Assembly: GCA_963749445.1 (NCBI GenBank)
Contig: CAVVMJ010000010.1
Coordinates: 117,738 to 181,737 of the forward strand
DNA: 64,000 nucleotides
Direction of reading: 5' to 3'
Origin: an uncultured bacterium
Lineage (GTDB): Bacteria > Patescibacteriota > Doudnabacteria > UBA920
Shown here: piece by piece, positions 1 to 64,000 of the stretch
Numbering within the stretch: the first letter of the stretch is position 1
Layout of the letters: each line of letters begins with the position of its first letter
Translations under genes and position numbers: made by a program
The notes under the pieces: generated by a model
The model's database searches: none
Told to the model about the DNA's origin: nothing
The model's input: the letters and a program-made list of their open reading frames with translations, nothing else

Positions 1-1130
1 AAGGAGCCGGCGCAGGACAGCAGATAATATTTCCACATCCGGTAAAAAACCTCGCTATAATCCTTATTCAGTTCCGGCCACGCGGCCTCAAAATTCCCAA
101 ACCAGGCCATTAAGGTTTTGTCGTAATCCGCGCCAAAATTATGCCAGTCTTCCAAAATGAATAAATTTTCCGAAGCCGCCGCGATTTGCTTGGCCGAAGG
201 CAGCGCGCCATTGGAAAAAATATATTTTTTAACCCAAGGATCAGAGGTCGCGGCCGGACTGGAACTGTTGGAGCCGATGGTATGCAGCAAAAATAATCCG
301 CCATCTTTTAGGCAATTGCGGACAACTTTCATATATGTCCGATGATTTTTTGGGCCCACGTGCTCAACCATCCCCAAAGAAACTATGGCATCGTACTGGC
401 CTTTAAGGTCACGGTAATCCTGCAAATAAAATTCAATGGGCAGGCCTTGGCACATTTGCCTTCCCAACTCCACCTGTAATGACGAAATAGTGATTCCCAC
501 GCAACTAACGCCGTATTTCTCCGCGGCATACTTCATAAAACTGCCCCAGCCGCAGCCAATGTCCAAAACTTTCATACCCGACTTAAGGCCGATTTTGCGG
601 CAGACCAATTCCAGCTTGGCTTCCTGCGCCGCGTCCAAATTTGCCGCGTTTTCCCAAAAACCGCAGGTGTAAGTCATTCGTCTGTCCAACATTTTAGAGT
701 AAAGATTGTTTCCGATGTCGTAGTGCTTAAGCGTAAACGCGGCCTTTTTCTTTTGCAAATTAAAAAAACGGTTCTTAATATAATGAGCCGCCACGGTAAA
801 ATTAATTTTTAATTTATGATTTAAATCCGCGCCCATTAACCTGTGAAAAAACTGGTCAAGCGCCGGACAATCCCACCAGCCTGCCATATAACTTTCCCCC
901 AAACCCAAACTCCCGCGGCTTAAAACCTGCCCATAAAGACGGTCATCGTGCACCATAATATCCCACGGCCTGCCGCCCCCCGGCACAATGTCGGCAAAGG
1001 CCAGCAAATTGGTGATGATTTCCTTTTCTTTTGCATACTTGGACATATCTATGGTAATTTTATCAAGCCGCAACAAAAATGGCAAAAACGGCCGTTCTTT
1101 ACTTTTTCCCAAATTTATTTTATAATACAT
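1..1130 (-). CDS. cfa: cyclopropane-fatty-acyl-phospholipid synthase, 3' end runs off the window
   Basis: The minus-strand translation from the ATG at 1130 reads MYYKINLG...VLDIGCGWG (SAM-binding motif)...EDWHNFGADY...YYLLSCAGS and is collinear with E. coli Cfa. It is absent from the ORF track because it is not closed inside the window. Confidence 0.85.
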   Translation of the reverse strand, partial: MYYKINLGKSKERPFLPFLLRLDKITIDMSKYAKEKEIITNLLAFADIVPGGGRPWDIMVHDDRLYGQVLSRGSLGLGESYMAGWWDCPALDQFFHRLMGADLNHKLKINFTVAAHYIKNRFFNLQKKKAAFTLKHYDIGNNLYSKMLDRRMTYTCGFWENAANLDAAQEAKLELVCRKIGLKSGMKVLDIGCGWGSFMKYAAEKYGVSCVGITISSLQVELGRQMCQGLPIEFYLQDYRDLKGQYDAIVSLGMVEHVGPKNHRTYMKVVRNCLKDGGLFLLHTIGSNSSSPAATSDPWVKKYIFSNGALPSAKQIAAASENLFILEDWHNFGADYDKTLMAWFGNFEAAWPELNKDYSEVFYRMWKYYLLSCAGS

Positions 1131-1145
1131 TTTAGTTGTCTTATC

Positions 1146-1221
1146 TTGGGGCGTAGCCAAGTGGTAAGGCAGGGGCCTTTGGAGCCCCCATTCGAAGGTC
1201 CGAATCCTTCCGCCCCAGCCA
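1146..1221 (+). tRNA. tRNA-Gln (anticodon TTG), CCA encoded
   Basis: Cloverleaf: acceptor stem TGGGGCG/CGCCCCA (U1:A72), D-arm GCC...GGC, anticodon stem GGGGC/GCCCC with loop CTTTGGA, T-arm GAAGG-TCCGAAT-CCTTC, then G-CCA. Confidence 0.8.
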
Positions 1222-1230
1222 TCAACCTTC

Positions 1231-1265
1231 ATCAAAAAAGCACAGGCGCCTGTGCTTTTTGTTTT
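1231..1265 (+). terminator. rho-independent terminator after the tRNA
   Basis: Hairpin GCACAGGCGCCTGTGC followed by a T-run. Confidence 0.6.
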
Positions 1266-1320
1266 GGCCGATTAATTTGTCTTAAACATCAAACCATTAA
1301 AAATCACACAGCTATTTCTT

Positions 1321-2527
1321 TTATTGGCTTGGCGCGACGTAGAGGTAGGCGGTGCCGGAATTTGAGTAGCCTTTGGTATTGGTAGCCGTGACTTTGACAA
1401 TAAAGCTGTCAGAATATTTATAGGTATGAGTGGCGGAATCAATTGCGGCTATGGTGTCGGCGGAACCGTCACCCCAGGAAATGGTATAGGTTAAAGGTAA
1501 ATTTTGCGGATCGCTTGCGCTGGCCGTAACGGTCACGCTGGTTCCGACTGTCGCGCCGGCAGGCAAAGAAATCGCCGGCGCGGAAAAGCTTGATGTTTGG
1601 AGGCAAAATGACCGTCACCGTGGCCGAACTTGAAGTCGCGTTCCTTTGGCTGTCGGTAACCGTGACGCCCAAAGTGTAAGTACCGGCGGCATAATAAGTA
1701 TGCACCACGGAATTGGCCGTGACCGAATCGGATGGCGAGCCGTCGCTCCAGAAATAAGTGTAAACCAAAGGTAAATTCGGGTCTCCGGAAATGGCGCCAA
1801 ACGTGGCCGTGGTGCTGGCGTAAACGTTGGTCGGCAGGAAAATTTGCGGCGCATAAGAAATAACCGTAGTCGTGGAAGTCGTGGCGGCGGATGAGCCGGC
1901 GGAACCGGAACCCGAATTCGTGGAATTATTTTGGGAACCCGCCCCGCCGAATTGCAAGGTTGGTTGGCCTATGACCCGCGGGTCGTCATTAGTTAAAGTG
2001 CCCAAAGACCCGCTGGCTTTTAACACGGCAAGATCATACTTGTTGGCTTTAATCACTAAATTCCACTTGCCGCCATTAGACAAAAATATGTCCGCGCTAG
2101 GCACACCGATAAGGCCGACCTGGGCGGCATAATAAATTACTCCTTTGTTACTTAACCAACTGCCCCAGGGATGGGCAATGCTCGCGCTATTAATCACGTA
2201 AGTCTGTGCCAAGCCGTAATCGCTTAAGTCGCCCGCAATCACATTGCGCAAAGAATAACCCAAACCCGTAAAAGCCTTATAATTGGCAAAAGGAATTTTA
2301 GTGGTGCCGCTGATAAAATAAATCGTGCTGCCGTCTTTAACCAAACTGGCGTTGGGATACGGATAAAGGTTGGAGGTGGAATCACCCAAAACCTTAGGCT
2401 GGTTTAAAATGTCGGGAAAAGTGAGGGCGGAGGCAAAATGCGGCTCCGCGGCTACTGCCACAACGGCGCAAACCGCCAGAGGAATCAAAGTCCTGGCGCT
2501 TTTGGAAATTTTAAGACGATGATACAT
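1321..2527 (-). CDS. secreted protein with two PKD-like domains and an N-terminal domain shared with the 4030..6621 protein; reading frame broken near 1590-1610
   Basis: Signal peptide after MYHRLKISKS. WSDGS and WGDGS PKD motifs. Two overlapping ORFs (1469..2662 and 1321..1566) join at ...ATVTVILPPNIK / SFSAPAISLPAGATVG by a 1-nt shift. Confidence 0.6.
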
Positions 2528-2724
2528 AATTGTTAAATTAGTTTTTATTTCAAAACCGATTCTTAATCTAGCTATATTAATTATAGCAAATAAACGACTG
2601 CCGGTGTAGCGATTTAAAATCCTCCGTAAACATAAATTATTCTGATCAATCAAAAAAAGCACAGCCGCAAGGAAGTGCTTTTTTTGCTTTATTGACTTTG
2701 TTTGTGCAAAATTTTACGCTAGAA

Positions 2725-3201
2725 TTACTTTATACCGGCCTGAGTCAAGGTGTGATAACCAGCGCTAAGGCTGCCGGTCGTTCCGCCGAGACAGAAACTA
2801 ATCGCGTAACCGTTGGTGAGGGGCCCGGTTGATCCCAAATACTGATAATCGTTGGATCCCGGAGAAGTGCAGACGGGGTTGGTACCATCGGCCGGAGTTG
2901 GGGCCACCGGCATTGTGCCGATATATTTAGGTGTCAGTCCCTGACCGGTCGCAAAATTGCTGTCGCTTAATATCTTCGAACCGGCATGAGCGGCGTCAGA
3001 GGCAGTCGGATAGCTATTGGCGTCATTAAAAAACAACTCCATAGCACTAGCCAGCTGGCGGACATCGGCAATCCTTTTGGCGTCCCTGGCCTTGGCTCGA
3101 GCCGAGTTAAGGGCAAGGAGGACCACGGAAGCCAACAAACCGATGATGGCGATAACGACCAACAATTCAATTAAAGTAAAACCTTTATTTTTGTTTCGCA
3201 T
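2725..3201 (-). CDS. type IV pilin / pseudopilin (prepilin N-methylation motif)
   Basis: MRNKNKGFTLIELLVVIAIIGLLA: the class III signal G/FTLIEL followed by a hydrophobic helix. Confidence 0.85.
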   Translation of the reverse strand: MRNKNKGFTLIELLVVIAIIGLLASVVLLALNSARAKARDAKRIADVRQLASAMELFFNDANSYPTASDAAHAGSKILSDSNFATGQGLTPKYIGTMPVAPTPADGTNPVCTSPGSNDYQYLGSTGPLTNGYAISFCLGGTTGSLSAGYHTLTQAGIK

Positions 3202-3696
3202 TGTTTTTTCCCTTAAATACAGGACTTACGTACTGGTTAAATCAATTTTAAATAAGGGATAAATTGGCATCATCGAGTAGAAAATCGAGTAGAAAGTACC
3301 ATATAAGATGCTTGATGATGGATTACAGAAAACCTTGATTCTATTAGCTTTTCTGAAAAATCAAAATCTGACCTTCATCGGTACTTTTGTTAGTCGACTG
3401 CCATATTAACGCTTATTTTAGGCTGAATTTGCCTCTGCGTAAGTCCTATTAAATATTAATAAAGAGTGCAAAAAATATTTACGTCAAAAAAAACTTTTTA
3501 CAAAGCTTTAATTTAACAAGCTCGCTTATGTTTTTAATTATAAGGGAAAATGAGATTCAAAGCAAACAACTTATGCACAACCTTATTTTTTTAAACTATA
3601 AATTTTGATTTTGTCAAAGACTGCCGGGCAAAAAGACTCCCGACTTCATCAACATCCTTGGCCTCAAGGCTGCGGGCAGTCAAGAGGCTTTGTCAG

Positions 3697-3995
3697 GCAA
3701 ACAACCCAAAAATTAATGGATATCTTCGTGGTTATTCAAACCGCAGCTGACATTTATCGCTATCCGATAATTATCAGCTGGAGGTTGATGAAAGTTCCCC
3801 GCAGCAGAGCTGCGAGGTATCGACTGCATACTGGTTCCATTCCGAGCGAGTCCCAAATAGCAGCTGAGGACGAGTCGAGGAATCTGTTACTAATTTAACA
3901 GACCCCTCCGCTCCTCCTCGGATGCACTCGTCGTCGGTCGGGGTGGAGCACCCCGGAGCCCAAATTTTCGAGGAAATCTATTTGATTATACCTCG
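3697..3995. repeat. GC-rich modular repeat (family shared with 55540-55800 and the dinB insert 25330-25500)
   Basis: About 80 percent identity to 55575-55700 over the core ttccattccgagcgagt...gcagctgaggacgag.cgaggaatct...ccctccgctcctcctcg...tcgtcggtcggg...cgaggaaat. Confidence 0.7.
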
Positions 3996-4029
3996 AAGAT
4001 TCCCATCAAGGCTTTTAAGTTCTATTTAA

Positions 4030-6621
4030 TTACTTCATCCGTGAATCATTCGCGGTCATCAGCGGCAGTTTCGGCAAAGCCAAATCGTAACTATTGGCCT
4101 TAACGATAAAACCCGCCTGGCCGCCGTTGTTTAAAAACGTATTCCAATCCGCAATCGGAATTAAGCCGTCCGGCGTTAAAAAATAAACCGTCTTGCCGCT
4201 AAGCAGCCAGCTGCCGCGCGGGTGCGCGCCGCCGGCCGTGACCACCACCTTGCCTGAAGCCGCCAAACCGGAATTGCTTACCGCGGTCACATTATTAAAG
4301 CTAAAACCGAGGCCCAAGAATGCCGGGGCGTTGGAAAACGGGGTCTTGGTATTTTTATAAACGATGGAGATGGTGCCGGCTTCGTTAATCAGCTGGCCGT
4401 TGGCATAAGTAGGGTTGTTTGGCTGCGCAGCTTGCGTGGTAACTGAAATGCTAAGATTGGCGGTGGCCGTGGCGTTATTGCTGGAAACCGTCACGATAAA
4501 ATTGCCTGTGCCCGATGAAGCGCTCGGCGTCCCCGAAATCAATCCGGCGGATGACAGTGCCAAGCCCGTAGGCAGGGAGCCCGAAGTGACAGCATAAATA
4601 TAACTGCCGCTGCCGCCCGTGGCCTGGAGCTGATAACTATAAGACTGATCAAAGACGGCGGCCGGCAGACTCGTAGTCATAAAAGCCAACTGATTTGCGC
4701 CGCCGCTACTGACCGTGACGCTCAAACTGCCGCAGTTTGAACCGCCGGTCTGACAAATGGAGACCGCGCTGTTCCCTACAGCCACGCCGGTCAAATTAAG
4801 CTGTGACCCGCTTAAATTCAAAGTTATGGCGCTGGGATTGGAAATAGTGGAAAGATAATAATTGCCGCTGCCCCCGCTGATGGTGATGCTCTGGCTCTGG
4901 CCAACGGCCAAAACCGGACTGTTGTTGCTAAAACTAACCGCCCCCGTGCTGCCGGAAGCGCCGGCCACGGTTATGGCCATCACCCCGCAAACGGAAGTGT
5001 TATCGCTTTGGCAAACCGTGACGCTGGAGGTTCCGGCATTAAGCCCGGTCACATACAGGGAATTTGACTGCAGCGAGACCGCGGCCGTGGAAGGATTGGT
5101 GTTGCTGGAAATATAATACTTGCCATCACCGCCGGTTATGGCAACTGTCTGGCTCTGGTTTAAGGCGACGTTAACGTTGCTCGGGTTAAAAGTCAGTCCC
5201 CCGCCGGCGCCGTTAACCGTCACGTAAAGTGTGCCGCAAATGGTGCTGGAAGTCTGGCAAACCGTAATCGCGCTGCTGCCGATATTCTGCCCGACCAAAT
5301 AAAGCGAGCTGCCGCTTAAGCTCAAACTGACGATGCTGGCGCTGGTATTGTTGGAAATCGAATAAGTATTGACGCCGTTGGTGGAATAAATGGCAATGCT
5401 CTGGCTTTGGCCCACGGTCATTACCGGGTTGGAAGCGCTAAAACTAATCCCGCCGCTGTTGTTTCCGCTGCCGCTGGAGCCGACCTGCACGTACAAATAA
5501 ACGCAGCCATTGGTACTGCCGCCGGCTTGGCAAATGGTCAACGTGCTTGAGCCGGCCGCGATGGCGTAAACCGTGACACTCTGGCTGGTCTGGCTGCTGA
5601 TGTTGCTCACGCTGGCCGAGACTACGGAGGAATTGGAATTGTTAGTGATAGTTAAGGTGCCGGAACTGTTATTAACAGTGGCGGTGCCGGTATTGCCGGA
5701 TGTCAAGGTCAGCGTGTTCGGGCTGACGGTTATTCCGCCCTGCCCGTTGTTGCCCACGGTTACGTTTACCGTGCCGCAGTAGCTGGCACCGGTCTGGCAA
5801 ATGGACAGCGTGGCGTTTCCGGGCACCCCGCCGGAAAAGTAAAGCGTGGAGCCGGAAATGCTCGGGTTCGTAACCACGTTGGAATTGGAATTGCTGGAAA
5901 TATAGTAAGCGGAAGAGTTGCTGTTGCTCGGGCTGTAAATGGTGATGCTGGTGCTTTGGCCGGCGATGACAACCGGGTTTTGGTTGCTGAAATTTAAAGT
6001 AGTGGAACTGCCACCGTTGACGGACACCAAAATGCTGCCGCACTGGCTGGCGGAAACGGTTGAACATACCGTAATAGTGGCGCTGCCGGTAGCCTGTCCG
6101 GTAATAATAATTGAGTCGCCGCTGGCAAAAGCATTGGCTACCGATGAATTGGAATTATTGGTGACGGAAACATTGCCGCCGCTGGACGGGGAAGCGATGA
6201 CCGTCGCGCTGTTGGGGCTGCTGATGGAAACGCTGGTCTGGCTTAGCGTGAGAGTGCCGGAGATACAACCCGAAGCGCAGCTGCCGGGAGGGATCTGGAC
6301 CGTCGGCGATTGCAGCCCGCTGATTATCACGTAAATTAAAACCGGATTGCTGCTCCCGTCAAAATTAATGGTTTGGGTGGAAGTAAAATTGCCGTTTTGG
6401 TCGGTATTGCCCAAACTGCCGCCGCTGGTCGTAAAAGAGGCCGCGCTTTGCCGCTGGTATAAATAAACCGCGCTATTGGCATTGGCGTTACTGATAGTTA
6501 AAGTGACGGAGTTGCCGCTTGCCGAGGCGTATAAACTTGGCGTGCCTGCCAGGGCCACCCCGGCCAGCCCCCAAAATCCCAAACCCATGCTTAAAAAGAA
6601 CACAATCAATTTTTGTTTCAT
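4030..6621 (-). CDS. large repetitive cell-surface protein (signal peptide, about 7 tandem ~85-aa Ig-like repeats each with a conserved Cys pair, C-terminal ~125-aa domain shared with the 1321..2527 protein)
   Basis: MKQKLIVFFLSMGLGFWGLAGVALAG signal peptide. Recurring ...TITVCSTVSASQCGSILVSV / TLSICQTGASYCGTVNVTV / ITVCQTSSTICGTLYVTVN blocks. The C-terminus HPRGSWL...NGG...IVKANSYDLA aligns to the N-terminus of the neighbouring protein. Confidence 0.7.
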   Translation of the reverse strand: MKQKLIVFFLSMGLGFWGLAGVALAGTPSLYASASGNSVTLTISNANANSAVYLYQRQSAASFTTSGGSLGNTDQNGNFTSTQTINFDGSSNPVLIYVIISGLQSPTVQIPPGSCASGCISGTLTLSQTSVSISSPNSATVIASPSSGGNVSVTNNSNSSVANAFASGDSIIITGQATGSATITVCSTVSASQCGSILVSVNGGSSTTLNFSNQNPVVIAGQSTSITIYSPSNSNSSAYYISSNSNSNVVTNPSISGSTLYFSGGVPGNATLSICQTGASYCGTVNVTVGNNGQGGITVSPNTLTLTSGNTGTATVNNSSGTLTITNNSNSSVVSASVSNISSQTSQSVTVYAIAAGSSTLTICQAGGSTNGCVYLYVQVGSSGSGNNSGGISFSASNPVMTVGQSQSIAIYSTNGVNTYSISNNTSASIVSLSLSGSSLYLVGQNIGSSAITVCQTSSTICGTLYVTVNGAGGGLTFNPSNVNVALNQSQTVAITGGDGKYYISSNTNPSTAAVSLQSNSLYVTGLNAGTSSVTVCQSDNTSVCGVMAITVAGASGSTGAVSFSNNSPVLAVGQSQSITISGGSGNYYLSTISNPSAITLNLSGSQLNLTGVAVGNSAVSICQTGGSNCGSLSVTVSSGGANQLAFMTTSLPAAVFDQSYSYQLQATGGSGSYIYAVTSGSLPTGLALSSAGLISGTPSASSGTGNFIVTVSSNNATATANLSISVTTQAAQPNNPTYANGQLINEAGTISIVYKNTKTPFSNAPAFLGLGFSFNNVTAVSNSGLAASGKVVVTAGGAHPRGSWLLSGKTVYFLTPDGLIPIADWNTFLNNGGQAGFIVKANSYDLALPKLPLMTANDSRMK

Positions 6622-6961
6622 AAATAAGAGTTAATTTTAATTGATTCCACCCATCAAATCGGACGGAGCTTTACTATTATTATACTATTTTACGCCCAAA
6701 ACCGCAACTTTGGCTCAATTATTTTCATAAACAAAAAAACATAACCGCGGAGCGCTTTTTTGAGTTGCCGATGATTACCACTTTGCTTTATTCACTCGTG
6801 AATAAAGCAAACCTATTCTACTGCGCACTACGCGATGCGCGGCGCGGCGGATGCCGGTTTTTACCTCTAACCGCATTATTTCCGCATCATCTGTAAACTA
6901 TATCTGTTGCGTTTGCGCGTACGTACGCGTATATTAAACAAATCTTTTGTTACATTTTAAT

Positions 6962-8296
6962 TTATTGCCCCAAAGCGGCAATATCGGATTCGTATTGTTG
7001 AGTTTGCGCGATTACATTATCGCCGTAAAAACGGTAGGCGACGTTGGTGCCGCCGGAAAAATAGCGCATGGCCGCGTTCCATTCCCCCTGTTGGGTATTG
7101 TCCGCGCCGTTAGCTCTTAACTTGATGCCCGCGGCCAAAAACGCGTCGCGGATGTCCCACGGGTTGGCGGTTTTGCCGGTAACGGATGACACCTGGTCTT
7201 TATAACCCATCCAAGTGGAGGGAATAAACTGCGCCGGACCCATGGCCCCGCCCCAGCCGACCTGTTTGCCTTTGCTGTTTTTCATCGGGCAGGAAACCGG
7301 CGTCACGTCCGGGTCCAGACCAAGGTCGGAAGTAATCTGCAAAAACGGCTGGATGTCGCGATTCGGTTTCATCACCACTTTATAACTTTTTTCCGGCGGA
7401 TCCCCGGGACGATTGCAGGTGCCCACGTTTTTGCCCAAATTGGATTCCTGCGTTAAAATCGCCAAAAGGAAAGCCGGTTCCACGCCGGTCTGGGTGGAAA
7501 CAAACTGCGCGATTTTTAAGGCGTTGCCAAAAGTAATTTGAGTGGTAATGCCAAGCAAATCGTAAATCCGGTTTTGGATTTCCGCGGCCCTCCGCTTGGT
7601 ATCGTTTAAGGTAATCTGGTAATCGGACTCTTTACCTTTGGTTTGCTGCAGCAAATCGTTTTGCTGGCCCACGGTATCGCCGAGCTGCTTCTCCTGCAAA
7701 GCCTGGATGGACAGATAATTTTGCGCGTCGCTTTGCTGCTGGGTAAAATCCTGCTCCTGCTGCTGGAGCTGGGTTTTGGTATCCCGGGCCTGGATAAGCA
7801 AAGCTTTTAGATTATCGGATACGGACGCGTAATCCTGGACTTGGGTCAAAATATCCGACAAGCTGCCCTGCTCTACCACGGTATACAAAAACGGTTGGCT
7901 GTCCTGCTCGTTGATGGCGCGCACGGCACCGCCGATTTGCTGCTCCAAAAGTTCGGACTTCAACTGGTTGGCCTGGATGCCCAGCTGGGTATCGGAAATT
8001 TTTTGCGTTAAATCGGCAATTTTTAAATTACTGGCCTGGATTTGCAGCTGCAAACTGGCCTGCTGTTTTTTCAGGCTGTTAAGTTTGTTCTGTAAAGTAT
8101 TTTTTTCGCCCTGGATAACGCTCAGCTGCTGCTGGAACTGATCGATTTCCTGCTGGATGGCCTGCAGCTGCTGCTGAAGCTGCGCCTGGGTGGCCGCGGT
8201 ACTGGAAGCCTCGTCCGCGCGGATAATAACCGGGGCGAATAAAAAAATGCTGATGGATAACAGGACTATTAATTTGGAAGTTGTATTACTGGGCAT
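6962..8296 (-). CDS. secreted coiled-coil protein with C-terminal SLT/MltB-like lytic transglycosylase domain
   Basis: Signal peptide, a Q/L-rich heptad region, then LAILTQESNLG (catalytic Glu-Ser) and GAMGPAQFIPSTW motifs. Confidence 0.7.
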   Translation of the reverse strand: MPSNTTSKLIVLLSISIFLFAPVIIRADEASSTAATQAQLQQQLQAIQQEIDQFQQQLSVIQGEKNTLQNKLNSLKKQQASLQLQIQASNLKIADLTQKISDTQLGIQANQLKSELLEQQIGGAVRAINEQDSQPFLYTVVEQGSLSDILTQVQDYASVSDNLKALLIQARDTKTQLQQQEQDFTQQQSDAQNYLSIQALQEKQLGDTVGQQNDLLQQTKGKESDYQITLNDTKRRAAEIQNRIYDLLGITTQITFGNALKIAQFVSTQTGVEPAFLLAILTQESNLGKNVGTCNRPGDPPEKSYKVVMKPNRDIQPFLQITSDLGLDPDVTPVSCPMKNSKGKQVGWGGAMGPAQFIPSTWMGYKDQVSSVTGKTANPWDIRDAFLAAGIKLRANGADNTQQGEWNAAMRYFSGGTNVAYRFYGDNVIAQTQQYESDIAALGQ

Positions 8297-8338
8297 CTTT
8301 CACATTATACCATTTTTTGCTATGATTTACCTATATAG

Positions 8339-8438
8339 TTGATGGGCATCTTCGCGGTACCACAATCGCTAACCGATGGTTATCGGATAGCGATAAATCC
8401 AGATCAAGAGGTTAAATAACCACGAAGAGGCCCATTAA
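8339..8438. mobile_element. MITE family 1 copy (TIR TTGATGGGCATCTTCG ... CGAAGAGGCCCATTAA)
   Basis: Terminal inverted repeat plus a shared internal core ccgatgg.tatcggata; about 100 bp; one of 5 copies. Confidence 0.75.
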
Positions 8439-8462
8439 GACAATTAAACCAGCGAAACAAAT

Positions 8463-8834
8463 ATGGCTGACAAATTGGAGCAGGAAGTAAGCGAATACGC
8501 CAAGCTGGCCAAAGAAAATTCCAATATTGACGTGGCCAGTCTGATGCTGCACGCCCTCAATGAAAAATCCAACAAAGTTTCCTCCAAAATGAAATGGTGG
8601 GTCTACATGTTATCGGTTGGCCTCCCGATGGTCGGTTTCTTATTTGCCGCGTATTATTACTTTTTTAGCGACAAAGATGACGCCCAGCAAGTCGCCAATA
8701 TTTGTATCTTTCTTTCCATCCTCTGCGTGGGCATATTTTGGATAACCGGAAAAATCATGTTGTCAGGAAGCGGCACCAGTTTGAACCAGATAGAACAAAT
8801 CACGCCGCAGGAAATACACGACACCATTCAGTAG
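8463..8834 (+). CDS. small membrane protein, hypothetical
   Basis: ORF with two hydrophobic helices; no recognisable family. Confidence 0.5.
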   Translation: MADKLEQEVSEYAKLAKENSNIDVASLMLHALNEKSNKVSSKMKWWVYMLSVGLPMVGFLFAAYYYFFSDKDDAQQVANICIFLSILCVGIFWITGKIMLSGSGTSLNQIEQITPQEIHDTIQ

Positions 8835-8950
8835 TAATCGCAAATATACAAATTCAAACAAATATACAAATCCGATGTCGGCTGAATTTCCTGTAAGCTA
8901 TAACTCATGGCTATTTGTATATTTGTGTTGATTTGTATATTTGAGAACAC
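8831..8950. repeat. MITE family 3 copy (GTAGTAATCGCAAATATACAAAT ... ATTTGTATATTTGAGAACACTAC)
   Basis: Palindromic AAATATACAAAT words. A second copy lies at 20319-20440 with the same ends. Confidence 0.7.
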
Positions 8951-8955
8951 TACCT

Positions 8956-10494
8956 ATGCCCAAAGAACTAACGATTGTCCACATCGCTTCCGAATGTTCG
9001 CCTTTTGCCAAAATCGGCGGACTGGGCGACGTAGTTTCCGCGCTGCCCAAGGCTCTGTCCGGTCTCGGACATAAGGTGGCGGTCATTTTGCCGCTGTACG
9101 AGGGCGTCAAAAAACAAAATTTGGTTTTGCGGGATATTTTGGAAACCGAAGTCAGCCTGCTCGGCAAAAATTTTTACGCCGGGCTCAAACAATGCGAAAC
9201 CGGCGATGGCGTCTCAATTTTTTTTGTTGATAACGAACAATTTTTCGGCAAACGGAACAATATTTACGGCTACGAGGATGATGGCTTGCGGTTTTTATTT
9301 TTTAATTTGGCCAGCCTCACCCTCTTGGATATGGCGCTCGGCCAAAAAATTCCGCCATTTGAACAAGGCAATATTGACATTCTGCACTGCCACGACTGGC
9401 ACGCCGGACTCATTCCCCAGCTGCTGCATTGCAATCACAGATTTGATCATATCACAGAAGTTGCCACCACGTTTACCATCCACAACCTGGCCTTTCAAGG
9501 CACGAACGACTGGTGGGCGGTACCGAAAAATAAACGGGATATGGGGCACGGCGACCCCACGGCCAAAGGCGTTAATCCCAAATACTTAAACTTTACCCGC
9601 CGCGCGATTTTGCACGCGGACGTGATTAATACGGTCAGCGAGCGCTACGCCGCCGAAATTCTCACGCCCAAATTCGGCCATGGGCTGGACAAGTTGCTAA
9701 AAGCCAGGAAAGACCGCGTGTTTGGCATCATTAACGGCGTGGATTACGCGGTATTTAACCCCCAGTTTGACCAATACATTTACGAAAAATTCGGCGCCGA
9801 TACCATTGAAAAAAAATTGGACAACAAGCTCAGGTTCCAAAAAGAAATCGGCTTGGAGGAAAATAAAACCATCCCGCTCATCGGCATGGTCAACCGGCTC
9901 ACCGAACAAAAAGGCTTTGAGCTGATGATGCAGCTTATGCCCAATTTGCTCCGCCTGCCTCTGCAGTTGGCCGTGGTCGGCAGCGGCGACCGGGGGTACT
10001 TAAAATTTTTCCGCGCGGCTTCCCGCCGGCACCCGGAAAAAATCGCGGTCTGCTCGCCTTTTACCGAGGAAATGGCCGCCAAAGTTTACGCGGCGTCCGA
10101 TATGTATTTAATGCCGTCGCGCTTTGAACCCTGCGGCATTTCACAATTGATATCTTTGCGCTACGGCAGTGTGCCCATTGTCCACGAAACCGGCGGCCTG
10201 CACGACACCATTTCCGATTTTGACTCGCGCTCCGGCCGCGGCAACGGCTTTGTGTTTTCTTCCTACACCGAAGAAGATTTTTTGATTGCCGTAGTCCGGG
10301 CTTTGGAAAATTACCACTACAAAGACGCCTGGCGCGCTTTGGCCAGTTCGGGCATGAAGGAATCTTTTTCCTGGGACCTGCCGGCCCAAAAATATTTGCA
10401 GTTGTACCAGCTGGCGATAAAGAAAAAGAAGACTGATGAAAAACCAAAAAATATCATCAAAAAAGTTTTTGATTTGGTCGCGGAACGGGTATGA
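8956..10494 (+). CDS. glgA: glycogen/starch synthase (GT5)
   Basis: MPKELTIVHIASECSPFAKIGGLGDV (K-x-GGL motif); ~513 aa; ends with a TGA stop. Confidence 0.9.
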   Translation: MPKELTIVHIASECSPFAKIGGLGDVVSALPKALSGLGHKVAVILPLYEGVKKQNLVLRDILETEVSLLGKNFYAGLKQCETGDGVSIFFVDNEQFFGKRNNIYGYEDDGLRFLFFNLASLTLLDMALGQKIPPFEQGNIDILHCHDWHAGLIPQLLHCNHRFDHITEVATTFTIHNLAFQGTNDWWAVPKNKRDMGHGDPTAKGVNPKYLNFTRRAILHADVINTVSERYAAEILTPKFGHGLDKLLKARKDRVFGIINGVDYAVFNPQFDQYIYEKFGADTIEKKLDNKLRFQKEIGLEENKTIPLIGMVNRLTEQKGFELMMQLMPNLLRLPLQLAVVGSGDRGYLKFFRAASRRHPEKIAVCSPFTEEMAAKVYAASDMYLMPSRFEPCGISQLISLRYGSVPIVHETGGLHDTISDFDSRSGRGNGFVFSSYTEEDFLIAVVRALENYHYKDAWRALASSGMKESFSWDLPAQKYLQLYQLAIKKKKTDEKPKNIIKKVFDLVAERV

Positions 10495-10497
10495 TAA

Positions 10498-10536
10498 TTT
10501 AAAAATTAAATAAAATTAACAAATTAAATAAAATTT
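10498..10536. repeat. left arm of a palindromic element enclosing the four-helix-bundle gene
   Basis: aaattaaataaaattaacaaatt is the inverted complement of 10903-10945 and identical to the left arm of the hairpin at 63775-63853. Confidence 0.7.
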
Positions 10537-10905
10537 ATGACCCCGGAGGAACTACAAAAGCGAACAAAACAGTTTGCAATTAGAATTATCAAACTTGTTC
10601 AGCAATTGGAGAAACAAGGTGCAGTCGGAATAGTCATCGGAAAACAATTGCTCCGTTCTGGAACATCAACTGCGGCTAATTATCGTGCGGTCTGCCGAGC
10701 GAAATCAGGGAAGGATTTCATCAATAAACTAGGAATTGTGGCTGAAGAAGCTGATGAAAGCCAATTTTGGCTGGAATTGTTAGTTGAAGCTGATGTAATT
10801 GAATTACTGATGGTAAAAGACCTCCTAAAAGAGGCTTCTGAAATTACTGCCATAATGACCGCTTCCAGATCTTCAGCAATAAAAAATCAAAAATCCAAAA
10901 AATAA
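10537..10905 (+). CDS. four-helix-bundle protein (23S rRNA intervening-sequence protein family)
   Basis: MTPEELQKRTKQFAIRIIKL...AANYRAV...LELLVEA..., typical of the TIGR02436/PF05635 family. Confidence 0.8.
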   Translation: MTPEELQKRTKQFAIRIIKLVQQLEKQGAVGIVIGKQLLRSGTSTAANYRAVCRAKSGKDFINKLGIVAEEADESQFWLELLVEADVIELLMVKDLLKEASEITAIMTASRSSAIKNQKSKK

Positions 10906-10945
10906 TTTTACTTAATTTTATTTAATTTGTAAATTTGTTAATTCT
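10903..10945. repeat. right arm of the same palindromic element
   Basis: taattttacttaattttatttaatttgtaaatttgttaatt. Confidence 0.7.
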
Positions 10946-10948
10946 TTT

Positions 10949-12364
10949 ATGTTCTGGGCCAACTTTCTCCACATCTACCAGCCGCCGACGCAAAAACCCT
11001 ACTGGGTCAAACGCGTGGCCGAAGAGTCCTACCGGAAAATTTTTGCCGGGCTTTTGGCCACGCCCAGCGCCAAAGTCACTATGAACATCAACGGCGTGCT
11101 TTTGGAGCTGCTGGATAAAAACGGCTGCGGAGACATTTTGGAAAGCATCAAAAAACTTTTGGACAAAAACCAGCTGGAACTGGTAGGCTCGGCCAAATAC
11201 CACGCCATGCTGCCGTTTTTGCCTGAACGCGAAATTGTCAGGCAAATCCAACTGAACGAACAAACTTTAAAAAACTATTTGGGATCATCGCTGTCATTAA
11301 AAGGGTTTTTCCCTCCGGAAATGGCTTTTGACCCCAAGCTGGTGCCGATTATTTCCTCCTTGGGCTACAAATGGATTATTTGCGATGAGCTGTCTTTCCC
11401 TGCGCCCGGACAAAAACCCCAGTACGACCGCATTTATACCGATGCGCAAAACCCTTCCGTGGCTTTATTTTTCCGCGAGCGGCACATGAGCTGGGTCATC
11501 CTTTCCGGCCAGGTCGGCACCGGCCAGCTTTTGGTTTCCAGCCTGGGCGATCGGCTTAAAAAAAACGAATTCCTGCTTACGGCCATGGACGGCGAAACTT
11601 TTGGCCACCACCGGCCGGGATTGGAACAGCTGTTGTTTGAAATTTTTAATGCCGATAAACTAAAAACGGTCCGGATGTCGGAACTGTTTGACTTATTTCC
11701 CACGCGCGAAGCCCTCACTCCGCGTCCCTCCACCTGGGCGTTAATGGAAAAAGATCTGGAAGAAAAAAAACCGTTCTCGCGCTGGCAGGATCCGGACAAT
11801 ATCATCCATCAATTGCAATGGCAGCTGACCGATTTGGCGATAAACACCGTGGAGCAGGCGGACGAGCGTGCGCCCGGATTTCCCGAGGCACGCCAAACTT
11901 TGGACAGGGCGCTGCATTCCGACCAGTATTGGTGGGCCTCGGCGCGGCCGTGGTGGAGTTTGGAAATGATCGAACTCGGCGCCAAGGAACTTTATGACGC
12001 GGTGCTGCTTACGCCGGGAATTTCCGACGAAACGCGCGAGCTGGCCAGGCATTTGTACCACACCATTGTGTTCACGGGTTTTGACTGGCAGCGCTCCGGA
12101 CTGGTGGACGAGCTCTCCCGCCGGGAAGACGAAGCCGTAAGGCAGCGCACGGACATCGGCATCCCCAAACTGCCCCGGGCCGAAGTGGAAAAAATGGTTA
12201 CCGGCCTGCAAAAAGAAATGGCGGCCGTGGCGGCCGCGCAGGAATACGAGCGCGCGGCGCAAATCCGCGACCGTATTAAGGAACTGCGCGGTTATGTTTC
12301 GGATGACGGCTCTGCATTAAAAACTTCCGATGAGGGCAATCGGGAGTTCAAGTTGAATCCTTAA
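10949..12364 (+). CDS. GH57-family glycoside hydrolase (amylase / branching-enzyme type) with C-terminal UVR-like motif
   Basis: N-terminal NFLHIYQPP (GH57 HxHQP signature). C-terminal AQEYERAAQIRDRIKELRG resembles a UvrB/C UVR helix. Confidence 0.75.
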   Translation: MFWANFLHIYQPPTQKPYWVKRVAEESYRKIFAGLLATPSAKVTMNINGVLLELLDKNGCGDILESIKKLLDKNQLELVGSAKYHAMLPFLPEREIVRQIQLNEQTLKNYLGSSLSLKGFFPPEMAFDPKLVPIISSLGYKWIICDELSFPAPGQKPQYDRIYTDAQNPSVALFFRERHMSWVILSGQVGTGQLLVSSLGDRLKKNEFLLTAMDGETFGHHRPGLEQLLFEIFNADKLKTVRMSELFDLFPTREALTPRPSTWALMEKDLEEKKPFSRWQDPDNIIHQLQWQLTDLAINTVEQADERAPGFPEARQTLDRALHSDQYWWASARPWWSLEMIELGAKELYDAVLLTPGISDETRELARHLYHTIVFTGFDWQRSGLVDELSRREDEAVRQRTDIGIPKLPRAEVEKMVTGLQKEMAAVAAAQEYERAAQIRDRIKELRGYVSDDGSALKTSDEGNREFKLNP

Positions 12365-12365
12365 A

Positions 12366-12404
12366 AAACAATTAACGATTAACAATTGACAATTAACATA
12401 AAAC
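12366..12404. repeat. left arm of a caattaacgattaac palindrome enclosing four-helix-bundle copy 2
   Basis: aacaattaacgattaacaattgacaattaac vs the reverse complement of 12781-12815, aacaattgacgattaacgattaacgattaac. Confidence 0.7.
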
Positions 12405-12408
12405 AAAA

Positions 12409-12801
12409 ATGAATACAAAAGACAAATATGGTTTCAGGTTTAGAGACTGACAAGTATACAAAGACGCAAGATCGTTCAGAAAAGAAATCAACTTACTTAT
12501 CAAAAAATTTCCAGCTGACGAAAGATATGCTTTAACCGACCAAACTAAACGGGCGTTAACTTCCATTATTTTAAATGTCGCGGAAAGCACAAACAAAAAC
12601 TCGGATAAAGATATGAGGGTTTACATTAACAGGAGCCACTGTTCACTTGACGAAGTCGTCGCCTGTCTTGATTGCGCTTATGATAATGGTTACATCAATG
12701 AGCCGGAACTGAATATTTCTTTAGCCAAAGCGTCCGGCTTAGCCAAACAACTCACAACCTTTACTGTATACCTGTCAAAGGACAAAAAAGTTAATCGTTA
12801 A
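12409..12801 (+). pseudogene. four-helix-bundle protein copy 2 with in-frame TGA after codon 13
   Basis: MNTKDKYGFRFRD*QVYKDARSFRKEINLLIKKFPADERYALTDQTKRALTSIILNVAES...YINEPELN: the full family signature is present but interrupted by TGA. Only the C-terminal 62 aa appear in the ORF track. Confidence 0.65.
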
Positions 12802-12815
12802 TCGTTAATCGTCAA
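12781..12815. repeat. right arm of the palindrome enclosing four-helix-bundle copy 2
   Basis: gttaatcgttaatcgttaatcgtcaattgtt. Confidence 0.7.
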
Positions 12816-14273
12816 TTGTTTATGAATGTGCTATTCGCCGCGGCCGAATGCGCGCCGCTGGCCAAAGTCGGAGGCTTGGGAGACGTCATTGGCTCTTTGC
12901 CCAAAGCCTTAAAACAAATTGGCGTTGACGCGCGGGTGATTTTGCCGAGGTATAAAAATATCCGGCTGCCTACGGAAAGTAAATACCAACCGATAAAAAT
13001 TCTGGTAACTTTTAACGACCAACCGATGTCAGTTACGGTCTACCAAACCACCTTGCTCGAAAGCAGCATTATTTTGTATCTGTTGGAAGAGCCGGCGATA
13101 TTCGGCAGCGGCACGGTTTACGAAACAACCGATGCCACGCCGGGTAGCGAAGAGGAAATAAAAAAATTCCTGTTTTTTTCCCAGTGCGTCGCGGAATTCC
13201 TAAAACAAAAAATCTGGCAGCCCGATGTCCTGCACGCGCACGATTGGCACCTTGCCCTCACTCCCCTTTTAATCAAATTGGCAAAACTCCCAATCCCGAC
13301 CTTGCTGACCATCCACAATCTGGCCATGCAGGGTTTGGCCTCGGCTGAAAGTCTGGAGGCTTTGGGCGGAAATTTAATCGGCCAGCCGTCCTTGCGCCAA
13401 GATTTGGCCAAATCCGGCAAAATTAACCTGCTGCGGCAAGGTATTTTGCACGCCGACGCGGTCAGCACGGTCAGCCCCACTTATGCCAAGGAAATTACCG
13501 CCGCGGAATTTGGCGAAGGTTTAGAAGCTGATTTAAACAAACTGGATAATATTTACGGCAATCTAAACGGCCTTGACGAGTCGGTTTGGAATCCGGCAAC
13601 TGACCGGCTTTTAGCCAAACCTTATGATAAATCTGCGCCGGAACTCAAACTGCAAAACAAATCAGCTCTGCAAAAATTACTTGGACTAAAATCCGCCGAT
13701 GATGTCCCGCTCATTGGGATCGTCTCCCGCCTGACCGGCCAAAAAGGTTTTGATTTGCTTGAACCCATAAGCAAAGCGCTGACAACTTTGGATTTCCAGA
13801 TGATAATTTTGGGCGTGGGCGAGCCCGCAATAGAAAACTTTTTTGCCGATCTTTGCCGCAAACATCCCCAACGGTTCACCTTGCAAAAAAAATTTGACGA
13901 GCGCCTGGCCCACCAAATTTACGCGGGCGCCGATATTTTCCTGATGCCCTCGCGTTTTGAACCCTGCGGCCTTGGCCAAATGATCGCCATGCGCTACGGC
14001 AGCCTGCCGCTGGTTCGCTCAACCGGCGGGCTAAAAGATACCGTAATTAATTTAGCGGATAATTTAAGCAACGCGGATTTCGCCACGGGGTTTGTGTTTG
14101 ACGATTATGATCCTTTGGCGCTTTTGGCGGAATTAAAACGCGCTCTTAATCTTTATCACCAGGACCAAAAAATCTGGGACCGGATGAGCCAAAACGCCAT
14201 GGCCAAAGATTTATCGTGGGCTAATTCAGCAAAAAAATACTCTGAACTCTATCAAAAAATTATTAATTCATAA
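12816..14273 (+). CDS. glycogen synthase paralog (GT5)
   Basis: MFMNVLFAAAECAPLAKVGGLGDVIGSLP; collinear with GlgA. Confidence 0.85.
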   Translation: MFMNVLFAAAECAPLAKVGGLGDVIGSLPKALKQIGVDARVILPRYKNIRLPTESKYQPIKILVTFNDQPMSVTVYQTTLLESSIILYLLEEPAIFGSGTVYETTDATPGSEEEIKKFLFFSQCVAEFLKQKIWQPDVLHAHDWHLALTPLLIKLAKLPIPTLLTIHNLAMQGLASAESLEALGGNLIGQPSLRQDLAKSGKINLLRQGILHADAVSTVSPTYAKEITAAEFGEGLEADLNKLDNIYGNLNGLDESVWNPATDRLLAKPYDKSAPELKLQNKSALQKLLGLKSADDVPLIGIVSRLTGQKGFDLLEPISKALTTLDFQMIILGVGEPAIENFFADLCRKHPQRFTLQKKFDERLAHQIYAGADIFLMPSRFEPCGLGQMIAMRYGSLPLVRSTGGLKDTVINLADNLSNADFATGFVFDDYDPLALLAELKRALNLYHQDQKIWDRMSQNAMAKDLSWANSAKKYSELYQKIINS

Positions 14274-14279
14274 CATGAG

Positions 14280-14378
14280 TTGATGGGCATCTTCGTGATT
14301 ATCCAATCCTCGACCATAATTAACCGCTACCCGATGGTAATCAATTAGTGCTTGTGGAACCACGAAGATGCCCATCAT
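14280..14378. mobile_element. MITE family 1 copy
   Basis: TTGATGGGCATCTTCG ... CGAAGATGCCCATCA. Confidence 0.8.
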
Positions 14379-14388
14379 TCAATTCTTA

Positions 14389-14651
14389 TGGACAACCTTG
14401 AACAGGAACTTTTAAAAATTCACGACAGAAACCGGCGCGTGGAGCTGGACAAAGCCTGGGAACGCAGCTGGACACGGCGGATAACAATCGCGATTATTAC
14501 CTACATAATCGCTTTGGTTTGGCTAATGCTGATAAAAGAGCCCTTCGCCGCCTGGAAAGCTTTTGTCCCGACCGTGGGATACATTCTATCCACCCTGTAT
14601 TTGCCGTTTGCCAAAACCGCCTGGCTTAAGCATCGCCCAAACCCAAAATAA
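14389..14651 (+). CDS. small membrane protein, hypothetical
   Basis: The ATG lies just outside the MITE. Two TM helices. The longer ORF-track N-terminus is MITE-derived. Confidence 0.5.
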
Positions 14652-14663
14652 TACCAATCCCCG

Positions 14664-14760
14664 CCACACCTTTTTTGCTCGCAAAGCAAAAAAGGTGTGG
14701 CTGTATTTTGTGCCCAAAATACAGTGATTCACTTTTTGACGGCCGTCAAAAAGTGAATCA
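14664..14760. terminator. two hairpin terminators between convergent genes
   Basis: ccacaccttttttgctcgcaaagcaaaaaaggtgtgg and gtgaatcactttttgacggccgtcaaaaagtgaatcac. Confidence 0.65.
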
Positions 14761-16497
14761 CTACTTCCTCGTCGGCGGAATATGCAAATAGTTCAAAATA
14801 AACTGCGCCATCTGGCCAAAGACCGGGCCGGCCGTGCTTTCGGCAAACTGCACGTCGCGCGGGTGATCAATGCGTATAATCATCACGAACCGCGGGTCTT
14901 CCACCGGCCCGTAGCCAATGAACGAACCGATGTTGTTGGTCGGGTCATACCCGGGTTTGCCGTCGGAGCGGGCCACCTGCGCCGTGCCGGTTTTGCCCGC
15001 GATAAAATAACCCGGAACCGCGGCCCGTTTGCCAAAACCGTTTTCCACCACGTCCACCAGCATGGCCGAAACGGTGTCGGCAGTTTTTTTGGTCACCGGC
15101 TGACCGACCACGGTCGGCTGGGTGTTAACGGTTCTGCCGTCCGGATAGACTTTGGCCTGCACAATATAAGGCTTCATCATTTTGCCGCTGTTGGCCAGCG
15201 CGCCGTAAGCCTCAAGCAATTGGAGCGGCGTAACCGAAATGCCCTGGCCGAAACTGGCCGTATCATAGTTGACGGCGATATTGCCTTTGGTAATCCCGCT
15301 CAAATCCCCCGAAACCTCGGGCAATTCCACTCCGGTTTTTTGGCCAAACCCGAACGCCTTAACGTATTTTAAAAAGTCCGGATTGCCCAGCTGGCTTTCG
15401 GCAAAAATCGCGCCGGTGTTTAGGGAAAAATCCAAAGCCTGCGCCATAGTCTGCGTGCCGCGCCCGCCCGGTTCGGCATTTTTGATGATATAGTTATCAA
15501 CCTCCACTTTGCCGGTATCGGTATAAGTCGTATCGGGGGTGATTTTGCCTTCATCAATGGCCGCGGCCATGGTGATGGCTTTAAAAGTGGATCCGGGCTC
15601 ATAGTTGCCCACGGTATTTTCATTGCTGAAGACTTTGGAATCGGTCACTTTGCCGTAATTGTTGGGGTCAAAATCCGGAAAACCGGCCATGGCTAAAACA
15701 GCCCCGGTTTTGGGATCCATCACAATAATGCTGCCGCTGTCCGCGCCGTGCTTGGTAACCGCGTCAGCCAAAATATTTTGGGCCTGGAACTGGATGTCCT
15801 TGTTCACGGTCAGCACCAAATTCACGCCGTCCACGGCCGGCTGTTCCTGGCGCATACTGCCGAAAATCCAGGCGCCCCCGGTGTCTTTCTCCTCGTAAAG
15901 CTGTCCGTTTGCGCCGGCCAGATCTTTGTCAAAATAACGCTCCAGGCCGTACAGCCCGACTTTCTGGTTTTGGTTGTTGTAGCCGACGAATCCCACCACG
16001 TGGCTTAATAAACTGTTTTGGGGATAATAGCGCGAATCCTCGGAATCCAAATAAATACCCGGCAGTTTCAACTGTTCGACGGCTTGCTGTTCCTGGTCGC
16101 TGAGCTGCTTTTTGAGCGGCGCGTATTTGCGGCTCTCGTCGGTAATTTTTGCCAAAATATCGGCGGCCGGCAAATTTAAGGCACCGGCCAAGACCTCGCT
16201 CGCGGCTTTGGGATTTAAAATATCCTGCGGCACGGCGTAAACCAAATACTGCTTAATGTTGGTGGCCACCGGAATGGTTTCCAAGGTCGCCTGGTCCGTC
16301 AAGTCAATTTCCCCGCGCGAGGCGAACAATTTTAAAAACACGCTGTGCTGCTGCTCGGCTTGCCCGCGCATATCGCCGCCGCGCAGCACCTGCAGCCAAA
16401 ACAGCCGGGCGGCAATGACCACCAGCCCCAATAATAAAACAACCGTCAATACGGCGGTTCGTTTTTGAAATATGTCTTTGTGGGAAGCTGAGACCAT
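14761..16497 (-). CDS. ftsI: penicillin-binding protein 2 / FtsI-type transpeptidase
   Basis: N-terminal TM helix. STFK, SLN and KTGTAQ transpeptidase motifs. Confidence 0.85.
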   Translation of the reverse strand: MVSASHKDIFQKRTAVLTVVLLLGLVVIAARLFWLQVLRGGDMRGQAEQQHSVFLKLFASRGEIDLTDQATLETIPVATNIKQYLVYAVPQDILNPKAASEVLAGALNLPAADILAKITDESRKYAPLKKQLSDQEQQAVEQLKLPGIYLDSEDSRYYPQNSLLSHVVGFVGYNNQNQKVGLYGLERYFDKDLAGANGQLYEEKDTGGAWIFGSMRQEQPAVDGVNLVLTVNKDIQFQAQNILADAVTKHGADSGSIIVMDPKTGAVLAMAGFPDFDPNNYGKVTDSKVFSNENTVGNYEPGSTFKAITMAAAIDEGKITPDTTYTDTGKVEVDNYIIKNAEPGGRGTQTMAQALDFSLNTGAIFAESQLGNPDFLKYVKAFGFGQKTGVELPEVSGDLSGITKGNIAVNYDTASFGQGISVTPLQLLEAYGALANSGKMMKPYIVQAKVYPDGRTVNTQPTVVGQPVTKKTADTVSAMLVDVVENGFGKRAAVPGYFIAGKTGTAQVARSDGKPGYDPTNNIGSFIGYGPVEDPRFVMIIRIDHPRDVQFAESTAGPVFGQMAQFILNYLHIPPTRK

Positions 16498-16617
16498 AGT
16501 TAATTGTTATAGGGTATGGCGGCCGGTAACGGTGGTAGGTTTTAAGGAATACGTCGCCTAAAACCCTATTACTTACGACCACACCGGACGCCACGCCTTA
16601 TAACCTATTACTGACAG

Positions 16618-16989
16618 CTATCGCATGCTCATCTGGCTTACCTGCAAAAATGTCGGCGTGCCGGCAGGCACAAAATTTGCGCCCAAAACCTGGCTTTGCA
16701 CCGCGATCATAGATGACACCTGTGCGGTTTTCACCGTCAATTTTTGGTTGGTTTCGGTTAAGGCAGAGAGTTGATTCTGCAACGTTTTAATCTGGTAACC
16801 GGTGGCCGCGTAACTATTGACGGAAACCAAATAGCTGGCCATGAGCAGCGTGCAGGCAATTGCCAAACACAGCGACGCCCAAAATTGCCAGACAGCCGGC
16901 TTGCGCGCGGTCTTATGCCGCGGCGCGGCCAAAGTCCGGCCCGGCTCGGAAAAACCGAAAAAATTGTCTAACGCCAAACTTTTAAGCAT
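16618..16989 (-). CDS. ftsL: cell-division protein FtsL-like
   Basis: Small bitopic protein with a coiled-coil periplasmic part, at the dcw position between rsmH and ftsI. Confidence 0.6.
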   Translation of the reverse strand: MLKSLALDNFFGFSEPGRTLAAPRHKTARKPAVWQFWASLCLAIACTLLMASYLVSVNSYAATGYQIKTLQNQLSALTETNQKLTVKTAQVSSMIAVQSQVLGANFVPAGTPTFLQVSQMSMR

Positions 16990-17112
16990 GTCGTTTTATT
17001 TTACCCCCACACCAATTTAGTAATAAAATTTGAGCTAAGACGATTTTTTAGCTGTACTTGGGCGTTTTGGCGCGCGTCCAAAAATTGCTGATAATTGGTG
17101 TGGGGGTGAATT
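16990..17112. repeat. TIR element: 17-bp inverted repeats ttacccccacaccaatt / aattggtgtgggggtaa around an ~85-nt loop
   Basis: Perfect 17-bp inverted repeat. Architecture matches the 54581-54690 element, which has different TIRs. Confidence 0.65.
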
Positions 17113-17212
17113 TTTATTTTTTGTTTGGGGGACGATTTAACCTTGATTTTTATTTTTCCGGCGAAGCCGGACCCCGCTTCGCGGGGCATGACGATGATCA
17201 TTTGTTTGTGTT

Positions 17213-18158
17213 TTATAATTTTACAATTACCCTTAATTTCCCCGGCTTGCTTCTCGGGTTTTTGTTTATTTCTTCGGCTGATGCAGTAACCGGCTTTTTG
17301 GTTAAAATTTTCCCCCGCGGATTCTTGCCGCAAACGCAATGGGAAAATCCGGCGGACAAACGCATCCTTTACTCAATCCCGAAAAAAATTGTTTAACCAT
17401 CCTGTCTTCCAAAGAATGGAACGAGACCACGGCCAAGCCTGCCCGCCCGGAACCAACAAGTCAAACGCTTTTGGCAAAAATTCTTCCAAACTCTGCAATT
17501 CCTGGTTAACCTCTATCCGTAGCGCCTGAAAAATTCTCCGCGCGTGGTCGTCGGCCTTATGCTTAACCGGTTTCGGCAGCGCGTCTTCTATAATTTGATA
17601 AAAATCAGTTGTATATTTTATTTCTTTTCCCTTATCTCTATTCTCTATAACTTTTTTAGCAATTTGATGGCTGAATTTTTCCTCCCCATAATCTTTAAAT
17701 ATTTTAATCAACTCTTGTTGGTAAATAACTGTTAACAATAACTTCGCGTCCTTAAGCGTTCGGCTTTGGTCAAACCGCATATCCAGCTCTCTTTTTTTTG
17801 GAAGCACATCGCGGCCCGCTTTTCCAGTTCATGGGATGATAACCCCAGATCCGCCACTATCCCGCTGATATTGTAAACTGATGATGTTCAACAGTTCTGT
17901 CTATCTGCGCAAAATTCCCTTGTACAATTTCCACCCTTCTCCCTCTGGGAGAGGGTCAGGGTGAGGGATTTGAAATTCTCAATAGCATCTTGATCCAAAT
18001 CGATCGCTAAAAATTTCCCATCTGGCTTTATCTTTTCCAAAATTGCCGCCGTGTACCCGCCCCCGCCTAATGTCGCGTCAACAAAATTCTTGCCGGCTGA
18101 GGATCCAAAAACCCAATAACCTCATTAAGAAAACCGGAACATGGTTATAATTTATCAT
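17213..18158 (-). pseudogene. rsmH: 16S rRNA m4C1402 methyltransferase RsmH, interrupted by about 7 frameshifts
   Basis: Eight collinear segments in alternating frames: MINYNHVPVFL / LNEVIGFLDPQP / GKNFVDATLGGGGYTAAILEK...SQREK / VEIVQGNF... / GIVADLGLSSHELEK / AGRDVLPKKRELDMRFDQ...FQALRIEVNQ...LLVPGG / [19 protein letters not shown]... / [27 protein letters not shown]. Confidence 0.7.
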
Positions 18159-18256
18159 CAAAAATATCCAAATTTCGGAATTTTCCGGATATTTTTTGCG
18201 GCTTGCGATAACCATCGACGCAAAAAAATTCCGGCGATGGACACGACTGTGAAAAA

Positions 18257-18688
18257 TTAAACTCCCAAAGATCCCAACTGTTCCGCAATCTGGTTTGCTT
18301 GCCGCTTCGGTTTGCGTCTTATAAGCCTTCCACAATTCTTCGCTCCAAATCTCAATGCGGTTATATAGCCCCGCGACAATTGCCTTTTTTTGTATCTTGG
18401 CAAATTCTTTTAAGTATCCGGTAAAACAATGCGGCCCTGCTTGTCCACTTCGCAATCCATGGCTCCGGCCAGCATCAGCCGGGAAAAAGCGCGCGTGTTG
18501 GCAGTAGAAATTGGGAGACTAGCCAATTTTTTCGCGAGCTTTTTCCATTCATCCATATTGTACAAGAACAAAGAATTATCAAGACCCCGCGTAACCACCA
18601 CTTTAGTTTTAAGCTGGGCGCGGAATTTTGCCGGAATGGCGATTCTGCCTTTGTCGTCTATGCTGGCTTGGTATTCTCCGATGAACAT
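18257..18688 (-). pseudogene. mraZ: transcriptional regulator MraZ, interrupted by 2 frameshifts
   Basis: MFIGEYQASIDDKGRIAIPAKFR...GRIVLPDT, then a shift to LKEFAKIQKKAIVAGLYNRIEIWSEELWKAY, then a probable second shift to ...AEQLGSLGV*. Confidence 0.65.
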
Positions 18689-18711
18689 ATTTACTAGTTT
18701 ATTTCTTGCGA

Positions 18712-18828
18712 AGCCGCTGAACGGTCGCTGATGGGTACGCTGATATGTCGCTGAGCGGATATTGAAGCTTCAGCGACTTTTCAGCGGCTGCAGTCAATTC
18801 AGCGTCCGATCAGCGGTTTAAAACGAGA
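18712..18828. promoter_or_regulatory. phased CGCTGA x4 / TCAGCG x4 word palindrome upstream of mraZ (candidate MraZ operator or hairpin element)
   Basis: Four direct cgctga repeats spaced about 11 nt apart, followed by four inverted copies. Confidence 0.4.
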
Positions 18829-18892
18829 TGAAAGCTTCGGGCCCTATTTTGGAGCCCGAAGCTCCTTTTGATCTCGATAACAGCGGGACGAG

Positions 18893-18934
18893 TTATCCAC
18901 CAAATCTACCACTTATCCCCACTCTTATCCACTT
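18893..18934. promoter_or_regulatory. cluster of three DnaA-box-like 9-mers
   Basis: TTATCCACC, TTATCCCCA and TTATCCACT (each 8/9 to TTATCCACA), followed by an AT-rich tract. Confidence 0.35.
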
Positions 18935-19101
18935 TTTACCATTTCAAAAGTATTATACTCCACAAAACCCCAAAAGTCAAAACCCTCAAATTATCACAAA
19001 ATAAAAAAATACCTCTTAAATAAGAGATACTTAAACAATTAATTATTAACCGATAATCCTAATCCACAAAAAATAAAAAAATTCCCGCCCGAATGGCTAA
19101 A

Positions 19102-19575
19102 TTACGCCATTTTTATGGCATAGGCGGCAATACCAAAGGCTACGGAGACGTTTAGGCTTTCTTTTTTGCCCAGCATTGGAATTTCCACGAGCTGGTCACA
19201 AAGTTTTATCAGAGATTTATTGATGCCGCCGGTTTCTTCGCCGAGGATGAGAGCCAAAGGAAATTTGGGTTTAAAATTGAGGATGTTGGTTGGTTTGCCG
19301 ACGTTATTTTCCAGGCCGATGATGTGTACTTTTTGCTTTTTTAAAATGCGGCTAACAGCCTGGGGCGATTTGGAATATTCCCAACTCACCAACTCCTCCG
19401 CCCCAAGCGCGACTTTGGCGATTTTGTTTTTGTGGACGTAATATCCCGGCGTGCCGGTATATCCCGTAAGATAAATCTTGGTAACATTAAAAGCATCGGC
19501 CGTGCGAAAAATTGACCCGACGTTGTATAGCGAGCGGATGTTGTGCGCGATGACAAAAAACTGTTTTGGTTGCAT
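19102..19575 (-). CDS. SpoU/TrmH-family RNA 2'-O-methyltransferase
   Basis: 157 aa; ...LGLENNVGKPTNI...ILGEETGGI...VEIPMLG..., the SPOUT knot motifs. Confidence 0.7.
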   Translation of the reverse strand: MQPKQFFVIAHNIRSLYNVGSIFRTADAFNVTKIYLTGYTGTPGYYVHKNKIAKVALGAEELVSWEYSKSPQAVSRILKKQKVHIIGLENNVGKPTNILNFKPKFPLALILGEETGGINKSLIKLCDQLVEIPMLGKKESLNVSVAFGIAAYAIKMA

Positions 19576-19589
19576 ATCTTGGGCAATAC

Positions 19590-19782
19590 TGCGGAGCCTT
19601 CTCCCCTACATTGATACACATCAAGAACGAGGGGAGATGCCCCGAGTGCATCCGAGGGGCAGAGAGGTGTTTTATTTCCCAGAGCCACCTCTCTGTCACC
19701 GAAAGCGATGTTGTCCTTATGACTTTCGGTGACATCTCCCCTCATGCGCTGTATTGCTCACTAAGGGGAGAAGGCTCCGCGG
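19590..19782. repeat. GC-rich nested palindromic element (gene-less member of the family that carries the DUF559 genes)
   Basis: Outer 17-bp inverted repeat gcggagccttctcccct / aggggagaaggctccgc. Inner repeats gaggggagat/atctcccctc and gcagagaggtg/cacctctctg. Shares ctcggatgcactcgg and the ggctccgcgg end with 48448-48931, 59521-59600 and 3900-3960. Confidence 0.7.
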
Positions 19783-19788
19783 ATGTTC

Positions 19789-20316
19789 CTAAAGTTCTGC
19801 CGATTTATTTTTTCTCAACACCAAAAACCACACCAAATAAACTATTGCCAAAAGCGAATAGTTAACCAGCATAAACAGCGGGTGTGCCCAGGACACGCCG
19901 TGGTCAAATTTATAGCTTGATAGAGGAAACAAAAACGGGGTTTCGTAAAAGCCTTTGTGGCTGGGAATATCTATCAAGATGTGTAAAACCCAGCCCCACA
20001 TTGGCCAATAGGTTTTGCCCTTTCGGATAACCATAACAATAACCATAACGATGGCAAAAATCACCAGGCTGTGCGTGTAGTTGTAACCGATTGACGCAAA
20101 TTGGAACGGCCAGGCATTACTGGCAAAAGCCGCGGGGCCGAACTCCCGCGCGCCTTTGGTCAAAACCATGTATATCCCATACAAAAAAGCCGGAGTGAAC
20201 ACCGCCAAATCCGGCAGGACTCCGAAAGCTACGGCAATGTAGCGCTGCAGCTTTTCCTTGCGGTATTTTTTGTAGAACACCGCGTTGGTCCACAGCGCGT
20301 GGGCAAATACATCCAT
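19789..20316 (-). CDS. membrane-bound metal-dependent hydrolase-like protein (YdjM/DUF457-like)
   Basis: Polytopic membrane protein with conserved His residues. The likely start is MDVFAHALW; the ORF-track N-terminal extension overlaps the MITE family 3 copy. Confidence 0.5.
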   Translation of the reverse strand: MDVFAHALWTNAVFYKKYRKEKLQRYIAVAFGVLPDLAVFTPAFLYGIYMVLTKGAREFGPAAFASNAWPFQFASIGYNYTHSLVIFAIVMVIVMVIRKGKTYWPMWGWVLHILIDIPSHKGFYETPFLFPLSSYKFDHGVSWAHPLFMLVNYSLLAIVYLVWFLVLRKNKSAEL

Positions 20317-20318
20317 AG

Positions 20319-20440
20319 TAGTAATCCCAAATATACAAATCAACACAAATAAACAAATAACTATCAATCCTTGTGTTTAGCAAAACAGGCGACTGTTACC
20401 GGATTTGTATATTTGTCTAAATTTGTATATTTGCGAACAC
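20319..20440. repeat. MITE family 3 copy
   Basis: gtagtaatcccaaatatacaaat ... atttgtatatttgcgaacactactgtagta. Confidence 0.7.
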
Positions 20441-20859
20441 TACTGTAGTAAATTTAAGTTCAAATCCGAATCCAACCCGCGACTCATTTCGCCGTCCAAT
20501 TTAATCAAAAAAATCTCGCAGGTGGCCGAAATTACCGCTTTGAACACGTGGCCGCCGAGCATACTTAAATCACGGCGGCTAAAGCTGCCGTGGACGTGCA
20601 GTGCCGGCTTGCCCGCCGATAGGGCGATATTGCCAATGAGCGAAACAATCTCCAACTGCTCGGTAATAACTTGCTTGGTATATGATTTCGCGGCGAAATC
20701 GTAAACCCCAATCTCCAGCTCGCCGCAAGCGCCAATGGCCGTAAACGAGGCCGCGTCAATATCATACTGTCTGGCGAATTCCAAAAAGCCGGCGAAGACT
20801 TCTTCACCTTTGTCTATACGGATGATATATCTCTGGTTATCCTTTAAAATTACTTTCAT
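20440..20859 (-). CDS. PPC/DUF296-domain protein (PD1-like DNA-binding fold)
   Basis: 139 aa; EIVSLIGNIA...PALHVHGSFS.. core typical of PF03479. Confidence 0.6.
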   Translation of the reverse strand: MKVILKDNQRYIIRIDKGEEVFAGFLEFARQYDIDAASFTAIGACGELEIGVYDFAAKSYTKQVITEQLEIVSLIGNIALSAGKPALHVHGSFSRRDLSMLGGHVFKAVISATCEIFLIKLDGEMSRGLDSDLNLNLLQ

Positions 20860-20862
20860 GTC

Positions 20863-20929
20863 TTCTACTAAATACGAAAGAGTCTAAAAATACTAAACTT
20901 GAATTTTCGATTTAGTACTTTTAGTAAAT
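20863..20929. repeat. tactaaatac-family hairpin, split by the IS insertion
   Basis: cttctactaaatacgaaagagtctaaaaatactaaa...tttagtacttttagtaaat; the rest of the right arm (tttagtagag) resumes at 21642. Confidence 0.6.
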
Positions 20930-20936
20930 TTAGTAT

Positions 20937-21634
20937 GGCTCTAGACTAGAAGATTTGTTCTGTTGTAGTCTAAAGATGTGATTAAATGGTCAAAACTGAC
21001 AAAATTTCAATGGGTCAAAGTAAAACACGGTTTTTGTGATGATTTAACTGCGACCCAAACAGCTAAACTTACAGGAATTAATCGCAACACAGTTAACAAG
21101 TACTACAAACTTTTTAGGGAGAAAATCGCCAAACATCAGGAGTCGGTCAGCAATGGGTTCAGCGGCCAGGTAGAGCTGGATAAAAGTTACTTCGGTGGCA
21201 GGAATAAAGGCAGGCGGGGCAGGGGTACAGAGAAGATTCCGGTCTTTGGCATTAAAAGGCGTAACGGTAGAGTCTACACCCAAATTATTAAGAATGCCAG
21301 TAGCGCCGAAATCAGGCCAATTATCAGGGAGTTTGTGAGGAGAGGCAGTATTGTGTATACCGATGGTTGGCGGGCTTACGACGGATTGGTTCTGGATGGC
21401 TACAAACATTTTCGGATTAATCATCGAATTTTTCAGTACTCCGACCGTAAAGGGGCCCACGTTAACGGCATCGAAAACTTTTGGAGCTTTTCCAAACGGC
21501 GGTTGGCAAAGTTTAACGGCATTAATCCTAAAAATTTTTACCTACACCTAAAGGAATGCGAATGGCGCTACAATGAGAAGCCCGATTTGTACAAAAAACT
21601 ATCATTAATTCTTAAAATCTTCTAGGCAAGAGCC
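20937..21634 (+). mobile_element. IS1595-family (IS1016-like) insertion sequence, 698 bp, 20-bp TIRs, 7-bp TSD TTAGTAT
   Basis: Left TIR ggctctagactagaagattt. Right TIR (reverse complement) ggctcttgcctagaagattt. TTAGTAT at 20930-20936 and 21635-21641. Confidence 0.8.
20978..21625 (+). CDS. IS1016-type (IS1595 family) transposase
   Basis: ...LDKSYFGGRNKGRRGRGTEKIPVFGIKRRNGRVYT...VYTDGWRAYDGL...INHRIFQY...HVNGIENFWS... is collinear with IS1016 transposases. GTG start. Confidence 0.85.
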   Translation: MIKWSKLTKFQWVKVKHGFCDDLTATQTAKLTGINRNTVNKYYKLFREKIAKHQESVSNGFSGQVELDKSYFGGRNKGRRGRGTEKIPVFGIKRRNGRVYTQIIKNASSAEIRPIIREFVRRGSIVYTDGWRAYDGLVLDGYKHFRINHRIFQYSDRKGAHVNGIENFWSFSKRRLAKFNGINPKNFYLHLKECEWRYNEKPDLYKKLSLILKIF

Positions 21635-21651
21635 TTAGTATTTAGTAGAGA

Positions 21652-22035
21652 TCATGCGAGCTTAACCGAGCGAGCCAGCACGTCCTTGACTTTTTGGATG
21701 ATGTCATCCACCGATTGATCACTCTTGAGCAAATAATCCACGGCTCCGGCCTCCACGATTTTGCTGATGGTCTCCACGTCGCCGATGTTGGTAAGCACCA
21801 CTACCGGCACTTTGGCCGTAGTGGGGTTGGCGCGCAATTCCCAAAGCACGGAAATACCATCCAGCTTGGGCATCATAATGTCAAGCAAAACCAAATCCGG
21901 AACAATTTCCTTGCATTTGGCCACGGACTCTTCGCCATCATAGGCCGGAACCGGATTGAAACCTGCTGTCTTAAGCGCCTCGCACAACGAATTGGAAATC
22001 AATTTGTCGTCCTCGGCCACAACAATGGTTGTCAT
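21652..22035 (-). CDS. single-domain response regulator (CheY-like receiver)
   Basis: MTTIVVAEDDKLI...LVLLDIMMPKLDG...KSDQSVDDII. Confidence 0.85.
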   Translation of the reverse strand: MTTIVVAEDDKLISNSLCEALKTAGFNPVPAYDGEESVAKCKEIVPDLVLLDIMMPKLDGISVLWELRANPTTAKVPVVVLTNIGDVETISKIVEAGAVDYLLKSDQSVDDIIQKVKDVLARSVKLA

Positions 22036-22075
22036 AAAATTTTTTGGGTTAAAAATTAAGTTTTAAAAATTTTAT

Positions 22076-22152
22076 TTCCTACGAACCTACGAACCTTTAC
22101 CGAACTACGAACTCACTAGCTTTCGCAGTTCGTACCGTTCGTAAGTTCGTAG
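22076..22152. repeat. ctacgaac-word hairpin (copy 1)
   Basis: cctacgaacctacgaacc...ggttcgtaagttcgtag; a near-identical copy lies at 23835-23909. Confidence 0.75.
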
Positions 22153-22155
22153 AAT

Positions 22156-23823
22156 TTAAGCAATAGGAAGCGAAAAATAAAACGTCGTACCCAAATTTTC
22201 GCCGGCCGACTCGGCCCAAATTTTGCCGCCGTGGGCCTCCACAATGCCGCGGCTGACCACCAGGCCCAGGCCCGTGCCTTTGCGCGAGCGGTCGCCGCTT
22301 TGCAGCTGCTTGAATTTGGAAAACAGCTGGTTTAAGTCTTCGCGGGCCACGCCGATGCCGCTGTCTTTGACCCCGACTACGACCTGCTTTTCGGCAGCGT
22401 CCAGGCTGACATTAACGTCAATTTGCCCGCTGTCGGTATATTTAATGGCATTGCTCAGCAAATTGCCCAAAACCTGGGAAACCCTAACCCTATCAAATTT
22501 TACCATATATTTGTCCGGAGCGGTACACCCAATGGTCAAATGCTTGGCTTCCGCCTGCGGAGCAAAAGCTTTAGCCTGATCCTTAATGACATCCACCAAA
22601 TCATAGACTTGCAAATTCAGCTCAAATTTGCCCGCTTCAATTTTGGCCACGTCCAGCAGGTCATTGACCAGTTCCAGCATATTGTTGGACGCGGTTTCAA
22701 TGGTCATAACCGTGTCTTTGACTTTACCCGGATCCACCCCGGCTTGGCTGGCCGCCAAATTTTTTAGCATTGATTCGGACGACCAGCGCACGGCGGTCAG
22801 CGGCGCGCGCAATTCGTGGACCATCATAGCCGTAAATTCCTGCCGGGTTTTTTCCAGGGTTTTTTCCGTGGTGATGTCGTGGAAAACCACGCTGGCGCCC
22901 AATTTTTCCCCGGCCGAAGTTTTTACCGGCGACACGCCGACTTCCAGGGCTTTATCTTTTAAATAAACTTCCTGGATCAGCATGGGCTTGTCCTCGCTCA
23001 AAGACTGTTCAATTTTGGTGCGGATGTCAACTTTTCCGGACAGACCGTCTACAATGTCAAACATAGTCAATGGTTTGCCGGCAGGCAAACCAAATAATCC
23101 CACGGCCGCGGGGTTATAAACCATTAAGCGGTTATCAATACTGACCATAACCACGCCGTCAGTCAAAGAATAAATAACAGCCGACAGCTTGCCCTTTTCG
23201 TTTTCCAGCACGCTCTGCAGTTTGGATACGGCTGTGGCCGCCTGGTTGGTGATGGCATACAAAATAGAGGCCTGAGCCTCGCCGTAGCGCCCGCGCTCTA
23301 TGGAAGCCACGTTAATCATTCCCACCAGCCGGTTGGAAATTACCACCGGCAGGTTAAAAAACGACTGCACGCCGGCTTTGGAATTATCATCCAAAATATT
23401 GCCGGTAATGCTTTCGTCCAGCTTTTGCGGCTTGACCTCACCGTCCAAAATGGCCGCGAACGACAGCAGCATTTTTTCCTTGACCTGTTCAATGAACTTG
23501 TGGCTCACCGAGCGCTCCACGTGGCATTTGAACACCACTGTGCCGTCTTCGCCCAAAAGCATATAAGCCACGGTGTCGTAATCCAAAAGGTTACCCAAAC
23601 TGCTGGTAATAATATCTATAATTTTGTTGGTGTCCAGAGAATAGCCAATACGCTCGTTGATTTCCTTGAGCACTTCGGCCTGATAAACTTTTTGCTGAAG
23701 TTCCAAGCCCTGGCTGGCTTCCTGGCGCAAATATTTGCGCTCGCGCAAGGACGTGTAAATATAGCCGACAAGCACGACGGCCAGCATGGCAAAATCAATG
23801 GCAAGCAGCAGGTTGAGGATCAT
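22156..23823 (-). CDS. sensor histidine kinase (TM, GAF/PAS, HisKA, HATPase_c)
   Basis: H-box MVHELRAPLTAV; N, G1 and G2 boxes (GTGLGLVVSRGIVEAHGG). Confidence 0.85.
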   Translation of the reverse strand: MILNLLLAIDFAMLAVVLVGYIYTSLRERKYLRQEASQGLELQQKVYQAEVLKEINERIGYSLDTNKIIDIITSSLGNLLDYDTVAYMLLGEDGTVVFKCHVERSVSHKFIEQVKEKMLLSFAAILDGEVKPQKLDESITGNILDDNSKAGVQSFFNLPVVISNRLVGMINVASIERGRYGEAQASILYAITNQAATAVSKLQSVLENEKGKLSAVIYSLTDGVVMVSIDNRLMVYNPAAVGLFGLPAGKPLTMFDIVDGLSGKVDIRTKIEQSLSEDKPMLIQEVYLKDKALEVGVSPVKTSAGEKLGASVVFHDITTEKTLEKTRQEFTAMMVHELRAPLTAVRWSSESMLKNLAASQAGVDPGKVKDTVMTIETASNNMLELVNDLLDVAKIEAGKFELNLQVYDLVDVIKDQAKAFAPQAEAKHLTIGCTAPDKYMVKFDRVRVSQVLGNLLSNAIKYTDSGQIDVNVSLDAAEKQVVVGVKDSGIGVAREDLNQLFSKFKQLQSGDRSRKGTGLGLVVSRGIVEAHGGKIWAESAGENLGTTFYFSLPIA

Positions 23824-23834
23824 TTTGGTTTCAA

Positions 23835-23909
23835 TCCTACGAACATACGAACTTTTCGAACTACGAACTCACAAGCCTTCGTAGTTCGTACCGTTCGTAA
23901 GTTCGTAGG
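23835..23909. repeat. ctacgaac-word hairpin (copy 2)
   Basis: Direct copy of 22076-22152 on the other side of the kinase gene. Confidence 0.75.
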
Positions 23910-23914
23910 AGACG

Positions 23915-24181
23915 TTATAGCCCTTTAAGCGTGGGGTATTTTTCCAGCAAAGTGTTCAAGGTCATTTGCGCGATCTGGCCGGATAAAGCCATGTATTCGT
24001 TGGCCACGCCTTTTAGCACCAGCTGCGGATCGCCGTCCATATCCAAAACCGTGCCGTCGTCAGCCACCTTTAACCCCGGAATCTTCCTGGCCTTGTCCAG
24101 GGCAATGTTCGGCCCCAGCACCACCATTTGCTTTTGGATTAAATCGGTCAGCATTTGTTTATATTCTGTTTCGTTGGCCAT
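23915..24181 (-). CDS. hypothetical protein
   Basis: 88-aa ORF; no recognisable family. Confidence 0.4.
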   Translation of the reverse strand: MANETEYKQMLTDLIQKQMVVLGPNIALDKARKIPGLKVADDGTVLDMDGDPQLVLKGVANEYMALSGQIAQMTLNTLLEKYPTLKGL

Positions 24182-24234
24182 AAAATTCCTTATTTCGATA
24201 AATGATAATTTTAGATGGTTATATTATAACACAC

Positions 24235-24321
24235 TTCTACTAAATACTAAAACCACTAAAAATACGAAACCCGAAATTAATCAGCTTTAGTATTTTTAGT
24301 TTCTTTCGTATTTAGTAGAAG
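24235..24321. repeat. tactaaatac-word hairpin (intact)
   Basis: cttctactaaatactaaaaccactaaaaatacgaaa...tttcgtatttagtagaag. Confidence 0.7.
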
Positions 24322-24322
24322 A

Positions 24323-25834
24323 TCATAGCTCTTTGACGCGCCCAAAACCCACCGAGTCGCGGAAGGCTTTGCCGGCGGCCATCATTTGCGCCCGCAAAAC
24401 GGTAAATTCCCCGTATTTGTCGTTAATGTCATCCAGCGCTGCCACCAAAGCGCGCTGCCGCTCAATATCGCCGAATAAAGACATCTGATGAATATACGGG
24501 CGCAGGCCGGCCACGGTTACGCCGATCAATTTTATCCCTGCGACATTTATCGGATATATCCCCGTAGGGGCGGGTTTCAAACCCGCCCCTACGCCGGGCT
24601 TAATCATTTTTAGGCATTCCAGGAAAATCTCCCGCCCGTCCTGCAAAAAATATCTCAACTTTTTGCTGTCGCCGAAACCCTGATAATCTTTGTCGTGATA
24701 ATAACAGCTGATGACATTCCCCATTAACTGTTTCTTGCGCAACCGCCGGCCCACCATTTCGCAAAGCTTGTACAGCACGGGCACAAAAAATTCCGGTTTG
24801 CGGAATTCCTGCGGCAAGGTGTACATATGTCCCATGGATTTGATTTCTTGTTCCTGATGAACCTCGGCTTTCCAAGTGCCTTCCAGTTGGCCGAGATTAT
24901 ATAAATGATGACCCGCGACCCGACCAAAACGCGCCACCAAGTGGCTGCGAGGGAAATCCCGCAAGTCTTTTAAGGTTTTGATCCCCAGCTCGTTTAAATT
25001 CCGCTCCTGCCGCCGCCCGATGCCCGGGACGTCGGTAAGTTTAAGCTGATGATACAAATCACCCTTAGATAAAACAAGGCAATCGGCGCTGTAGGGGCGG
25101 ATATCATCCGCCCTTTGTCGTGGGAGGATAATATCCTCCCCTACGCAACCATTGTGAATCACCGTCAACCCATCCGGTTTTTTTAAATCCGACGCAATCT
25201 TGGCCAAAGCCTTATTATCGGCAATCCCAACGCTGCACCTGAGCCAATCCCCAACTTCGGTTTTAAACCGCCGCTTTATTTCCCGCGCAATGTTTGCCGC
25301 CTCTTCAAAGGGATCAATCGAAAATTGTCCCATCCCGACCAACGAGTGCATCCGACCCGTTCGGTTCAACTCAGGGTCGCCCTGAGCGTAGCCGAATGGG
25401 CGAGGAGTGGAGGGATCTGTCTGATATAATAGATCCCTCGGCTCATCCTCAGGTGCATTCGGATTCGCTCGGGATGGCGAAAAAAAATTCCTAACATTGC
25501 ACACCCTCGTCAAATCCAAAAAACACTCGTCAATGCTGTACTTTTCCACCTTGTCCGTATAATCGCCCACGACTTTTAAAAACCTCCTGGTGTAAAACCG
25601 GTATCGTTCGGCGTGAGTTTGGGTCAAAATAATCTTAGGATATAACTTTTTGGCTTCCCACACCGGCGTGCCGGTTTTGATGCCCCATTTTTTGGCCTCC
25701 ACAGACGCCGCGATAATAATGCCGCCCAAATGCTCGCACACGCCCACGGGCTTTCCGCGCCAACTCAAATTATCCTGCTGCTCCACAGAGGCAAAATACG
25801 AGTTCATATCCAGATGCATTATTATGGACTGCAT
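24323..25834 (-). CDS. dinB: DNA polymerase IV (Y-family) carrying three in-frame palindromic insertions
   Basis: MHLDMNSYFASVE...SIDECFLDLT...CSVGIADNKALAKIAS...; 503 aa against the usual ~360. The extra segments coincide with the repeats at 24563-24591, 25091-25144 and 25330-25500. Confidence 0.8.
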   Translation of the reverse strand: MQSIIMHLDMNSYFASVEQQDNLSWRGKPVGVCEHLGGIIIAASVEAKKWGIKTGTPVWEAKKLYPKIILTQTHAERYRFYTRRFLKVVGDYTDKVEKYSIDECFLDLTRVCNVRNFFSPSRANPNAPEDEPRDLLYQTDPSTPRPFGYAQGDPELNRTGRMHSLVGMGQFSIDPFEEAANIAREIKRRFKTEVGDWLRCSVGIADNKALAKIASDLKKPDGLTVIHNGCVGEDIILPRQRADDIRPYSADCLVLSKGDLYHQLKLTDVPGIGRRQERNLNELGIKTLKDLRDFPRSHLVARFGRVAGHHLYNLGQLEGTWKAEVHQEQEIKSMGHMYTLPQEFRKPEFFVPVLYKLCEMVGRRLRKKQLMGNVISCYYHDKDYQGFGDSKKLRYFLQDGREIFLECLKMIKPGVGAGLKPAPTGIYPINVAGIKLIGVTVAGLRPYIHQMSLFGDIERQRALVAALDDINDKYGEFTVLRAQMMAAGKAFRDSVGFGRVKEL

Positions 25835-25837
25835 AAC

Positions 25838-25893
25838 AATTTACGATTAACGATTAACAGTACCAAAGGTTAATTGTCAATTGTTAATCGTTA
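25838..25893. repeat. caattgttaatcgttaa-word hairpin (gene-less form of the element around four-helix-bundle copy 2)
   Basis: acgattaacgattaacag taccaaagg ttaattgtcaattgttaatcgt. Confidence 0.7.
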
Positions 25894-26008
25894 AAAGTTA
25901 TTCGTATTCTAATAGTATACGATTGTTCACCTTTTATCAACCCTAAGTTATCCACACTCCTTTGCCAAGGCTTCAGAGTGCAAGCAAATAAAAAACGCGC
26001 GCCGTGGA

Positions 26009-26045
26009 AGGGATTGACCTTACCCACGGCGCCCGCGATAAATTG
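26009..26045 (-). terminator. rho-independent terminator downstream of the GNAT gene
   Basis: cgcgggcgccgtggg...cccacggcgcgcg followed by a T-run on the minus strand. Confidence 0.5.
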
Positions 26046-26062
26046 CTTCTCCTGTCCTCCGT

Positions 26063-26977
26063 TTACTCGCCGTTATTGCTGAACTGGATAAACCAGGCTT
26101 CGTCCGACCCACGACCGGGACGGAAACCTACCCCCTCAAACAAAGGCTTCTTTGGGGTGATGGTCAAAAGTTCTCCTAATTTGAGTTCCAAAGCCCAGTT
26201 CACGCAACGTTTGACAAGCTCTTTTCCAATCCCCCTCCCTGAGAACCCGCGGAGCACCACAAGAGTCCTGACCTCGCCGACATGACGTTTACCCTTCTTC
26301 CGCCGGAATTGTGTTAGCGCTATGGACCCAACCACTTCACCCCCAGCAATCGCAACGATGAACTCCGACTTCCGGGGGAAAAGCTTAGTACCCGGTTGAA
26401 TCAAAGTGCGTCTGTACATCCGGGCTAGCTTCTTAATCCCCTCCCAGTGGAAACTGGTTGTTGCCTTGACAAACTTTACCCCAACGATGGGTTTGAGTTC
26501 GAAAGGCTGACGGCCCTTTAAGGACATCAGCAACGCGTGCTTTTGCCCATGCAACCGCCGAAAGCCCACTTTGCGGAAAAGGGCCTTGTCCTGCTCATTG
26601 ATCGTGGCTAAGACCTGGTAAATTCCCAAATCCCACGCACGATCGACACAAAACTGGACAAGGATTTCGGAGAACCGCTCTCTGTACCAGGCGTTCCTGA
26701 AAGTAAAACTCCGAATCTCTCCGTATTTAAAGTTGCGTTTGTAGGTGAGCAGGGCACAACAACCCTTGACTAGGCGTCTTTTGCCTCGCACCAGAAGGAC
26801 GATAAAGTCCGACCAATGAGGCAAGTTTGTATGCTGCAGATTTGGATCTTTGAGAACTAGCCGTTGAATCGCAGGCCAGTCCCGTTTCTTTGCCGGCCTG
26901 ATAACGATCATCGTCTTTTCCTCCCGCGAAACTTCGCCGGCTGGCAAAATCTCGCGGCGGGAAAAAATCATCCACAA
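26063..26977 (-). CDS. tandem GNAT-family N-acetyltransferase
   Basis: Two acetyl-CoA-binding motifs (...IAGGEVVGSIAL... and ...RGFSGRGIGKELV...). The start may be the internal MIVIRPAKK. Confidence 0.6.
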   Translation of the reverse strand: MWMIFSRREILPAGEVSREEKTMIVIRPAKKRDWPAIQRLVLKDPNLQHTNLPHWSDFIVLLVRGKRRLVKGCCALLTYKRNFKYGEIRSFTFRNAWYRERFSEILVQFCVDRAWDLGIYQVLATINEQDKALFRKVGFRRLHGQKHALLMSLKGRQPFELKPIVGVKFVKATTSFHWEGIKKLARMYRRTLIQPGTKLFPRKSEFIVAIAGGEVVGSIALTQFRRKKGKRHVGEVRTLVVLRGFSGRGIGKELVKRCVNWALELKLGELLTITPKKPLFEGVGFRPGRGSDEAWFIQFSNNGE

Positions 26978-27065
26978 AATAAAAAATCGACACTACTGGG
27001 CATAATTTTGGACTATAAGCCCATTTATGTCAATTTTGTCAATTGTGACCAATTTTGTTCAATCT

Positions 27066-27452
27066 CTAATGAACCTTCGTGTCGTGCCACTGCCCGTGGC
27101 GGATGGCAATATGGCGCTTTTTATTCATTATAAAAACAAACACCATCATTGTGCCGTAACCCGCCCAGAGGCCGACCGTGGAGAACATCGCAAAACCGAC
27201 CAGCGGCGCGGTAACCAGCGCGTCCACCAACAAGTTCAAAACCAGCCACAAAAAAGCGGCAAAAATCGCTTCCAAATAATTCATCACCCCGATCCCGCGA
27301 ACCAAAAAAGTCACGGCCACCGCCACTATGGCGCAATACAAAAATTCCCAAGCCAAGCTGCCGTAGTTAACGGAGCTGAAATAAACAAACTTTAGGGCAA
27401 ACAGCACCGCGGCCTGAAGCAATAAGGTAAAATAAAATTTCTTGGCTGTCAT
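27066..27452 (-). CDS. hypothetical membrane protein
   Basis: 128 aa, about 4 TM helices. Confidence 0.45.
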   Translation of the reverse strand: MTAKKFYFTLLLQAAVLFALKFVYFSSVNYGSLAWEFLYCAIVAVAVTFLVRGIGVMNYLEAIFAAFLWLVLNLLVDALVTAPLVGFAMFSTVGLWAGYGTMMVFVFIMNKKRHIAIRHGQWHDTKVH

Positions 27453-27474
27453 CTTGGATTGATGTTGATGGGCA

Positions 27475-27563
27475 CCTTCGAGGGGTAGTTTAGTTAGCGA
27501 TGATGGATGCGCTGAACCGCAAACATCCGATAACTTTTATAGCCGCCCGAAGGTGCCCATCAA
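27475..27563. mobile_element. MITE family 1 copy
   Basis: TTGATGGGCACCTTCG ... CGAAGGTGCCCATCAA. Confidence 0.8.
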
Positions 27564-27576
27564 AACATATAAAAAA

Positions 27577-28059
27577 TTAAACCTTCTTGCTCTTTTGCGT
27601 TGCCGGTTTTTTTCTGATTATCCGCCGTCTGATGGGAACCGGTTTTAATATTTCCCTTGGAATTTCCCGGACCAAATTCTCCGCCTCGGACAAATCTTCA
27701 ACCAGCTGGTGCTTAACCTCTTCTACCCGCGCTTTAAAATCCTGATAAGCAGGCTTTGGCGGAAACAAATAATTGCGCGCGTGATGCAGGCTGCCGCGCC
27801 AGGCCCCGCGTTCGTAAACCAGCTCATACCAGTAATTTCCCAGCCAAATGCCGTACCAGCTGCCGCAAAGCATAGACAAAAGTAAGGTAATATCGTCAAT
27901 AGCCACAAATTCCAGATAGCCGCTGGAAGTCCAATGAAACGCGCCGTAATCCACCAATATCAAATAAGACAACACAATGATGCGCTGCAGCACCAAAAAC
28001 AGCAGCACCCCAAGCAATGAGCACAAAAACACATAAACTGACCTTTTTACCCCGCCCAT
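27577..28059 (-). CDS. hypothetical membrane protein
   Basis: 160 aa, N-terminal TM helices. Confidence 0.45.
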   Translation of the reverse strand: MGGVKRSVYVFLCSLLGVLLFLVLQRIIVLSYLILVDYGAFHWTSSGYLEFVAIDDITLLLSMLCGSWYGIWLGNYWYELVYERGAWRGSLHHARNYLFPPKPAYQDFKARVEEVKHQLVEDLSEAENLVREIPREILKPVPIRRRIIRKKPATQKSKKV

Positions 28060-28140
28060 ATATTTTTATTTCGTTAGATTAATTTTGATTTATTATAGGA
28101 TAGTTTGTCGCAAATAGCAAATTCCACGCTCTTCACGACG

Positions 28141-28230
28141 AAATTGCGAGGAGCCGGGGCTTTATCCGGCGACGAAGCAATCCCGATAAATATCAACTGG
28201 GCTGCTTTGGATGCACTCGCAGCTTCCATT
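28141..28230. mobile_element. MITE family 2 copy (AAATTGCGAGGAGCC.GGGCTTTATC.GGCGACGAAGCAATCCCGATA ... GCACTCGC)
   Basis: Shared 50-nt 5' block with the copies at 31240, 38811 and 31498 (inverted). Confidence 0.75.
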
Positions 28231-28248
28231 ATTTTTTTACTCCCTTTA

Positions 28249-29256
28249 CTACCTCGCGCTCAAAATACTTTTTTTGTAACTGTCCAAGTTGTCCAAAGCC
28301 ACGCCCGTGCCTTTGGCTACACAGAGGAGCGGCTGTTCGGCAACGAAACAGGAGACGCCCACGCTTTGCGCGATGTAGTGGTCAAGGTTGCGCAGCAAAG
28401 CGCTGCCGCCAGTCATAACCATGCCTTTATCGATGATATCCGAAGCCAGTTCCGGCGGCGTGTCCTGGAGCACGGTTTTAACGGCCCTGACTATTTCCTT
28501 TAATTCATCATGGATGGCTTCCACGACTTCGTTGGTGGTGACGGTAACGGTTTTGGGCAGGCCGGAAACCATATCACGGCCCTTAATTTCCATAACTTCC
28601 TCTTCGGGCACGGCCAGGGCGCTGCCGATGGTGATTTTGATTTCTTCGGCCGTGCGGTCGCCGATGGCAATGCTGTGCTTTTTGCGGACAAAGTCGATGA
28701 TAGCCTGGTCAAAACGGTTGCCGGCCACGCGCACCGAAGTGGAGTTGACAATCCCGCCAAGCGACAGTACGGCCACGTCCGTGGTGCCGCCGCCAATGTC
28801 GATGATTAAATTCCCCGAAGCCGAAGCAATCGGGATGCCGGCGCCAATGGCCGCGGCCACGGTTTCTTTGATTACATACGCGGCCTTGGCGCCGGCCGCC
28901 ATGGCCGCGTCCACCACGGCCCGCCGTTCGGTGGAAGTAATGCCGCCGGGAACGCTAATCATGACCTCGGGCCGGAAAAACCTAATGTTGCCCAAAGCTT
29001 TATTAATAAAATAACGCAGCATGGCTTCGGTCACGCGGTAATCGGCAATCACGCCGTCCTTCATCGGCCGACTGGCCACAATGGTTTCCGGCGTGCGCCC
29101 GAGCATTTCCTTGGCTTCCTGGCCCACGGCCAAAACGCGGTTATCGTCAAGCGAAATCGCCACCACGGTCGGCTCGTTAATAATTATTCCCCGCTTGGGC
29201 AAATAAACCAAAGTGTTGGCCGTGCCCAGGTCTATCCCGATTTTGTTCTGAAACAT
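28249..29256 (-). CDS. mreB: rod-shape-determining actin homolog MreB
   Basis: MFQNKIGIDLGTANTLVY...; the ORF-track N-terminal extension (QLQLQLQL) is read-through of the aattgt repeat. Confidence 0.85.
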   Translation of the reverse strand: MFQNKIGIDLGTANTLVYLPKRGIIINEPTVVAISLDDNRVLAVGQEAKEMLGRTPETIVASRPMKDGVIADYRVTEAMLRYFINKALGNIRFFRPEVMISVPGGITSTERRAVVDAAMAAGAKAAYVIKETVAAAIGAGIPIASASGNLIIDIGGGTTDVAVLSLGGIVNSTSVRVAGNRFDQAIIDFVRKKHSIAIGDRTAEEIKITIGSALAVPEEEVMEIKGRDMVSGLPKTVTVTTNEVVEAIHDELKEIVRAVKTVLQDTPPELASDIIDKGMVMTGGSALLRNLDHYIAQSVGVSCFVAEQPLLCVAKGTGVALDNLDSYKKSILSAR

Positions 29257-29258
29257 GA

Positions 29259-29331
29259 ATAATTGTAATTGTAATTGTAATTGTAATTGGTTATTAGTTG
29301 TAGCGGCCGGTTTAGTCATTAGTTATTAGGC
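29259..29331. repeat. aattgt-word palindrome
   Basis: aattgtaattgtaattgtaattgtaattggttattagttgtagcggccggtttagtcattagttattagg. Confidence 0.6.
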
Positions 29332-29471
29332 AAAAGGCGGAAAGACCTAAGACCACCGCCTTACAACCACACTGGCCGCCACAACCTATAACCTATTCCT
29401 TATTCAATGCTTATTATAACAAAACCGCGCCGTTTGTTAAAGCCCGGATTTTGAGCTAAAATAATGTCATC

Positions 29472-30773
29472 ATGAGCAAAAAAATCCGCTACATCCTGCT
29501 GGCCGGCATTTTTGTGGTTTTTTTGATTCTGGCGCCCTTAGTTGTCCTGTATGTCCGGGGCATGAGTTTTGATTTTGCCCAAAAAAAATTCGTGCAAACC
29601 GGCGTTTTGATTCTGCGAGGCGACCCAGGCGACGCCCGGGTTTCATTGGATGGCAAGCCGGTCAGCCAATCGGTTAAAGATTTAGATTTTCTGCTGCCCG
29701 GAGAATACCAAATCGCGCTGAAAAAAACCGGTTACCAGACTTGGGAAAAACGCCTGACCGTGGCCGGCGGGCAGGTAACCTGGGGCAGCCCGGTCAATGG
29801 CAAAATTTATCTTTTTTTAGGCCAGCCGAAAATATCAAACCTCACCGGACCGGTGGCGAATTTTTTGCTGCTGCCTAGTCAAGACCGCTTAGCCGTCCTG
29901 AATCAAAACAGCTTGATGATTGGCCCGCCTGACAATCCGAGCAGCGGCGTTGCGTTTACTTTGCCTAAATCAGCCGACTCAATAGTTGCCAGCGCCGGCG
30001 GCGATGAGTTTATTTTGCAAAACGCTTCGGGTACGGTTGCGACTGCTCTTTACGCCAGTCTGCCGGATAAAAAAATCATTGACCTAAGCGGCCTGTTTGC
30101 CGGTCCCGCAACTTGGAGTTTTGACGGTAACGGCCGGCTGTACGCTTTATCGGGCAACAATTTTTATCTGATAACTCCCGGGAGCCGGGACAAACTCCTG
30201 CTGCAAAACTCCGTTTTGTCCGCGACTTTCCTGAATAACGACTTGTACCTCCTAAAACAAGAAGCCACCAGCACAAGTTTGCAAATTTGCCCCGACCCGG
30301 CCCAAGCCTGCCAGGATATTACCGATAACCTACCGGCATTCAAGCAGGCCGAAATCATTATCACTTTTGAAAAACAGGTTTTTTTGCTGGCTGACGGCGC
30401 ATTCTATAAATTCGGCGGCAGCCTGGAACTCCTGGATGACAACATCACCGCCTGGAATTTTGACGCCGGCCAATCAACGCTAATATTTTTCCGCGACGGC
30501 GAACTGGACTACATCAATCCCTTTGACAATAATCTTGATTTTATTACCCGCCGTAGCGACCGGCTCACAAATCCGCTACTCAGCTTAAGCTTAAACGAGA
30601 CCTTTTTCGCGGAGAACAACAAAATCAAAGTCCTGGAATTGGATACCCGCGACCACCAGAACGAATATGATTTGTACTCCGGCGCCGACATAAAAAAATT
30701 CGCCCTTTTCGGCGACGGCAGGACTTTGCTGGTGCTGGATGGGGGTACGCTGAAAACTGTAAATATCAGATAA
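29472..30773 (+). CDS. membrane-anchored PEGA-domain protein
   Basis: N-terminal TM helix; PEGA-like DARVSLDGKPV...PGEYQIALKKTGYQTWEKRLTV. Confidence 0.6.
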   Translation: MSKKIRYILLAGIFVVFLILAPLVVLYVRGMSFDFAQKKFVQTGVLILRGDPGDARVSLDGKPVSQSVKDLDFLLPGEYQIALKKTGYQTWEKRLTVAGGQVTWGSPVNGKIYLFLGQPKISNLTGPVANFLLLPSQDRLAVLNQNSLMIGPPDNPSSGVAFTLPKSADSIVASAGGDEFILQNASGTVATALYASLPDKKIIDLSGLFAGPATWSFDGNGRLYALSGNNFYLITPGSRDKLLLQNSVLSATFLNNDLYLLKQEATSTSLQICPDPAQACQDITDNLPAFKQAEIIITFEKQVFLLADGAFYKFGGSLELLDDNITAWNFDAGQSTLIFFRDGELDYINPFDNNLDFITRRSDRLTNPLLSLSLNETFFAENNKIKVLELDTRDHQNEYDLYSGADIKKFALFGDGRTLLVLDGGTLKTVNIR

Positions 30774-30799
30774 CAATCTTTACTATCACGCAACATTAA

Positions 30800-31216
30800 C
30801 TACGCTTGTAGCGCTTCGTCAATAGCTTCATTCACCAACTTATCGGCTTCCTGATTTTGCTCGCGGGGAACGTGACGAAAGGTCACGTTTTTAAAATGAT
30901 TGCGTAATTTTAAGACATCGGCGGCCAAAAGTTTGAGCGCCGGCTCTTTGATTTTGTACTGCCCGTTCATTTGGCGGACAATCAATTCCGAATCCATTCG
31001 AATCTCTAGGGCTAAGGGTTTAGGGCTAAGGGCTAAGGCTTCTGACAATGCCAAAATCAATGCCCGATACTCAGCCACGTTGTTCGTGGCTGCGCCGATG
31101 TATTGCTTATGCCGGCTGATGATTTTTTGATGCTCATCGGCAATGACCGCGCCAATCCCGGCCGGCCCCGGATTGCCCCTCGCCCCCCCGTCGGTATTGA
31201 TAATAAGTTTTGTCAT
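30800..31216 (-). CDS. rnhA: ribonuclease HI with short in-frame gggctaag repeat insertion
   Basis: INTDGGARGNPGPAGIGAVI...EYRALILAL...; LALSPKPLALE is encoded by ctagggctaagggtttagggctaagggctaagg (31006-31039). Confidence 0.8.
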   Translation of the reverse strand: MTKLIINTDGGARGNPGPAGIGAVIADEHQKIISRHKQYIGAATNNVAEYRALILALSEALALSPKPLALEIRMDSELIVRQMNGQYKIKEPALKLLAADVLKLRNHFKNVTFRHVPREQNQEADKLVNEAIDEALQA

Positions 31217-31239
31217 CTGAAATTTTTTTGTATAACGTA

Positions 31240-31336
31240 GAAATTGCGAGGAGCCAGGGCTTTATCTGGCGACGAAGCAATCCCGATATTTTTTGGGATT
31301 GCCGCGCCCCTCGCTGCATCGGGGCTCGCAATTTCC
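31240..31336. mobile_element. MITE family 2 copy
   Basis: gaaattgcgaggagccagggctttatctggcgacgaagcaatcccgata...ggctcgcaatttcc. Confidence 0.8.
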
Positions 31337-31344
31337 ACTAATTT

Positions 31345-33225
31345 TCAAACTGATTTTCTAATATCTATAATCCGCAGTTTCGCCTGCTCGTATCCATTCC
31401 ATCCGTCGCGGATGAGTTCCGCCGCAACGTCTACATTATCGCCCACTTTTAAAGTTTTGGCAAAATCGCCGCAGTTGAACATTATGGCCGGTATGATGAG
31501 CCTTGTCATTCCTGAAATCGCGAGTGCAGCCGAAGCGATCCAGTTCTTTAGCAGGATTGCTTCGCCCTCGGCTGCACTCGGGCTCGCAATTTCATCGTTT
31601 GAGCTTAACTGCATCTGCAAGTGCTGCTGGCTAGTTCCAACCAGCCGGACGGAATTGATTTTTAAATTGCGGATGAGAAACTTGGGTTTGGGGTTGCCCA
31701 CGCCGAGGGGCTCTAATTGCTGCAACAATTGACAATTAACAATTGACAATTGACTGCCATCCAGTTCTGCTTCCAATAATAACTGATGATGTAAATCAGT
31801 TTCAGAAAGGCTTGCCTCCGCGTACTCCAAAATCTTTTTATAAAATTCCTCGTATTCCGCGGTTTTCAAAGTCAGTCCCGCGGCCTGCTGGTGCCCGCCG
31901 AATTTTACAAGATGTTCGGAAGCAAATTTTAATGCCTCAATAATATTAAATTCCCCAACCGTGCGCGCCGAGCCGGTAGATTCCGTTTCCCCTCTATCTA
32001 AAATAATCGTCGGCTTGTAAAATTCTTCCGCAATGCGACCCGCCACCAAACCGACCACGCCTTTGGGCCAATCCCGCCCTAGCAGAATCAAAACTTTGCG
32101 GTCTTGGTATTTTACCGCCTGCTCGCGCGCTTCACTTAGCAACTGCCCGGTCAAATCCTGCCGGCGGCGGTTAATTTGCTCCAAGGCCAAGGCTTTTTGC
32201 TGGGCGGCCAACGCATCGGTTTCCATTAAAAGATGTAGGGCGACATTGGCGTGCTCCAACCGGCCCGCGGCATTCAGCCGCGGCGCAATGATAAAGCCAA
32301 GTGTATAAGTATCCATCGGTTTCCAGAAGGCGCCCTCTTGCAGACCGGCTGATATCATCAGCGCTTTCAAACCAACCCACCGCGTCTTAGCCAAAACCTT
32401 GAGCCCGTATTTTACCAAAATCCGGTTTTCGCCGAGCAGACTGTGGCAGTCCGCCACCGTGCCGATGGCGACAAGGTCTAACAGCCATTTTTCCCATCCT
32501 TGAATAACGGATGATCCGCGTGTAAATCCGCGTAGCCGATCCGCGTGTAAATCCGCGGCGCGCAGCAACCCACAGGCCAATTTAAACGCCACGCCCACCC
32601 CAGTTAAGTCGTGATACAGATATTTGTCGCCTGAATTTTTTGGATTTATCAGCGCGTAGGCTTTCGGCAGTTCGCCGATGATTTCATGGTGATCGGTAAT
32701 GATTAAATCGATATTGTTCGCGCGACAAAAATTAGCGGCGTCAACCGAGTTTGTGCCGCAGTCAACGGTAATGATTATCCTTGATCCTCCATCCTTAATC
32801 TTTGACAATGCGTCAACGTTGACCCCATAACCTTCGGCAAACCTGTCGGGGATGTAACTTTCAACCTCAACGCCCAAATAACGAAACGTTTGCTGCAACA
32901 CGGCATTGGCCGTAACCGCATCCGCGTCGTAGTCGCCATAAATACAAATTCGCTGATGTTTATCAATCGCTTCCCAAATCCTGTCCACCGCCTTTTGCAT
33001 ATCCCCAAACAAAAACGGGCCATGCAAATTTTCATACTTGGGATATAAAAATTCCTCAATCTGATTTTTCTCGGTTAATCCTCGATTAAACAACAATTGA
33101 GACAACAATCGCAAATCCCCTTCCCCTCTGGGGGAAGGTGGCCGGAGGCCAGATGAGGGTTCTCTGTGAATATTTGTCTGATTTTCGCCAAAATCTCTTC
33201 CGTCACCTGCGATTTTAGTTTCCAA
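31345..33225 (-). CDS. recJ: single-stranded-DNA exonuclease RecJ (DHH/DHHA1), with in-frame MITE family 2 copy near the C-terminus and a disturbed N-terminus
   Basis: DHH motifs (ITVDCG...ITDHHE). Residues DEIASPSAAEGEAILLKNWIASAALAISGMTR are encoded by repeat 31498-31596. A GC-rich repeat at 33110-33170 separates an upstream MPKNWKLKSQVTEEILAKI segment in another frame. Confidence 0.75.
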   Translation of the reverse strand: METKIAGDGRDFGENQTNIHREPSSGLRPPSPRGEGDLRLLSQLLFNRGLTEKNQIEEFLYPKYENLHGPFLFGDMQKAVDRIWEAIDKHQRICIYGDYDADAVTANAVLQQTFRYLGVEVESYIPDRFAEGYGVNVDALSKIKDGGSRIIITVDCGTNSVDAANFCRANNIDLIITDHHEIIGELPKAYALINPKNSGDKYLYHDLTGVGVAFKLACGLLRAADLHADRLRGFTRGSSVIQGWEKWLLDLVAIGTVADCHSLLGENRILVKYGLKVLAKTRWVGLKALMISAGLQEGAFWKPMDTYTLGFIIAPRLNAAGRLEHANVALHLLMETDALAAQQKALALEQINRRRQDLTGQLLSEAREQAVKYQDRKVLILLGRDWPKGVVGLVAGRIAEEFYKPTIILDRGETESTGSARTVGEFNIIEALKFASEHLVKFGGHQQAAGLTLKTAEYEEFYKKILEYAEASLSETDLHHQLLLEAELDGSQLSIVNCQLLQQLEPLGVGNPKPKFLIRNLKINSVRLVGTSQQHLQMQLSSNDEIASPSAAEGEAILLKNWIASAALAISGMTRLIIPAIMFNCGDFAKTLKVGDNVDVAAELIRDGWNGYEQAKLRIIDIRKSV

Positions 33226-33269
33226 TTTTTAGGCATATCAATTATTGTATCATTATCTTAAATACAATT

Positions 33270-33297
33270 GTAGGGGCGGGTCTAGACCCGCCCCTAC
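33270..33297. repeat. short perfect palindrome gtaggggcgggtctagacccgcccctac
   Basis: Same family as 24563-24591 and 25091-25144 (inside dinB) and 53803-53831. Confidence 0.75.
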
Positions 33298-33318
33298 AAA
33301 GCAATCCTTGATATATAA

Positions 33319-34923
33319 CTAGCGGCTCTCAATCACATCCAGCAAATTCACGCCGGTCATTTCACGAGGTTTGGGCAGGCCGAACAAATCCAAAATCGTG
33401 GGCGCGACGTCGCAGATTACGCCTTCCGGCACCATAGCCGCCAGGGCCGCAAAACCGCGCCGGCGCGGCGCGCTGAATTTAAACTCGTTAGCGATTAGCA
33501 AAAACGGCACCGGATTGGTAGTATGGTCTTTGTCAATCTCGCCGGTTTTGGTGTTGATCATTTGTTCGCAGTTGCCGTGGTCGGAAGTTAAAATTAACAC
33601 CGCGTCGCAAAGCAACGCCGCGTTCATAATTTTCTTTAGGCAATCATCCAAAAATTCTACGGCCAAAACGCAGGCTTTAAGGTTGCCGGTATGCCCGACC
33701 ATGTCGGAGTTGGCGTAATTGGCCACGAAAAAATTGGTTTTGGTGCCCGAAATCCTATCCGTTAAAATTTTAGTGAGCTCCGCCGCCGACATTTGGGGAT
33801 GGTCCACGTAGTTGCGGCTGTTTTCCGGGCTGGTAACGATTACCCGCTCCTCGCCGGGCAGCTTTTCGGTGCGGCCGCAGTTAAAAAACGAAGTCACGTG
33901 GGCGTACTTTTCGCTTTCGGCAATGTGGAACTGGCTATAGCCACGGCGCGACAAAATTTCGGCCAAATTGTTTTTTAAATCCACGGGCGGGAAAGCGGCT
34001 TCCGCCGGCAGCCCGGGAGCGTACTGGGTCATGGTGGCAAAATACAGATGCTGCAGCCGCCGGCCCAAAAACCCGTCCGGAATTTTACCGGGCTCCACAA
34101 ACGCCCTTGTTAACTGCAGCGTCCGGTCGGAACGGTAATTAAAAAAAATCACGGCATCGTTGTCGGCAATCCTGCCCACCGCAGCGCCGTCTTCGCGCAC
34201 CATAACCGTAGGCTTAATCATCTCGTCAAAAATTTGCTGATCGTAATTGTGCTTTAAGCAGAGCTCCGCCGACACGGCCGTCTCGCCAACACCTTCTACC
34301 AGGGCCTGGTAAGTCAAAAACGTCTGGTTCCAATGGCCGCCGCGGTCCATGGCGTAAAACCGGCCCGTCACGGTGGCAATCTGGCCGACGCCGGTGATGG
34401 CGATTTTTTCCCGCAGTTTTTTCAGCGTGTCCAAAGCGACTTTTTCCGCGGTGTCGCGCCCGTCCGTAAACATATGGATAAACACGCGCTTGAAATTCCG
34501 TTCGGCGCAAAGGCCCAAAAGCGCGTACAAATGTTCATCCAGACTGTGGACGCCGCCGGGGCTGACCATCCCCATTAAATGCAAATTGGAATTATTATGT
34601 TCAGCGTGTTCAATGGCGCCCAAAAAAACCGGGTTGGAAAAAAACTCACGGTTTTGGACGGCTAAGGAAATGCGCGGCAAATCCTGGCCCACAATCCGGC
34701 CGGCGCCCAAATTCAAATGGCCGACTTCGCTGTTGCCCATTTCGCCCCAGGGCAGGCCGACCAAAGGCCCGCTGGCCTGCAAAGCCAAGGCAGGGTAATT
34801 GGCCATAATGTAATTTAACGTCGGCGTCCCGGCGCGGGTAATGGCGTTGCCGGGCACGGCCGGCGCCACGCCGAAACCGTCAAAAATCACCAGGACAACC
34901 TTTTTGTAATATTTGTGGCTCAC
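33319..34923 (-). CDS. gpmI: 2,3-bisphosphoglycerate-independent phosphoglycerate mutase
   Basis: VVLVIFDGFGV...GNSEVGHLNLGAGR...FTDGRDT... Confidence 0.9.
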   Translation of the reverse strand: MSHKYYKKVVLVIFDGFGVAPAVPGNAITRAGTPTLNYIMANYPALALQASGPLVGLPWGEMGNSEVGHLNLGAGRIVGQDLPRISLAVQNREFFSNPVFLGAIEHAEHNNSNLHLMGMVSPGGVHSLDEHLYALLGLCAERNFKRVFIHMFTDGRDTAEKVALDTLKKLREKIAITGVGQIATVTGRFYAMDRGGHWNQTFLTYQALVEGVGETAVSAELCLKHNYDQQIFDEMIKPTVMVREDGAAVGRIADNDAVIFFNYRSDRTLQLTRAFVEPGKIPDGFLGRRLQHLYFATMTQYAPGLPAEAAFPPVDLKNNLAEILSRRGYSQFHIAESEKYAHVTSFFNCGRTEKLPGEERVIVTSPENSRNYVDHPQMSAAELTKILTDRISGTKTNFFVANYANSDMVGHTGNLKACVLAVEFLDDCLKKIMNAALLCDAVLILTSDHGNCEQMINTKTGEIDKDHTTNPVPFLLIANEFKFSAPRRRGFAALAAMVPEGVICDVAPTILDLFGLPKPREMTGVNLLDVIESR

Positions 34924-34940
34924 GTCAAAGACTCTTCCTG

Positions 34941-35024
34941 TCTTTACTAACTACTAATCTTTACGAATATACTAATGTCGGCAAACTTATTCGTATATTA
35001 GTATTGATTGTAGTCAGTAAAGAC
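34941..35024. repeat. tactaat/cgtata-word palindrome
   Basis: tctttactaactactaatctttacgaatatactaatg...ttattcgtatattagtattgattgtagtcagtaaaga. Confidence 0.65.
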
Positions 35025-35026
35025 AA

Positions 35027-36280
35027 TTATTTGGTTTTTATTTGTTCCTCAATTTCCATCAACCGGTTATATTTGCACACTCTTTCCCCTCTTGTCGGCC
35101 CAACTTTAATCCACTTGCTGCCGACTGCCACGGCCAAATCCACCAAAAAAGTATCGTTAGTCTCCCCGCCGCCGCGATGGGAAGGGATAGTAAGCATCTG
35201 ATGTTTGTTTGCAAGTAAACAGCAATCCATAGTTTCAGTAACCGTGCCGGCCTGGTTTAGTTTGATAAGAATGGCGTTGGCCGCTTTGAGGTCAATGGCT
35301 TTTTGCCATAATTTGACATTGGTCACGGTCAAATCATCGGCCACAAGCGGGATTGGCGATTGGCTCATTAAAACCGGCCAGTGCTCCCAGTCAAATTCCG
35401 ACAGTAAATCTTCCCAGCAGATGATTGGGTATTTTTTGAGCCAGCCCAGGTACATTTTGATTAATTCCTCGGCCGACAAAATTTTGTTTTCGGCCGCGAG
35501 GTGGTATTTGCCGTCCTTATAAAATTCCGAAGCCGCGGCGTCAATGTATATTCCAGCGTCATCGTAAATTCTATAACCAGCTTTTGTTATGGCTTCAGTT
35601 AAAAGTTCCAAAGGTTTTTCGTTATCCGCAATGCCCTCCGGCGCGAACGCCCCTTCATTGCCCACGTTGGTGGCAAAACCTTTTTCGTGCATAATCGCTT
35701 TTAGGGCTTTATAAACCTCTTCCATCATCCGGATATTTTCCGCCGACGACTGCTCTTTGGTCACCGCTAAAATATATTCCTGCAAATCCGTGGAATTGTC
35801 CGCGTGCTTGCCGCCCTCGATGAACACAGCCAGCGGTTTTGGCAAACGCCAGTCTTTATCCGCAATTTGATAAGCCTGACGCAGATATCGGTATAATTCT
35901 AAATTTTCAGATAACGCCGCGGCCCGCGCAACCGCCATAGATACCCCCAAAATCGCATTAGCACCAAAATTAGACTTGTTTTCAGTACCATCGGCCTGGA
36001 TCATCATATCATCAATTTTGCGCTGCTGAGAGGCAATTTGGCCTACAATCAAAGGGGTAATTTTTGCATTTACATTAGCAACCGCTTTAAGCATGCCTTT
36101 GCCGTTATAACGTTTTTTATCCCCATCAAGCAGCACAAAAGCCTCTTTGCTGCCCGCAGAAGCCCCGTAAGAAACCGATGCCCGGCCAACCGCCCCCGAC
36201 TCCAAAGTTACGTCCACTTCCACGCTCGGCTCCCCGCCGCTGGCCAAAATCTCCCTGGCAAAAATTTTCGCGATTTTCAT
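35027..36280 (-). CDS. eno: enolase
   Basis: MKIAKIFAREILASGGEPSVEVDV...; ~418 aa from the ATG at 36280. Confidence 0.9.
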   Translation of the reverse strand: MKIAKIFAREILASGGEPSVEVDVTLESGAVGRASVSYGASAGSKEAFVLLDGDKKRYNGKGMLKAVANVNAKITPLIVGQIASQQRKIDDMMIQADGTENKSNFGANAILGVSMAVARAAALSENLELYRYLRQAYQIADKDWRLPKPLAVFIEGGKHADNSTDLQEYILAVTKEQSSAENIRMMEEVYKALKAIMHEKGFATNVGNEGAFAPEGIADNEKPLELLTEAITKAGYRIYDDAGIYIDAAASEFYKDGKYHLAAENKILSAEELIKMYLGWLKKYPIICWEDLLSEFDWEHWPVLMSQSPIPLVADDLTVTNVKLWQKAIDLKAANAILIKLNQAGTVTETMDCCLLANKHQMLTIPSHRGGGETNDTFLVDLAVAVGSKWIKVGPTRGERVCKYNRLMEIEEQIKTK

Positions 36281-36369
36281 ATCTTTTGATAATTTAATAT
36301 CTAACTTTACTATAGCACAAAAAAACAGGCTTTGTTTGGTTTTCATTCTAAATCCCGCAAACTTTAGCG

Positions 36370-36900
36370 TCATTGTCCAATGACGACTGCAATTAACGTG
36401 AGCAAGCTTACCAAAATCGGAAACCAGACCTGCGCCAGCCACGGCACCGGGATTAAAAACAACACGTCGGGAGTGGTCCAGGAATCAGGCCATCTGATCA
36501 TCAGCCACGTGCCAATGTAAAAAAACAGGTCCCAAGTTGCAAACATCCAAAAAAATATCGCCCACCTTTCCCGGACTTGCTTGGCCGCCAAAAGCGCGAC
36601 GCTGGCCAGCATAACTATGGTTGCCGCTTCCCGATAAAGTTCAATGTCCAGCAAACTTTTAGGCAAGGCATTAACCACCTGGATCGCCGGATAGCCCGGC
36701 AGAACGCCCAAGGCGGCCCTTAAATAAACCACCACGCTGGCTTCCACAAAACCAAAAGCTATCCCAAAAATTCCGGCTATAATCAGCCGTCTTTTGGTTA
36801 AGGCCAAACCGCGTTTACGCCAAAACAAAGATAAACCTATTGGCACTAAAATTAACAAATTCACCCACCATGGTTTGGCAAAAAGCACAAAGCTATCCAT
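36370..36900 (-). CDS. hypothetical polytopic membrane protein
   Basis: 176 aa, about 5 TM helices. Confidence 0.5.
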   Translation of the reverse strand: MDSFVLFAKPWWVNLLILVPIGLSLFWRKRGLALTKRRLIIAGIFGIAFGFVEASVVVYLRAALGVLPGYPAIQVVNALPKSLLDIELYREAATIVMLASVALLAAKQVRERWAIFFWMFATWDLFFYIGTWLMIRWPDSWTTPDVLFLIPVPWLAQVWFPILVSLLTLIAVVIGQ

Positions 36901-36957
36901 ATGTTTTATTTCAACGCCTCAATGCCCGAAAGTTTCCGGCCGGCCTGACCCAATTTG

Positions 36958-36990
36958 GACAAATACTATCATACTACTGTGCATGATAGT
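36958..36990. repeat. hairpin-containing direct repeat A (ggacaaatactatcatactactgtgcatgatagt)
   Basis: Identical (one mismatch) to 37519-37552. Contains the palindrome ACTATCAT..ATGATAGT. Confidence 0.75.
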
Positions 36991-37534
36991 TTTTATCCAT
37001 TTTTAAAAGTCGGGTTAATTCTTTACTTAACTTAGTCTTCTCCTTCATCTGCTCAAGCGCCATGGTCAATTTTCGGCGTTGCTTGGCATTCGCGTTCCTG
37101 ATAATTTCATCCAACACCAATTCTGGCCAGTAATACATAGGATATCTCTTTTTGACTTTACTCCAAGATAAAGCACCATCATCAGATTTAGCCGGCTTTT
37201 CTTTTATTCTCCCGGCGATAACTCGATACCCTTCTCCGTACAAATTAAGCCAGGTGTGGACTCTCGCTATGGTGGTGTTACTGACTTTCATTTCCCTTTG
37301 GATGTCCTGATAGGTGCAATCCTCCAAAAGCAAACGGGCAATTTGCAGCCTCCGCGCAAGCATCACCACTTCGCCCTCCGACAACAAATCCTTTATAAAA
37401 TTTGCCGCCTCAACGGGATTCTTAATGGCCGCTAAGGCTTTTGCAAAACCAATAAACAATTCCTGCTGCTGTTCCTTTGTTAAATGTTTCTTTGCATCGT
37501 ATTTGCCCATAAAATTTTGGACAAATACTATCAT
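36974..37534 (-). CDS. TrpR/YerC-YecD-family DNA-binding protein with C-terminal extension
   Basis: ...EQQQELFIGFAKALAAIKNPVEAANFIKDLLSEGEVVMLARRLQIARLLLEDCTYQDIQREMKVSNTTIARV... matches the Trp-repressor-like fold family. The start and stop codons lie inside the two repeat copies. Confidence 0.65.
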   Translation of the reverse strand: MIVFVQNFMGKYDAKKHLTKEQQQELFIGFAKALAAIKNPVEAANFIKDLLSEGEVVMLARRLQIARLLLEDCTYQDIQREMKVSNTTIARVHTWLNLYGEGYRVIAGRIKEKPAKSDDGALSWSKVKKRYPMYYWPELVLDEIIRNANAKQRRKLTMALEQMKEKTKLSKELTRLLKMDKNYHAQ

Positions 37535-37552
37535 ACTACTGTGTATGATAGT
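37519..37552. repeat. hairpin-containing direct repeat A' (ggacaaatactatcatactactgtgtatgatagt)
   Basis: Direct copy of 36958-36990. Confidence 0.75.
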
Positions 37553-37576
37553 ATTTAACCACTTTTTGCCATTACT

Positions 37577-38801
37577 CTATTTCAACGCCTCAATGCCCGG
37601 CAATTTTTTGCCGGCCAGGTATTCCAGCATGGCGCCGCCGCCGGTGGAGACGTGGTCGATGTTTTCAAATTGGTGCGCCTGACGGACGGCGTCAACCGTG
37701 TCTCCGCCGCCGACCACGACAAACGCGCGGCCCTTGCCGCGGCCGCCGATGAGCCGCGCCAACGCCATAGTGGCGTGGTGAAAAGGCCTGACTTCAAACC
37801 GTCCTAAGGGGCCGCTCCACAAAATGGTTTTGGCTTTTTTGATTTCCTGGGCGAACGCCAAAATGGTTTTTGGGCCCGCGTCCAAAACCTGTTCTTTTTT
37901 GCCGATGTCATAAGGCGTAGCCACGCGGATGGTGTCTTTGTCCATTTTCTCATCCACCACCACCACGTCCAGCGGCAACATTAACTTGTCCTTATAATTC
38001 TTTTCAATTTCCCAGGCAACCTTTAGCTTCGCCTTCCTCAATTTTGGACAAACCGATCTCCAAACCTTTAGATTTAAACATCAAATTGGCCACTCCCCCG
38101 CCCACCAAAATTTTGTCCGCTTTTTTGCCCAAATTTTCCAATGCCCCGACTTTTTCCGAAAGCTTGATGCCGCCCGTCATCACCACAAACGGATGCTTAA
38201 CGCTTTTAAGCATCATATCCAAAGATTTGATTTCTTTTTCCAAAAGCAAACCGCAATAGCTATCCAAATACTTAGTCACGCCGACCGTGGACGCGGCCGC
38301 ACGATGGTCCACGCCGAACGCGTCATTAACGTAAACATCGGCAAAACTCGCCAATTTTTTGGCAAAAACCGGATCGTCTTTTTCTTCGCCTTCGTAAAAC
38401 CGTAAATTCTCCAGCAAAATAATGTCTTTGGCCGGCGCCATCCCAAGCTGCTCCTGATGTTTTTCTTCCAGAATATTTCCGGTATAAAAAATAAAATGGT
38501 TAATTTGGTATTCCGGCAGCTTATGGTCAGTCTCCAAAAATTTATAGCCCAGCATCTCAGCCATCAATTTGGCCACGGGCTCTAAACTAAATTGCGGGTC
38601 TTTTTTGCCCTTTGGCCGCCCCAAATGCCCGCAAACAATTACCGTATTGCCTGCTGCATGCAAATGTTTAATAGTCGGAATAATTTGCTCAATCCTAAAA
38701 GCGTCGTTAACCTTGCCATTATCAATCGGCACGTTTACGTCCACGCGCAGCAGGACGGTTTTATTTTGGATTTTGGATGTTCGCAAATATTTTATAGCCA
38801 T
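37577..38801 (-). CDS. pgk: phosphoglycerate kinase, reading frame broken by a 1-nt insertion near 38020
   Basis: N-terminal part MAIKYLRTSKIQNKTVLLRVDVNVP... ends at ...IEEGEAK and continues in the -1 frame as VAWEIEKNYKDKLMLPLDVVVV...GGGAMLEYL; context gaagctaaaggttgcc. Confidence 0.8.
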
Positions 38802-38810
38802 AAAAAATTA

Positions 38811-38896
38811 TGAATTTGCGAGGAGCCAGGGCTTTAACTGGCGACGAAGCAATCTCATTAAATATTGGGATTACTTAGGCTGCACTCGCAATTTCA
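38811..38896. mobile_element. MITE family 2 copy
   Basis: gaatttgcgaggagccagggctttaactggcgacgaagcaatctcat...ctgcactcgcaatttc. Confidence 0.8.
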
Positions 38897-39190
38897 ACCG
38901 AGTAATTTAGAATATAGATCTTCCCAATTAGGATTCATTTTATTTATTAAATCTATTTTCTTTTGCCTGGAACCGCCTTTGATTTGTTTTTCTCGTTCCA
39001 ACGCGGTATACATCTCCTCAAAAACTTCGTAATATACCAGCTTGTCTACGTTATATTTTTTAGTAAACCCCTTCACTATATGCTGTTTGTGTTGCCATGT
39101 TCTCTTTATTAGTCCGTTTGTAAATCCAGTATATAAAACCGTATGTCGTTGGTTGGTCAATATATAGATATAGAACTGTTCCGATATCAT
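38894..39190 (-). CDS. GIY-YIG nuclease-family protein (stand-alone, ~98 aa)
   Basis: FYIYILTNQRHTVLYTGFTNGLIKRTWQHK...YYEVF...ALEREKQIKGGSRQKK: GIY..YIG..R..E..N core. Confidence 0.75.
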   Translation of the reverse strand: MISEQFYIYILTNQRHTVLYTGFTNGLIKRTWQHKQHIVKGFTKKYNVDKLVYYEVFEEMYTALEREKQIKGGSRQKKIDLINKMNPNWEDLYSKLLG

Positions 39191-39206
39191 ACATTGTTTG
39201 GTATTA

Positions 39207-39245
39207 TCGGGATTGCTCCGTCGGCTGCACTCCTCGCAATTTCAG
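39207..39245. mobile_element. partial MITE family 2 copy (3' half)
   Basis: gggattgctccgtcggctgcactcctcgcaatttcagg. Confidence 0.6.
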
Positions 39246-40270
39246 GAATTTTTACCCACCATAATCGCTTCCTCCACTAACCGATGAGAATACCCATATT
39301 CATTATCGTACCACGCCACAACTTTGACCAAATTACCGTCAACGACCTGGGTCAGGGCGAGGTCAATAATGGATGAGGCAGGGTTGGCCACGATGTCTTG
39401 CAAAACAATTGGTTCATCCGTTACTTCCAAAATTCCTTTAAAACGGTCGGTTTTGGCAGCGCTGATGAAGGCTTGGTTGATTTCTTCTTTGGTGACATTT
39501 TTCTTGAGCAGCATCGTAAAATCCGACAAACTGCCAACCGGAGTCGGCACGCGGAATGACACGCCGTCAAATTTTCCTTTGAGCGACGGAATTGCCTGCG
39601 TAGCCGAAATGGCGGCGCCAGTCGTGGTGGGGATTATATTGATTGCCGCGGCGCGGGCGCGGCGCAAATCATTGGATTTTCCTCCCGGCGGCGGGCCGTC
39701 AACCAAATTTTGTTCGGCCGTGTAACTGTGAATGGTGGACATCAGCGCTTTTTCCACGCCAAAAGTTTCCTGCATAATCGCCAAAACCGGCGCGATGCAA
39801 TTGGTGGTGCAGGACGCACAACTGATAATGTTTTGGTCCGCGCGATATTTATCGGCATTAACCCCTAAGACAATCGTCGGCGTCACGCCTTCGTCTTTGG
39901 CCGGCGCGCTAATGACAACCTTTTTGGCTCCGGCCTTAAGATGAGCGCCCGCCTTTTCACTATCCGTAAACCGCCCCGTGCACTCTATCACGACTTCCAC
40001 GCCCAACTTTCCCCACGGTAGCATTGCCGGATCTTTTTCCGCGGACACCGGATACTTTTTGCCGTCAACGATAATATTGGTTTCGTCATGCTCGATTTTA
40101 CGATGATAGCGCCCGTAAACGCTGTCGTATTTTAACAAATGCGCTAAAACGGCGGTGGAAGTCAAATCGTTAATTCCTAAAACCTCAACCTCCTTACGTT
40201 CCAACGCCACTTTAAACGCCTGCCGCCCGATGCGGCCGAACCCGTTGATGCCTACTTTGACTTGCTTCAT
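39242..40270 (-). CDS. gap: glyceraldehyde-3-phosphate dehydrogenase
   Basis: MKQVKVGINGFGRIGR...SCTTNC... Confidence 0.9.
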   Translation of the reverse strand: MKQVKVGINGFGRIGRQAFKVALERKEVEVLGINDLTSTAVLAHLLKYDSVYGRYHRKIEHDETNIIVDGKKYPVSAEKDPAMLPWGKLGVEVVIECTGRFTDSEKAGAHLKAGAKKVVISAPAKDEGVTPTIVLGVNADKYRADQNIISCASCTTNCIAPVLAIMQETFGVEKALMSTIHSYTAEQNLVDGPPPGGKSNDLRRARAAAINIIPTTTGAAISATQAIPSLKGKFDGVSFRVPTPVGSLSDFTMLLKKNVTKEEINQAFISAAKTDRFKGILEVTDEPIVLQDIVANPASSIIDLALTQVVDGNLVKVVAWYDNEYGYSHRLVEEAIMVGKNS

Positions 40271-40311
40271 TTTATTCCTTTCTTAATTTAAAAATTTAGG
40301 TCGCTCAAGAA

Positions 40312-40410
40312 TTGATGGGCATCTTCGGGCGGCTATAATCATCAGCCGATATTTATTGGCCGACGCATCAATCATAACCTACTAAACCACAACCTCGAAG
40401 ATGCCCATCA
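40312..40410. mobile_element. MITE family 1 copy
   Basis: TTGATGGGCATCTTCG ... CGAAGATGCCCATCAA (perfect 16-bp TIR). Confidence 0.85.
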
Positions 40411-40416
40411 ATACAT

Positions 40417-41433
40417 TCAACTTTCTTTTTTTGCTGCCTCCCGCAACACCCGTGCCTTGACTTTTTCATCCGTGATTTTTATCGGGACAAATTTTTTCAG
40501 CTTCTTAAGTTGCGCTTCCATCTCCCGCTTGGTCAAAAGCCCGGCCTGCGGCCCGACCTGCTGGACCACCGAGCCGGCATTTATGGGCCCCCAGCGCAGA
40601 GCTTCTTTGTGGGGCAAACCGTGCGCTAACGCCGCAATGTAGGCGGTAGTAAAAGCATCGCCCGCACCAGTGGCCTCAAGGCACGGCCCGGGATATTCCG
40701 GAATATAATAAAACCCTTCCTTGGAATAACTGTAAGCGCCGGCGCGGCCGTCAGTCAAGGCCACGGCTCTTGGACCCAGTTTGACCAAAGCGCGGCACAG
40801 GCTTTCCGGATCGCGGCCACTTTCGCCGACCCAACTTTGGGCTTCTTCCACGTTGAGCGACAGCAAATCCGTGCGCTTGAGCATCAATTCATTGGCCTTA
40901 GCTCCGGCCCGCAACTGGAAAGTGCCGGGATTAAATCCCAACTTGGCCTTGTAACGGTCAACATACCTGGCCAAATCGTGGTAAACGGTTTCAAACCCTT
41001 GGCCCATGCTCGTTAAATAAATCCAACCGGAGTGGACAAAATCGGGCAACTGATATTTGCGGTGCTCGTGGTAAACAAAAATCGTACGCTCGCCCTGGAA
41101 ACTTAACACGGTTGAGGCGTTAGTCGGGTGCTTGTCGTTTTTAATGATGTAGCGCGTGGACACGCCTTCTTTTTCCATTTTGTGCACGATTTCCCGGCCG
41201 CCGGTGTCATGCGCCACCACGCAATAATAAGCGGCGTTCAGCCCCAAGCGCGAACTGCCCACGGCGTTATTGGCCGCGTTGCCGGCCACGGTCCGGTAAA
41301 ACTTGTCCACCGGCAGCTTGTCGCCCCAGCTGATCACCGCTTTTTTTTCTCCGCCCATTTCCTTAATTTCAATATCGTGCACAATCAAAAACGTGTCAAT
41401 GGTCGGGTCGCCGATGGAAATAATGTCAAACAT
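40417..41433 (-). CDS. PfkB-family carbohydrate kinase (ribokinase-like)
   Basis: ...ATGAGDAFTTAYIAAL... anion-hole and GAGD motif. Confidence 0.75.
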   Translation of the reverse strand: MFDIISIGDPTIDTFLIVHDIEIKEMGGEKKAVISWGDKLPVDKFYRTVAGNAANNAVGSSRLGLNAAYYCVVAHDTGGREIVHKMEKEGVSTRYIIKNDKHPTNASTVLSFQGERTIFVYHEHRKYQLPDFVHSGWIYLTSMGQGFETVYHDLARYVDRYKAKLGFNPGTFQLRAGAKANELMLKRTDLLSLNVEEAQSWVGESGRDPESLCRALVKLGPRAVALTDGRAGAYSYSKEGFYYIPEYPGPCLEATGAGDAFTTAYIAALAHGLPHKEALRWGPINAGSVVQQVGPQAGLLTKREMEAQLKKLKKFVPIKITDEKVKARVLREAAKKES

Positions 41434-41443
41434 AGGTTAGTGA

Positions 41444-41490
41444 ATTAGTGAATTAGAGAGTTTACGTTCTAATTCTCTAATTCTCTATTT
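41444..41490. repeat. gtgaattag-word hairpin
   Basis: gttagtgaattagtgaattagagag...ctctaattctctaatt; related copy at 62613-62684. Confidence 0.65.
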
Positions 41491-41503
41491 TTCTTTTTAC
41501 TGA

Positions 41504-41701
41504 TTAATACCTGCTATACATCCCAAAACACCCGGCGCCAGCGCGGCCGTCAAGATTATCGCGGACATAATTGACGGCAAAAAAACTGACCAAAATAATC
41601 AGCAATAAGCCTAGCACTATATCGGACACGCTGTAATAAATCACAAACTTGGCTTCCGGCCTGTCTTTGTGCATATGCTTTTTGTGGACAAATTTGAGCA
41701 T
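41504..41701 (-). CDS. small membrane protein, hypothetical
   Basis: 65 aa, one TM helix. Confidence 0.35.
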   Translation of the reverse strand: MLKFVHKKHMHKDRPEAKFVIYYSVSDIVLGLLLIILVSFFAVNYVRDNLDGRAGAGCFGMYSRY

Positions 41702-41727
41702 AAAATTATGATCAAGATCAAAAATTA

Positions 41728-42699
41728 TTATTTTTTCCTTTTGAAAACTTTTAAGATCGCTTTCTTAATCGCGTCCTTGCCCATCCCATACTTTTCAATT
41801 AATTCATTCGGCTGGCCGGATTCGCCAAAGGTGTCGGGCATCCCCACCATTTCCACGGGTACGGGATAATTCTGCGCCAGGACTTCGCAAACCGCGCTGC
41901 CGCAGCCGCCCATCACCTGATGTTCTTCCAGCGTCACGACGGCGCCGCATTTGCGCGCCACGTCGATAACGGTTTCGGCGTCAATCGGTTTAATTGTATG
42001 ATTATTTACCACCATCACGCTAATGCCATCCTTTTCCAGCTCAATCGCGGCTAACAAACCGTTATATAAAACCGGGCCGCTGCCGATTAAAGCCACGTGG
42101 TTACCGTCGCGCATCACCTCGGCTCGGCCGATTTCAAAGGGCGAATCAGCCGTTGTCATTATGGGCGTTTTTTCGCGGCCAAAGCGGAAATACACGGGGC
42201 CCGGCGTTTTCCCCGCAGCTAAGGCGGTTTTTTTGGCTTCCAGGGCATCACAGGGCACTACAATTGTCAAATTGGGCAAAACCCGGGTTATGGCAATATC
42301 CTCTAAAGCTTGATGGGTGGCCCCGTCCGGACCGACCGATATACCTGTATGGGCCCCCGCGATTTTCACATTGGCCTGGCTGTAACAAACGCTCACGCGC
42401 AATTGGTCCCAATTCCGCCCTGGCGAAAAAACGGCATACGACGACACGAAAGGAATTTTGCCGTAAAGCGCCAGGCCCGCGGCAATGCCCATCATATTCT
42501 GCTCGGCCACGCCGCACTCAATGAACCGCTCGGGGAATTTTTTGGCAAAATCCAAAACGCGCGTGCTCTCGGCCAGGTCAGCGGTGAGCACCACCACTCT
42601 TTCATCTTGCGCGCCCAATTCCAAAAGCGCTTCGCCGTACCCGTTGCGGGTCGGCGCCTGCTCAATATCTGGTTCACCAATTTTGGGATTTAAATCCAT
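41728..42699 (-). CDS. transketolase, C-terminal (pyrimidine-binding) subunit
   Basis: ...RNGYGEALLELG...FIECGVAEQNMMGIAAGLAL... Confidence 0.85.
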   Translation of the reverse strand: MDLNPKIGEPDIEQAPTRNGYGEALLELGAQDERVVVLTADLAESTRVLDFAKKFPERFIECGVAEQNMMGIAAGLALYGKIPFVSSYAVFSPGRNWDQLRVSVCYSQANVKIAGAHTGISVGPDGATHQALEDIAITRVLPNLTIVVPCDALEAKKTALAAGKTPGPVYFRFGREKTPIMTTADSPFEIGRAEVMRDGNHVALIGSGPVLYNGLLAAIELEKDGISVMVVNNHTIKPIDAETVIDVARKCGAVVTLEEHQVMGGCGSAVCEVLAQNYPVPVEMVGMPDTFGESGQPNELIEKYGMGKDAIKKAILKVFKRKK

Positions 42700-42775
42700 T
42701 GTTACTCCGCTTTTTTGAGTAATAAATAAGCTCTATAATTATAGTGATTGAAGTTATTTTTTCATTTTATTAATT

Positions 42776-43633
42776 TTACTGATGCTCACTTTGGATTTGC
42801 CCGCGGAGCGTGCGCAATTCATTCAGCGCGATTTCCGCCTGGTACTGGTCGGGGGGGCTTCCGTGCCATTTATAATCCCCTTCCATAAAATCCACGCCCT
42901 TGCCCGGAATGGTATGCGCGATAATTATGGTCGGTTTTTCGTAAATGGCTTTGGCCTCCATGCAGGCGTCTATAATTTCTTGATGGTTATGCCCGTCAAC
43001 TTCCAAAACGTGCCAGCCGAACGCCTCGTACTTCGCGCGCAAATTTTCCAAGGGCATAATGTCTTCCGTGTTGCCGTCAATTTGGATGTTATTGCGGTCT
43101 AAAACGCCGGTCAGGTTGTGCAGCTTATATTTGCCCGCAAACATCACGGCTTCCCAGACCTGGCCTTCCTGCTGTTCGCCGTCGGACATTATTAGATATA
43201 TCCTCTGTGATTTTTTACGGTCCATCATCAACCCGTACGCTAAGCCTGCCGCTTGCGACGCGCCTTGCGCCAGTGGGCCGGAGGTGGTTTCAATGCCGGG
43301 AGCGGATAAGTTGTGCGGATGCCCCTGCAGGCGGGAGTTGATTTTCCTTAAAGTTTTCAGTTCGGCTTTGGGAAAATAGCCGGCTTCGGCCAAGCTCGCG
43401 TAAAGCACGGGATTAATATGGCCGCAAGATAAAATCAAACGGTCCCGATCCGGCCAAGTTGGATTTTTTGGGTCGTGGTTCATCACGCCGCCAAAATACA
43501 GCACCGTAAATACATCGGCCATGCCCAAAGGCCCGGCAGAGTGCCCGCTCTTGGCCTCCAGCAACATCCCGATGATGTCCTGCCGGATATCATTGGCTTT
43601 ATATTTTAATTCGTTTTGGGATAATTTTTGCAT
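42776..43633 (-). CDS. transketolase, N-terminal (TPP-binding) subunit
   Basis: ...GHSAGPLGMADVFTVLYF...LIMSDGEQQEGQVWEA... Confidence 0.85.
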   Translation of the reverse strand: MQKLSQNELKYKANDIRQDIIGMLLEAKSGHSAGPLGMADVFTVLYFGGVMNHDPKNPTWPDRDRLILSCGHINPVLYASLAEAGYFPKAELKTLRKINSRLQGHPHNLSAPGIETTSGPLAQGASQAAGLAYGLMMDRKKSQRIYLIMSDGEQQEGQVWEAVMFAGKYKLHNLTGVLDRNNIQIDGNTEDIMPLENLRAKYEAFGWHVLEVDGHNHQEIIDACMEAKAIYEKPTIIIAHTIPGKGVDFMEGDYKWHGSPPDQYQAEIALNELRTLRGQIQSEHQ

Positions 43634-43653
43634 TTTGGTATTTACGCTGTTTA

Positions 43654-44242
43654 CCAGTCCCCTCCTGGAACAGGAGGGGTGTCACCCGAAGGGTGACGGG
43701 GTGGTAGACACTATTTGAGATGACTTTTAATTTCTTCAATAATTCCGTTTAGATTATTCAAAACATCTTTATTCTGAAATCTGATGATTTTTATATTCTG
43801 ACTTTGTATAAATTCCGTCCGTTTTTGATCGTAATCGTAGGCTTCAGAACTGTCATGCGTACCGCCATCCAGTTCAATGCCCAGACGCTCATTAGGACAG
43901 TAAAAATCAAGAGAATATTGACCAACACCATATTGTCTCCTAAATTTTTTGCCGAGTTTGGACCCTTTCAATTCCCTCCATAAGATAATTTCCGGCAGAC
44001 CGAGGTTATTTCTAAGTTTCTTGCGTAAATCTTTGCGGCTGACATTGTTATATAAAAAGTCCATCTGTCTGCCGTTATTAGGGCTATACGCGGAGCATTC
44101 TCCTCCTATTTCAGGAATATCATCAGAATATAGGAGGGGTGCCCCGCCTTTGGCGGGACGGGGCGGTAATTTTATGAATTGCTGATGTCTACCACCTCCC
44201 CCCGCTTCGCGGGGTACTCCTCCTGTTCCAGGAGGAGACTAC
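43654..44242. mobile_element. GC-rich TIR element carrying DUF559 endonuclease gene (copy 1)
   Basis: Left end ccagtcccctcctggaacaggaggggtgtcacccgaagggtgacggggtgg. Right end ccacctccccccgcttcgcggggtactcctcctgttccaggaggagactact. Terminal inverted repeat tc.cctcctggaacaggagg. Confidence 0.7.
43711..44064 (-). CDS. DUF559 (Vsr-like restriction-endonuclease-fold) protein
   Basis: ...LWRELKG...FRRQYGVGQYSLDFYCPNERLGIELDGGTHD...IIRFQNKDV... is the PF04480 pattern. Confidence 0.75.
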   Translation of the reverse strand: MDFLYNNVSRKDLRKKLRNNLGLPEIILWRELKGSKLGKKFRRQYGVGQYSLDFYCPNERLGIELDGGTHDSSEAYDYDQKRTEFIQSQNIKIIRFQNKDVLNNLNGIIEEIKSHLK

Positions 44243-44563
44243 TTAACTCCGTTTTGTCGTTATTTGATAATTTTTCTTTCTGAAACGGCGGATGACAAGT
44301 AAAATTATAAAGCTAATTAAAATCCAAAAAAATAAATTAAGGAATAAAACTGATAAATCACCCAAAAATAATTCGTGATTTTTAAAAGGGAACCCAAAAT
44401 CATATATTTTAGGGCAAGGCCCCAAAAAGCAATCAGGCTGATAACTGTTCAAAGTCAGAAGACTGGCGACGACATCAATCAAAAATCCCAACACCACGCT
44501 CCACGCCGCCAAACCGGTTTTTGACTGTAAGCTGAAGATTTTCATGTTTGTTTCTGCCGTCAA
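44243..44563 (-). CDS. hypothetical membrane protein
   Basis: 106 aa, 2-3 TM helices. Confidence 0.4.
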   Translation of the reverse strand: MTAETNMKIFSLQSKTGLAAWSVVLGFLIDVVASLLTLNSYQPDCFLGPCPKIYDFGFPFKNHELFLGDLSVLFLNLFFWILISFIILLVIRRFRKKNYQITTKRS

Positions 44564-44566
44564 TTG

Positions 44567-45250
44567 TTAATTGTTTCCGCCAGAGGCGGATCCGCCTTCG
44601 GCGGAAATCGTCAATTGTTGATTTAGTTTTTCCCAAGCATCCGCCATATCCGGCGCTCTGATGAGGGCGCTGCCGACTACTATTAAATCCGCCGAGGCAT
44701 GAGCGACTTTTTTAACATTCCCGATATTTATGCCGCCATCTACCTCTATTATAGCATTGGGAATTAACTTTCTCAAAGCCGCGACGCGCTCTAAGGTTTC
44801 CGGAATGAACTCCTGACCCTGGTAACCAGGAACCACCCCCATAATTTGAAAATGATGGACGATTTTTTCCAAATCCTTAAGCACCTCCACCGGCGTGCCG
44901 GGATTAATGGCAACGCCCGGTTTAATCCCCTCGGCCGTTATGGCCGCAATGGCCTCATGCAGGTCGCGCGAATTGTCAAAGGATTCGTAATGCACCAAAA
45001 CCGTGCCAAAACCCGCCATTTTGTAGTCAAACATCTCTTTGGGTTCTTTGATCATCAAGTGCGCTTCCCATTCAAACGCCGGGTTCAGGCCGTCCATGGC
45101 GGTTACCGGCAACAGCTTGCGGTCAATAAACGCGCCGTCGCCGAAATCCACCTGGACGCGTTTGACGCCGGGCAGTTTGGTGACGCGGGAAACTTTATCC
45201 AAAAAGGCTTCCGAAGTTTCCTCTAAAATTGCGGGGACGATTTGGGGCAT
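44567..45250 (-). CDS. rpe: ribulose-phosphate 3-epimerase with repeat-encoded C-terminal tail
   Basis: MPQIVPAILEE...VDFGDGAF...; the last ~16 aa (LTISAEGGSASGGNN) are encoded by hairpin 44558-44622. Confidence 0.85.
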   Translation of the reverse strand: MPQIVPAILEETSEAFLDKVSRVTKLPGVKRVQVDFGDGAFIDRKLLPVTAMDGLNPAFEWEAHLMIKEPKEMFDYKMAGFGTVLVHYESFDNSRDLHEAIAAITAEGIKPGVAINPGTPVEVLKDLEKIVHHFQIMGVVPGYQGQEFIPETLERVAALRKLIPNAIIEVDGGINIGNVKKVAHASADLIVVGSALIRAPDMADAWEKLNQQLTISAEGGSASGGNN

Positions 45251-45258
45251 AAATAATG

Positions 45259-45360
45259 CGATACCAATATACTAATGCATGCGAATGATACGAATAATAC
45301 CAATCTTAAATCGTATTCGTATTATTTGTATCATTAGTACCATTCGTATATTAGTATCAT
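45259..45360. repeat. tacgaata/ctaatg-word palindrome
   Basis: ataccaatatactaatgcatgcgaatgatacgaataatacc...tcgtattcgtattatttgtatcattagtaccattcgtatattagtatcat. Confidence 0.65.
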
Positions 45361-45812
45361 TTAAAACTCTGCTGCTCTATCCTTTTTATCTTATCTATTC
45401 TCCGCTGATGCCTGCCGCCTTCAAACCCGGTCTTGAGCCACAAGTCCACCGCCGCTTTGGCCTGCGCAACGCTGACAAATCCAAAACCCAAAGACAGCAT
45501 ATTGGCGTCATTGTGCTGCCGGGCCAGTTCAACAATTTTTAAATCCCCGCCCTGGTACAACGCGCAGCGGATACCCCGAACTTTGTTGGCCACTATGGCT
45601 TCGCCGTTGCCGCTTAAACCCAAAACTATTCCGCGGTTACCGTCCACCGACGCGGTTTTAACCGCGCACGGATAAATAAAATCCGGATAGTCGTCGTCCT
45701 TGTCATATTTAAACGGCCCAACATCCTCAACTTCCAAATTCTGCTCCTTAAGGTATTGGCAGAGCGTATTTTTTAATTCAAACCCGGCGTGGTCGCTGGC
45801 GATGTATATCAT
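45357..45812 (-). CDS. rpiB: ribose-5-phosphate isomerase B
   Basis: MIYIASDHAGFELK...GIVLGLSGNGEAIVANK... Confidence 0.85.
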   Translation of the reverse strand: MIYIASDHAGFELKNTLCQYLKEQNLEVEDVGPFKYDKDDDYPDFIYPCAVKTASVDGNRGIVLGLSGNGEAIVANKVRGIRCALYQGGDLKIVELARQHNDANMLSLGFGFVSVAQAKAAVDLWLKTGFEGGRHQRRIDKIKRIEQQSFK

Positions 45813-45893
45813 GTTAGCGTTTAGCGTTTAGCGTTTAGCGTTTAGCAGTCCACTGTGTGGCTAAATGCTAATCGCTAATTGCTAACTGCTAAT
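45813..45893. repeat. ttagcg-word palindrome
   Basis: gttagcgtttagcgtttagcgtttagcag tccactgtgtgg ctaaatgctaatcgctaattgctaactgctaa; a related copy lies at 63270-63362. Confidence 0.7.
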
Positions 45894-46575
45894 AATTGAT
45901 TATCTGATTAAAGTACAAAGGCACTAAACTCGCTCCCCCAACCAACAAACCGTCAACGTTGTGCTGTTTTAAAAATTCCGCCGCGTTGGCCGCGTTAACG
46001 CTGCCGCCGTACAAAACTTTTTTGATTTGGTATTTGGTCTTAATGAAAATCGCGATTGATTCGGCGTGCTCGGGCGAGGCGTTTTTGCCGGTGCCAATGG
46101 CCCAGACCGGTTCGTAAGCGACGACGACCGATTCCGTGTCAACTCCGGCTAAATCAATATCCAGCTGGCTCTTTAAAATATCCGTAACTTCCAATTCGTC
46201 ATCTTCTACCGTGGTGCCGTACCCTACGCAGAGGATGGGAATAATTTTATGGCTGATGAGTGTCCGCAATTTGGCGTTAATCTGCTCGTCACTTTCTCCG
46301 GTACCGCGCTTTTCGCTGTGGCCGACGATGCAATACTTTATGCCCAAATCATTCAGCTGCAGCGGACTAGTCTCGGCTGTGAACGCGCCCTTGTCCTGCC
46401 AAAAACAATCCTGCGCGCCTAAGTTTGGATAATCTATCCGCGATAAATAAATGGTCGGCGGGCACAGCACCACCTTATTTTTCGCCCGAACGGAAATTTC
46501 CGCCGCCAGTTTTTGGGCGTCTTTGAGCGTAGTGGGATTTAATTTCCAATTGGCTACTATTAATTTTTTTGACAT
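45889..46575 (-). CDS. tpiA: triosephosphate isomerase
   Basis: LIVANWKLN...IVGHSEKR...AYEPVWAIGTGK... Confidence 0.9.
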   Translation of the reverse strand: MSKKLIVANWKLNPTTLKDAQKLAAEISVRAKNKVVLCPPTIYLSRIDYPNLGAQDCFWQDKGAFTAETSPLQLNDLGIKYCIVGHSEKRGTGESDEQINAKLRTLISHKIIPILCVGYGTTVEDDELEVTDILKSQLDIDLAGVDTESVVVAYEPVWAIGTGKNASPEHAESIAIFIKTKYQIKKVLYGGSVNAANAAEFLKQHNVDGLLVGGASLVPLYFNQIINY

Positions 46576-46590
46576 AGGATAAATTTACAT

Positions 46591-47031
46591 CTAAAGATCC
46601 ATTTTCGTCGGCGGGGTCAGGGAAATTGTATTTCCAAACTTTTTCAGTTCTTTCCGTAAATCATCATTGACCTCCCGCGCCAAGACCCACAAGCCGATGT
46701 TGCCGACGCTAAAATACAATACCTCCTCTACGGGCTCAACTAAATTCACGGTAAGCAAGTGGCGAAAAATCAGGCTGACCACCGCCCCGATAATGGAAAT
46801 TACGCCGAGCAGCCAGACCGCCCCCTGCTGCCTCAGCTTTGGCAAAAACAATCCCGCGCAAATACTGCTTATGCCGATAATCAAATGCAAAAAATTCTGC
46901 GTATCGTTAAGCCACCATTGCTGCCCGAATACGCTGTCCTGCGGCGTCGGCCCCAAAATATGCACAAACCCCAAAATGCCCAAACCCACCGCCCCCGCCC
47001 CGGCCAAAATCAAATAAAATTTTGTGCTCAT
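46591..47031 (-). CDS. hypothetical membrane protein
   Basis: 146 aa, 4 TM helices. Confidence 0.45.
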   Translation of the reverse strand: MSTKFYLILAGAGAVGLGILGFVHILGPTPQDSVFGQQWWLNDTQNFLHLIIGISSICAGLFLPKLRQQGAVWLLGVISIIGAVVSLIFRHLLTVNLVEPVEEVLYFSVGNIGLWVLAREVNDDLRKELKKFGNTISLTPPTKMDL

Positions 47032-47054
47032 ATTGTTTATCGATAAATGTTAAA

Positions 47055-48050
47055 TTATGTTTCACCTCTCAAAAACTTCGCCGTCACTTCCGGCGGCATG
47101 GGGTTGACCGGGATGCCGGTGGCGAATTCAAAGCCGGCCCAAATGGTGATGCGCGGAAAAATCGTCAGGTGCCAGTGGAACGCCCTTTCCTCCTGCGCCG
47201 CGTGCTGGTGGTCTTTTTTGTTGGGCATATTGTGGATGTAAAAATTCAAGGGCGGGTCGGAAAGTTTGGTGTAAAGCTGGCCGAGCGTAACTTTTAAGAC
47301 GAACGACAAATGCTTAATCTCATCTTCGCTCATATCCTCAAACCGCGCGCCGTGCTTTTTGGGCAAAATCCAGGTCTCAAACGGGCAGCGGCTGGCGTAA
47401 GCAGAAATCACCACAAAATGTTCGCTCTCGTGCACCAGGCGGTCCTTGACCGCCAGCTCTTCCTTAATAATATCACAATAAATGCAGGAACGGTTGTTTT
47501 CGTAATAGTGATAGCAACCTAAAATTTCGCTGTGGATGTGGGGCGGCACAATGGGCGTGGCCAGCAATTGGTAGTGGGGATGGATGATGCTGGCGCCGGC
47601 GTCGCGGCCGTGGTTGTGGAAAATCTGCACGTAAGCCAAGCTAGGATCTTTGCTTAAATTGTTTATGCGGTCAATGAATGTCCGAATGGTCAATTCAACA
47701 GTGGCGATGGATTGCAAAGCCACCGGCTCGTTGTGTTTGCGCGTGATGATTACCTCGTGGTCGCCGTCGCCGCTGTGCGAAACGTAAAAATCCTTGTGCC
47801 GATACACGGCCGTGCTTTCCAAAGCCGAAAACTTATTTGGGATAATTCGGATTTCCCAGTCTTTGCCTTTGGGCACGCGCAAAATTTCCGGACTTTTATC
47901 CTCGTTGCCCGGACAAAACACGCAAGAACTGTCCTGCTCGGGCACGCCGAACATCACGGAATACGTTTTGTACTCATCCGGCCGTTTGTTCCTGGCTGGC
48001 GCGATGAGCACCCAGTTTTTAGTTATTGGATTTTGCCGGAATTCACTCAT
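47055..48050 (-). CDS. galT: galactose-1-phosphate uridylyltransferase (HIT family)
   Basis: ...CVFCPGNE...IIHPHYQLLA... (HxHxQ). Confidence 0.8.
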   Translation of the reverse strand: MSEFRQNPITKNWVLIAPARNKRPDEYKTYSVMFGVPEQDSSCVFCPGNEDKSPEILRVPKGKDWEIRIIPNKFSALESTAVYRHKDFYVSHSGDGDHEVIITRKHNEPVALQSIATVELTIRTFIDRINNLSKDPSLAYVQIFHNHGRDAGASIIHPHYQLLATPIVPPHIHSEILGCYHYYENNRSCIYCDIIKEELAVKDRLVHESEHFVVISAYASRCPFETWILPKKHGARFEDMSEDEIKHLSFVLKVTLGQLYTKLSDPPLNFYIHNMPNKKDHQHAAQEERAFHWHLTIFPRITIWAGFEFATGIPVNPMPPEVTAKFLRGET

Positions 48051-48431
48051 CTATTTTTTATTTTTGTCTAGGTAATTTTGCAAAATTATTTGCGCAGCCA
48101 AACTATCAAGATTTTTATTTTCACCGATGATGTTCTGGGCCATTTGCGATGATAATCTTTCATCCATAATCTCCACCGGCAAGCCAGTCTCACTTTCCAC
48201 TTTCAACTTGAAACTTTTAACTTCTTCCGTTTTTTTTGTTTCCTTGCCGCTCATATTCAGCGGCCAGCCCAGAACTATTAAACTTATTCGCTGATCACTT
48301 ACCAGCTTATTAACTTGCTCCCAAAATTCTTTAGGCGATAAAATCGTAAGTTCACGCGCCAGGGTTTGGGACTCATCGCTAATGGCTAACCCAATCCGCT
48401 TCTCTCCGTAATCTATTCCAAGTATTTTCAT
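48051..48431 (-). CDS. ruvX: Holliday-junction resolvase-like RuvX/YqgF
   Basis: MKILGIDYGEKRIGLAISD... Confidence 0.8.
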   Translation of the reverse strand: MKILGIDYGEKRIGLAISDESQTLARELTILSPKEFWEQVNKLVSDQRISLIVLGWPLNMSGKETKKTEEVKSFKLKVESETGLPVEIMDERLSSQMAQNIIGENKNLDSLAAQIILQNYLDKNKK

Positions 48432-48447
48432 AAGTTTGTCCGGGCTA

Positions 48448-48931
48448 TCCGCGGAGCCTCCCCTCCTGCCAAGGAGGGGTGTCACCCGAAGGGTGACGGG
48501 GTGGTTGGAGTTTGCTAAAAATGCTTCCTGATTTCCATAAGCACTCCCTCAATATTATTTATAATGTCTTTATTTTCAAACCTGATAACTTTTATTCCTT
48601 TTCCGTTTATATAACCAGTCCTAATTTGGTCGTTTTGGTATCCTTGCCCCGTGTCATGCGGCGAACCGTCCAGTTCCACAGCCAATTTTTTTCCAGAACA
48701 ATAAAAATCCAAAATATAATTTCCTACACTATGCTGTCTTCTAAACTTTTCCCCCGGCTGGCTGTTTTTTAAATAAGACCAGGGCCTGGCTTCGGCGGGA
48801 GTAAGGCTCTTACGCAGCTGTTTACGATTATTTTTGAGTCCAATCAGATTATTTAATCGCTTGGTCATGCTCCAACCACCTCCCCCGCTTCGCGGGGTAC
48901 TCCTCCTCTGCAAGGAGGAGAGGCTCCGCGG
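48448..48931. mobile_element. GC-rich TIR element carrying DUF559 endonuclease gene (copy 2)
   Basis: Left end ccgcggagcctcccctcctgccaaggaggggtgtcacccgaagggtgacggggtggttgg. Right end ccaaccacctcccccgcttcgcggggtactcctcctctgcaaggaggagaggctccgcgg (~30-bp TIR). The internal block ggaggggtgtcacccgaagggtgacggggtgg is identical to copy 1. Confidence 0.75.
48515..48868 (-). CDS. DUF559 (Vsr-like endonuclease-fold) protein, copy 2
   Basis: MTKRLNNLIG...ARPWSYLKNSQPGEKFRRQHSVGNYILDFYCSGKKLAVELDGSPHD...VIRFENKDI...; the ORF-track N-terminal extension is the translated TIR. Confidence 0.7.
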   Translation of the reverse strand: MTKRLNNLIGLKNNRKQLRKSLTPAEARPWSYLKNSQPGEKFRRQHSVGNYILDFYCSGKKLAVELDGSPHDTGQGYQNDQIRTGYINGKGIKVIRFENKDIINNIEGVLMEIRKHF

Positions 48932-48937
48932 CAACTC

Positions 48938-50218
48938 CTATTTTGCTTCCCCCAATGTCACTTTGACGTCTTTTTCTTTACCCTGATGGTAAACCCGCAG
49001 AGTAACTGTATCCCCGACACCATAAGTTTGAAGCAGGCTAGACAAGGTGTTATCGTTGTTAACCTCGGTGCCATTAACCGCCAAAATAATGTCGTTTTCA
49101 GCCAGTCCCGCGGCCGCGGCCGGACTGCCCGGCACCACTCCGCTTTCCCCGGGGTTACTGCCGGCGACAATGAGCGCGCCGGCATTAAAAGCCAGCTTTT
49201 GCTGTTTTGCCAGGGTGTCGGTAATCATAACGTAGCGCACGCCCAAAAACGGTTCCGCAATGTGGCCGTTTTTCTGAAAACTGGCCAACGCCCGCTGGGC
49301 CGCACTGGACGGCAAAGCAAAACCGACCAACTGTCCTTGGTCATCAATAGCGGTATTAATACCGATAACCTGCGCCTGTATGTTCAAAAGCGGGCCGCCG
49401 CTGTTGCCTGGGTTAATGGCCGCGTCAGTCTGGATTACGCCGGATAACTGCTCGCTGCCGCTGCCGACATCGCTGCCCGCGGTAATGCTTCGCGACGTGC
49501 CGGAAATAATTCCCGAAGTCACCGTGTTCTGGTATTGACCCAGGGAATTGCCGATGGCCACGACCCGCTGGCCAATTTGGATTTTGGAGGAATCGGCCAA
49601 AGTTAAAAATGGCGCGTCGGCAATGTTGATTTTGATAATCGCCAAATCATTCACCGGATCCTGCGACATAACTTTGGCATCATAACTTTTGCCGTCCGAA
49701 GTAATCACGGTATAACTGGCCGTGGTATCGCTGACCACGTGCTTGTTGGTTAAAATCAAACCGTCCGCTGAAACAAAAAATCCGCTGCCCGCCCCGACTT
49801 CCTGAATGTTCGGCGTTTGGGGATACTGCTGCTGCCCGCGGCCGCCAAAGAAAAAATAAAACGGGTCAGTATTGCCGGGGTTCATACCGTATCCGGGAAC
49901 CTTATTCAAATCCTGCGAGATGATAATGGAAACCACGGCCGGGCTGGCTTTTTTGACCACGTCGATAATCGCAGAATCCTCATTCAGCGTGATATTTTGG
50001 GTGGCGGATAAAACGCCGGCCGATTTTTGCGCGTCCGGGCCGCGGAGCAAATAATAGGTACTCAAACTGCCACCGAGCATGCCAAAAATCAGGCTTAAAA
50101 CCACTAAAAGCACAATGGGATTGTGCTGATAATGCGGCCGCGGCACCGGATTGTTAATTTCTGACGGATTCTGGCTTGCGGAAACCGGGATTTCCGGCTT
50201 GTTTTCAAAATTTTCCAT
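48938..50218 (-). CDS. HtrA/DegP-family serine protease with PDZ domain
   Basis: N-terminal TM; GSGFFVSADGLILTNKHVV...GNSGGPLLN...; C-terminal PDZ. Confidence 0.85.
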   Translation of the reverse strand: MENFENKPEIPVSASQNPSEINNPVPRPHYQHNPIVLLVVLSLIFGMLGGSLSTYYLLRGPDAQKSAGVLSATQNITLNEDSAIIDVVKKASPAVVSIIISQDLNKVPGYGMNPGNTDPFYFFFGGRGQQQYPQTPNIQEVGAGSGFFVSADGLILTNKHVVSDTTASYTVITSDGKSYDAKVMSQDPVNDLAIIKINIADAPFLTLADSSKIQIGQRVVAIGNSLGQYQNTVTSGIISGTSRSITAGSDVGSGSEQLSGVIQTDAAINPGNSGGPLLNIQAQVIGINTAIDDQGQLVGFALPSSAAQRALASFQKNGHIAEPFLGVRYVMITDTLAKQQKLAFNAGALIVAGSNPGESGVVPGSPAAAAGLAENDIILAVNGTEVNNDNTLSSLLQTYGVGDTVTLRVYHQGKEKDVKVTLGEAK

Positions 50219-50352
50219 AAAAAAACTGTGCTTAAATTAAGACAGATCCCTCGCTTCGCTCGGGACAAAATGACCAAAAGTCATTTTGATTATAACATAT
50301 TACCTTAAAATACTAAAATCAGCCCCGCTTAGGTTCAGGGCTGGTTGGTTTG

Positions 50353-50452
50353 ATTGATGGGTATCTTCGTGGTTCCACAATCCTCAGCCGATATCTATCC
50401 GATAACGACAAGTAAAGGTCGAGGGATGTGTTGGCAAGAAGATGCCCATCAA
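50353..50452. mobile_element. MITE family 1 copy
   Basis: TTGATGGGTATCTTCG ... GAAGATGCCCATCAA. Confidence 0.8.
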
Positions 50453-50459
50453 CCGGTGT

Positions 50460-52136
50460 CTAAGGATTTTGCGTCGACGAACCCGCCGCGCAGCCGCCCG
50501 GCAGCTGGGCGCAGGCCTGGTTGAGCAAACTTTGGGTCGTGGGCGCGGGCGGGGGCTGCTGGTACGGGGTACCGGTAATGGGTACAATCGGGGCCAGCTG
50601 GGCCGCGGCCAGGCAGGTGGCCTGCTCTTTAAGCACGCCGCCGCTGCTCGGGCTGCGCGGGCTGACCGTGGCGCCGCTGAACAAAAATTTGGTAAACAAA
50701 GTCTGGGAAATTTGCGCCACGAACTGGCTAATGAAACTTCCAGCGTTGCTGTTTCCGAGCTGCATAATCTCGTTTAAACTGGCCTGCTCGCCGCCGGCAA
50801 TGGCATTGACCGACGTGGCAATGCCGCCGTTCAGCGCGTCCCTGGGGCTCTTTAAACCGTTACTGGTGAGTTCGCGGTCAGCCGCGGCCTGGGCCGCGCT
50901 CTCGGTTTGCGCCGCCAAATCCTGATAGTAAAGCTCCTGGCCGTTTGACGAAGCCATAAAGTTGCCGACCGAAGCCAATTTTTGATAGTAATTCGGGTCG
51001 CTCGGGTTCAAACTGGAAGGATCAAAACCCAAATACTGGCTGGCTTTGGCCTGGAAAATCGGTTTTAGGTTTTGGTTTTGTTTGTTGCAGGAAAACTGTG
51101 GAATCAATTGTTTGATAATGTTTTGGTCAAGCGAGCTGTCAACATATTTGTTTAAATAATCGTTGGCGTATTGGCCGGAAACCAAGGCGTCGGAATAATA
51201 CAGAAAGTTGGCAATTTTGTAATTGCTTTCAATTTTTTGCACCATCTGCTCCAAAAACGACGCCATAAACTGGGTAAAAGACGAAACCAGCCCTTGCTGC
51301 ACCGTATCCATAATGATGCGCGGGATATCGCCGACAGTAATGGTAACGTCGCCGAGGCCAAAAACCGCGCGTGCCTCGGGAATTAAAACAAAATGGCTGC
51401 CGCTTTTTTGCGCGTAATAAATTGTTTCATCGGCAAGATGGTATTTACCGACTAACTGATTATAGGCGGCGGTAAAAGCCTGAAAACTTTGGTTAATGGC
51501 CGCGTAATTTTGGTAAGTGTCGGCCCAGGGCTGGGTGTTCTGACCGGACGTATACTGCTTTGACAAATCCAGCAGCCGGCCGTAGGAAATATAAGCAGAA
51601 ACCAATGCCGTTTGCGCGGGCAGCGCTTCTTTGGGCACCGGCGCGGCGGTTAATTTACGGAAGGCTTGATTGTATTCTTTGCTGATGGTGGCCGCGGAAT
51701 TGGGGTCGGTAAATAATTGTTTGTTAAGATCGGATGTGTTTTGACTAAAGGCGACTAAAGGCCCGATCGCCGCGGTAAAGTAAGCTTCCACGGCTTTTTG
51801 TCCGGAGGCTGAAGTTAAGTTTAAAGTTTTTTGGTCAACCGTCGGCAGCACCACCGGCTGGCTGGTTTTAAGCTGCGCCTCCACCTCCTGCCGTATGTCA
51901 GCCTGCGTCAAAATGCTCTGGAACAATTCCTGGCTGGCCACCGGGTCGGTCTGGATGCTGGCCAAATACACGGCGTAAGCCTTCTGCTCAGCCTCTGATT
52001 GCTGCTGCAGCTTGGCGTAATCCGTGGTGTCTTTATACCGAAAATCGCTTTTCTGAAAAACCGTTATGCAAACCAAAACCAACACTACAACCATGCTCAC
52101 GCCAAAATAAACTTTTTGGGATTTTGTTTCTAACAT
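50460..52136 (-). CDS. membrane-anchored hypothetical protein (558 aa), Cys-containing C-terminal region
   Basis: N-terminal TM helix then a large Q/A/S-rich ectodomain. No recognisable family. Confidence 0.5.
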   Translation of the reverse strand: MLETKSQKVYFGVSMVVVLVLVCITVFQKSDFRYKDTTDYAKLQQQSEAEQKAYAVYLASIQTDPVASQELFQSILTQADIRQEVEAQLKTSQPVVLPTVDQKTLNLTSASGQKAVEAYFTAAIGPLVAFSQNTSDLNKQLFTDPNSAATISKEYNQAFRKLTAAPVPKEALPAQTALVSAYISYGRLLDLSKQYTSGQNTQPWADTYQNYAAINQSFQAFTAAYNQLVGKYHLADETIYYAQKSGSHFVLIPEARAVFGLGDVTITVGDIPRIIMDTVQQGLVSSFTQFMASFLEQMVQKIESNYKIANFLYYSDALVSGQYANDYLNKYVDSSLDQNIIKQLIPQFSCNKQNQNLKPIFQAKASQYLGFDPSSLNPSDPNYYQKLASVGNFMASSNGQELYYQDLAAQTESAAQAAADRELTSNGLKSPRDALNGGIATSVNAIAGGEQASLNEIMQLGNSNAGSFISQFVAQISQTLFTKFLFSGATVSPRSPSSGGVLKEQATCLAAAQLAPIVPITGTPYQQPPPAPTTQSLLNQACAQLPGGCAAGSSTQNP

Positions 52137-52177
52137 AAATTTTAATTAATTTTGATTTTTACGATCTCAAATTAAGT

Positions 52178-53761
52178 CTACTCTATTAATTCCCCACCGA
52201 ACACCTTGAGCACGTCGCCCAAGTTTACTGCCGCGCCTTCGGCCGCCAGTGGTTTGATTACCGCGCCGCGCACGGCCAGGGGCTTGCCGCTGATTTCCCG
52301 GATGACTGATGAAATCATGGCTTGATTTTTAGCATTTTCCAAATTGGCTTTGTCAAAATTAAACTTCACGCCCACAATTATGGCCCGGCCCAAAACGCCG
52401 TCTAGTGACGCGGTCTTAATTAAACTGGCCAGCGGACAGTTGCGCTTTTTGAGTTCCGCGATAAATTTTGGCCACCAAGCGCGGACTTCCTCCAAAGTTA
52501 TGGCTTCGGCCAAAGGAGTTTCATCGTCCGCCGATAATTCCGCGACCTCATCTTTTTTTGTTTCCGGATGATTACTGACCACGACCGTCGGTTGTTTAAC
52601 CGGCGCTGACAGAACCGCCGATCCGATTTTCTGATTTTCCGATTTATCCGATTTGCCGGATCTCCGCTGCGCCGCTTCCAAAGCCGCCAACAGCAGCGGA
52701 ATCTCGCCGCGCGGGCTGGAATTCAAATCTTTATACGACTTTAAAAACAGCCGCACGATAAAAATCAATTCCTGCGGATTGGCCAAAGCGGCCTGCTTTT
52801 TTATCTCCTCCTCGTGTTCTTTAGCCAGACCGGATAAACCTCCGCCGCTGACCTGAAAAATTAAAATTTTGCGCAAATATTCCAAAAAGTCGCGGTTAAA
52901 CACGGCCAAGTCCGCGCCCTGTTCCGATAAATTATCAAAAAACGCGGGAATCTCCGCCATCTTGCCGGCCAAAATGTGGCCAAGCAAACGGTGGCAGACG
53001 CCAAAGTCTGTAATGCCCAACAGCTGCTGGCAATCTTCCAAAGTGGCGTCTTCTCCCAAGGTAATAACTTTATCCAGCAAACTTAAAGCGTCGCGGACGC
53101 TGCCCTCGGCGTTGTCCGCAATCAGCCTTAAAATTTCTTTATTTAATTTAAAATGTTCAGCCTTTAAAATCTTTTCCAGATGTTCGGCCAATTCCCCGGG
53201 TTCCAACAGCTTAAAGTCAAACCGCTGGGTGCGCGAGATAATCGTAGCCGGCACTTTGTTGGCTTCGGTGGTAGCCAGCACAAAAATGGCATGCTGCGGC
53301 GGCTCTTCCAAAGTTTTCAAAAGCGCGTTAAACGCGCCCTTGCTGAGCATATGGACTTCATCGATGATAAAAACTTTATACTTGCCCACGGACGGGCTGA
53401 ACCTGACGTGCTCCACCAAATCGCGGATATTGTCCACGCCGGTGTTGGACGCGGCGTCAATTTCCACCAAATCCAAAAAGTTGCCGTTCTGTATTGCCAT
53501 GCAATTTGCGCACTTGCCGCAAGGGTCCCCCTCATCCGACTTAGCCCTTAGCCCTTCACCCTTAGCCCTATTCTCGCAATTCACCGCCTTGGCCAACAAA
53601 CGCGCCAAAGTGGTTTTGCCAATGCCGCGGCTGCCAGTAAATAAATAAGCGTGCGCGACCGAACCCGCCGCCACCTGATTTTTCAACGTGCGAATAATGT
53701 GCTTTTGCCCCAAAACCTCTGCGAAGGTCTGCGGTCGATATTTGCGATATAGTACAGCCAT
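52178..53761 (-). CDS. dnaX: DNA polymerase III subunit gamma/tau with in-frame gggctaag repeat insertion
   Basis: MAVLYRKYRPQTFAEVLGQ...GSRGIGKTT...; AKGEGLRAKSDEG inside the Zn-finger region is encoded by repeat 53538-53572. Confidence 0.85.
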   Translation of the reverse strand: MAVLYRKYRPQTFAEVLGQKHIIRTLKNQVAAGSVAHAYLFTGSRGIGKTTLARLLAKAVNCENRAKGEGLRAKSDEGDPCGKCANCMAIQNGNFLDLVEIDAASNTGVDNIRDLVEHVRFSPSVGKYKVFIIDEVHMLSKGAFNALLKTLEEPPQHAIFVLATTEANKVPATIISRTQRFDFKLLEPGELAEHLEKILKAEHFKLNKEILRLIADNAEGSVRDALSLLDKVITLGEDATLEDCQQLLGITDFGVCHRLLGHILAGKMAEIPAFFDNLSEQGADLAVFNRDFLEYLRKILIFQVSGGGLSGLAKEHEEEIKKQAALANPQELIFIVRLFLKSYKDLNSSPRGEIPLLLAALEAAQRRSGKSDKSENQKIGSAVLSAPVKQPTVVVSNHPETKKDEVAELSADDETPLAEAITLEEVRAWWPKFIAELKKRNCPLASLIKTASLDGVLGRAIIVGVKFNFDKANLENAKNQAMISSVIREISGKPLAVRGAVIKPLAAEGAAVNLGDVLKVFGGELIE

Positions 53762-53802
53762 AAAGTCACTTTATTATATCATTATACCTCTATAAATACA
53801 AA

Positions 53803-53831
53803 GTAGGGAACGGTTTGAAACCGTTCCCTAC
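53803..53831. repeat. perfect palindrome gtagggaacggtttgaaaccgttccctac
   Basis: Variant of the gtaggggcggg...cccgcccctac family. Confidence 0.7.
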
Positions 53832-53863
53832 ATCAGCATACGATCATCGACAAATAAGCGGAA

Positions 53864-54529
53864 TTACTTCTTAAACACAAAAATCTTATACCCGATAAAG
53901 TTCCAAATCAGGGAAACCAGGGTGGCTAAAATTTTGGCGATGTTTTTATTTAAGTCCGCGCTGGCGACTAATTGGAGATGGGAAGAAATCAAACCGATGA
54001 GCACACTGTTAATAGCCAAACCGATAATGCTCACAAACAAAAAGGCCAAAAATTCGCTGGCCGCCTGCTTGGGCGGCGCGTTTTTGTTTAATTCAAAACC
54101 ATACCACAAAACAATTTCCGCAATAACAAAAATCGCCAAAATAATCAAATAAAAACTTGCCGGCGCGCTCGCGTTGGAACCAAGCAATACAATCAAAACC
54201 GCCAGAGCTCCCAAAGCGCCGACCAAAACCAAACGGATAAAATTTTTCCACAAACTGACTATCTGTCCCGCGTTAAACGCCCAATAATGGTTCCAAAAAT
54301 AGCTTTGGATCACGGCCAGGGAAAAACCGATGACATTGATACTGCCAAGCTGCAGTCCCGAGCTGATGCCGAAAGTTTTGGACACCACGTTCAGCACTAT
54401 AAAATCCAGCGCCGTGTTAATGACGCCGATGGCCCCAAACCGGAGCACTTGAAGAATTATAGGATATTTTTGTAATTGAACTTCTATTTTGCTGCTCAAA
54501 TTTTGGTTTATTTGTAGGTTTGTTTCCAT
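53864..54529 (-). CDS. GtrA-like polytopic membrane protein (duplicated GtrA fold)
   Basis: ...RFGAIGVINTALDFIVLNV... and a C-terminal ...NFIGYKIFVF... Confidence 0.5.
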   Translation of the reverse strand: METNLQINQNLSSKIEVQLQKYPIILQVLRFGAIGVINTALDFIVLNVVSKTFGISSGLQLGSINVIGFSLAVIQSYFWNHYWAFNAGQIVSLWKNFIRLVLVGALGALAVLIVLLGSNASAPASFYLIILAIFVIAEIVLWYGFELNKNAPPKQAASEFLAFLFVSIIGLAINSVLIGLISSHLQLVASADLNKNIAKILATLVSLIWNFIGYKIFVFKK

Positions 54530-54580
54530 ATTAGTAGAAGCGAATTTAAACGCGAATTAATCTACGCGAAAGTAAACCCC

Positions 54581-54690
54581 GCACCACTTTTCACTAACCT
54601 AATCCGGTGCGATGGTTGCACATTTGACTACGCAAACATTCCTACACCTATAGATGTTAATCTGTTAAAAGTGGTGCGGGGTAAACGCGA
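54581..54690. repeat. TIR element: 20-bp inverted repeats gtaaaccccgcaccactttt / aaaagtggtgcggggtaaac around a ~67-nt loop
   Basis: Perfect 20-bp inverted repeat, flanked by cgcgaa-word arms. Confidence 0.7.
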
Positions 54691-54736
54691 ATTCGCGATA
54701 TGTTCGCGTTGCAGCCTTCGCGTCTATCCTTCGCTT

Positions 54737-55345
54737 CTAAAGTTCCTCGTCCACGTCCACATTAACCGCGGTGCTAGACATTTCCAGGTCCGCGTGTGCG
54801 CCGCCAGAATTCTTTTTAATCACGTTCTCCACGGCCGACCACTCCGACACTTGGTCTTTAGGCACAACGATGGTGACTTCGTCACCCGGCTCTGCTTTAA
54901 AATAAGTCAGGCTGGCCAGCAAAACTTTATAGGCTTTGCCTTCGGCCATGACGCGGAAATCGCCCTTGTCGTCAACCAAAAGCATGCCCAGCATTTTCTT
55001 GCGCTCCACCGGACCGATCTGCTTGTAAATAAATGAGCCGTCTTCGGCAATGGTCAATTTTAACACATCGCCCTCCACCAGTTTGGATTTGGATGCGTAA
55101 TTGGCCGGCACGGGGTACTGTTTTTTGTCCGGCCCGATCATATTTTGTCCGTCAAACACGCCCTCAATAATTTTGCCGCCTTCGGACACGGTAAAGTCTT
55201 TAACCTTGTCGGCCAAATGGCCGTTTGATTTTGTAGCCGGCGCGTTGCCCATAAGTTCGCGCAGCATCTGCTTGGCAGACTGAATATTCTTGTCCGCGGA
55301 ATCAATCATCTGGGCGATCATGGCTAAATTGGAAAGTTTGTCCAT
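54737..55345 (-). CDS. hypothetical protein (202 aa)
   Basis: Soluble ORF; no recognisable family. Confidence 0.45.
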   Translation of the reverse strand: MDKLSNLAMIAQMIDSADKNIQSAKQMLRELMGNAPATKSNGHLADKVKDFTVSEGGKIIEGVFDGQNMIGPDKKQYPVPANYASKSKLVEGDVLKLTIAEDGSFIYKQIGPVERKKMLGMLLVDDKGDFRVMAEGKAYKVLLASLTYFKAEPGDEVTIVVPKDQVSEWSAVENVIKKNSGGAHADLEMSSTAVNVDVDEEL

Positions 55346-55539
55346 TTTTGTTTTCCTTTTTACTTTAAAAGATGATAAATGTATAGGGTACGATAAAATC
55401 GCATCCTATTGTATTTACGAGATAAAACTGCTTTTTGTTTCAGTAAATAGCGCCTTTTTAGCGCCCACTGTAAGCTGTAGATAGTATACCACCAAACAAA
55501 AAATTAGGCAAATCCACATTATCAGCATAACTATCCGAG

Positions 55540-55800
55540 CCTTTTCCGCCCAATGGATCCTCCCCTGCGGCAGAACTGCGAAGTAACATCTGCATTTTGG
55601 TGTTCCATTCCGAGCGAGTTCGAATGCAGCTGAGGACGAGCCGAGGAATCTATCACTTTTACAGATCCCTCCGCTCCTCCTCGCCCATTCGGCTCCGCTC
55701 AGGGCGACCCTGAGTTTATCGAACGGGTCGGATGCTACTTAGTCGTCGGTCGGGATGGAACATCCGGAACAGAATTCCGAGGAAATATTCTTGATTACAA
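55540..55800. repeat. GC-rich modular repeat (same family as 3697-3995; carries the extra module that is also present, inverted, inside dinB)
   Basis: gttccattccgagcgagttcgaatgcagctgaggacgagccgaggaatct...ccctccgctcctcctcg + module cccattcggctccgctcagggcgaccctgag... + tcgtcggtcgggatgga...cgaggaaatattcttgatta. Confidence 0.75.
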
Positions 55801-58356
55801 CCCACGCTCAATATCCCCTACCCCGGCGCTCATACTTTCGGCAACTTGGCCAGCTTCCAAAAGTTCCTCTTCCACTTCGGCCCGCGGCCGGCCGTATTTT
55901 AAGCGCGATAGTTGCCGGATGGCTTTGGCCAGTTCTTCGTTGCGGTTTTGCGGCAGCGCGTAAGTGGCCATGTTAAACGGCTTGCTGGCCGTGCCGTTAA
56001 TCATCAATTTGACGTAAGTGACGAACCGGTCAATGTTGACCAAATCAAACTGGTTAAAGGTCGGGGCAAATTCCTTGCCTAAAACTTCGGCATCCTCGGC
56101 GCCGGTGCGGAATACCACCATGGTACCGACGTTGCCGAACACGGCGTTGCGCAAATCTTTACTGGCCGCTCCCTGGGCGCCGGCCTGCTGTTCCAACTGC
56201 CCGAGATATTGGTGCGCCATAATCAAGTTCAATTTGTATTTCCTGGCTTCTGATAAGATAGACGAAAACGCGTCGGTGATAAAATTTTGGAACTCGTCCA
56301 CGTACAAATAAAAATCTTTCCGCTGCTCTTCGGGGATGTCGGCGCGCGACAGCGCCGCGATTTGGATTTTACTGACAAGGATGAGCCCCAATAACTTGGC
56401 GTTAATTTCCCCTGTCCGGCCTTTGGACAAATTAACCAACAACACCTTGCCCTCGTCCATAATTTTACGGAAGTTAAAGCCGGATTTCGGCTGGCCCACA
56501 ATGTTGCGCATCATGGCGTTTTCCACAAACCGGCCGACTTTGGAAATCAAATAGCCCAACATTTCCGATTTATGGAAGTCCGAAGTCTTGGCCATTTCTT
56601 TTTCCCAAAACAGCCGCACCACCGGGTCTTTGACTTTGGCGATTTTGTACTTTTGGAAGTCCGTGTCCGTAAAAATGCGCGGGATGTCGGTAATGGTGCC
56701 CGGGTGTTCTTCGTCGGCCATGAGCGTAAGCATGGCGTTGCGCATATTGTGCTCAAACATCGGCCCCAGCATGGCCGGATCCGTGACCAATTTGTAAAAA
56801 ATCTGGATCATTTCCTGGACCGCGAAATCCTTTTGTTCCTCGCTGTCCACTTCCAGCATGTTCAATCCCAAAGGCCGGTCCATATCAAACGGCTCAAACA
56901 CAATAATGTCCTCGGCACGTTCCTTGGGGCAGCGCGTTAAAATATCTTCCACCAAATCGCCGTGCGGGTCCACCACGCACAAACCTTCGCCGTTTTTAAT
57001 GTCCTGGATGGCCATATTGGCGAGTAGCACGGATTTGCCGCCGCCGGTGCGGCCGAGAATGTAGGTATGACGGCGGCGATCGTCGCGCGTCATGTAAATC
57101 GGTGTTTCCACGTCACGGTAAACATTTCGGCCAAGCAACAACCCTTCCTTAGCCGCGTTAATGGGCGGCGGCGCTTTTTTGGACATCAGCCATTTGATGT
57201 TAGGAGTTTCGATGAACGGCGTAGGCAAGTGCCACAGGCTGGCCAGCTCTTCGGTGTTTAAAATGTTCAAACGTCCGCTGTCTCGGAACACGCGGAAAAT
57301 ATAATCCTTCAAAATCTCGTTCTTGTCGCGGCGTTTGATTTTAAGGCCGTTAAACGGCGGCATATTAAACTGCAAAAACGCCGAAAGCAGGCTCTTCATG
57401 TGGCTTTGGGCGTTGCCTGGAGTTGGAGACGAAGTTACCAAACGGACATTGACTTTATACCCCGGGCGGCTGGCTTTTTCCTCCAGTTTTTTGACGATTT
57501 CATTTTGCATGGGCGTCAGCTGGATGGGCGAGGCGTAGCCGGATAAATCCTTATGCGCGTGCGACGGCTGGAAATTTTTGGACGAGCCGCTGCCAATACC
57601 GGCCATGGCGCGGCCAAGCGCGCGAAAAAAGCCGATAAACAACCGGTAGGCGTGCCCGCGCTCTATCATTTCGGGATTCTTGCCCTGCTGGATTTCCAGC
57701 GCCATATGCCTCGGCACGCCCTGCCAGGTGGTGCCGGCCGGCGAAAGCACAAACTGCACGGCCGCGCCCTCGTTTTCGCCGAGCTTGCTCATGGCATTGG
57801 TCAAAGAGTTCAGCGGGTCGGATTCCATTACTTTATAAGTGCGGAACGGGTAGGCGTATTTTTTGGACAGATCTAATTCTTCCACTTCAATTTTGCCGTC
57901 ATCCTGGAACGGGTTATAGCCGCGCACCTGCTCCACAAACGCGTGCGGATACTGGGCCTGGATCTGCTTTTCCACCAGCTCCTGCAAATGTTTGGGACAG
58001 TTGACGAAAAAGGAAATTTTTTTGTCCGTGCAGGCAATCTCAAAACTGTAATAATCCTTGCCCTGCAGCCAGCCCCTGCTGTGGCCGGACTCCGAAAGAG
58101 TTGCGAACAATTGCTCGGCTACGGCAATCAGCTGCTTTTTTTCCTCGATGGTAGTCTTCATGGCGTTCTGCTGGTTCTTTTCTTCCGGATTTTCTTTGGG
58201 CATCATAATTTCCAAAAACACCCAGTCCAAAGTCCTGGGCACAATGTGTTTGGTATGGTAGACGTGTCTTTTATAATAATAAAAAAGGACAGCCAAAAAT
58301 ATGACTATCAATCCAAGCAGTACTAATACGGCAATATTAAAAATCGATAATTCCAT
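55795..58356 (-). CDS. membrane-anchored TraD/TraG/VirD4-like coupling-protein ATPase (853 aa) with ~400-aa uncharacterised N-terminal domain
   Basis: N-terminal TM helix. Walker A YILGRTGGGKSVL. YLYVDEFQNF...LSEARKYKLNLIMAHQYLGQLEQQAG resembles the TraG-D_C Walker B block. Confidence 0.6.
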   Translation of the reverse strand: MELSIFNIAVLVLLGLIVIFLAVLFYYYKRHVYHTKHIVPRTLDWVFLEIMMPKENPEEKNQQNAMKTTIEEKKQLIAVAEQLFATLSESGHSRGWLQGKDYYSFEIACTDKKISFFVNCPKHLQELVEKQIQAQYPHAFVEQVRGYNPFQDDGKIEVEELDLSKKYAYPFRTYKVMESDPLNSLTNAMSKLGENEGAAVQFVLSPAGTTWQGVPRHMALEIQQGKNPEMIERGHAYRLFIGFFRALGRAMAGIGSGSSKNFQPSHAHKDLSGYASPIQLTPMQNEIVKKLEEKASRPGYKVNVRLVTSSPTPGNAQSHMKSLLSAFLQFNMPPFNGLKIKRRDKNEILKDYIFRVFRDSGRLNILNTEELASLWHLPTPFIETPNIKWLMSKKAPPPINAAKEGLLLGRNVYRDVETPIYMTRDDRRRHTYILGRTGGGKSVLLANMAIQDIKNGEGLCVVDPHGDLVEDILTRCPKERAEDIIVFEPFDMDRPLGLNMLEVDSEEQKDFAVQEMIQIFYKLVTDPAMLGPMFEHNMRNAMLTLMADEEHPGTITDIPRIFTDTDFQKYKIAKVKDPVVRLFWEKEMAKTSDFHKSEMLGYLISKVGRFVENAMMRNIVGQPKSGFNFRKIMDEGKVLLVNLSKGRTGEINAKLLGLILVSKIQIAALSRADIPEEQRKDFYLYVDEFQNFITDAFSSILSEARKYKLNLIMAHQYLGQLEQQAGAQGAASKDLRNAVFGNVGTMVVFRTGAEDAEVLGKEFAPTFNQFDLVNIDRFVTYVKLMINGTASKPFNMATYALPQNRNEELAKAIRQLSRLKYGRPRAEVEEELLEAGQVAESMSAGVGDIERGL

Positions 58357-58388
58357 TTAAAATTTATTTTGGTTTCTTGAAACTAAAT

Positions 58389-58760
58389 CTATTGAAGCTT
58401 CTGGTTTTCTAATCCTTTAACAATAGAAGCCGCGTTAGCCTCATCGATTTCCATATCTTCAAAACTGCGTTTGCCCTGAAAAAAATCGTTTAACATCTGC
58501 TTGGCTTTAACGACCAAGGGAGATTCGCTACCAGTGCCAACTCTCTCTGATTTTGAACCGTCAGCTTCTGACTTTTGCCCGGATTGAGAGACAATTTTTT
58601 CTTGTACCTCTCTCCTAGCAGTCGTCGATCTTTTTTTACGGGCAAGAGCTTCCAGGTCTTCCGGCGTCATGTTTGCGGCAATATCAGGATTTAAAAAATC
58701 AGCCCGTTCGCCGTCTTGGGGACTAAAGTTTTCCTGTCGATTTAAGTTGGTAGCAACCAT
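58389..58760 (-). CDS. hypothetical protein (123 aa, charged)
   Basis: ORF only. Confidence 0.4.
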   Translation of the reverse strand: MVATNLNRQENFSPQDGERADFLNPDIAANMTPEDLEALARKKRSTTARREVQEKIVSQSGQKSEADGSKSERVGTGSESPLVVKAKQMLNDFFQGKRSFEDMEIDEANAASIVKGLENQKLQ

Positions 58761-58914
58761 GAAATCTTAATTTCCTAATGTTTATTATATCACAAACCAC
58801 CCATATAACCAAATATTATAGGCCTTTTTGGGCTTTTTGTCAACTCTGTGTGGGCCACAATCTCTGGTGTGTCATCCCGGCCTCCGAGCCGGAATCCAGA
58901 ATGACGCTTTTACC

Positions 58915-58975
58915 TGGATCCCGGATATTTTTTGCGGCTCACGATGTGCGTCTACACAAAAAATTCCGGGATGAC
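58915..58975. repeat. hairpin direct repeat B (ggatcccggatatttttt...aaaaaattccgggatgaca)
   Basis: A near-identical direct copy at 59409-59467 lies on the other side of the zincin gene. Confidence 0.7.
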
Positions 58976-59015
58976 ATTAGTGTCAAGGGTCACCCTTGAC
59001 ACTACTTGACACTAA

Positions 59016-59381
59016 TTAAACCTTACCTTCTTTTTGCCATTTTTGCTCCAGTTTGCGGATTTGGGGTTCGTCAAAACCAAAATGGTGCCCGATTTCGTGC
59101 CAGACCACACGGCGAACTAAGTTTGGGATGTCCTGATCACCACCGGCAAATTTTTCTATCGTGCCTTTCCAAATAGTAATTTTATCCGGTAACACGCCGC
59201 CCATTCCGTAAGTTGAGCCGCGGTTTAATTGCGACACGCCGTGATACAGCCCAAACAAAGAATTATTCGGCGATTCCCCTTCTTCCATAGTAATTTCCAC
59301 ATTATCCAACTTCGCCCGAATATTCTCCGGCAACGCCGCCACCGCTTCGGTGATTAGGTTTTCAAATTCTGTTGACGTCAT
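59016..59381 (-). CDS. zincin-like minimal metallopeptidase (HExxH)
   Basis: ...VVWHEIGHHFGFDE... in a ~120-aa protein. Confidence 0.6.
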   Translation of the reverse strand: MTSTEFENLITEAVAALPENIRAKLDNVEITMEEGESPNNSLFGLYHGVSQLNRGSTYGMGGVLPDKITIWKGTIEKFAGGDQDIPNLVRRVVWHEIGHHFGFDEPQIRKLEQKWQKEGKV

Positions 59382-59408
59382 ACATAAGTCCTTTTTTCAG
59401 GATCCCGG

Positions 59409-59467
59409 ATATTTTTTCGACTGACGATATTCCCAAACGAAAAAATTCCGGGATGACAATTTATACA
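59409..59467. repeat. hairpin direct repeat B'
   Basis: ggatcccggatattttttcgactgacgatattcccaaacgaaaaaattccgggatgaca. Confidence 0.7.
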
Positions 59468-59520
59468 AATTGTCATTTTAAAACCTGCCGGTATTATGGC
59501 AGGTTTGGAGGGAAATGGGA

Positions 59521-59730
59521 ATGCTGATGTTTCGACCTCTCTGTCCCTCGGATGCACTCGGGACATCTCCCCTCGCCAGGGGAGAAAGGCTCCGCGGTTC
59601 CGCGTCTTTCCGCGTAGTAATCAGCGACCGTTCAGCGGAACTAGCGCCCTCACCCGCCCCTCGGATGCACTCGGGGCACCCTCTCCCCGCCTGCTGGCGT
59701 GGCGAGGGGAAATAAGATATTCGCTTCAGC
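59521..59730. repeat. GC-rich element fragments (half-copy of the 19590-19782 element plus ctcggatgcactcgg modules)
   Basis: ctctgtccctcggatgcactcgggacatctcccctcgccaggggagaaaggctccgcgg matches the right half of 19590-19782. Confidence 0.6.
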
Positions 59731-59735
59731 GAATA

Positions 59736-61028
59736 CTAAAACCCTTCATAATCATGCATCGTCAACTGCGCTTCAATCTTTTTGATAACTTCAATAACCA
59801 CCGACACCACAATCAACAGGCCGGTGCCGCCAAAGGTTAGGGCCTGGGTGCCGGTGTAGTTTTGCATCAGCAACGGCAAAATGGCAATCAGGGCCAAAAA
59901 GAACGCGCCGGCCAGGGTGATGCGGTTTAAAACTTTGGACAGAAATTCCGCGGTCTGGGCGCCCGGGCGAAGGCCGGGGACAAAGCCGCCGTTTTTTTGA
60001 ACGTTTTCGGCAATTTCGTCCGGGTTAAATACCACCGCGGTATAAAAATAAGTAAAGGCCATAACCAGCAAAAAATACGCGGCCATATAAAACCAGCCCT
60101 GGTTGTTAAACAGGCTGATGGTTTTTTGCGCGATTTGGGAAAGCAGTACCGACTTGGCGCCCACGAAAAATTGCGCGATTAATGCTGGAAACATCATTAC
60201 CGAAATGGCAAAAATAATCGGGATGACGCCGGCCTGGTTAAGCCGCAAAGGAAGATGCGTGTTGACGCCGCCGAACAGCTTATTGCCGCGCACGCGCTTG
60301 GCGTAGGCAATAGGCACGTTGCGCTGGGCTTCGGTAACCAGCACCACGCCCGCGACCACAATCAAAATCACGGCCAAAAAGGCAATGACCGTGGGCAGTT
60401 TGGTCGGGTCATACCACTGCTGCAAAAAACCAAAACTGTTGGGCAGGCGCGCCACAATGCCGGCAAAAATGATTAAGGACGTACCGTTGCCCACGTCAAA
60501 CTCCGACATAATTTCGCCCAGCCACATCATCAGCATGGTGCCGCAAGTCACGGACAATAAAGTAATGAACCACTGAAACGGCGTAAAAACACCGAGTAAA
60601 TTGGCGCCGCCGGTCAGACTGCTGCCCTGCTGCAGCAGACGGATAGTGCCGAACGACTGCAAAACGGCCAGCGGAATGGTCAAATAGCGCGTGTACTGGT
60701 TGAGCTGGGCGCGGCCGGCCTCGCCGCCTTCTTTTTGCATTTCGGCAAACGACGGTACCACAATGGTCAACAGCTGCATCACGATGGACGCGGTAATGTA
60801 CGGGCCCACGCCGAGCATGGCAATGGAAAAATACGACAGTCCCCCGCCGGAAAAAATATCCAATAAATTAAAAAACTGGCTCTGCTGGAAAAACGATTTT
60901 AATTTGCTGGCGTCAATGCCGGGGATCGGCACATGGGCCAGGACGCGGGTCAACAGCAAAAGACCCAGCACGATGAGAATCTTGTTGCGTAAATCTTTAG
61001 TTTTCCAGATGAGGAAGAATTTGTTCAT
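59736..61028 (-). CDS. secY: preprotein translocase subunit SecY
   Basis: 10-TM protein, ...GGGLSYFSIAMLGVGPYITASI... Confidence 0.9.
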   Translation of the reverse strand: MNKFFLIWKTKDLRNKILIVLGLLLLTRVLAHVPIPGIDASKLKSFFQQSQFFNLLDIFSGGGLSYFSIAMLGVGPYITASIVMQLLTIVVPSFAEMQKEGGEAGRAQLNQYTRYLTIPLAVLQSFGTIRLLQQGSSLTGGANLLGVFTPFQWFITLLSVTCGTMLMMWLGEIMSEFDVGNGTSLIIFAGIVARLPNSFGFLQQWYDPTKLPTVIAFLAVILIVVAGVVLVTEAQRNVPIAYAKRVRGNKLFGGVNTHLPLRLNQAGVIPIIFAISVMMFPALIAQFFVGAKSVLLSQIAQKTISLFNNQGWFYMAAYFLLVMAFTYFYTAVVFNPDEIAENVQKNGGFVPGLRPGAQTAEFLSKVLNRITLAGAFFLALIAILPLLMQNYTGTQALTFGGTGLLIVVSVVIEVIKKIEAQLTMHDYEGF

Positions 61029-61133
61029 CCGCCAAAATTTTTAGTAAATAATCAACAAGCTTATTAAACCCATCCGTCTAAAATATATTATAGCTGATAA
61101 TAAAACTTTATAAAAATTTAGGCGGATAAATAT
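61029..61133. repeat. intergenic hairpin in the r-protein operon (secY-rplO spacer)
   Basis: ccgccaaaatttttag...taaaaatttaggcgg. Confidence 0.55.
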
Positions 61134-61568
61134 CTAAATTACCTTCCCGCCCAACTTCTCCACTACTGCGCGGACTGATTTTGAAGTAGGGAGCTTGATA
61201 ATCAGTTTTTTCTTGAGTCCGCCGCCTAAAATTTTAACCTTTACAGCGCTAATGTCAACAATTTTTTTGTCGCGCAACGCTTTTAAGTCAACCGTCGCGC
61301 CATCGGCAAAGGCCGACAACCGGCTCAAGGAAACCGGCGTGGCTTTATCCGATAAAGCGCGGAAACCGCGCAGCTTGGGCAATTGCCTGACTAACGGCTG
61401 GCGGCCGCCTTCAAACTGGGCCGGCATTTTGCTGTGGCCGGTACGGGCCGTCTGGCCCTTGCCGCCGCGCGTGCTGTATGTGCCGTGGCCTGAGCCAAGT
61501 CCCCTACCGACAACTTTACGCCGGTGCATGGATTTGGGATTTTTATGGAGATTATGTAATTTCAGCAT
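61134..61568 (-). CDS. rplO: 50S ribosomal protein L15
   Basis: ...RRKVVGRGLGSGHGTYSTRGGKGQ... Confidence 0.9.
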   Translation of the reverse strand: MLKLHNLHKNPKSMHRRKVVGRGLGSGHGTYSTRGGKGQTARTGHSKMPAQFEGGRQPLVRQLPKLRGFRALSDKATPVSLSRLSAFADGATVDLKALRDKKIVDISAVKVKILGGGLKKKLIIKLPTSKSVRAVVEKLGGKVI

Positions 61569-61665
61569 ATAACCTGCTACCTATTTCTACTATATTTCCA
61601 TATATTTCTATCTTATTTCTGAAACACGATGGAAATAAAATAGAAATAAAGTTGAAACACAGTTG
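61569..61665. repeat. atttct-word palindrome (rplO-rpsE spacer)
   Basis: tatttctactatatttccatatatttctatcttatttct gaaacacg atggaaataaaatagaaataaagttgaaa. Confidence 0.65.
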
Positions 61666-62172
61666 TTACTTTCTCATCTCAGATAATTCTTTCTTGCTCT
61701 TCATCTGCGAAAAAGCCAAAAACACGGCTTTAACGTTATTAACTTTATTATTAGAGCCGAGCATTTTGGAGACCACGTTTCTCACGCCGGCCAAATCCAT
61801 CACGCTGCGCACGGCTCCGCCGGCAATGACGCCGCTGCCGGGCTTGGCCGGCTTAAGCATTAAGCTGGAAGATTTATATTTAACCAAAAGCTGATGCGGG
61901 ATGGTGTCGTTGACCAAAGGCAGGGTAACCATATTCTTTTTGGCCGCGTTAACCGCTTTGTTGACGCTCTCGGCCACGTCCGCGCCTTTTTTTAGGCCCA
62001 TACCGACTTTGCCTTTGTGGTCGCCAATAACCACCAAAGCGCGGAAACGCATGCGCTTGCCGCCAGCGACCACGCGGGTGACGCGCTTGACTTCCACGAC
62101 TTTTTGGTCAAATTCATTGCGTTCGCGCTGGGCGTCGCCTTCCTGTCTTGATTGTCGTCTTCGTTTTTCCAT
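61666..62172 (-). CDS. rpsE: 30S ribosomal protein S5 (no L30 gene follows)
   Basis: ...VVKVTRVVAGGKRMRFRALVVIGD... Confidence 0.9.
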   Translation of the reverse strand: MEKRRRQSRQEGDAQRERNEFDQKVVEVKRVTRVVAGGKRMRFRALVVIGDHKGKVGMGLKKGADVAESVNKAVNAAKKNMVTLPLVNDTIPHQLLVKYKSSSLMLKPAKPGSGVIAGGAVRSVMDLAGVRNVVSKMLGSNNKVNNVKAVFLAFSQMKSKKELSEMRK

Positions 62173-62258
62173 ATATTAGTTAGTAGTCAGTAGTGAGTAG
62201 ATAGTAGCCAGCAGCTGTTTGGCTACTTACTACTAACTACTTACTACCTGCTAATTGA
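62173..62258. repeat. tactaact-word palindrome (rpsE-rplR spacer)
   Basis: ttagttagtagtcagtagtgagtagatagtagccagcagctgtttggctacttactactaactacttactacc. Confidence 0.65.
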
Positions 62259-62612
62259 TTAGAACTTTAACCCACCCTCGCGTGCGCCTTCAGCCAAAGC
62301 CTTGACGCGGCCGTGGTAAGCAAAACCGCCGCGGTCAAACACCGCGCTGGCGATTTTTTTCTCCCCGGCTTTTTTTGCCAGCAACTTGCCGGTTTCCATC
62401 GCCAAACTAACCTTCTTGCCTTTGGATTTGATTTCCGAACTGGAAACCGCGGCCAAAGTCTTGCCCGCTTCGTCATCAATCAGCTGAGCGTAAATATGTC
62501 GGTTGGCGCGGTAAACCGAAAGGCGCGGGCGCTTCGCTGTGCCGCTGACCACAGACCGGACGCGGTTGTGCCTAATTGAGCGCTTAATTCGTTTGGCTTT
62601 GTGTTGATTCAT
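62259..62612 (-). CDS. rplR: 50S ribosomal protein L18
   Basis: [19 protein letters not shown]... Confidence 0.9.
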
Positions 62613-62684
62613 AAAAATAGTGAATTAGTGATTTAGAGAATTAGCGAACTAGTTTTCTAATTCTCTAGTTCTCTAATTTTCTTG
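62613..62684. repeat. gtgaattag-word palindrome (rplR-rplF spacer)
   Basis: gtgaattagtgatttagagaattagcgaactagttttctaattctctagttctctaatt. Confidence 0.65.
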
Positions 62685-63269
62685 CTACTTACCGCCTCCC
62701 ACAACCTTAACCACTTTCCCCGCTTTGCGGCGCACGACTTCATCGGAATACTTAATTCCTTTACCTTTGTACGGTTCCGGCTTTTTAAGCTCGCGGACAT
62801 TGGCTGCAAACTGGCCGACTTTTTGCTTGTCCGCGCCGAAAATGCTGATGGTATTTTTGTCAACCGCAATGGTCAGATCCTTGGGTACCTCAACCACCAC
62901 GGGATGGGAAAAGCCCAAAGACATCGTGAGTTTGCCGGGAGTCGCGGCAACCTTAAAACCCACGCCGATAACTTCCAACTTCTTTTCATAGCCTTTGGTA
63001 ACCCCGTCCACCATATTCTGGATCAAAGAGCGGAACAGCCCCCACAAGGCGCGCTCTTTTTTAACGTCCTGTTTTTGCACGCCGATCAAAACTTCCTTTT
63101 CGCCCACGCTGACGGAAACGTCCGGATGAATGGCCAAAGTCAAAACGCCCTTGGGGCCGGTGACGGTTAAAGTCTCTTCTTTTCCGGCGGAGCCGGATCC
63201 CGCTCCGCGGGACTTTTCTACCTTCACGCCGGAAGGAATGATGACTGGTTTTTTTCCTATTCTGCTCAT
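62685..63269 (-). CDS. rplF: 50S ribosomal protein L6
   Basis: MSRIGKKPVIIPSGVKV... Confidence 0.9.
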   Translation of the reverse strand: MSRIGKKPVIIPSGVKVEKSRGAGSGSAGKEETLTVTGPKGVLTLAIHPDVSVSVGEKEVLIGVQKQDVKKERALWGLFRSLIQNMVDGVTKGYEKKLEVIGVGFKVAATPGKLTMSLGFSHPVVVEVPKDLTIAVDKNTISIFGADKQKVGQFAANVRELKKPEPYKGKGIKYSDEVVRRKAGKVVKVVGGGK

Positions 63270-63362
63270 ATGTTACTAGCGTTTAGCTTTTAGCAGTTAG
63301 CGTTTAGCCACACACGAATGCCTGGCTAAATGCTAAATGCTAATGGCTAACCGCTTAATTAA
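63270..63362. repeat. ttagcg-word palindrome (rplF-rpsH spacer)
   Basis: ctagcgtttagcttttagcagttagcgtttagcc...ggctaaatgctaaatgctaatggctaaccgctta. Confidence 0.65.
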
Positions 63363-63755
63363 TTACCAAACCTGGCACACAACCTCTCCCCCGACTTTTT
63401 CCTTGCGCGCCTGCCGGTCGGTCAAAAGGCCTTTGGATGTGGACACGACGGTTAATCCCAAACCGCTGTTGGTGCGGGGAATCCTCTCCGCCGGCAAATA
63501 AATCCGCTGGCCGGGTTTGCTCACGCGCTTAATGTCGGAAATCACCGGCTGCCCGCTTGGGTCGTATTTCAAATTAATCTGCAGGGTCTTTAACCGGCCG
63601 GGCACCTCGGACACGCTGCCCACAAAACCCTCCTTTTCCAAAAGCTTGGCCAAACTGGCTTTGAATTTGGAATACGGCAAAACCGCAGCCTCTTTGCGGG
63701 CCTGTGCTGCGTTCTTGATGCGGATTATCATGTCGGCGATGGGGTCGGTGTACAT
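63363..63755 (-). CDS. rpsH: 30S ribosomal protein S8
   Basis: MYTDPIADMIIRIKNA... Confidence 0.9.
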   Translation of the reverse strand: MYTDPIADMIIRIKNAAQARKEAAVLPYSKFKASLAKLLEKEGFVGSVSEVPGRLKTLQINLKYDPSGQPVISDIKRVSKPGQRIYLPAERIPRTNSGLGLTVVSTSKGLLTDRQARKEKVGGEVVCQVW

Positions 63756-63774
63756 AATAGATTGAACAAAATTT

Positions 63775-63853
63775 TTAAATTAAATAAAATTAACAAATTG
63801 GCTGCAAAAAATTTTATTTAATTTTACTTAATTTGTAAATTTTATTTAATTCC
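63775..63853. repeat. aaattaaataaaattaacaaatt palindrome (rpsH-rpsZ spacer), gene-less form of the element around four-helix-bundle gene 10537..10905
   Basis: aaattaaataaaattaacaaatt ggctgcaaaaaatt ttatttaattttacttaatttgtaaatttt; both arms match 10498-10536 and 10903-10945. Confidence 0.7.
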
Positions 63854-64000
63854 TTACCACGAAGCTTTTGATACTCCCGGAATTTCCCCTTTGCTGGCCA
63901 ACTCCCGAAAACAAATCCTGCACAAATCAAAATCGCGCATATAACCGGCTTTGCGACCGCATTTCCAACAGCGCCGGGTCTTCCGCGTGGAAAATTTGGC
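63854..64000 (-). CDS. rpsZ: 30S ribosomal protein S14 type Z (zinc ribbon), 5' end outside window
   Basis: ...[47 protein letters not shown]. Confidence 0.8.

Follow-up and report, generated by a model that had tools for sequence, protein, structure and literature searches.

Several described systems resemble parts of the locus analysed here. EccB, a core component of type VII (ESX) secretion systems in Actinobacteria or Firmicutes, has an N-terminal TM helix, a central core domain and a four-repeat pseudo-symmetric body (repeats R1–R4; PF05108; PDB 3x3n, 4kk7, 5cyu, 6sgy and 7np7), and is encoded in an ESX gene context. The EccB repeats pack against each other to build a periplasmic assembly and resemble the wall-binding protein PlyCB; peptidoglycan binding has been proposed for them, without a test (PMC4769845). 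In Gram-positive bacteria, SLH and CWB2 modules hold exported proteins non-covalently on the envelope. These modules are placed N- or C-terminally, carry diverse passengers such as enzymes and Ig-repeat proteins, and occur as clustered paralogues. Further, in PcsB, EnvC and RipA a long N-terminal coiled coil precedes a C-terminal wall-cleaving domain of the CHAP, LytM or NlpC/P60 type, and in this architecture the hydrolase, which is associated with division, is controlled by the coiled coil.

Patescibacteria (CPR) account for a large share of bacterial diversity and live on other cells, and their surface proteins are mostly unannotated. We analysed a 64-kb stretch of genomic DNA from a member of the Doudnabacteria (the window). 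Within 7 kb, four genes on the minus strand encode a PKD protein, a type IV pilin, an 863-aa Ig-repeat protein and a predicted lytic transglycosylase (Table 1). The first-pass annotation of this stretch had noticed a domain common to the PKD and Ig-repeat proteins and had read the four genes as a self-contained attachment module. The analysis bears out the domain but not the module.

Table 1. Positions of the locus features in the window
Feature	Position	Strand	Evidence
tRNA-Gln	1147-1221	+	
GC-rich palindrome AAAAAGCACAGGCGCCTGTGCTTTTTT with A and T runs at its sides	1234..1260	.	direct sequence reading
PKD domain 2, shifted into another frame	1321..1566	-	PKD_4 E 3.2e-9
PKD protein, frame A, 352 aa from M46	1469..2527	-	PKD_4 E 1e-8; identical to public gene call P0014
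N-terminal shared-domain copy, in the PKD protein, directly behind its signal peptide	1973..2359	-	BLASTP; HMM E 5.8e-61
Type IV prepilin, 158 aa, leader MRNKNKG / FTLIELLVV, GspG-like head	2725..3201	-	PF07963, TIGR02532
863-aa secreted protein	4030..6621	-	PF13629 E 2.8e-12; full-length orthologues
C-terminal shared-domain copy, residues 737-863 of the 863-aa protein	4033..4413	-	BLASTP, AF2, hhalign
Predicted lytic transglycosylase, 444 aa, with a signal/TM segment, a ~230-aa Q-rich coiled coil and an SLT_2 (MltB-like) domain at the C-terminus	6962..8296	-	SLT_2 profile, coiled-coil matches

Organization of the locus

The non-coding gaps between the four genes are large (340, 828 and ~197 bp) and AT-rich (GC 30–39%), and the genes therefore form no tight operon. 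Six-frame translation of the gaps at 3202–4029 and 6622–6961 met stops all along, and tblastx of the 828-bp gap (the former of the two) against related loci gave no match. Promoter and terminator scanning of positions 1100–8900 returned counts no higher than those of shuffled controls. The palindrome that separates tRNA-Gln from the 3' end of the PKD gene probably acts as a terminator in both directions; it is absent from the consensus terminator scan because its loop is shorter than 3 nt.

Frame A of the PKD gene encodes, in order, a signal peptide, the shared domain, an S/T/G/N linker and PKD domain 1, behind which comes an out-of-frame tail. The ORF as listed spans 1469..2662. Translation most likely begins at M46 (position 2527), a start that yields a signal peptide and matches the 352-aa public call exactly. 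Both PKD domains, one on each side of the break, match the PKD profile. DNA alignment with the intact orthologues at loci L003 and L004, which are in frame and 397–398 aa long, places a 1-nt insertion near 1590–1600. The PKD protein of the earlier description thus does not correspond to a single intact ORF, as the frameshift splits the gene. A programmed frameshift was considered and rejected, because the orthologues read through in frame and the window differs from them by just one additional base.

The 863-aa protein consists of a signal peptide, about seven Cys-containing Ig-like repeats (Big_2/PF13629-like), a He_PIG-like Ig domain, a linker and the terminal shared domain. It has full-length orthologues in P0015 (70% identity) and at loci L015, L021–L024 and L028. 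The Pfam name of PF13629, 'Pilus formation protein N terminal region', was rejected as a link to pili, since what the profile matches in this protein is its array of Big_2-like Ig repeats.

A duplicated unit with a possible likeness to the EccB repeat fold

The ~125-aa domain that had been claimed for both surface proteins is real. BLASTP aligned residues 739–862 of the 863-aa protein with residues 102–230 of the PKD ORF at 53/130 identities (41%, E 1e-22), a likeness of sequence far beyond chance, and an HMM detected just these two copies in the whole window. They lie, as had been described, at opposite ends of their proteins, namely at the C-terminus of the 863-aa protein and at the post-signal N-terminus of the PKD protein.

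The AF2 model of the C-terminal copy (pLDDT 95.3, pTM 0.87) consists of two ~55-aa beta-beta-beta-alpha-beta repeats, and the two halves are homologous (hhalign probability 93%, E 3e-7). The domain is therefore an internal duplication of a ~55-aa unit. Numbered from residue 737 of the 863-aa protein as residue 1, it has near-invariant polar residues at K23, H64, N96, N107, D110, D123 and R125, and conserved stretches that include aromatics (H64-P-W-G-S-W69, N96-G-G). Its pI is near neutral (median 7.9), with no charge signature.

The absence of a recognizable family also held up. Neither copy had a match in Pfam at E<=10 or in NCBIfam, and the same searches returned none of the known wall-anchor profiles (SLH, CWB2, LysM, SH3b, PG_binding, CW_binding_1). 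Searches of PDB sequences by phmmer and hmmsearch, whether with single sequences or with the A5 and A9 profiles, gave chance-level matches alone. These matches were confined to a short hairpin motif of NHL/'Pizza' beta-propellers, and were rejected because they span just 19 residues. A word-indexed protein search with the domain returned 6, 3 and 30 short fragments, and a literature search found no description of it. Structure prediction, which the first-pass annotation had proposed as a check, yields neither a standard Ig fold nor a standard SLH fold.

Foldseek comparison with the PDB gave a more specific result, in that the top 10 matches to the whole domain and the top 11 to a single repeat were all EccB1, EccB3 or EccB5. 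The figures are modest: E 2e-3 to 0.3 and probability 0.33–0.96 over the ten whole-domain matches, with low TM-scores (0.29–0.36), and for the single repeat TMq 0.42–0.60 and rmsd 2.8–4.9 A over 46–69 columns. On the predicted model, the nearest solved fold is the EccB repeat, a likeness that suggests a distant kinship in fold. Both are extracytoplasmic, and in the model the domain, like EccB, is built of ~55-aa units with a small antiparallel sheet and a helix, arranged in packed pairs. In contrast to EccB, the window's domain lacks the N-terminal TM helix, the central core and the four-repeat body, and is a two-repeat terminal module borne by unrelated passengers (Ig and PKD repeats) and belongs to Patescibacteria; no ESX genes occur in the window. 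Neither window copy matched PF05108 (Pfam, E<=10). A family member with 15 tandem repeat units, P0010, matched PF05108 at 39.3 bits (cut-off 27) in the R2 region of the profile, as a sum of weak stretches, and had no match in the PDB. PlyCB, the cell-wall-binding subunit of the streptococcal phage lysin PlyC, is an octameric ring; it was absent from the Foldseek matches, and no sequence similarity to it was detected.

A widespread end-module of secreted proteins

An exhaustive search of a protein library clustered at 50% identity gave 1,638 family representatives at E<=1e-3, and 282 of these pass E<=1e-30. In 149 of 155 proteins the domain lies at one end, with either the signal peptide just ahead of it or the C-terminus just behind; it is within 10 residues of the C-terminus in 99 and inside the first 100 residues in 50. 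The remaining six are three incomplete or partial copies and three proteins with two copies. Placement at opposite ends is accordingly a general rule of the family (N- or C-terminal) and no peculiarity of this pair. The family members inspected begin with signal peptides, their linkers are rich in S/T/G/P/N, and the number of repeat units per member ranges from 1 to 15. Neither an LPXTG motif nor a hydrophobic C-terminal tail was found in any of the 51 N-type proteins.

Fusion partners among the 130 members scanned are diverse. They include Ig repeats of the Big_2/PF13629 type, He_PIG, PKD, TIG and fn3, as well as cupredoxin/plastocyanin domains (16 members), beta-helices, a GH5 cellulase, CBM60 and dockerin. 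Peptidoglycan hydrolases were absent from this set. We also gathered 61 related loci (590 kb in total) that surround genes for the domain in Doudnabacteria/Patescibacteria genomes and in metagenomes, using narrow N-type (A7) and C-type (A10) alignments, so that the sample is biased to closer relatives. All 18 of the GTDB loci are from MAGs of Doudnabacteria, 'Saccharibacteria' or Patescibacteria. Domain genes adjoin one another in at least nine loci, namely the window, L004, L009, L015, L020, L021/22, L023, L024 and L026. These observations identify the shared domain as a widespread, uncatalogued end-module of the secreted proteins of Patescibacteria (CPR).

Single repeats also occur outside this group, in small actinophage proteins encoded beside a minor tail protein. 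The P0010 repeat pair matches small hypothetical Streptomyces phage proteins, a suggestive match to unannotated proteins, and tblastn of the window's own domain against phage genomes gave a chance match only.

What the domain may do

We infer, with a slight lean in its favour, that the domain is a non-covalent retention module for exported proteins on the cell envelope; both the anchoring and the ligand, a wall polymer or the S-layer, are part of that reading. The domain occupies one end of the mature protein, set apart by a Ser/Thr/Gly/Pro-rich linker from diverse 'passenger' modules, and would hold the exported protein on the envelope as SLH or CWB2 do. In the window, the proteins kept at the surface in this way would be the Ig-repeat protein and the PKD protein. 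The likeness to SLH and CWB2 is a functional analogy only, as fold and sequence are unrelated and no Pfam match to SLH, CW_binding_2, LysM, SH3b or PG_binding was obtained.

Several observations favour retention. The N-type proteins have no other anchor, and terminal placement, signal peptides and diverse partners all suit a retention module. The domain genes cluster, as anchor-domain paralogues do in Gram-positive bacteria. The fold likeness to EccB argues in the same direction, because of the peptidoglycan binding proposed for EccB repeats (PMC4769845). The last point is weakened by the marginal Foldseek E-values (2e-3 at best), the low whole-domain TM-scores and the lack of a PF05108 match for the window copies. 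The near-neutral pI and the absence of peptidoglycan hydrolases from the partners also tell against an anchor. Peptidoglycan hydrolases usually bear classical wall-binding domains. Further, the near-invariant polar residues could equally mark a site for an external ligand.

That last observation leads to a less probable explanation, in which the domain is the 'business end' of its proteins, a lectin-like or host- or substrate-binding part (an adhesin tip or a carbohydrate-binding module) with which these episymbionts would grip hosts or polymers, rather than an anchor. The conserved polar and aromatic residues do resemble a ligand site, the domain co-occurs with GH5, a pectate-lyase-like beta-helix, CBM60 and dockerin, an exposed tip is equally compatible with terminal placement, and the actinophage proteins with a single repeat lie beside a minor tail protein. 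However, such proteins would be left without means of staying on the cell, as no LPXTG motif or TM tail occurs in the 51 N-type members, and in one third of members the domain sits behind the signal peptide and hence closest to the membrane. It is not obvious why the 16 cupredoxin fusions should need a domain that binds hosts or polysaccharides, and with tethered cupredoxins and enzymes as partners a retention module makes more sense than an adhesive tip.

An improbable third explanation is a protein–protein docking or lattice module, with S-layer-like self-assembly or cohesin–dockerin-type pairing, that arrays several surface proteins. This role would account for the clustering of the domain genes, and it agrees with the tandem units (up to 15 in P0010) and with the packing of the related EccB repeats into a periplasmic assembly (PMC4769845; PDB 7np7/7nps matches). 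Against it, no candidate partner protein was identified, and the high-confidence monomer model packs both repeats together and leaves no obvious open interface.

Pilin and transglycosylase as independent neighbours

The gene between the two surface-protein genes does encode a true prepilin, as had been proposed. It scores 40.3 bits against PF07963 N_methyl (cut-off 21.2) and 36 bits against TIGR02532 (cut-off 16.3). Its class III signal peptide bears the G/FTLIE motif, and its N-terminal helix is hydrophobic (KG-FTLIELLVVIAIIGLLA). It is the sole prepilin in the window. No PilB, PilC, PilM or PilD was seen among the 30 large ORFs scanned, which cover most of those of at least 150 aa; the pilus assembly machinery may be encoded elsewhere in the genome.

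Similarly, the description of the neighbouring gene as a coiled-coil SLT lytic transglycosylase is borne out by its N-terminal coiled coil and by an SLT_2 match (PF13406) of 32.4 bits (cut-off 24.3) over the C-terminal 195 aa (residues 250–444). The translation contains predicted catalytic Glu-Ser motifs, LTQESNLG and GAMGPAQFIPSTW, and the protein is, on these grounds, a predicted lytic transglycosylase. Neither the full-length protein nor its C-terminal part had a phmmer match in the PDB. A long coiled coil ahead of a wall-cleaving domain recalls PcsB, EnvC and RipA, which differ in the type of catalytic domain, SLT_2 being the one found here. The window yielded no ftsEX genes.

The proposed attachment module would require more than the presence of these genes. 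The transglycosylase would open the wall for the filament, and the domain would couple the surface proteins to the pilus. The four genes are indeed co-oriented within 7 kb, and pilin-head-like proteins are encoded 0.2–6 kb from a domain gene in three of the 61 related loci (L024, L052 and L020). These proteins lack a prepilin leader, though, and comprise one RDD membrane protein, two lipoproteins and one membrane-anchored protein; at 4 in 590 kb, they are no more frequent there than in the window (1 in 64 kb). The first-pass annotation had itself tied the module to co-occurrence with pilins in related genomes, and none of the 61 loci contains a prepilin motif or a homologue of the SLT catalytic domain. 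The orthologues of the PKD protein (L003, L004) and those of the 863-aa protein have other neighbours. The pilin and the transglycosylase are thus independent genes whose adjacency to the domain genes is specific to this genome, and there is no sign of a functional link between the transglycosylase and the domain proteins. The attachment module is largely refuted by its lack of conservation. The large AT-rich gaps, the frameshifted PKD gene and the absence of pilus machinery among the ORFs scanned also tell against it, and we regard it as very improbable.

Implications for Patescibacteria

The label 'pilus attachment operon' should not be propagated from this pilin-flanked arrangement. A recognizable terminal module that recurs across more than 1,600 protein clusters would help annotators to flag surface-retained proteins, and would single out tethered cupredoxins and glycosidases as surface functions. 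The domain (127 aa, pLDDT 95) would be a tractable object for binding studies and a distant relative of the functionally unexplained EccB repeats.

More tentatively, and with somewhat more doubt than belief, we suggest that the EccB-repeat-like ~130-aa module may serve Doudnabacteria and related Patescibacteria as their chief means of anchoring proteins non-covalently at the surface, as a lineage-specific counterpart of SLH and CWB2. If so, the domain would define the displayed 'surfaceome' of these bacteria, made up of Ig-repeat adhesins, PKD proteins and glycoside hydrolases, with tethered blue-copper (cupredoxin) electron carriers as a notable component. One profile could then predict the proteins that these uncultured episymbionts expose, and the module would provide a first clue to what the EccB repeats do in type VII secretion.

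The shared domain and its host genes

The four genes between 1321 and 8296 of the window are co-oriented on the minus strand (table). BLASTP pairs residues 739-862 of the 863-aa protein with residues 102-230 of the PKD ORF at 41% identity over 130 columns (E 1e-22), so the ~125-aa stretch that the first-pass annotation had seen in both surface proteins is a real shared domain, far above chance. The same annotation recognised no family for it, and neither copy matches Pfam (E<=10), NCBIfam or any PDB sequence. Its type IV pilin between the two proteins is likewise upheld: the 158-aa protein scores 40.3 bits with PF07963 (cut-off 21.2) and 36 bits with TIGR02532 (cut-off 16.3), and by these profiles is a genuine prepilin. 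In the adjacent protein, profile matches agree with the proposed coiled coil, and the last 195 residues pass the SLT_2 (lytic transglycosylase) gathering score (32.4 vs 24.3 bits).

The PKD protein, in contrast to what was first described, is not one intact gene. Two Doudnabacteria genomes have intact orthologues (L003, 397 aa; L004, 398 aa) that read through both PKD domains. DNA alignment with both shows the window to be one base longer near 1590-1600 (bracket 1585-1605, minus strand), and this extra base splits the gene and puts PKD domain 2 out of frame. Either the base is an assembly error or the gene is truly truncated or a pseudogene; a public gene call (P0014) has the same shortened 352-aa product. 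Translation likely starts at M46 (position 2527); this start gives a signal peptide and an exact match to P0014.

Coordinates of genes and other features in the window and in related loci
Locus	Position	Strand	Feature
Window	1234-1260		Perfect GC-rich palindrome flanked by A and T runs, between tRNA-Gln (1147-1221) and PKD stop; probably a bidirectional terminator by sequence; escaped the consensus terminator scan
Window	1469..2662 + 1321..1566	minus	PKD protein, split gene in two ORFs (domain 2 in 1321..1566)
Window	2725..3201	minus	158-aa protein, prepilin
Window	4030..6621	minus	863-aa protein, shared domain at C-terminus
Window	6962..8296	minus	444-aa protein, Q-rich coiled coil and C-terminal SLT_2
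Window	8941-14273		Paralogous glycogen/starch synthases (8941..10494, 12816..14273) on either side of a GH57 enzyme (10949..12364) with C-terminal UVR motif
Window	20978-21625		IS1595-family transposase
Window	50460-52136		558-aa ORF, no Pfam match at E<=1e-5
Window	55795-58356		853-aa VirD4/TrwB-like coupling ATPase
L001	2-1836		Domain ORF after large, broken surface-protein ORFs
L002	3400-10400		As L001
L010	8478-9791	-	Coiled coil with C-terminal C39/CHAP-like cysteine peptidase region; divergent neighbour of an N-type domain gene
L020	12061-12972, 14946-15563	+	Two pilin-head lipoproteins (phmmer)
L024	8946-9968	-	Pilin-head RDD membrane protein with zinc-ribbon (phmmer)
L052	10522-12240	+	Pilin-head long membrane-anchored protein (phmmer)
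L062	4779-5183		Streptomyces phage Comrade gp46, small hypothetical protein; one repeat unit

Family, placement and partners

Searched exhaustively by HMMER with a profile built from nine sequences, the family numbers 1,638 members at E<=1e-3, counted as representatives of 50%-identity clusters; 968 of them pass E<=1e-10 and 282 pass E<=1e-30. Where the domain was located in species-representative genomes (18 loci), the source was always Candidatus Doudnabacteria, a MAG labelled 'Saccharibacteria' or an unclassified member of Patescibacteria, so the window almost certainly comes from a Doudnabacteria-like genome of the CPR (Patescibacteria). In a sample of 155 proteins (listed search matches and earlier word-index fragments), the domain lies within 10 residues of the C-terminus in 99 and inside the first 100 residues in 50; the remaining six are three incomplete or partial copies and three proteins with two copies. 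Inspected members start with signal peptides, an LPXTG motif or hydrophobic C-terminal tail occurs in none of 51 proteins with the N-terminal (N-type) arrangement, and the segments joining domain to passenger are enriched in S, T, G, P and N.

When 130 full-length members were scanned with Pfam, very diverse partners emerged: Ig repeats (PF13629 in 48, Big_2-type in 25), He_PIG (27), PKD (8) and TIG (7), together with fn3, right-handed beta-helix, CBM60, dockerin and GH5 cellulase (3). Cupredoxin/plastocyanin-azurin domains are joined to the terminal domain in 16 members (e.g. within alignments A4 and A11), which suggests that blue-copper electron carriers may be tethered outside CPR (Patescibacteria) cells. 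In loci L001 and L002 (ENA assemblies ERZ250394xx/395xx), the preceding ORFs are broken by stops or frame changes; the abundance of short ORFs next to one another points to long-read assemblies rich in indels, not to real stand-alone domain genes.

Fold and possible relation to EccB

Structure prediction, a check suggested with the original proposal, yielded a well-defined fold of two successive beta-beta-beta-alpha-beta units (AlphaFold2, 29-row alignment; pLDDT 95.3, pTM 0.87). Since the halves match each other in profile-profile comparison (93% probability, E 3e-7, 47 columns), the domain is, by profile and model, a ~55-aa unit that has been duplicated internally. More units are found in some relatives, with ~3 divergent ones at the N-terminus of a 1,330-aa protein in L004. 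The metagenomic protein P0010 (1,423 aa, no locus) has 15 ~60-aa units of this repeat family, alternately 'FRDG...' and 'HPDG...', and its C-terminal region contains a HEWGH (HExxH-like) motif.

Foldseek against PDB returned only EccB, a type VII (ESX) secretion core component, at ranks 1-10 for the whole domain (E 1.9e-3 to 0.29, probability 0.33-0.96) and ranks 1-11 for a single repeat (TMq 0.42-0.60, 0.54-0.60 for 9 of 11; rmsd 2.8-4.9 A; identity 9-21%). P0010 is the only member above the Pfam cut-off for PF05108 (EccB), across the profile region matching repeat R2. By predicted structure, the domain would be an EccB-type variant with two repeats. EccB1 has four ~55-aa repeats that weakly resemble the wall-binding phage protein PlyCB, and peptidoglycan binding was proposed without a test (PMC4769845). 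Compared with predicted viral structures, the domain comes closest to actinophage proteins that are uncharacterised (whole domain vs Rhodococcus phage Weasels2, E 1.6e-5; single-repeat superpositions 1.5-2.8 A). The unit in gp46 of Comrade and in the gp46-type proteins of 13 related phage records is up to 46% identical to a P0010 unit; the gene follows closely on that for a very large minor tail protein.

Possible functions

Terminal placement, signal peptides, flexible linkers, the lack of another anchor and the mixed passengers lead us to favour, with moderate confidence, a module for non-covalent retention at the cell envelope, comparable to SLH or CWB2 domains in function only. Strict placement at either end would be part of the retention signature, and passengers include enzymes and electron carriers that would have to stay at the cell. 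The modelled relation to EccB, whose repeats are envelope-located and proposed wall binders (PMC4769845), is consistent with retention, but is a weak one. Invariant polar residues and glycosidase partners point instead to ligand or host binding, which we consider rather unlikely. Protein docking or lattice formation is doubtful indeed; it would fit the packing role of EccB repeats and the clustering of domain genes, which stand beside one another in the window, L004, L009, L015, L020, L021/L022, L023, L024 and L026 (three genes) as the recurrent neighbourhood feature.

The original idea of a self-contained attachment module linked to a pilus is very improbable. Across 61 loci covering 590 kb around domain-bearing genes (18 loci from GTDB genomes, 39 from metagenomes and four from exact-protein look-ups), the expected co-occurrence with pilins is absent: a prepilin motif search that does recover the window pilin found none, nor did a looser version. 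Phmmer with the window pilin found only proteins with its head domain (LLALNSAR.KARD.KRI.D...YYND...YP...P.DG.C...Y.Y...FCLG) and no prepilin leader, at a density (4 in 590 kb) not above the window's 1 in 64 kb; judged by their sequences, pilin heads seem to recur there as ordinary surface domains. No SLT catalytic-domain homologue occurs in the 61 loci, and the sole SLT-protein match (L010) covers the coiled-coil part only. The L010 protein has a parallel architecture with another catalytic domain. Around orthologues of both surface proteins the neighbours are different ones (L003 and L004 for the PKD protein; L015, L021/L022 at 70% identity, L023, L024 and L028 for the 863-aa protein). The window genes are separated by large AT-rich gaps (340, 828 and ~197 bp; GC 30-39%; stops in all frames); tblastx of the 828-bp gap against the loci gave no match, and counts of promoter-like and terminator-like sites are no higher than in shuffled controls. 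No pilus assembly gene is among the 30 large window ORFs scanned; apart from a VirD4-like ATPase, an IS1595 transposase and two ORFs without Pfam match, they are housekeeping genes (glycogen metabolism, PBP2, MreB, glycolysis, ribosomal proteins, SecY). A coiled coil with a wall-cleaving domain is the architecture of the division-associated hydrolases PcsB, EnvC and RipA; by this analogy, a division-type role for the coiled-coil SLT protein would be at least as plausible as wall opening for a pilus.

What is left of interest is an uncatalogued, abundant and structurally well-defined terminal domain of Patescibacteria surface proteins, whose function we infer to be, probably, that of an envelope anchor.

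Follow-up and report, generated by a model that had tools for sequence, protein, structure and literature searches.

Four-helix-bundle genes between inverted tandem-repeat arms in a Patescibacteria glycogen operon resemble the intervening sequences of 23S rRNA

To our knowledge, the intervening sequences (IVSs) of rRNA have been without an explanation since about 1990, the intergenic heptamer repeats are a known, over-represented class that also has none, and the very large PF05635/TIGR02436 protein family has a single assigned function, that of the DGR protein Avd. The family has at least thousands of homologues at E<=0.001 among the matches listed. In the 23S rRNA of Coxiella burnetii, an IVS located in helix 45 carries a PF05635 ORF ('S23p') enclosed by a 28-bp stem made from the terminal inverted repeats; two to three tandem copies of the heptamer GACAGAT lie just 5' of the ORF, and RNase III cuts inside the stem (PMC4990558). 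The authors of that work considered that S23p is probably not made, and Leptospira and Brucella are cited there for further ORF-carrying 23S rRNA IVSs (PMC4990558).

Other systems share parts of this organization. Insertions in the 16S and 23S rRNA genes of CPR bacteria contain LAGLIDADG, GIY-YIG and 23S_rRNA_IVP ORFs at the tops or bases of stem-loops (PMC11270868). The intergenic 7-nt arrays of Xanthomonas (GGGAATC) and Nostoc (GGGGAYT), often found as convergent pairs capable of forming stem-loops, lie mainly between co-oriented genes, are mainly transcribed and vary in copy number; they were treated as G-quadruplex formers and were not linked to PF05635 genes (Rehm et al. 2015, PMC4692102). 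Finally, in REP/RAYT systems one gene stands between inverted copies of a short palindromic repeat, which is also scattered gene-less between genes of the same genome (REPINs; PMC3116915, PMC3733652). In the open-access literature covered by our searches, no paper connected PF05635 genes with heptamer hairpins at their flanks other than in rRNA.

Two four-helix-bundle genes and their arms

The window, i.e. the whole 64-kb stretch of DNA that was analysed, contains two four-helix-bundle (FHB) genes, each lying between inverted arms, as well as gene-less hairpins related to these arms (Table 1). All these features had been claimed in a first-pass annotation and were recovered at coordinates that were exact or a few bases off, and the neighbours of the cassettes are indeed glgA, GH57 and glgA.

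Table 1. Cassettes and gene-less hairpins in the window
Feature	Position	Strand	Evidence or context
5' arm, cassette 1	10495..10536	+	Inverted-repeat pairing, Tandem Repeats Finder, arm identity to L181
FHB1 gene, intact, four-helix-bundle, 122 aa	10537..10905	+	PF05635 / TIGR02436 matches, AlphaFold, Foldseek, dN/dS
3' arm, cassette 1	10903..10948	+	Inverted-repeat pairing, fold, shuffle test
5' arm, cassette 2	12361..12404	+	Inverted-repeat pairing; period 7 at 12367-12398; same heptamers in L179
FHB2 gene, 130 codons, inactivated by TGG-to-TGA	12409..12801	+	PF05635 / TIGR02436, homologue alignment, stop-codon usage
3' arm, cassette 2	12790..12826	+	Inverted-repeat pairing, tandem repeats, fold, shuffle test
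Gene-less hairpin, arm family 2	25833..25905		Between GNAT gene and dinB-like gene (both - strand)
Gene-less hairpin, arm family 1	63761..63850		Spacer rpsN (S14)|rpsH (S8)

The 5' arm of cassette 1 takes up the whole spacer that separates the stop codon of glgA1 from the ATG of FHB1 and consists of imperfect tandem units (AAATTAAAT / AAAATTAAC) with a period of ~9-10, for which Tandem Repeats Finder gave periods of 10 and 18. The 3' arm runs from the stop codon of FHB1 to the start codon of GH57 (10949), and its repeat units are, by alignment, common to the right arm of the hairpin at 63761-63850. The two arms, taken as 10496-10535 and 10903-10948, are 96% complementary across 23-24 nt, with an arm-arm duplex of -18.2 kcal/mol vs -9.2 +/- 2.5 for dinucleotide shuffles (z=-3.6; 3/500 shuffles as good). 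In cassette 2, the 5' arm begins at the GH57 stop codon and is an array of ~4.6 copies of the heptamer (G/A)ATT(A/G)AC, while the 3' arm (GTTAATC, ~4.4 copies) overlaps the end of FHB2 and reaches the probable glgA2 ATG at 12822. These arms, taken as 12361-12397 and 12790-12826, are 84% complementary over 37 nt, and their duplex of -28.9 vs -11.6 +/- 2.8 was equalled by none of the 500 shuffles (z=-6.3). The arms of both cassettes therefore beat their shuffled controls in a check that had been set beforehand. In the minimum-free-energy folds of both whole regions, the long-range stem closed around the ORF, which lay in its loop, as had been expected. These whole-region folds had only modest z-scores (-1.4 and -1.9), since most of their energy comes from the coding interior.

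Both proteins matched PF05635 and TIGR02436 above the cutoffs, in agreement with their initial assignment to the four-helix-bundle type of 23S rRNA IVSs. For FHB1, the scores were 54.2 bits (E=1.8e-14, cutoff 33.8) with PF05635 and 80.3 bits (1.1e-22, cutoff 24) with TIGR02436; FHB2, read with X at its TGA codon, scored 84.7 bits (E=6.2e-24) and 74.0 bits, respectively. The AlphaFold model of FHB1 (pLDDT 95.5) is an up-down bundle of four helices (3-27, 29-52, 58-84, 90-121), and its best Foldseek match was 2RLD (TM 0.83-0.90, rmsd 1.4); the FHB2 profile matched 2GSC (E=1.5e-9). Both PDB entries contain five chains. At the family motif GxxRxxxSxxxNxxE (PMC3936711), FHB1 reads GKQLLRSGTSTAANYRA, with G, R, S and N in register and A replacing E, and FHB2 reads DQTKRALTSIILNVAE, with R, S, N and E in register and D replacing G. 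No similarity between the two proteins was detectable by BLASTP.

The two genes are in different states. Compared with its homologues, FHB1 has a dN/dS of about 0.07-0.13 (pN 0.09-0.26, pS 0.61-0.85), and its protein is under purifying selection. The in-frame TGA of FHB2 is codon 14 (12448-12450), in a column occupied by W in 11/11 close homologues, and TGA is the stop of 8 of the 40 long ORFs in the window. FHB2 is therefore a fresh nonsense mutant that was knocked out only recently, which bears out the turnover of this copy that had been proposed from the TGA. The last codons of FHB2 (V-N-R-stop) come from the heptamers of the 3' arm, and a C-terminal KVNR is conserved among homologues.

Insertion into the operon and occurrence at other sites

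The glgA-GH57-glgA junctions, measured in relatives as the gap between tblastn alignment ends, are ~0-36 nt in seven loci (L003, L005, L009, L015, L057, L059 and L066) and 56 nt in L080, vs 454 and 457 nt in the window. The GC content of the cassette genes is 0.38-0.39 (GC3 0.32-0.40; for FHB1, 0.39 and 0.32), vs 0.49-0.54 (GC3 0.55-0.65) for their neighbours, although this low GC may reflect the composition of the cassette itself rather than a recent transfer. By comparison with relatives, each unit, arms and gene together, is thus an insertion that fills a spacer of the glgA-GH57-glgA operon and is co-oriented with it. FHB genes are also present in the glg-operon spacers of three relatives (L036, L048 and L067) and elsewhere in the locus of a fourth (L035). 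None of the 80 GH57 loci had a member according to a subfamily HMM made from homologues of FHB1; only jackhmmer, seeded with the ORF of L067, brought out another four FHB genes.

FHB1-type proteins with 69-86% identity are encoded between rsmI and yebC (L091, L181, L182), between a hypothetical and a TraG-like gene (L081) and between smpB and a PLD gene (L184), so that FHB1-type cassettes with AATTAAATAAAATT-type arms occupy at least four unrelated contexts. AAATTAAATAAAATTTATGA is invariant across the window, L081 and L091, while both arms contain CACAAATT in L182 and TTGACCA/TGGTCAA in L184. All six FHB1-type arm pairs were drawn paired, with z <= -2.7 in five and -1.2 in L091. The ftsE|ftsX spacer of L179 holds an FHB2-type cassette with GATTAAC/GTTAATC arms, as in the window. 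The gene and its cognate arms are thus inherited together and occur at unrelated sites in other Patescibacteria genomes. Moreover, the 5' arms of cassette 1 and L181 are identical at 40/41 positions, whereas 61% of the synonymous sites of the adjoining ORF differ; this one arm is conserved far beyond neutral expectation.

Absence from syntenic relatives, deviating GC and gene-arm units in unrelated contexts all support insertion and spread of the cassettes, and with it the suspicion in the first-pass annotation that the elements may be mobile. Movement is rare, given that synonymous sites have reached saturation between homologous cassettes and that three genomes share the rsmI|yebC cassette by vertical inheritance. 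A scan of viral contigs gave a single weak locus (50% identity), and thus no sign of phage-borne FHB1-type cassettes.

A similar organization was observed well beyond the window. Flanking tandem repeats were present at 35 of the 72 metagenomic FHB loci vs 1/76 control ORFs, mostly with period 7 (37/43). Significant cognate inverted repeats were found at 36-44% of the metagenomic FHB loci, non-cognate arm pairs likewise exceeding shuffles, and only ~40-50% of distant FHB loci have clear arms inside 70-100 nt. In Xanthomonas campestris, the FHB homologue Xcc0516 lies between accB and accC inside inverted GGGAATC heptamers, and the arms of this accB-FHB-accC unit form a duplex of -52.2 kcal/mol (z=-5.8). 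FHB genes also lie between cmr3 and cmr2 (PMC3936711). Across phyla, the arm families are unrelated in sequence and the PF05635 gene is the sole constant. This locus and the comparative data show that IVS proteins, rRNA IVSs and heptamer repeats share one anatomy, in which inverted tandem-repeat arms enclose an FHB gene and hairpins of the same arms lie gene-less elsewhere in the genome, and that this anatomy occurs in ordinary operons from Patescibacteria to Xanthomonas. As it reaches X. campestris, the question can be directly tested in a tractable organism.

Gene-less hairpins and arm pairing

The two gene-less hairpins share exact stretches of 17-26 nt with the filled arms. The hairpin at 63761-63850 has a loop of 12-24 nt, depending on how the stem is drawn, and a fold z of -2.5 to -3.1. 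It had been placed in a ribosomal operon, which is correct for a ribosomal-protein operon (L15-S5-L18-L6-S8-S14) but not for an rRNA operon. The hairpin at 25833-25905 (fold z=-3.9 to -5.6) has an orientation inverted relative to that of cassette 2 on the + strand. Allowing <=2 mismatches, AATTAAATAAAATTAAC occurs 7 times vs 0.11 expected and TTAACGATTAACAATTG 5 times vs 0.02 expected, and, contrary to the second refuting outcome set beforehand, further filled and empty arm pairs exist. The window has at least six other hairpin families, none of them with an FHB gene inside the 64 kb. Many spacers between co-directional housekeeping genes hold tandem-repeat hairpins, 5 or 6 of them consecutive in the ribosomal-protein operon, and the 3' arms of these spacer hairpins adjoin the next start codon. 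A scan for ORFs with inverted flanks within 80 nt proved too strict, as it missed FHB2, DUF559 and GIY-YIG.

The scan for intrinsic terminators (GC-rich stem plus T run) did not detect the arm hairpins; a canonical terminator is located 3' of the cluster, at 14663-14701. Promoter-like sites are not enriched between 8300 and 14800 (8 vs 8.2 expected). At gathering thresholds, the sole Rfam match in the window was a tRNA, with no rRNA, and neither introns of group I or II nor riboswitches or known sRNAs overlap the arms.

The complementarity of the arms has been kept through changes on both sides. Among the arm mismatches (25 G.U, 32 A.C and 88 others), a wobble-bias test for a sense-RNA stem detected no bias of G.U over A.C. 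This result does not speak for selection on a sense RNA stem, and a role at the DNA level is equally plausible; complementarity could stem from DNA-level slippage, gene conversion or cruciform/hairpin DNA. The polarity 5'-GATTnnn / nnnAATC-3' was rejected as a sign of gene versus hairpin orientation. Both configurations exist, the opposite one in X. campestris and some window hairpins, and polarity is uninformative because a perfect inverted repeat reads identically on either strand.

Possible nature of the cassettes

Feature by feature, the cassettes match the ORF-carrying IVSs of 23S rRNA, such as that of Coxiella, and thus have the IVS architecture that the first-pass annotation had proposed: an enclosing inverted-repeat stem, a PF05635 ORF in its loop, tandem repeats of variable copy number directly upstream of the start codon, and an ORF that is decayed in some copies. 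The differences concern location, composition and expression. The cassettes lie between protein-coding genes rather than in helix 9, 25 or 45 of 23S rRNA, their arms are AT-rich and unlike between cassettes 1 and 2, FHB1 is under purifying selection whereas Coxiella S23p is probably not made, and RNase III cleavage, which was shown for Coxiella, would apply to the window cassettes by analogy. The stem of cassette 1 is AT-rich and weak (-18 kcal/mol).

We consider the two units to be, probably, selfish cassettes of the IVS type that lie outside rRNA, each composed of a PF05635/TIGR02436 gene between inverted short-tandem-repeat arrays. Such a cassette would have no promoter of its own and would be read through within the operon transcript, in which the arms would pair as a 24-37-bp stem with the ORF as a loop of ~390 nt. 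Stems of 24-37 bp are compatible with RNase III as a substrate. RNase III would cut the stem, by analogy with the ORF-carrying 23S rRNA IVSs of Coxiella and Leptospira; the insertion would then do no harm to the transcript of its host, and FHB would be released as a message of its own. We infer co-transcription, the closing of a stem across ~400 nt of an mRNA that is being translated, and cleavage by RNase III, and likewise the mechanism by which the cassettes move. The gene-less hairpins would have decayed from cassettes through internal deletions, would serve as partners or targets of recombination, or would be both.

The FHB protein itself would most likely bind structured nucleic acid, its own repeat arms being the obvious candidate; Avd, the only functionally understood relative, is a pentamer that works inside an RNA-protein complex. 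FHB1 and Avd (PDB 4DWL, 8UB7) have the same fold, with a Foldseek probability of 0.94-1.00 for most Avd chains and a TM of up to 0.69 (query-normalised) or 0.77 (target-normalised). However, the score with the Avd equivalog NF033474 was 19.2 bits vs a cutoff of 80, and the FHB genes have no adjoining reverse transcriptase, template or variable repeat, the grounds on which a DGR was rejected. More tentatively, PF05635 proteins may be dedicated trans-acting partners of short-tandem-repeat hairpins, mostly of heptamers, with a repeat unit specific to each subfamily; the gene in its hairpin would be the autonomous form, and gene-less hairpins would fill operon spacers and, in some lineages, rRNA helices (IVSs). 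If this is true, one mechanism would account for the function of IVS proteins, the origin of rRNA IVSs and the over-representation of intergenic heptamers (Xanthomonas, Nostoc, CPR).

The FHB protein could instead act on DNA as RAYTs do on REPs, recognising its cognate arrays as dsDNA or hairpin DNA and maintaining or spreading them, the gene copy being the 'master' and the gene-less hairpins non-autonomous progeny. We regard this as rather unlikely, although several observations fit it. The layout is that of a REPtron, in which inverted copies of a repeat enclose a gene and further copies are dispersed gene-less; each protein subfamily retains its own arm family in different genomes; the 40/41 arm identity beside a 61% synonymous difference argues for a sequence-specific, not a pairing-only, constraint; and the arm mismatches lack wobble bias. 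The X. campestris gene lies inside an inverted pair of GGGAATC, a heptamer with 186 arrays genome-wide, 70 of them as inverted pairs (PMC4692102), and same-unit arrays elsewhere in FHB loci are weakly enriched (6 observed, whereas 20 permutations gave 2.2 on average and 5 at most). However, RAYT is a Y1 HUH transposase whereas FHB is a plain, non-enzymatic-looking helical bundle: its only Pfam/NCBIfam matches are PF05635 and TIGR02436, without a Y1 (HUH) signature, its characterised relative Avd is non-catalytic, and we know of no recombinase, nuclease or other catalytic motif in it. Furthermore, a REP is one palindrome of 20-40 nt headed by GTAG or CGTC, without tandem heptamer arrays, and within the 64 kb of the window most hairpin families lack an FHB gene.

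The presence of tandem-repeat hairpins in many housekeeping spacers, with 3' arms adjoining start codons, would suit native operon punctuation (mRNA stabilisers, processing sites or translational regulators) with FHB as host genes in long spacers. This is improbable given the absence of FHB from syntenic loci, its deviating GC, the arms shared with homologues in unrelated contexts and the patchy distribution of both hairpins and FHB genes; long-range inverted pairs are also ~10x rarer in relatives (7 in 1 Mb of their DNA vs 5 in the 64-kb window). Inverted repeats bracketing a unit, with short gene-less versions, would also be expected of a conventional TIR element whose arms are used by a transposase supplied in trans, FHB being passenger cargo and the gene-less hairpins MITEs, and the window does encode an IS1595-type transposase (20978-21625) with its own 26-nt inverted repeats. 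We find this slightly more improbable still: the ends of that element (TAGTATGGCTCTAGAC...) are unrelated to both arm families, the arms are variable-number tandem repeats without fixed termini, the design recurs across phyla with PF05635 as its only constant, no transposase lies within the unit, and no target-site duplication was recognised, with no direct repeat outside the arms in the window, L081, L091 and L179. As for chance complementarity, AT-rich, low-complexity spacers do raise the background of short matches, as the non-cognate pairs exceeding shuffles illustrate, but the dinucleotide shuffles, the motif counts and the conservation of arms elsewhere refute it, and it is hardly credible.

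The IVS-type selfish cassette that we favour also differs from the heptamers of Xanthomonas and Nostoc, as the repeat units in the window are rich in AT and those of cassette 1 recur every ~9-10 nt. An integron cassette (attC on one side only), a retron (no reverse transcriptase, no msr/msd) and TIGR-Tas arrays (different unit structure) were rejected on their anatomy. For annotation, it is relevant that these cassettes come between the genes of conserved operons (glg, accBC, ftsEX, cmr) and that their arms can encode the termini of ORFs. The insertions in CPR rRNA genes come from the same phylum-level group and interrupt rRNA genes, whereas the cassettes of the window lie between protein-coding genes (PMC11270868). 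GIY-YIG occurs in the window too, and this gene likewise has a filled/empty pair.

FHB genes and their arms in a glycogen operon

The glgA1, GH57 and glgA2 genes (see table) belong to a Patescibacteria (CPR) genome; in the species-representative genomes searched, the best relatives of the GH57 protein were encoded by Patescibacteria MAGs, with at most 67% identity. The glgA1/GH57 and GH57/glgA2 spacers, of 454 and 457 nt, each contain a gene of the four-helix-bundle (FHB) family carried by 23S rRNA intervening sequences (IVSs). FHB1 matched both family profiles, as did FHB2 once its TGA codon was masked (PF05635, E=6.2e-24; TIGR02436, E=9.9e-21). AlphaFold models FHB1 as a four-helix bundle (pLDDT 95.5), whose top structural match is 2RLD (TM 0.83-0.90), followed by 2GSC and by Avd, an accessory protein of diversity-generating retroelements. 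Profile searches linked the FHB1 subfamily to 2RLD (E=4.5e-25) and the FHB2 subfamily to 2GSC (E=1.5e-9), and no similarity between the FHB1 and FHB2 proteins was detectable by BLASTP. Since TGA terminates 8 of the 40 long ORFs of the window and W occupies the interrupted position in each of the 11 close homologues, FHB2 is, as judged from its sequence, a fresh TGG-to-TGA nonsense mutant and not a recoded gene. The turnover that the first-pass annotation had read from this codon is thus upheld, and copy 2 is evidently decaying.

Coordinates of the FHB cassettes, their gene-less counterparts and other genes in the window
Feature	Position	Strand	Details
glgA1	8941-10494		Pfam
Cassette 1 arms	10496-10535 and 10903-10948		96% complementary over 23-24 nt
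FHB1	10537-10905		122 aa; PF05635 E=1.8e-14; TIGR02436 E=1.1e-22
GH57	10949-12364		Pfam
Cassette 2 arms	12361-12397 and 12790-12826		37 nt, 84% complementary
FHB2	12409-12801		in-frame TGA 12448-12450
glgA2	12816/12822-14273		Pfam
IS1595-family transposase gene	20978-21625		element 20931-21640; 26-nt terminal inverted repeats
Gene-less hairpin, cassette 2 arm family	25833-25905		between GNAT gene and dinB-like gene
Trp-repressor-like HTH gene	36974-37534	-	44-nt repeats 36956-36999 and 37518-37561
GIY-YIG nuclease gene	38894-39190	-	GC 0.33; arms 38801-38825 and 39230-39254
DUF559 (Vsr-like endonuclease) gene 1	43711-44064	-	GC 0.36; element within 43644-44252
DUF559 (Vsr-like endonuclease) gene 2	48515-48868	-	element within 48449-48931
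Gene-less hairpin, cassette 1 arm family	63761-63850		between rpsN (S14) and rpsH (S8)

In both spacers, the arms take up all the non-ORF DNA from the upstream stop codon to the downstream start codon. They consist of imperfect tandem repeats, with a period of 7 in cassette 2 (left, (G/A)ATT(A/G)AC; right, GTTAATC) and of ~10/18 in cassette 1. The arm-arm duplexes are more stable than dinucleotide shuffles (z=-3.6 for cassette 1 and z=-6.3 for cassette 2), and, when each whole region was folded, the minimum-free-energy structure contained the long-range stem with the ORF enclosed. Moreover, the C-terminal V-N-R-stop of FHB2, a C-terminus conserved among homologues, is encoded by the 3' arm.

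Gene-less counterparts of both cassettes are present in the same genome: these hairpins have exact stretches of 17-26 nt in common with the filled arms, and the arm motifs recur in the window, with seven and five occurrences where 0.11 and 0.02 are expected. The first-pass annotation had described the FHB genes, arms and gene-less forms correctly, coordinates included, and the shuffle control, folding and HMM search that it proposed all agreed with its description. The gene-less copy that it placed in the 'ribosomal operon' exists, the operon being one of ribosomal-protein genes. Both the loop of this hairpin (63794-63817) and the FHB1 ORF end in CAAAAAA, no more than a hint that the hairpin may be a deletion derivative. 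At 31725-31754, 4.3 heptamers of the FHB2 arm family (ACAATTG) form an array with a single arm, apparently in frame within a long ORF (31345-33225, - strand).

Insertion and common inheritance of gene and arms

In seven relatives with conserved glgA-GH57-glgA order (L003, L005, L009, L015, L057, L059 and L066), the junctions measure ~0-36 nt, and up to 56 nt in an eighth (L080); the FHB gene is absent at these junctions. The GC content of FHB1 and FHB2 is 0.39 and 0.38, against 0.49-0.54 in the three flanking genes, and GC3 is 0.32 and 0.40 against 0.55-0.65. These sequence comparisons show both cassettes to be insertions, in each of which arms and gene came in together.

FHB1 has at least thousands of homologues among the matches listed, with up to 88% identity, and we inspected six FHB1-type cassettes together with their flanking DNA. 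The gene for P0011, 84% identical to FHB1, has a hypothetical gene on one side and a TraG-like gene on the other (L081); P0012, P0010 and P0025 are encoded in rsmI/yebC spacers (L091, L181 and L182) and P0032 in an smpB/PLD spacer (L184). Every cassette examined carries arms of the AATTAAATAAAATT family, and the 20-nt sequence AAATTAAATAAAATTTATGA, whose last bases are the start codon, is unchanged between the window, L081 and L091 despite diverged coding sequences. The arm pairs were drawn paired in all six, with z <= -2.7 in five and only z=-1.2 in L091. Because variant units sit on both arms in L182 (CACAAATT) and in L184 (TTGACCA/TGGTCAA), complementarity has been kept through two-sided changes. 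Likewise, an FHB2-type gene with 80% identity, located between ftsE and ftsX (L179), has the GATTAAC/GTTAATC heptamers of cassette 2. Gene and arms are thus, by these comparisons, shown to be inherited as one unit.

Among homologous FHB1 cassettes, pN was 0.09-0.26 and pS 0.61-0.85, with dN/dS of 0.07-0.13 where computable; the FHB1-type protein, being under purifying selection, is therefore functional, and its lineages are old. The 5' arms of the window cassette and L181 are identical at 40 of 41 positions whereas synonymous sites differ by 61%, which indicates that the arm is constrained in sequence, beyond pairing ability alone.

Relation to rRNA intervening sequences and to other FHB loci

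The 23S rRNA IVS of Coxiella contains an ORF of the FHB (PF05635) family, terminal inverted repeats forming a 28-bp stem with an RNase III cut site, and two to three tandem GACAGAT heptamers directly 5' of the ORF (PMC4990558). FHB-family ORFs are also found in rRNA gene insertions, both 16S and 23S, in CPR bacteria (PMC11270868) and between cas operon genes (PMC3936711). In Xanthomonas, GGGAATC heptamer arrays are highly enriched (186 in Xcc, 70 as inverted pairs), the majority lying between co-oriented genes and the majority being transcribed; that study made no link to FHB genes (PMC4692102). In the searchable literature, we found no paper tying PF05635 genes outside rRNA to flanking repeat hairpins. 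The evidence supports cassettes of IVS type located outside rRNA, in line with the IVS-like, possibly mobile hairpin-plus-ORF units that the first-pass annotation had envisaged, given their insertion and the co-inheritance of gene and arms. The locus connects three puzzles, namely rRNA intervening sequences, the IVS protein family and the heptamer hairpins of intergenic DNA, and opens them to testing.

We surveyed 80 metagenomic loci encoding relatives of 50-60% identity, on contigs with a GC content of 0.35 to 0.63. Of 72 non-redundant FHB genes, 35 had tandem repeats at most 100 nt away; among 76 control ORFs of the same contigs, one did. The flanking arrays had a period of 7 in 37 of 43 cases, typically GATTnnn upstream and nnnAATC downstream, and cognate inverted flanks exceeded the non-cognate or shuffled thresholds for 36-44% of the genes. 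The upstream neighbour was co-directional in 52 of 61. Four more FHB genes with different heptamer arms were found in 80 GH57 loci. Three of them, from three other Patescibacteria species, are independent cassettes of other subfamilies in glycogen (glg) operon spacers, either glgA/GH57-paralogue (L036) or GH57-paralogue/GH57 (L048 and L067); the gene of L035 lies elsewhere in its locus. In Xanthomonas campestris (L191, 1425-1875), an FHB gene ~86% identical to the crystallised Xcc0516 splits the accB-accC operon, with inverted GGGAATC-type heptamers on either side of it (duplex -52.2 kcal/mol, z=-5.8). The 5' heptamers of this locus appear to encode the N-terminus of a longer, PDB-length protein via a GTG start.

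Possible mode of action and other repeat structures

By analogy with rRNA IVSs, the cassettes would be transcribed by read-through: their hairpins do not resemble terminators, a canonical terminator is located behind the cluster (14663-14701), and a scan of the cluster region gave no enrichment of promoter-like sites. The arms may then pair into a 24-37-bp stem, and RNase III cleavage would release the neighbouring messages as well as an FHB message of its own. Arm mismatches are without bias of G.U over A.C (25 against 32), which counts against a purely RNA-level reading; a role of FHB protein and arms at the DNA level, in the manner of REP/RAYT (palindromic repeats and their transposase genes), therefore remains the main rival, although we consider it rather unlikely. 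Neither a target-site duplication nor a nuclease motif was seen for the cassettes.

The genome is unusually rich in hairpins, at least seven tandem-repeat families filling spacers of co-directional housekeeping genes in the window. In the L15-S5-L18-L6-S8-S14 ribosomal-protein operon (61024-63850, - strand), the spacers all measure 70-100 nt, and each is occupied by a different tandem-repeat hairpin whose 3' arm extends right up to the following start codon, with units including TAGTNNN/NNNACTA, GAATTAGT/TCTAATTC and TTAGCGT/GCTAAAT. Long-range inverted pairs number five in the 64-kb window against seven in one Mb of relatives' DNA. Other small low-GC genes likewise lie inside inverted repeats (two DUF559, one GIY-YIG, an HTH and an IS1595 transposase gene), so that the FHB cassettes act like the homing-endonuclease-type cargo described for rRNA insertions of CPR bacteria. 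A structured element of ~100 nt without a gene (31236-31335; fold z=-5.1 and -6.5) has a 22/23 identical copy of the GIY-YIG arm GAAATTGCGAGGAGCCAGGGCTT as its outer stem; the two make up a third filled/empty pair, in which the cargo differs. Both DUF559 genes have G/C-rich inverted repeats on either side, the arms of gene 1 being 67 nt long (duplex -90 kcal/mol, z=-8.8). The ends of the IS1595 element are unrelated to the FHB arm families. Each 44-nt repeat around the HTH gene is palindromic in itself.

Two hairpins (8831-8953 and 20317-20444) have ~41-nt arms of one family (CAAATATACAAAT units, 83-85% complementary) and loops of 41 and 44 nt with unrelated sequences; arms are thus conserved and loop content is not. 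Three intergenic copies of another element (14281-14377, 27465-27563 and 40311-40412) have conserved inverted ends of 15-20 nt, TGATGGGCAYCTTCG ... CGAAGRTGCCCATCA, and interiors of 57-68 nt. Finally, GTAGGGGCGG...CCGCCCCTAC palindromes occur at 24563-24593, 25091-25144, 33268-33299 and 53803-53831. Two of them lie inside a dinB-like ORF (24323-25834, 503 aa) whose Pfam IMS domain is stretched from 148 to 209 residues, which suggests that palindromes were inserted in frame, much as with the palindromic elements of Rickettsia.

Follow-up and report, generated by a model that had tools for sequence, protein, structure and literature searches.

In-frame palindromic repeats in the DNA-repair genes dinB and recJ of a patescibacterial genome

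Results

An intact dinB gene with three extra segments

The window, by which we mean the whole 64-kb stretch of DNA analysed here, carries an intact dinB gene on its minus strand, and the protein that it encodes is enlarged at three places, which we refer to as sites A, B and C. The following features lie in the gene (strand given where one was assigned).

24323..25834, minus strand: dinB, Y-family DNA polymerase IV, an intact ORF of 503 aa (Pfam, PDB and structure model)
25316..25489, minus strand: codons 116-173, the full site A excess over the shortest orthologs (ortholog alignment; gap 112-180 against the PDB structure)
25330..25477: site A insert, a GC-rich, MITE-like element of 148 bp that ends in 9-bp inverted repeats, CCATCCCGA / TCGGGATGG, as defined by a three-copy alignment
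25091..25144: site B insert, two GTAG-tagged REP units that form an inverted doublet, tags outermost (HH heterodimer), from sequence and fold
24564..24592: site C insert, a perfect 29-nt GTAG...CTAC palindrome, GTAGGGGCGGGTTTCAAACCCGCCCCTAC (exact match)
Peptide running over a dinB insert junction: ...KPGVGAGLKPAPTGIY...

The product was matched by the Pfam families IMS (2.3e-38), IMS_C (1.9e-11) and IMS_HHH and by DinB/Dpo4 structures in the PDB, and its residues D102 and E103 are invariant among 120 orthologs from Patescibacteria. The AF2 model has a mean pLDDT of 83.8 with a confident core, and Foldseek gave it a target-normalised TM-score of 0.85 against Dpo4. Alignment with the solved DinB 7yll revealed extra residues at aa 112-180 and aa 234-261, and the third extra site, at about aa 415-424, comes from the ortholog alignment. 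A preliminary description of this DNA had contrasted the 503 aa with a usual length of about 360 aa; the length itself is correct, but the baseline in this clade is 413-430 aa, so that the older figure overstates the excess, and the protein is about 90 aa longer than the shortest ortholog. The closest ortholog is only 67% identical.

It had also been anticipated that the extra segments would align as indels and fall in surface loops. The gaps against 7yll and the length variation in the 120 orthologs bear out the former, and the AF2 model agrees with the latter, as it places the three inserts in low-confidence, coil-like segments while the rest of the chain adopts a confident Dpo4-like Y-family fold. 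Apart from the C-terminal tail, stretches with a pLDDT below 50 are confined to the three inserts; they include aa 231-234 and 238-241 at site B and aa 415-419 at site C, and the 10-residue blocks of aa 121-170 at site A have mean values of 45-64.

The extra segments consist of repeat DNA

All three sites proved to be made of repeat DNA, as the preliminary description had proposed, and relatives of the elements at sites A and C lie elsewhere in the window:

55594..55762: full-length intergenic copy of the site A element in the opposite orientation, about 30 kb from dinB
3797..3943: partial copy with modules common to the 55.6-kb copy and the dinB element (alignment)
33270..33297: intergenic 28-nt palindrome with the same arms as site C and a CTAG centre
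53803..53831: intergenic palindrome variant, GTAGGGAACGGTTTGAAACCGTTCCCTAC, with three compensated arm changes relative to site C

In DinB, read-through of the site A element gives roughly aa 120-168, and 61 aa separate N113 from P175, compared with a minimum of 5 aa and a median of 21 aa in the 120 orthologs. Positions 25326-25488 match 55762-55594 in inverted orientation with 81% identity over 171 columns (E 4e-36), and the copy at 3797-3943, which is 78% identical to 55563-55704 (E 3e-23), lies outside any credible gene and overlaps only a 97-aa repeat-derived ORF. This segment had been described as an inverted copy of about 165 bp whose length is a multiple of three; the inverted match was recovered and the net gain of the ORF is indeed divisible by three, but the 148-nt core of the element is not. 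The predicted fold of the region reaches -78.6 kcal/mol (z -5.8), within the range of z scores, -5.1 to -6.0, of the three dinB insert regions. The three aligned copies show no target-site duplication in their flanks, and no insertion sequence that might have been the parent was seen in the window. When other proteins were searched for the site A peptide, one search returned no candidates and another two weak matches; similar peptides occur only in the orthologs P0044 and P0015, both at the same site of dinB.

The repeat noted earlier at 25091-25144, the site B insert, comprises two 23-nt units in inverted orientation (25091-25113 and 25122-25144, parsed by eye) around an 8-nt spacer, each consisting of GTAG, an 8-bp stem and a 3-nt loop, with the GTAG lying outside its own stem in both units. 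The 54 nt provide 18 codons, translated as VGEDIILPRQRADDIRPY (aa 231-248), and the region folds with -49.3 kcal/mol (z -6.0).

The site C palindrome, which encodes VGAGLKPAPT (aa 415-424) and had no equivalent in 100 shuffles, had been placed at 24563-24591, one base from its actual position, and was said to recur between genes at 33270 and 53803. What is found there are relatives, not identical copies, the first with a different loop and the second a compensated variant. The former lies 22 nt 3' of the iPGM stop codon and upstream of recJ, the latter upstream of dnaX, 33 nt past the stop codon of a gene, and both are located in runs of genes on the same strand. In these 28-29-mers the GTAG pairs with a 3' CTAC, which makes the repeat symmetric, and the window contains three such GTAG palindromes as singles and one doublet. 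Across eight distinct sequences of the palindrome, each with 14 stem pairs, all 112 cells are Watson-Crick pairs, with seven of the 14 pairs changed on both sides and neither G-U pairs nor mismatches.

Stems that are perfectly symmetric and change on both sides only could also have been made in place by replication template switching, without any mobile element, a process for which the formation and upkeep of perfect hairpins has been documented (PMC8794818). Against such an origin stand the identical 29-mer at another dinB site in the ortholog locus L001, the same arms at 33270 and in more than 120 unrelated metagenome contigs, and the 81% identical intergenic copy of the 148-bp site A element 30 kb away. 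Because sequence is common to unlinked sites, a local origin does not suffice, and we regard this explanation as very improbable, although template switching could still help to keep the arms perfect.

Ten metagenome loci in which the 29-mer appeared deep within a reading frame were considered as candidates for copies inside other genes. None of the palindromes lies in a recognised domain, and Pfam domains either start downstream or are absent, so that the copies are most plausibly extragenic and located in GC-rich DNA.

The inserts are compatible with an expressed protein

We also considered that the inserts might be absent from the protein, because dinB is a decaying pseudogene, because they are removed or bypassed before or during translation, or because the assembly is faulty at repeats. 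The contig does come from a metagenome assembly, in which repeats can be misjoined, and the inserts are predicted to be disordered. Nevertheless, the frame is kept and stops are avoided three times: the site A and site B elements are stop-free in only two of six combinations of phase and orientation each and the site C element in four of six, and dinB reads a stop-free one in every case, which together with a chance of 1/3 per insert of keeping the frame amounts to a joint chance of roughly 0.003 if insertion were random. In addition, dinB was intact, with inserts at the same sites, in 12 of 12 Patescibacteria loci checked, each from another genome assembly; the 120 orthologs derive from many different samples; and the core, in which the catalytic residues are invariant, shares 57-76% identity with orthologs. 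Nor was any known RNA family, intron or ribozyme matched by the inserts: an Rfam search of the window at the gathering threshold and a permissive search of 24200-25950 returned only a tRNA and sub-threshold look-alikes of miRNA hairpins. We therefore give hardly any credence to an absence of the inserts from the protein.

recJ carries two further in-frame inserts

The preliminary description had likened the insertions to the recurrent in-frame behaviour of Rickettsia palindromic elements (RPE), a view that gains support from a second DNA-repair gene of the window.

31345..33225, minus strand: recJ, with in-frame repeat inserts (PDB match to RecJ 8y30, E 8e-82; orthologs named RecJ)
32491..32565: recJ insert 1, two tandem copies of CGCGGATTTACACGCGGATC, translated as AADLHADRLRGFTRGSS (gap against 8y30)
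31513..31600: recJ insert 2, an 88-bp hairpin element translated as EIASPSAAEGEAILLKNWIASAALAISGMT, 70-75% identical to intergenic copies
28135..28226, 31235-31358 and 38805-38923: intergenic members of the recJ insert 2 family (repeat family comparison)

Insert 1 forms a clean 20-aa gap against 8y30, at a site that most often measures 16 aa in orthologs and up to 61 aa, and its ACGCGGAT word motif recurs at site C of dinB in loci L002 and L007. Insert 2, which folds with -44 kcal/mol, matches 28135-28220, 31273-31335 and 38805-38896; its site is empty, at 12 aa, in 48 of 63 orthologs and 43 aa long in the window, and 14 other orthologs hold 44-65 aa of other repeat-like sequence there. Among the long genes of the window that were examined, dispersed-repeat matches fall within dinB and recJ only. 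A further candidate in recJ, the SIVNCQLL stretch (31708-31755), resembles intergenic AT-rich word hairpins, yet it aligns with RecJ 8y30 without a gap and was rejected.

The same loops vary among dinB orthologs

In the 120 Patescibacteria orthologs of DinB, the sites measure 5-82 aa (A), 6-76 aa (B) and 16-51 aa (C, most often 17 aa), beside a core with a median of 378 aa. Empty sites, which had been suggested as something to look for in relatives, exist or are approached at sites A and B: site A is reduced to 5 aa in P0095, P0096, P0103 and P0110, and site B to 6-8 aa in P0103 and P0117-119. At site C, P0003 and P0006 (66% identity) have 17 aa. The presence of the same segments without repeat similarity in orthologs had been named as grounds for rejecting the interpretation; instead, orthologs hold short or empty sites or other palindromic or repeat DNA. 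At site B, the 29-mer recurs unchanged in L001, whose site C holds a compensated variant; also at site B, L002 and L142 carry different perfect palindromes, L143 a GTAG doublet, and L003 and L007 GC-rich modular elements. The inserts of L003, L007 and L013 have further copies elsewhere in their own loci. In L144, an Avd-like gene adjoins dinB.

The palindromes also track the variant of their own genome, since the arms in the dinB of the window are those of its own 33270 copy, and the dinB palindrome of L143 (GTAGGGTAGGC...) differs from the intergenic one on the same contig (GTAGGGTAGGG...) by one compensated stem pair and the centre. This suggests that the palindromes were inserted recently or were converted by other copies, although the case for recent mobility is indirect, the relatives compared including none that is both near-identical and empty at the site. 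At site C, the palindrome starts after the same ten residues in four of five carrier orthologs (window, L001, L142 and L143) and after eight residues in the fifth (P0024 / L145), and L144 has a decayed version; the common starting point could reflect one old insertion instead of repeated ones.

These observations bear on a different explanation, namely that the loops are old and vertically inherited in the DinB clade and that the hairpins were selected for an action in cis on dinB, such as an effect on mRNA stability or on pausing, or the binding of a protein to a DNA hairpin that restrains expression of a mutagenic polymerase, in which case the likeness to intergenic copies would reflect shared function and not mobility. 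The shared residue offset and the decayed copy in L144, the strong covariation of the stems and the terminator-like position of intergenic copies just 3' of genes would all fit, as would the density of strong hairpins, which is 0.42 per kb in dinB compared with 0.14 per kb in other long ORFs of the same loci (p = 0.02) when the window and loci picked for their palindromes are left out. An RNA structure would, however, tolerate G-U pairs, which are absent from the 112 cells; the distribution is patchy, as illustrated by P0003 and P0006; one and the same site holds different element families in different species; the dinB copies in the window and in L143 follow the intergenic variant of their own genome; and no in-gene hairpin scores as an intrinsic terminator, a reading of the dinB inserts that was likewise rejected. 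On balance we consider selection for a function in cis unlikely.

We also rejected a diversity-generating retroelement, since the variation consists of presence or absence of elements and not of adenine-directed substitution, and no Avd-like gene lies beside dinB in the window.

Discussion

Taken together, our data favour, with a probability of about 80%, a model in which the locus encodes a functional DinB with three loops that hold in-frame, translated insertions of the genome's own small palindromic repeats. By their sequence features, sites B and C can be classed as REP-type and site A as a MITE-like element bounded by inverted repeats.

We propose that the elements spread as hairpin-forming DNA and that, by analogy with REP/RAYT systems, they might be mobilised in trans by an HUH tyrosine transposase. 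Insertion would take place at many positions, and selection would purge those that break the frame, introduce stops or hit structured parts, leaving only insertions in the few loops that permit them, in repair genes that are dispensable or tolerant. The symmetry of the palindromes would be kept at the level of DNA and not as RNA structure. No target-site duplication is evident at any of the inserts, and a crude motif scan found no ORF with the HUH...Y signature of a RAYT or Y1 transposase in the 64-kb window or in 17 Patescibacteria loci. A single Y1_Tnp gene is present in 120 palindrome-bearing metagenome loci, a Y1_Tnp-DnaA_C fusion; the inverted repeats on either side are its own and bear no relation to the palindrome, which lies 4 kb away.

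A bolder and rather doubtful extension would be that REP-type palindromes are actively targeted to a few repair-gene loops in CPR bacteria and not merely tolerated there, with existing hairpins serving as landing pads and symmetry arising through DNA-level conversion or hairpin-templated correction. If this were true, the genes for a mutagenic polymerase and a recombination nuclease would also serve, within their coding sequence, as a site of mobile-hairpin turnover, possibly tuning the mutation rate.

The preliminary description had held that such insertion was undescribed for this kind of genome, and for CPR genomes we found no description of in-frame REP or RPE insertion in the literature searched; searches with the sequence or peptide strings returned irrelevant matches only. 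As such, the behaviour has been published before for other phyla, above all for genes of replication and repair (PMC3733652). New here are the CPR lineage, dinB and recJ as hosts, and the repeated occupation of the same loops.

Some CPR proteins exceed their homologs in length, and in the present case the excess is repeat DNA read as disordered loops and not new domains. The unexplained presence of REPs in replication and repair genes now extends to a distant small-genome lineage and two new hosts. Independent inserts at the same loops set apart more than 100 orthologs of dinB and more than 60 of recJ, a large natural experiment that could distinguish neutral, selection-filtered passengers from targeted insertion. 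For annotation, the strings VGAGLKPAPT, RGGFQTRPY and VIPS...GRDDT within proteins could serve as flags of translated repeats.

Comparison with known systems

The inverted doublet of REP-like units at site B, which can fold into one long hairpin, resembles REPINs, and its GTAG head corresponds to the motif that has been linked to recognition by RAYTs (PMC2817692, PMC8266576). In contrast to REPIN/RAYT systems, no RAYT was found in the available sequence and no RAYT association in the 120 metagenome loci; many REP families are in fact without an obvious transposase (PMC3733652). Site A and recJ insert 2 share terminal inverted repeats, internal hairpins, intergenic copies and read-through with bacterial MITEs that fuse in frame (ERIC, BOX and those of Anabaena; PMC10969869), from which they differ in that neither a target-site duplication nor a parent insertion sequence was identified for these two elements.

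RPEs were described by Ogata et al. (2000 and 2002), with 44 insertions in R. conorii, as summarised in PMC10969869. As portrayed there, they are palindromic repeats of about 100-150 bp, inserted in frame into unrelated genes of a small genome in a manner compatible with the host fold, which is also what we observe; the site A element in dinB measures 148 bp and the recJ element 88 bp. Unlike the classic RPE families, the site A element has no peptide conserved across many host proteins, and the host genes here are two in 64 kb. The likeness is one of behaviour.

The closest parallels are found with the GTAG- and CGTC-tagged REPs that Di Nocera, De Gregorio & Rocco reported inside genes, notably those of replication and repair (2013, PMC3733652), a study according to which RPE-4 and RPE-6 are themselves CGTC-tagged REPs. 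The GTAG REPs of that survey are, like the palindromes of 28-29 nt described here, short GC-rich stem-loops with a terminal GTAG, which occur as singles and as inverted dimers with the tags outside (HH), form sub-families set apart by complementary stem changes and have intergenic copies directly 3' of unidirectional genes. In both cases copies lie in frame in known genes, where they encode about 7-30 aa, and are conspicuous in DNA repair genes, which in that survey include the error-prone polymerase dnaE2. The GTAG-1 copies of P. putida are translated as VGAGLPA, compared with VGAGLKPAPT here, and two Xanthomonas species carry different REPs at about the same site of recB, as different Patescibacteria do in dinB. 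There are also differences. The definition of the family calls for an unpaired tag at one end, but the GTAG of our 29-mers pairs with a 3' CTAC, and G-T pairing, often reported in that survey, is lacking here. The copy number appears low, at about four per 64 kb. Finally, the Patescibacteria/CPR lineage and the hosts dinB and recJ are absent from that survey, and here insertions recur in the same three loops of more than 100 orthologs.

DinB is a complete polymerase with three extended loops

The window protein carries the Pfam domains IMS, IMS_HHH and IMS_C, and a PDB search gave strong matches to chains of DinB, Dpo4 and Pol kappa. Its closest relatives in the databases bear the labels Patescibacteria or Candidatus Doudnabacteria, which places the window in a CPR genome. 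Its alignment with DinB 7yll is broken exactly at aa 112-180 and 234-261, and 120 Patescibacteria DinB orthologs (413-542 aa) differ in length mainly at three sites, the same loops in more than 100 of them. Without these sites the orthologs measure 366-432 aa (median 378), which puts the baseline for the clade at about 413-430 aa and not at the ~360 aa taken as usual in the preliminary description; the window protein is ~90 aa longer than the shortest ortholog. Judged by sequence, the extra segments were inserted into a polymerase that is complete, and the breaks against 7yll together with the three variable sites bear out the clean indels that had been anticipated.

Features of dinB and its repeats in the window
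24323-25834, minus strand: dinB, 503 aa
25330-25477: site A element (148 bp), ends forming a 9-bp inverted repeat CCATCCCGA / TCGGGATGG in a three-copy alignment; site between N113 and P175, 61 aa (orthologs 5-82 aa)
25091-25144: site B inverted doublet, two 23-nt units of GTAG, 8-bp stem and 3-nt loop, 8-nt spacer; site between V225 and L260, 34 aa (orthologs 6-76 aa)
24564-24592: site C, perfect 29-nt palindrome (29-mer); site between F404 and K435, 30 aa (orthologs 16-51 aa, mode 17)
33270-33297: intergenic palindrome copy, same 12-nt arms as the 29-mer, other centre
53803-53831: intergenic palindrome variant, three arm differences, all compensated

Residues D102 and E103 are invariant in the 120 orthologs and align with Dpo4's catalytic carboxylates. 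An AlphaFold model on the ortholog alignment has a mean pLDDT of 83.8 and resembles Dpo4 ternary complexes (target-normalised TM 0.85, rmsd 3.2-3.4 Å); given this confident Dpo4-like model and the invariant pair, dinB looks functional. The C-terminal tail aside, low pLDDT is confined to the three insert regions (averages of 45-65 per block of 10 residues across aa 121-170, 231-250 and 411-430), and the inserts, which had been predicted to fall in loops, look in the model like disordered, loop-like decorations.

Gene order around dinB (21652-26977) is partly kept in the relatives' loci L142, L143 and L144. In the window, as in L142 and L143, the gene directly upstream encodes a GNAT acetyltransferase. 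In L144 dinB is followed by a small ORF, a histidine kinase and a response regulator, to which correspond in the window an 88-aa ORF, a histidine kinase and, putatively, a 127-aa ORF. The L144 gene immediately upstream of dinB (4580-4948; dinB at 5001-6371) matches 23S_rRNA_IVP and, weakly, bAvd, a fold shared with accessory proteins of diversity-generating retroelements; the window has no Avd-like gene beside dinB.

The inserts are repeat DNA placed in frame

The site C palindrome, which arose in 0 of 100 shuffles, is real but had been placed one base off; the intergenic copies reported at 33270 and 53803 are present, although the former has another centre and the latter is a compensated variant. 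What had been called a nested variant at site B is a repeat, in detail the inverted doublet, and the "165-bp" inverted copy at site A was recovered at 81% identity to intergenic 55594-55762 over 171 columns (E 4e-36). All three insert regions fold far better than shuffled sequence (z -5.1 to -6.0); no terminator-like hairpins were found among the dinB inserts, and an RNA-family search gave no match to an intron, ribozyme or other known family at dinB. The intergenic palindrome copies lie 22 and 33 nt past a stop codon, and each is followed by a promoter-like TTGTAT...TAnAAT, read by eye.

Stop-free combinations of phase and orientation number 2/6 for the 148-bp element, 2/6 for the doublet and 4/6 for the 29-mer, and every dinB insert occupies a stop-free phase; the joint chance of this with the frame kept three times is of order 0.003. 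The dinB ORF is intact in 12/12 orthologous loci checked, each a different Patescibacteria genome assembly, and from their reading frames the inserts appear to be translated.

Relatives carry other palindromes at the same sites

The relative L001 (protein 65% identical) carries an exact copy of the 29-mer at site B, where it is read in the alternative open phase (CRGGFQTRPY), and a compensated variant, GTAGGGGAGGGTTTGAAACCCTCCCCTAC, at site C. Three further perfect GTAG...CTAC variants occupy site C of L142, L143 and L145, and a decayed one that of L144; site B holds unrelated perfect palindromes in L002 and L142, another GTAG doublet in L143, and GC-rich modular elements in L003 and L007. Empty sites, which the preliminary description proposed to look for in relatives, were found: among orthologs the sites are short, empty or otherwise filled. 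The main rival reading, one old insertion per site retained as a functional cis hairpin, is weakened by this patchy distribution and by the several element families per site. It is further weakened by the match of dinB copies to intergenic copies of their own genome: the window palindrome has its arms in common with the 33270 copy, and that of L143 nearly matches two intergenic copies of its contig, from which it differs at one compensated stem pair and the centre. Several relatives' inserts are also copied elsewhere on their own contigs. In nine aligned palindromes (eight distinct), 112/112 stem cells are Watson-Crick, a perfection partly built in by the palindrome search that supplied them, with two-sided changes in 7/14 stem pairs and no G-U pairs. 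The missing wobble pairs also count against an old cis hairpin and point to symmetry at the DNA level rather than RNA structure. The density of strong hairpins in dinB is about three to four times that in the other long ORFs of these loci (0.55 vs 0.14 per kb), and the values are 0.42 vs 0.14 per kb (p = 0.02) once the window and palindrome-selected loci are removed.

The arms GTAGGGGCGGGT...ACCCGCCCCTAC occur in at least 120 metagenome contigs, with 49% to 69% G+C in the 15 examined. The palindrome lies outside every recognised domain in 10/10 contigs tested, and nearby domains, where found, start downstream; these copies are therefore probably extragenic. On the metagenome contig L031 (WBZM01000040.1), 1440-2010 holds five GTAG palindromes arrayed in tandem, in units of 104-134 bp, with degenerate GGTAGGGGCGG repeats ahead of every palindrome.

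Inserts in recJ and repeats elsewhere in the window

A second DNA-repair gene, recJ, has two in-frame inserts, and the claim of recurrent in-frame insertion holds for it as well.

recJ and its inserts
31345-33225, minus strand: recJ
32491-32565: tandem of CGCGGATTTACACGCGGATC, a clean 20-aa gap against solved RecJ 8y30
31513-31600: hairpin element with intergenic copies (28135, 31273 and 38805) of 70-75% identity

The latter site is empty (12 aa) in 48/63 RecJ orthologs and 43-65 aa long in 15/63, its fillings being translated repeats of several families. In the window self-comparison, dispersed-repeat matches inside long genes were confined to dinB and recJ; the others examined included glycolytic enzymes, PBP2, MreB, SecY, DnaX, HtrA and a coupling-protein-like ATPase. 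A near-palindrome in recJ (CAATTGACAATTAACAATTGACAATTG, 31708-31755; 84-90% identical to the word hairpins of the spacers at 12367 and 25869) aligns ungapped with solved RecJ and was rejected as an insertion in favour of chance or replacement.

Long AT-rich hairpins occur in most intergenic spacers, with arms made of short tandem words such as CTACGAAC, TTAGTGAA, GCTAAAT and AACAATT, and several hairpins in distant spacers have their words in common; the hairpins look like a terminator-like family separate from the GC-rich repeats.

AT-rich word hairpins
24234-24321, 20861-20936, 22077-22159, 23830-23910, 8829-8958, 20314-20445
41437-41501, 62617-62697, 45806-45910, 63258-63365, 12364-12397, 25835-25902

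Further repeats are 51-nt direct repeats (36954-37004 and 37516-37566, 92% identical, each a hairpin) flanking a 186-aa ORF (36974-37534), internal repeats of ~250-500 nt at 58-63% identity in an 863-aa ORF (4030-6621), as in a repetitive surface protein, and paralogous glycogen-synthase-like genes (8941-10494 and 12816-14273, ~60% identical over 660 nt).

Proposed origin and comparison with known repeats

The observation of repeat inserts in dinB is confirmed, as in-frame repeat DNA in low-confidence, loop-like segments, at sites that in orthologs either are empty or hold something else, and the interpretation as behaviour like that of Rickettsia palindromic elements (RPEs) is supported. The most likely course, as we infer it, is that hairpin elements insert widely, that purifying selection spares only frame-keeping, stop-free insertions in permissive loops of tolerant genes, that arm symmetry is upheld at the DNA level, and that each copy tracks its own genome's variant via recent insertion or conversion.

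The RPE analogy is apt, but such behaviour is already documented. Di Nocera and colleagues described a GTAG-tagged superfamily of REPs, short GC-rich stem-loops found as singles and as inverted dimers with outermost tags, with sub-families showing complementary stem changes and sited downstream of genes; intragenic copies encode roughly 7-30 aa, many of them in genes of replication and repair (uvrA, uvrB, recB, polA, a ligase gene and the error-prone dnaE2), which in some species are the only REP-tagged genes, two Xanthomonas species have different REPs at about the same recB site, and R. conorii RPE-4 and RPE-6 are equated with CGTC REPs (PMC3733652). The CPR lineage and the hosts dinB and recJ are absent from that paper and its tables, and our literature search found no description of in-frame REP or RPE insertion in CPR. 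No RAYT, the REP-associated Y1 transposase, was found by motif scan in the window or the Patescibacteria loci, or in palindrome-bearing metagenome loci. The metagenome contig L090 (657-1601) encodes a Y1_Tnp (IS200-like) domain fused to a DnaA C-terminal helix-turn-helix, bracketed by inverted repeats with CAATAACGCAAGCCTGACCCC that are unrelated to its GTAG palindrome; this gene resembles the TIR-flanked tyrosine transposases of the REP literature, and the L031 array recalls its grouped REPs. By anatomy the window repeats fit the GTAG superfamily, in stem-loops, tag, dimers, compensated stems and siting downstream of genes, and when translated, GTAG-1 copies in P. putida read VGAGLPA, close to VGAGLKPAPT in window dinB. 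They differ in that the tag, unpaired in the two units of the site B doublet, is paired in the window 29-mers, the aligned palindromes have no G-T pairs, local copy number is low, and more than 100 orthologs use the same three dinB loops.
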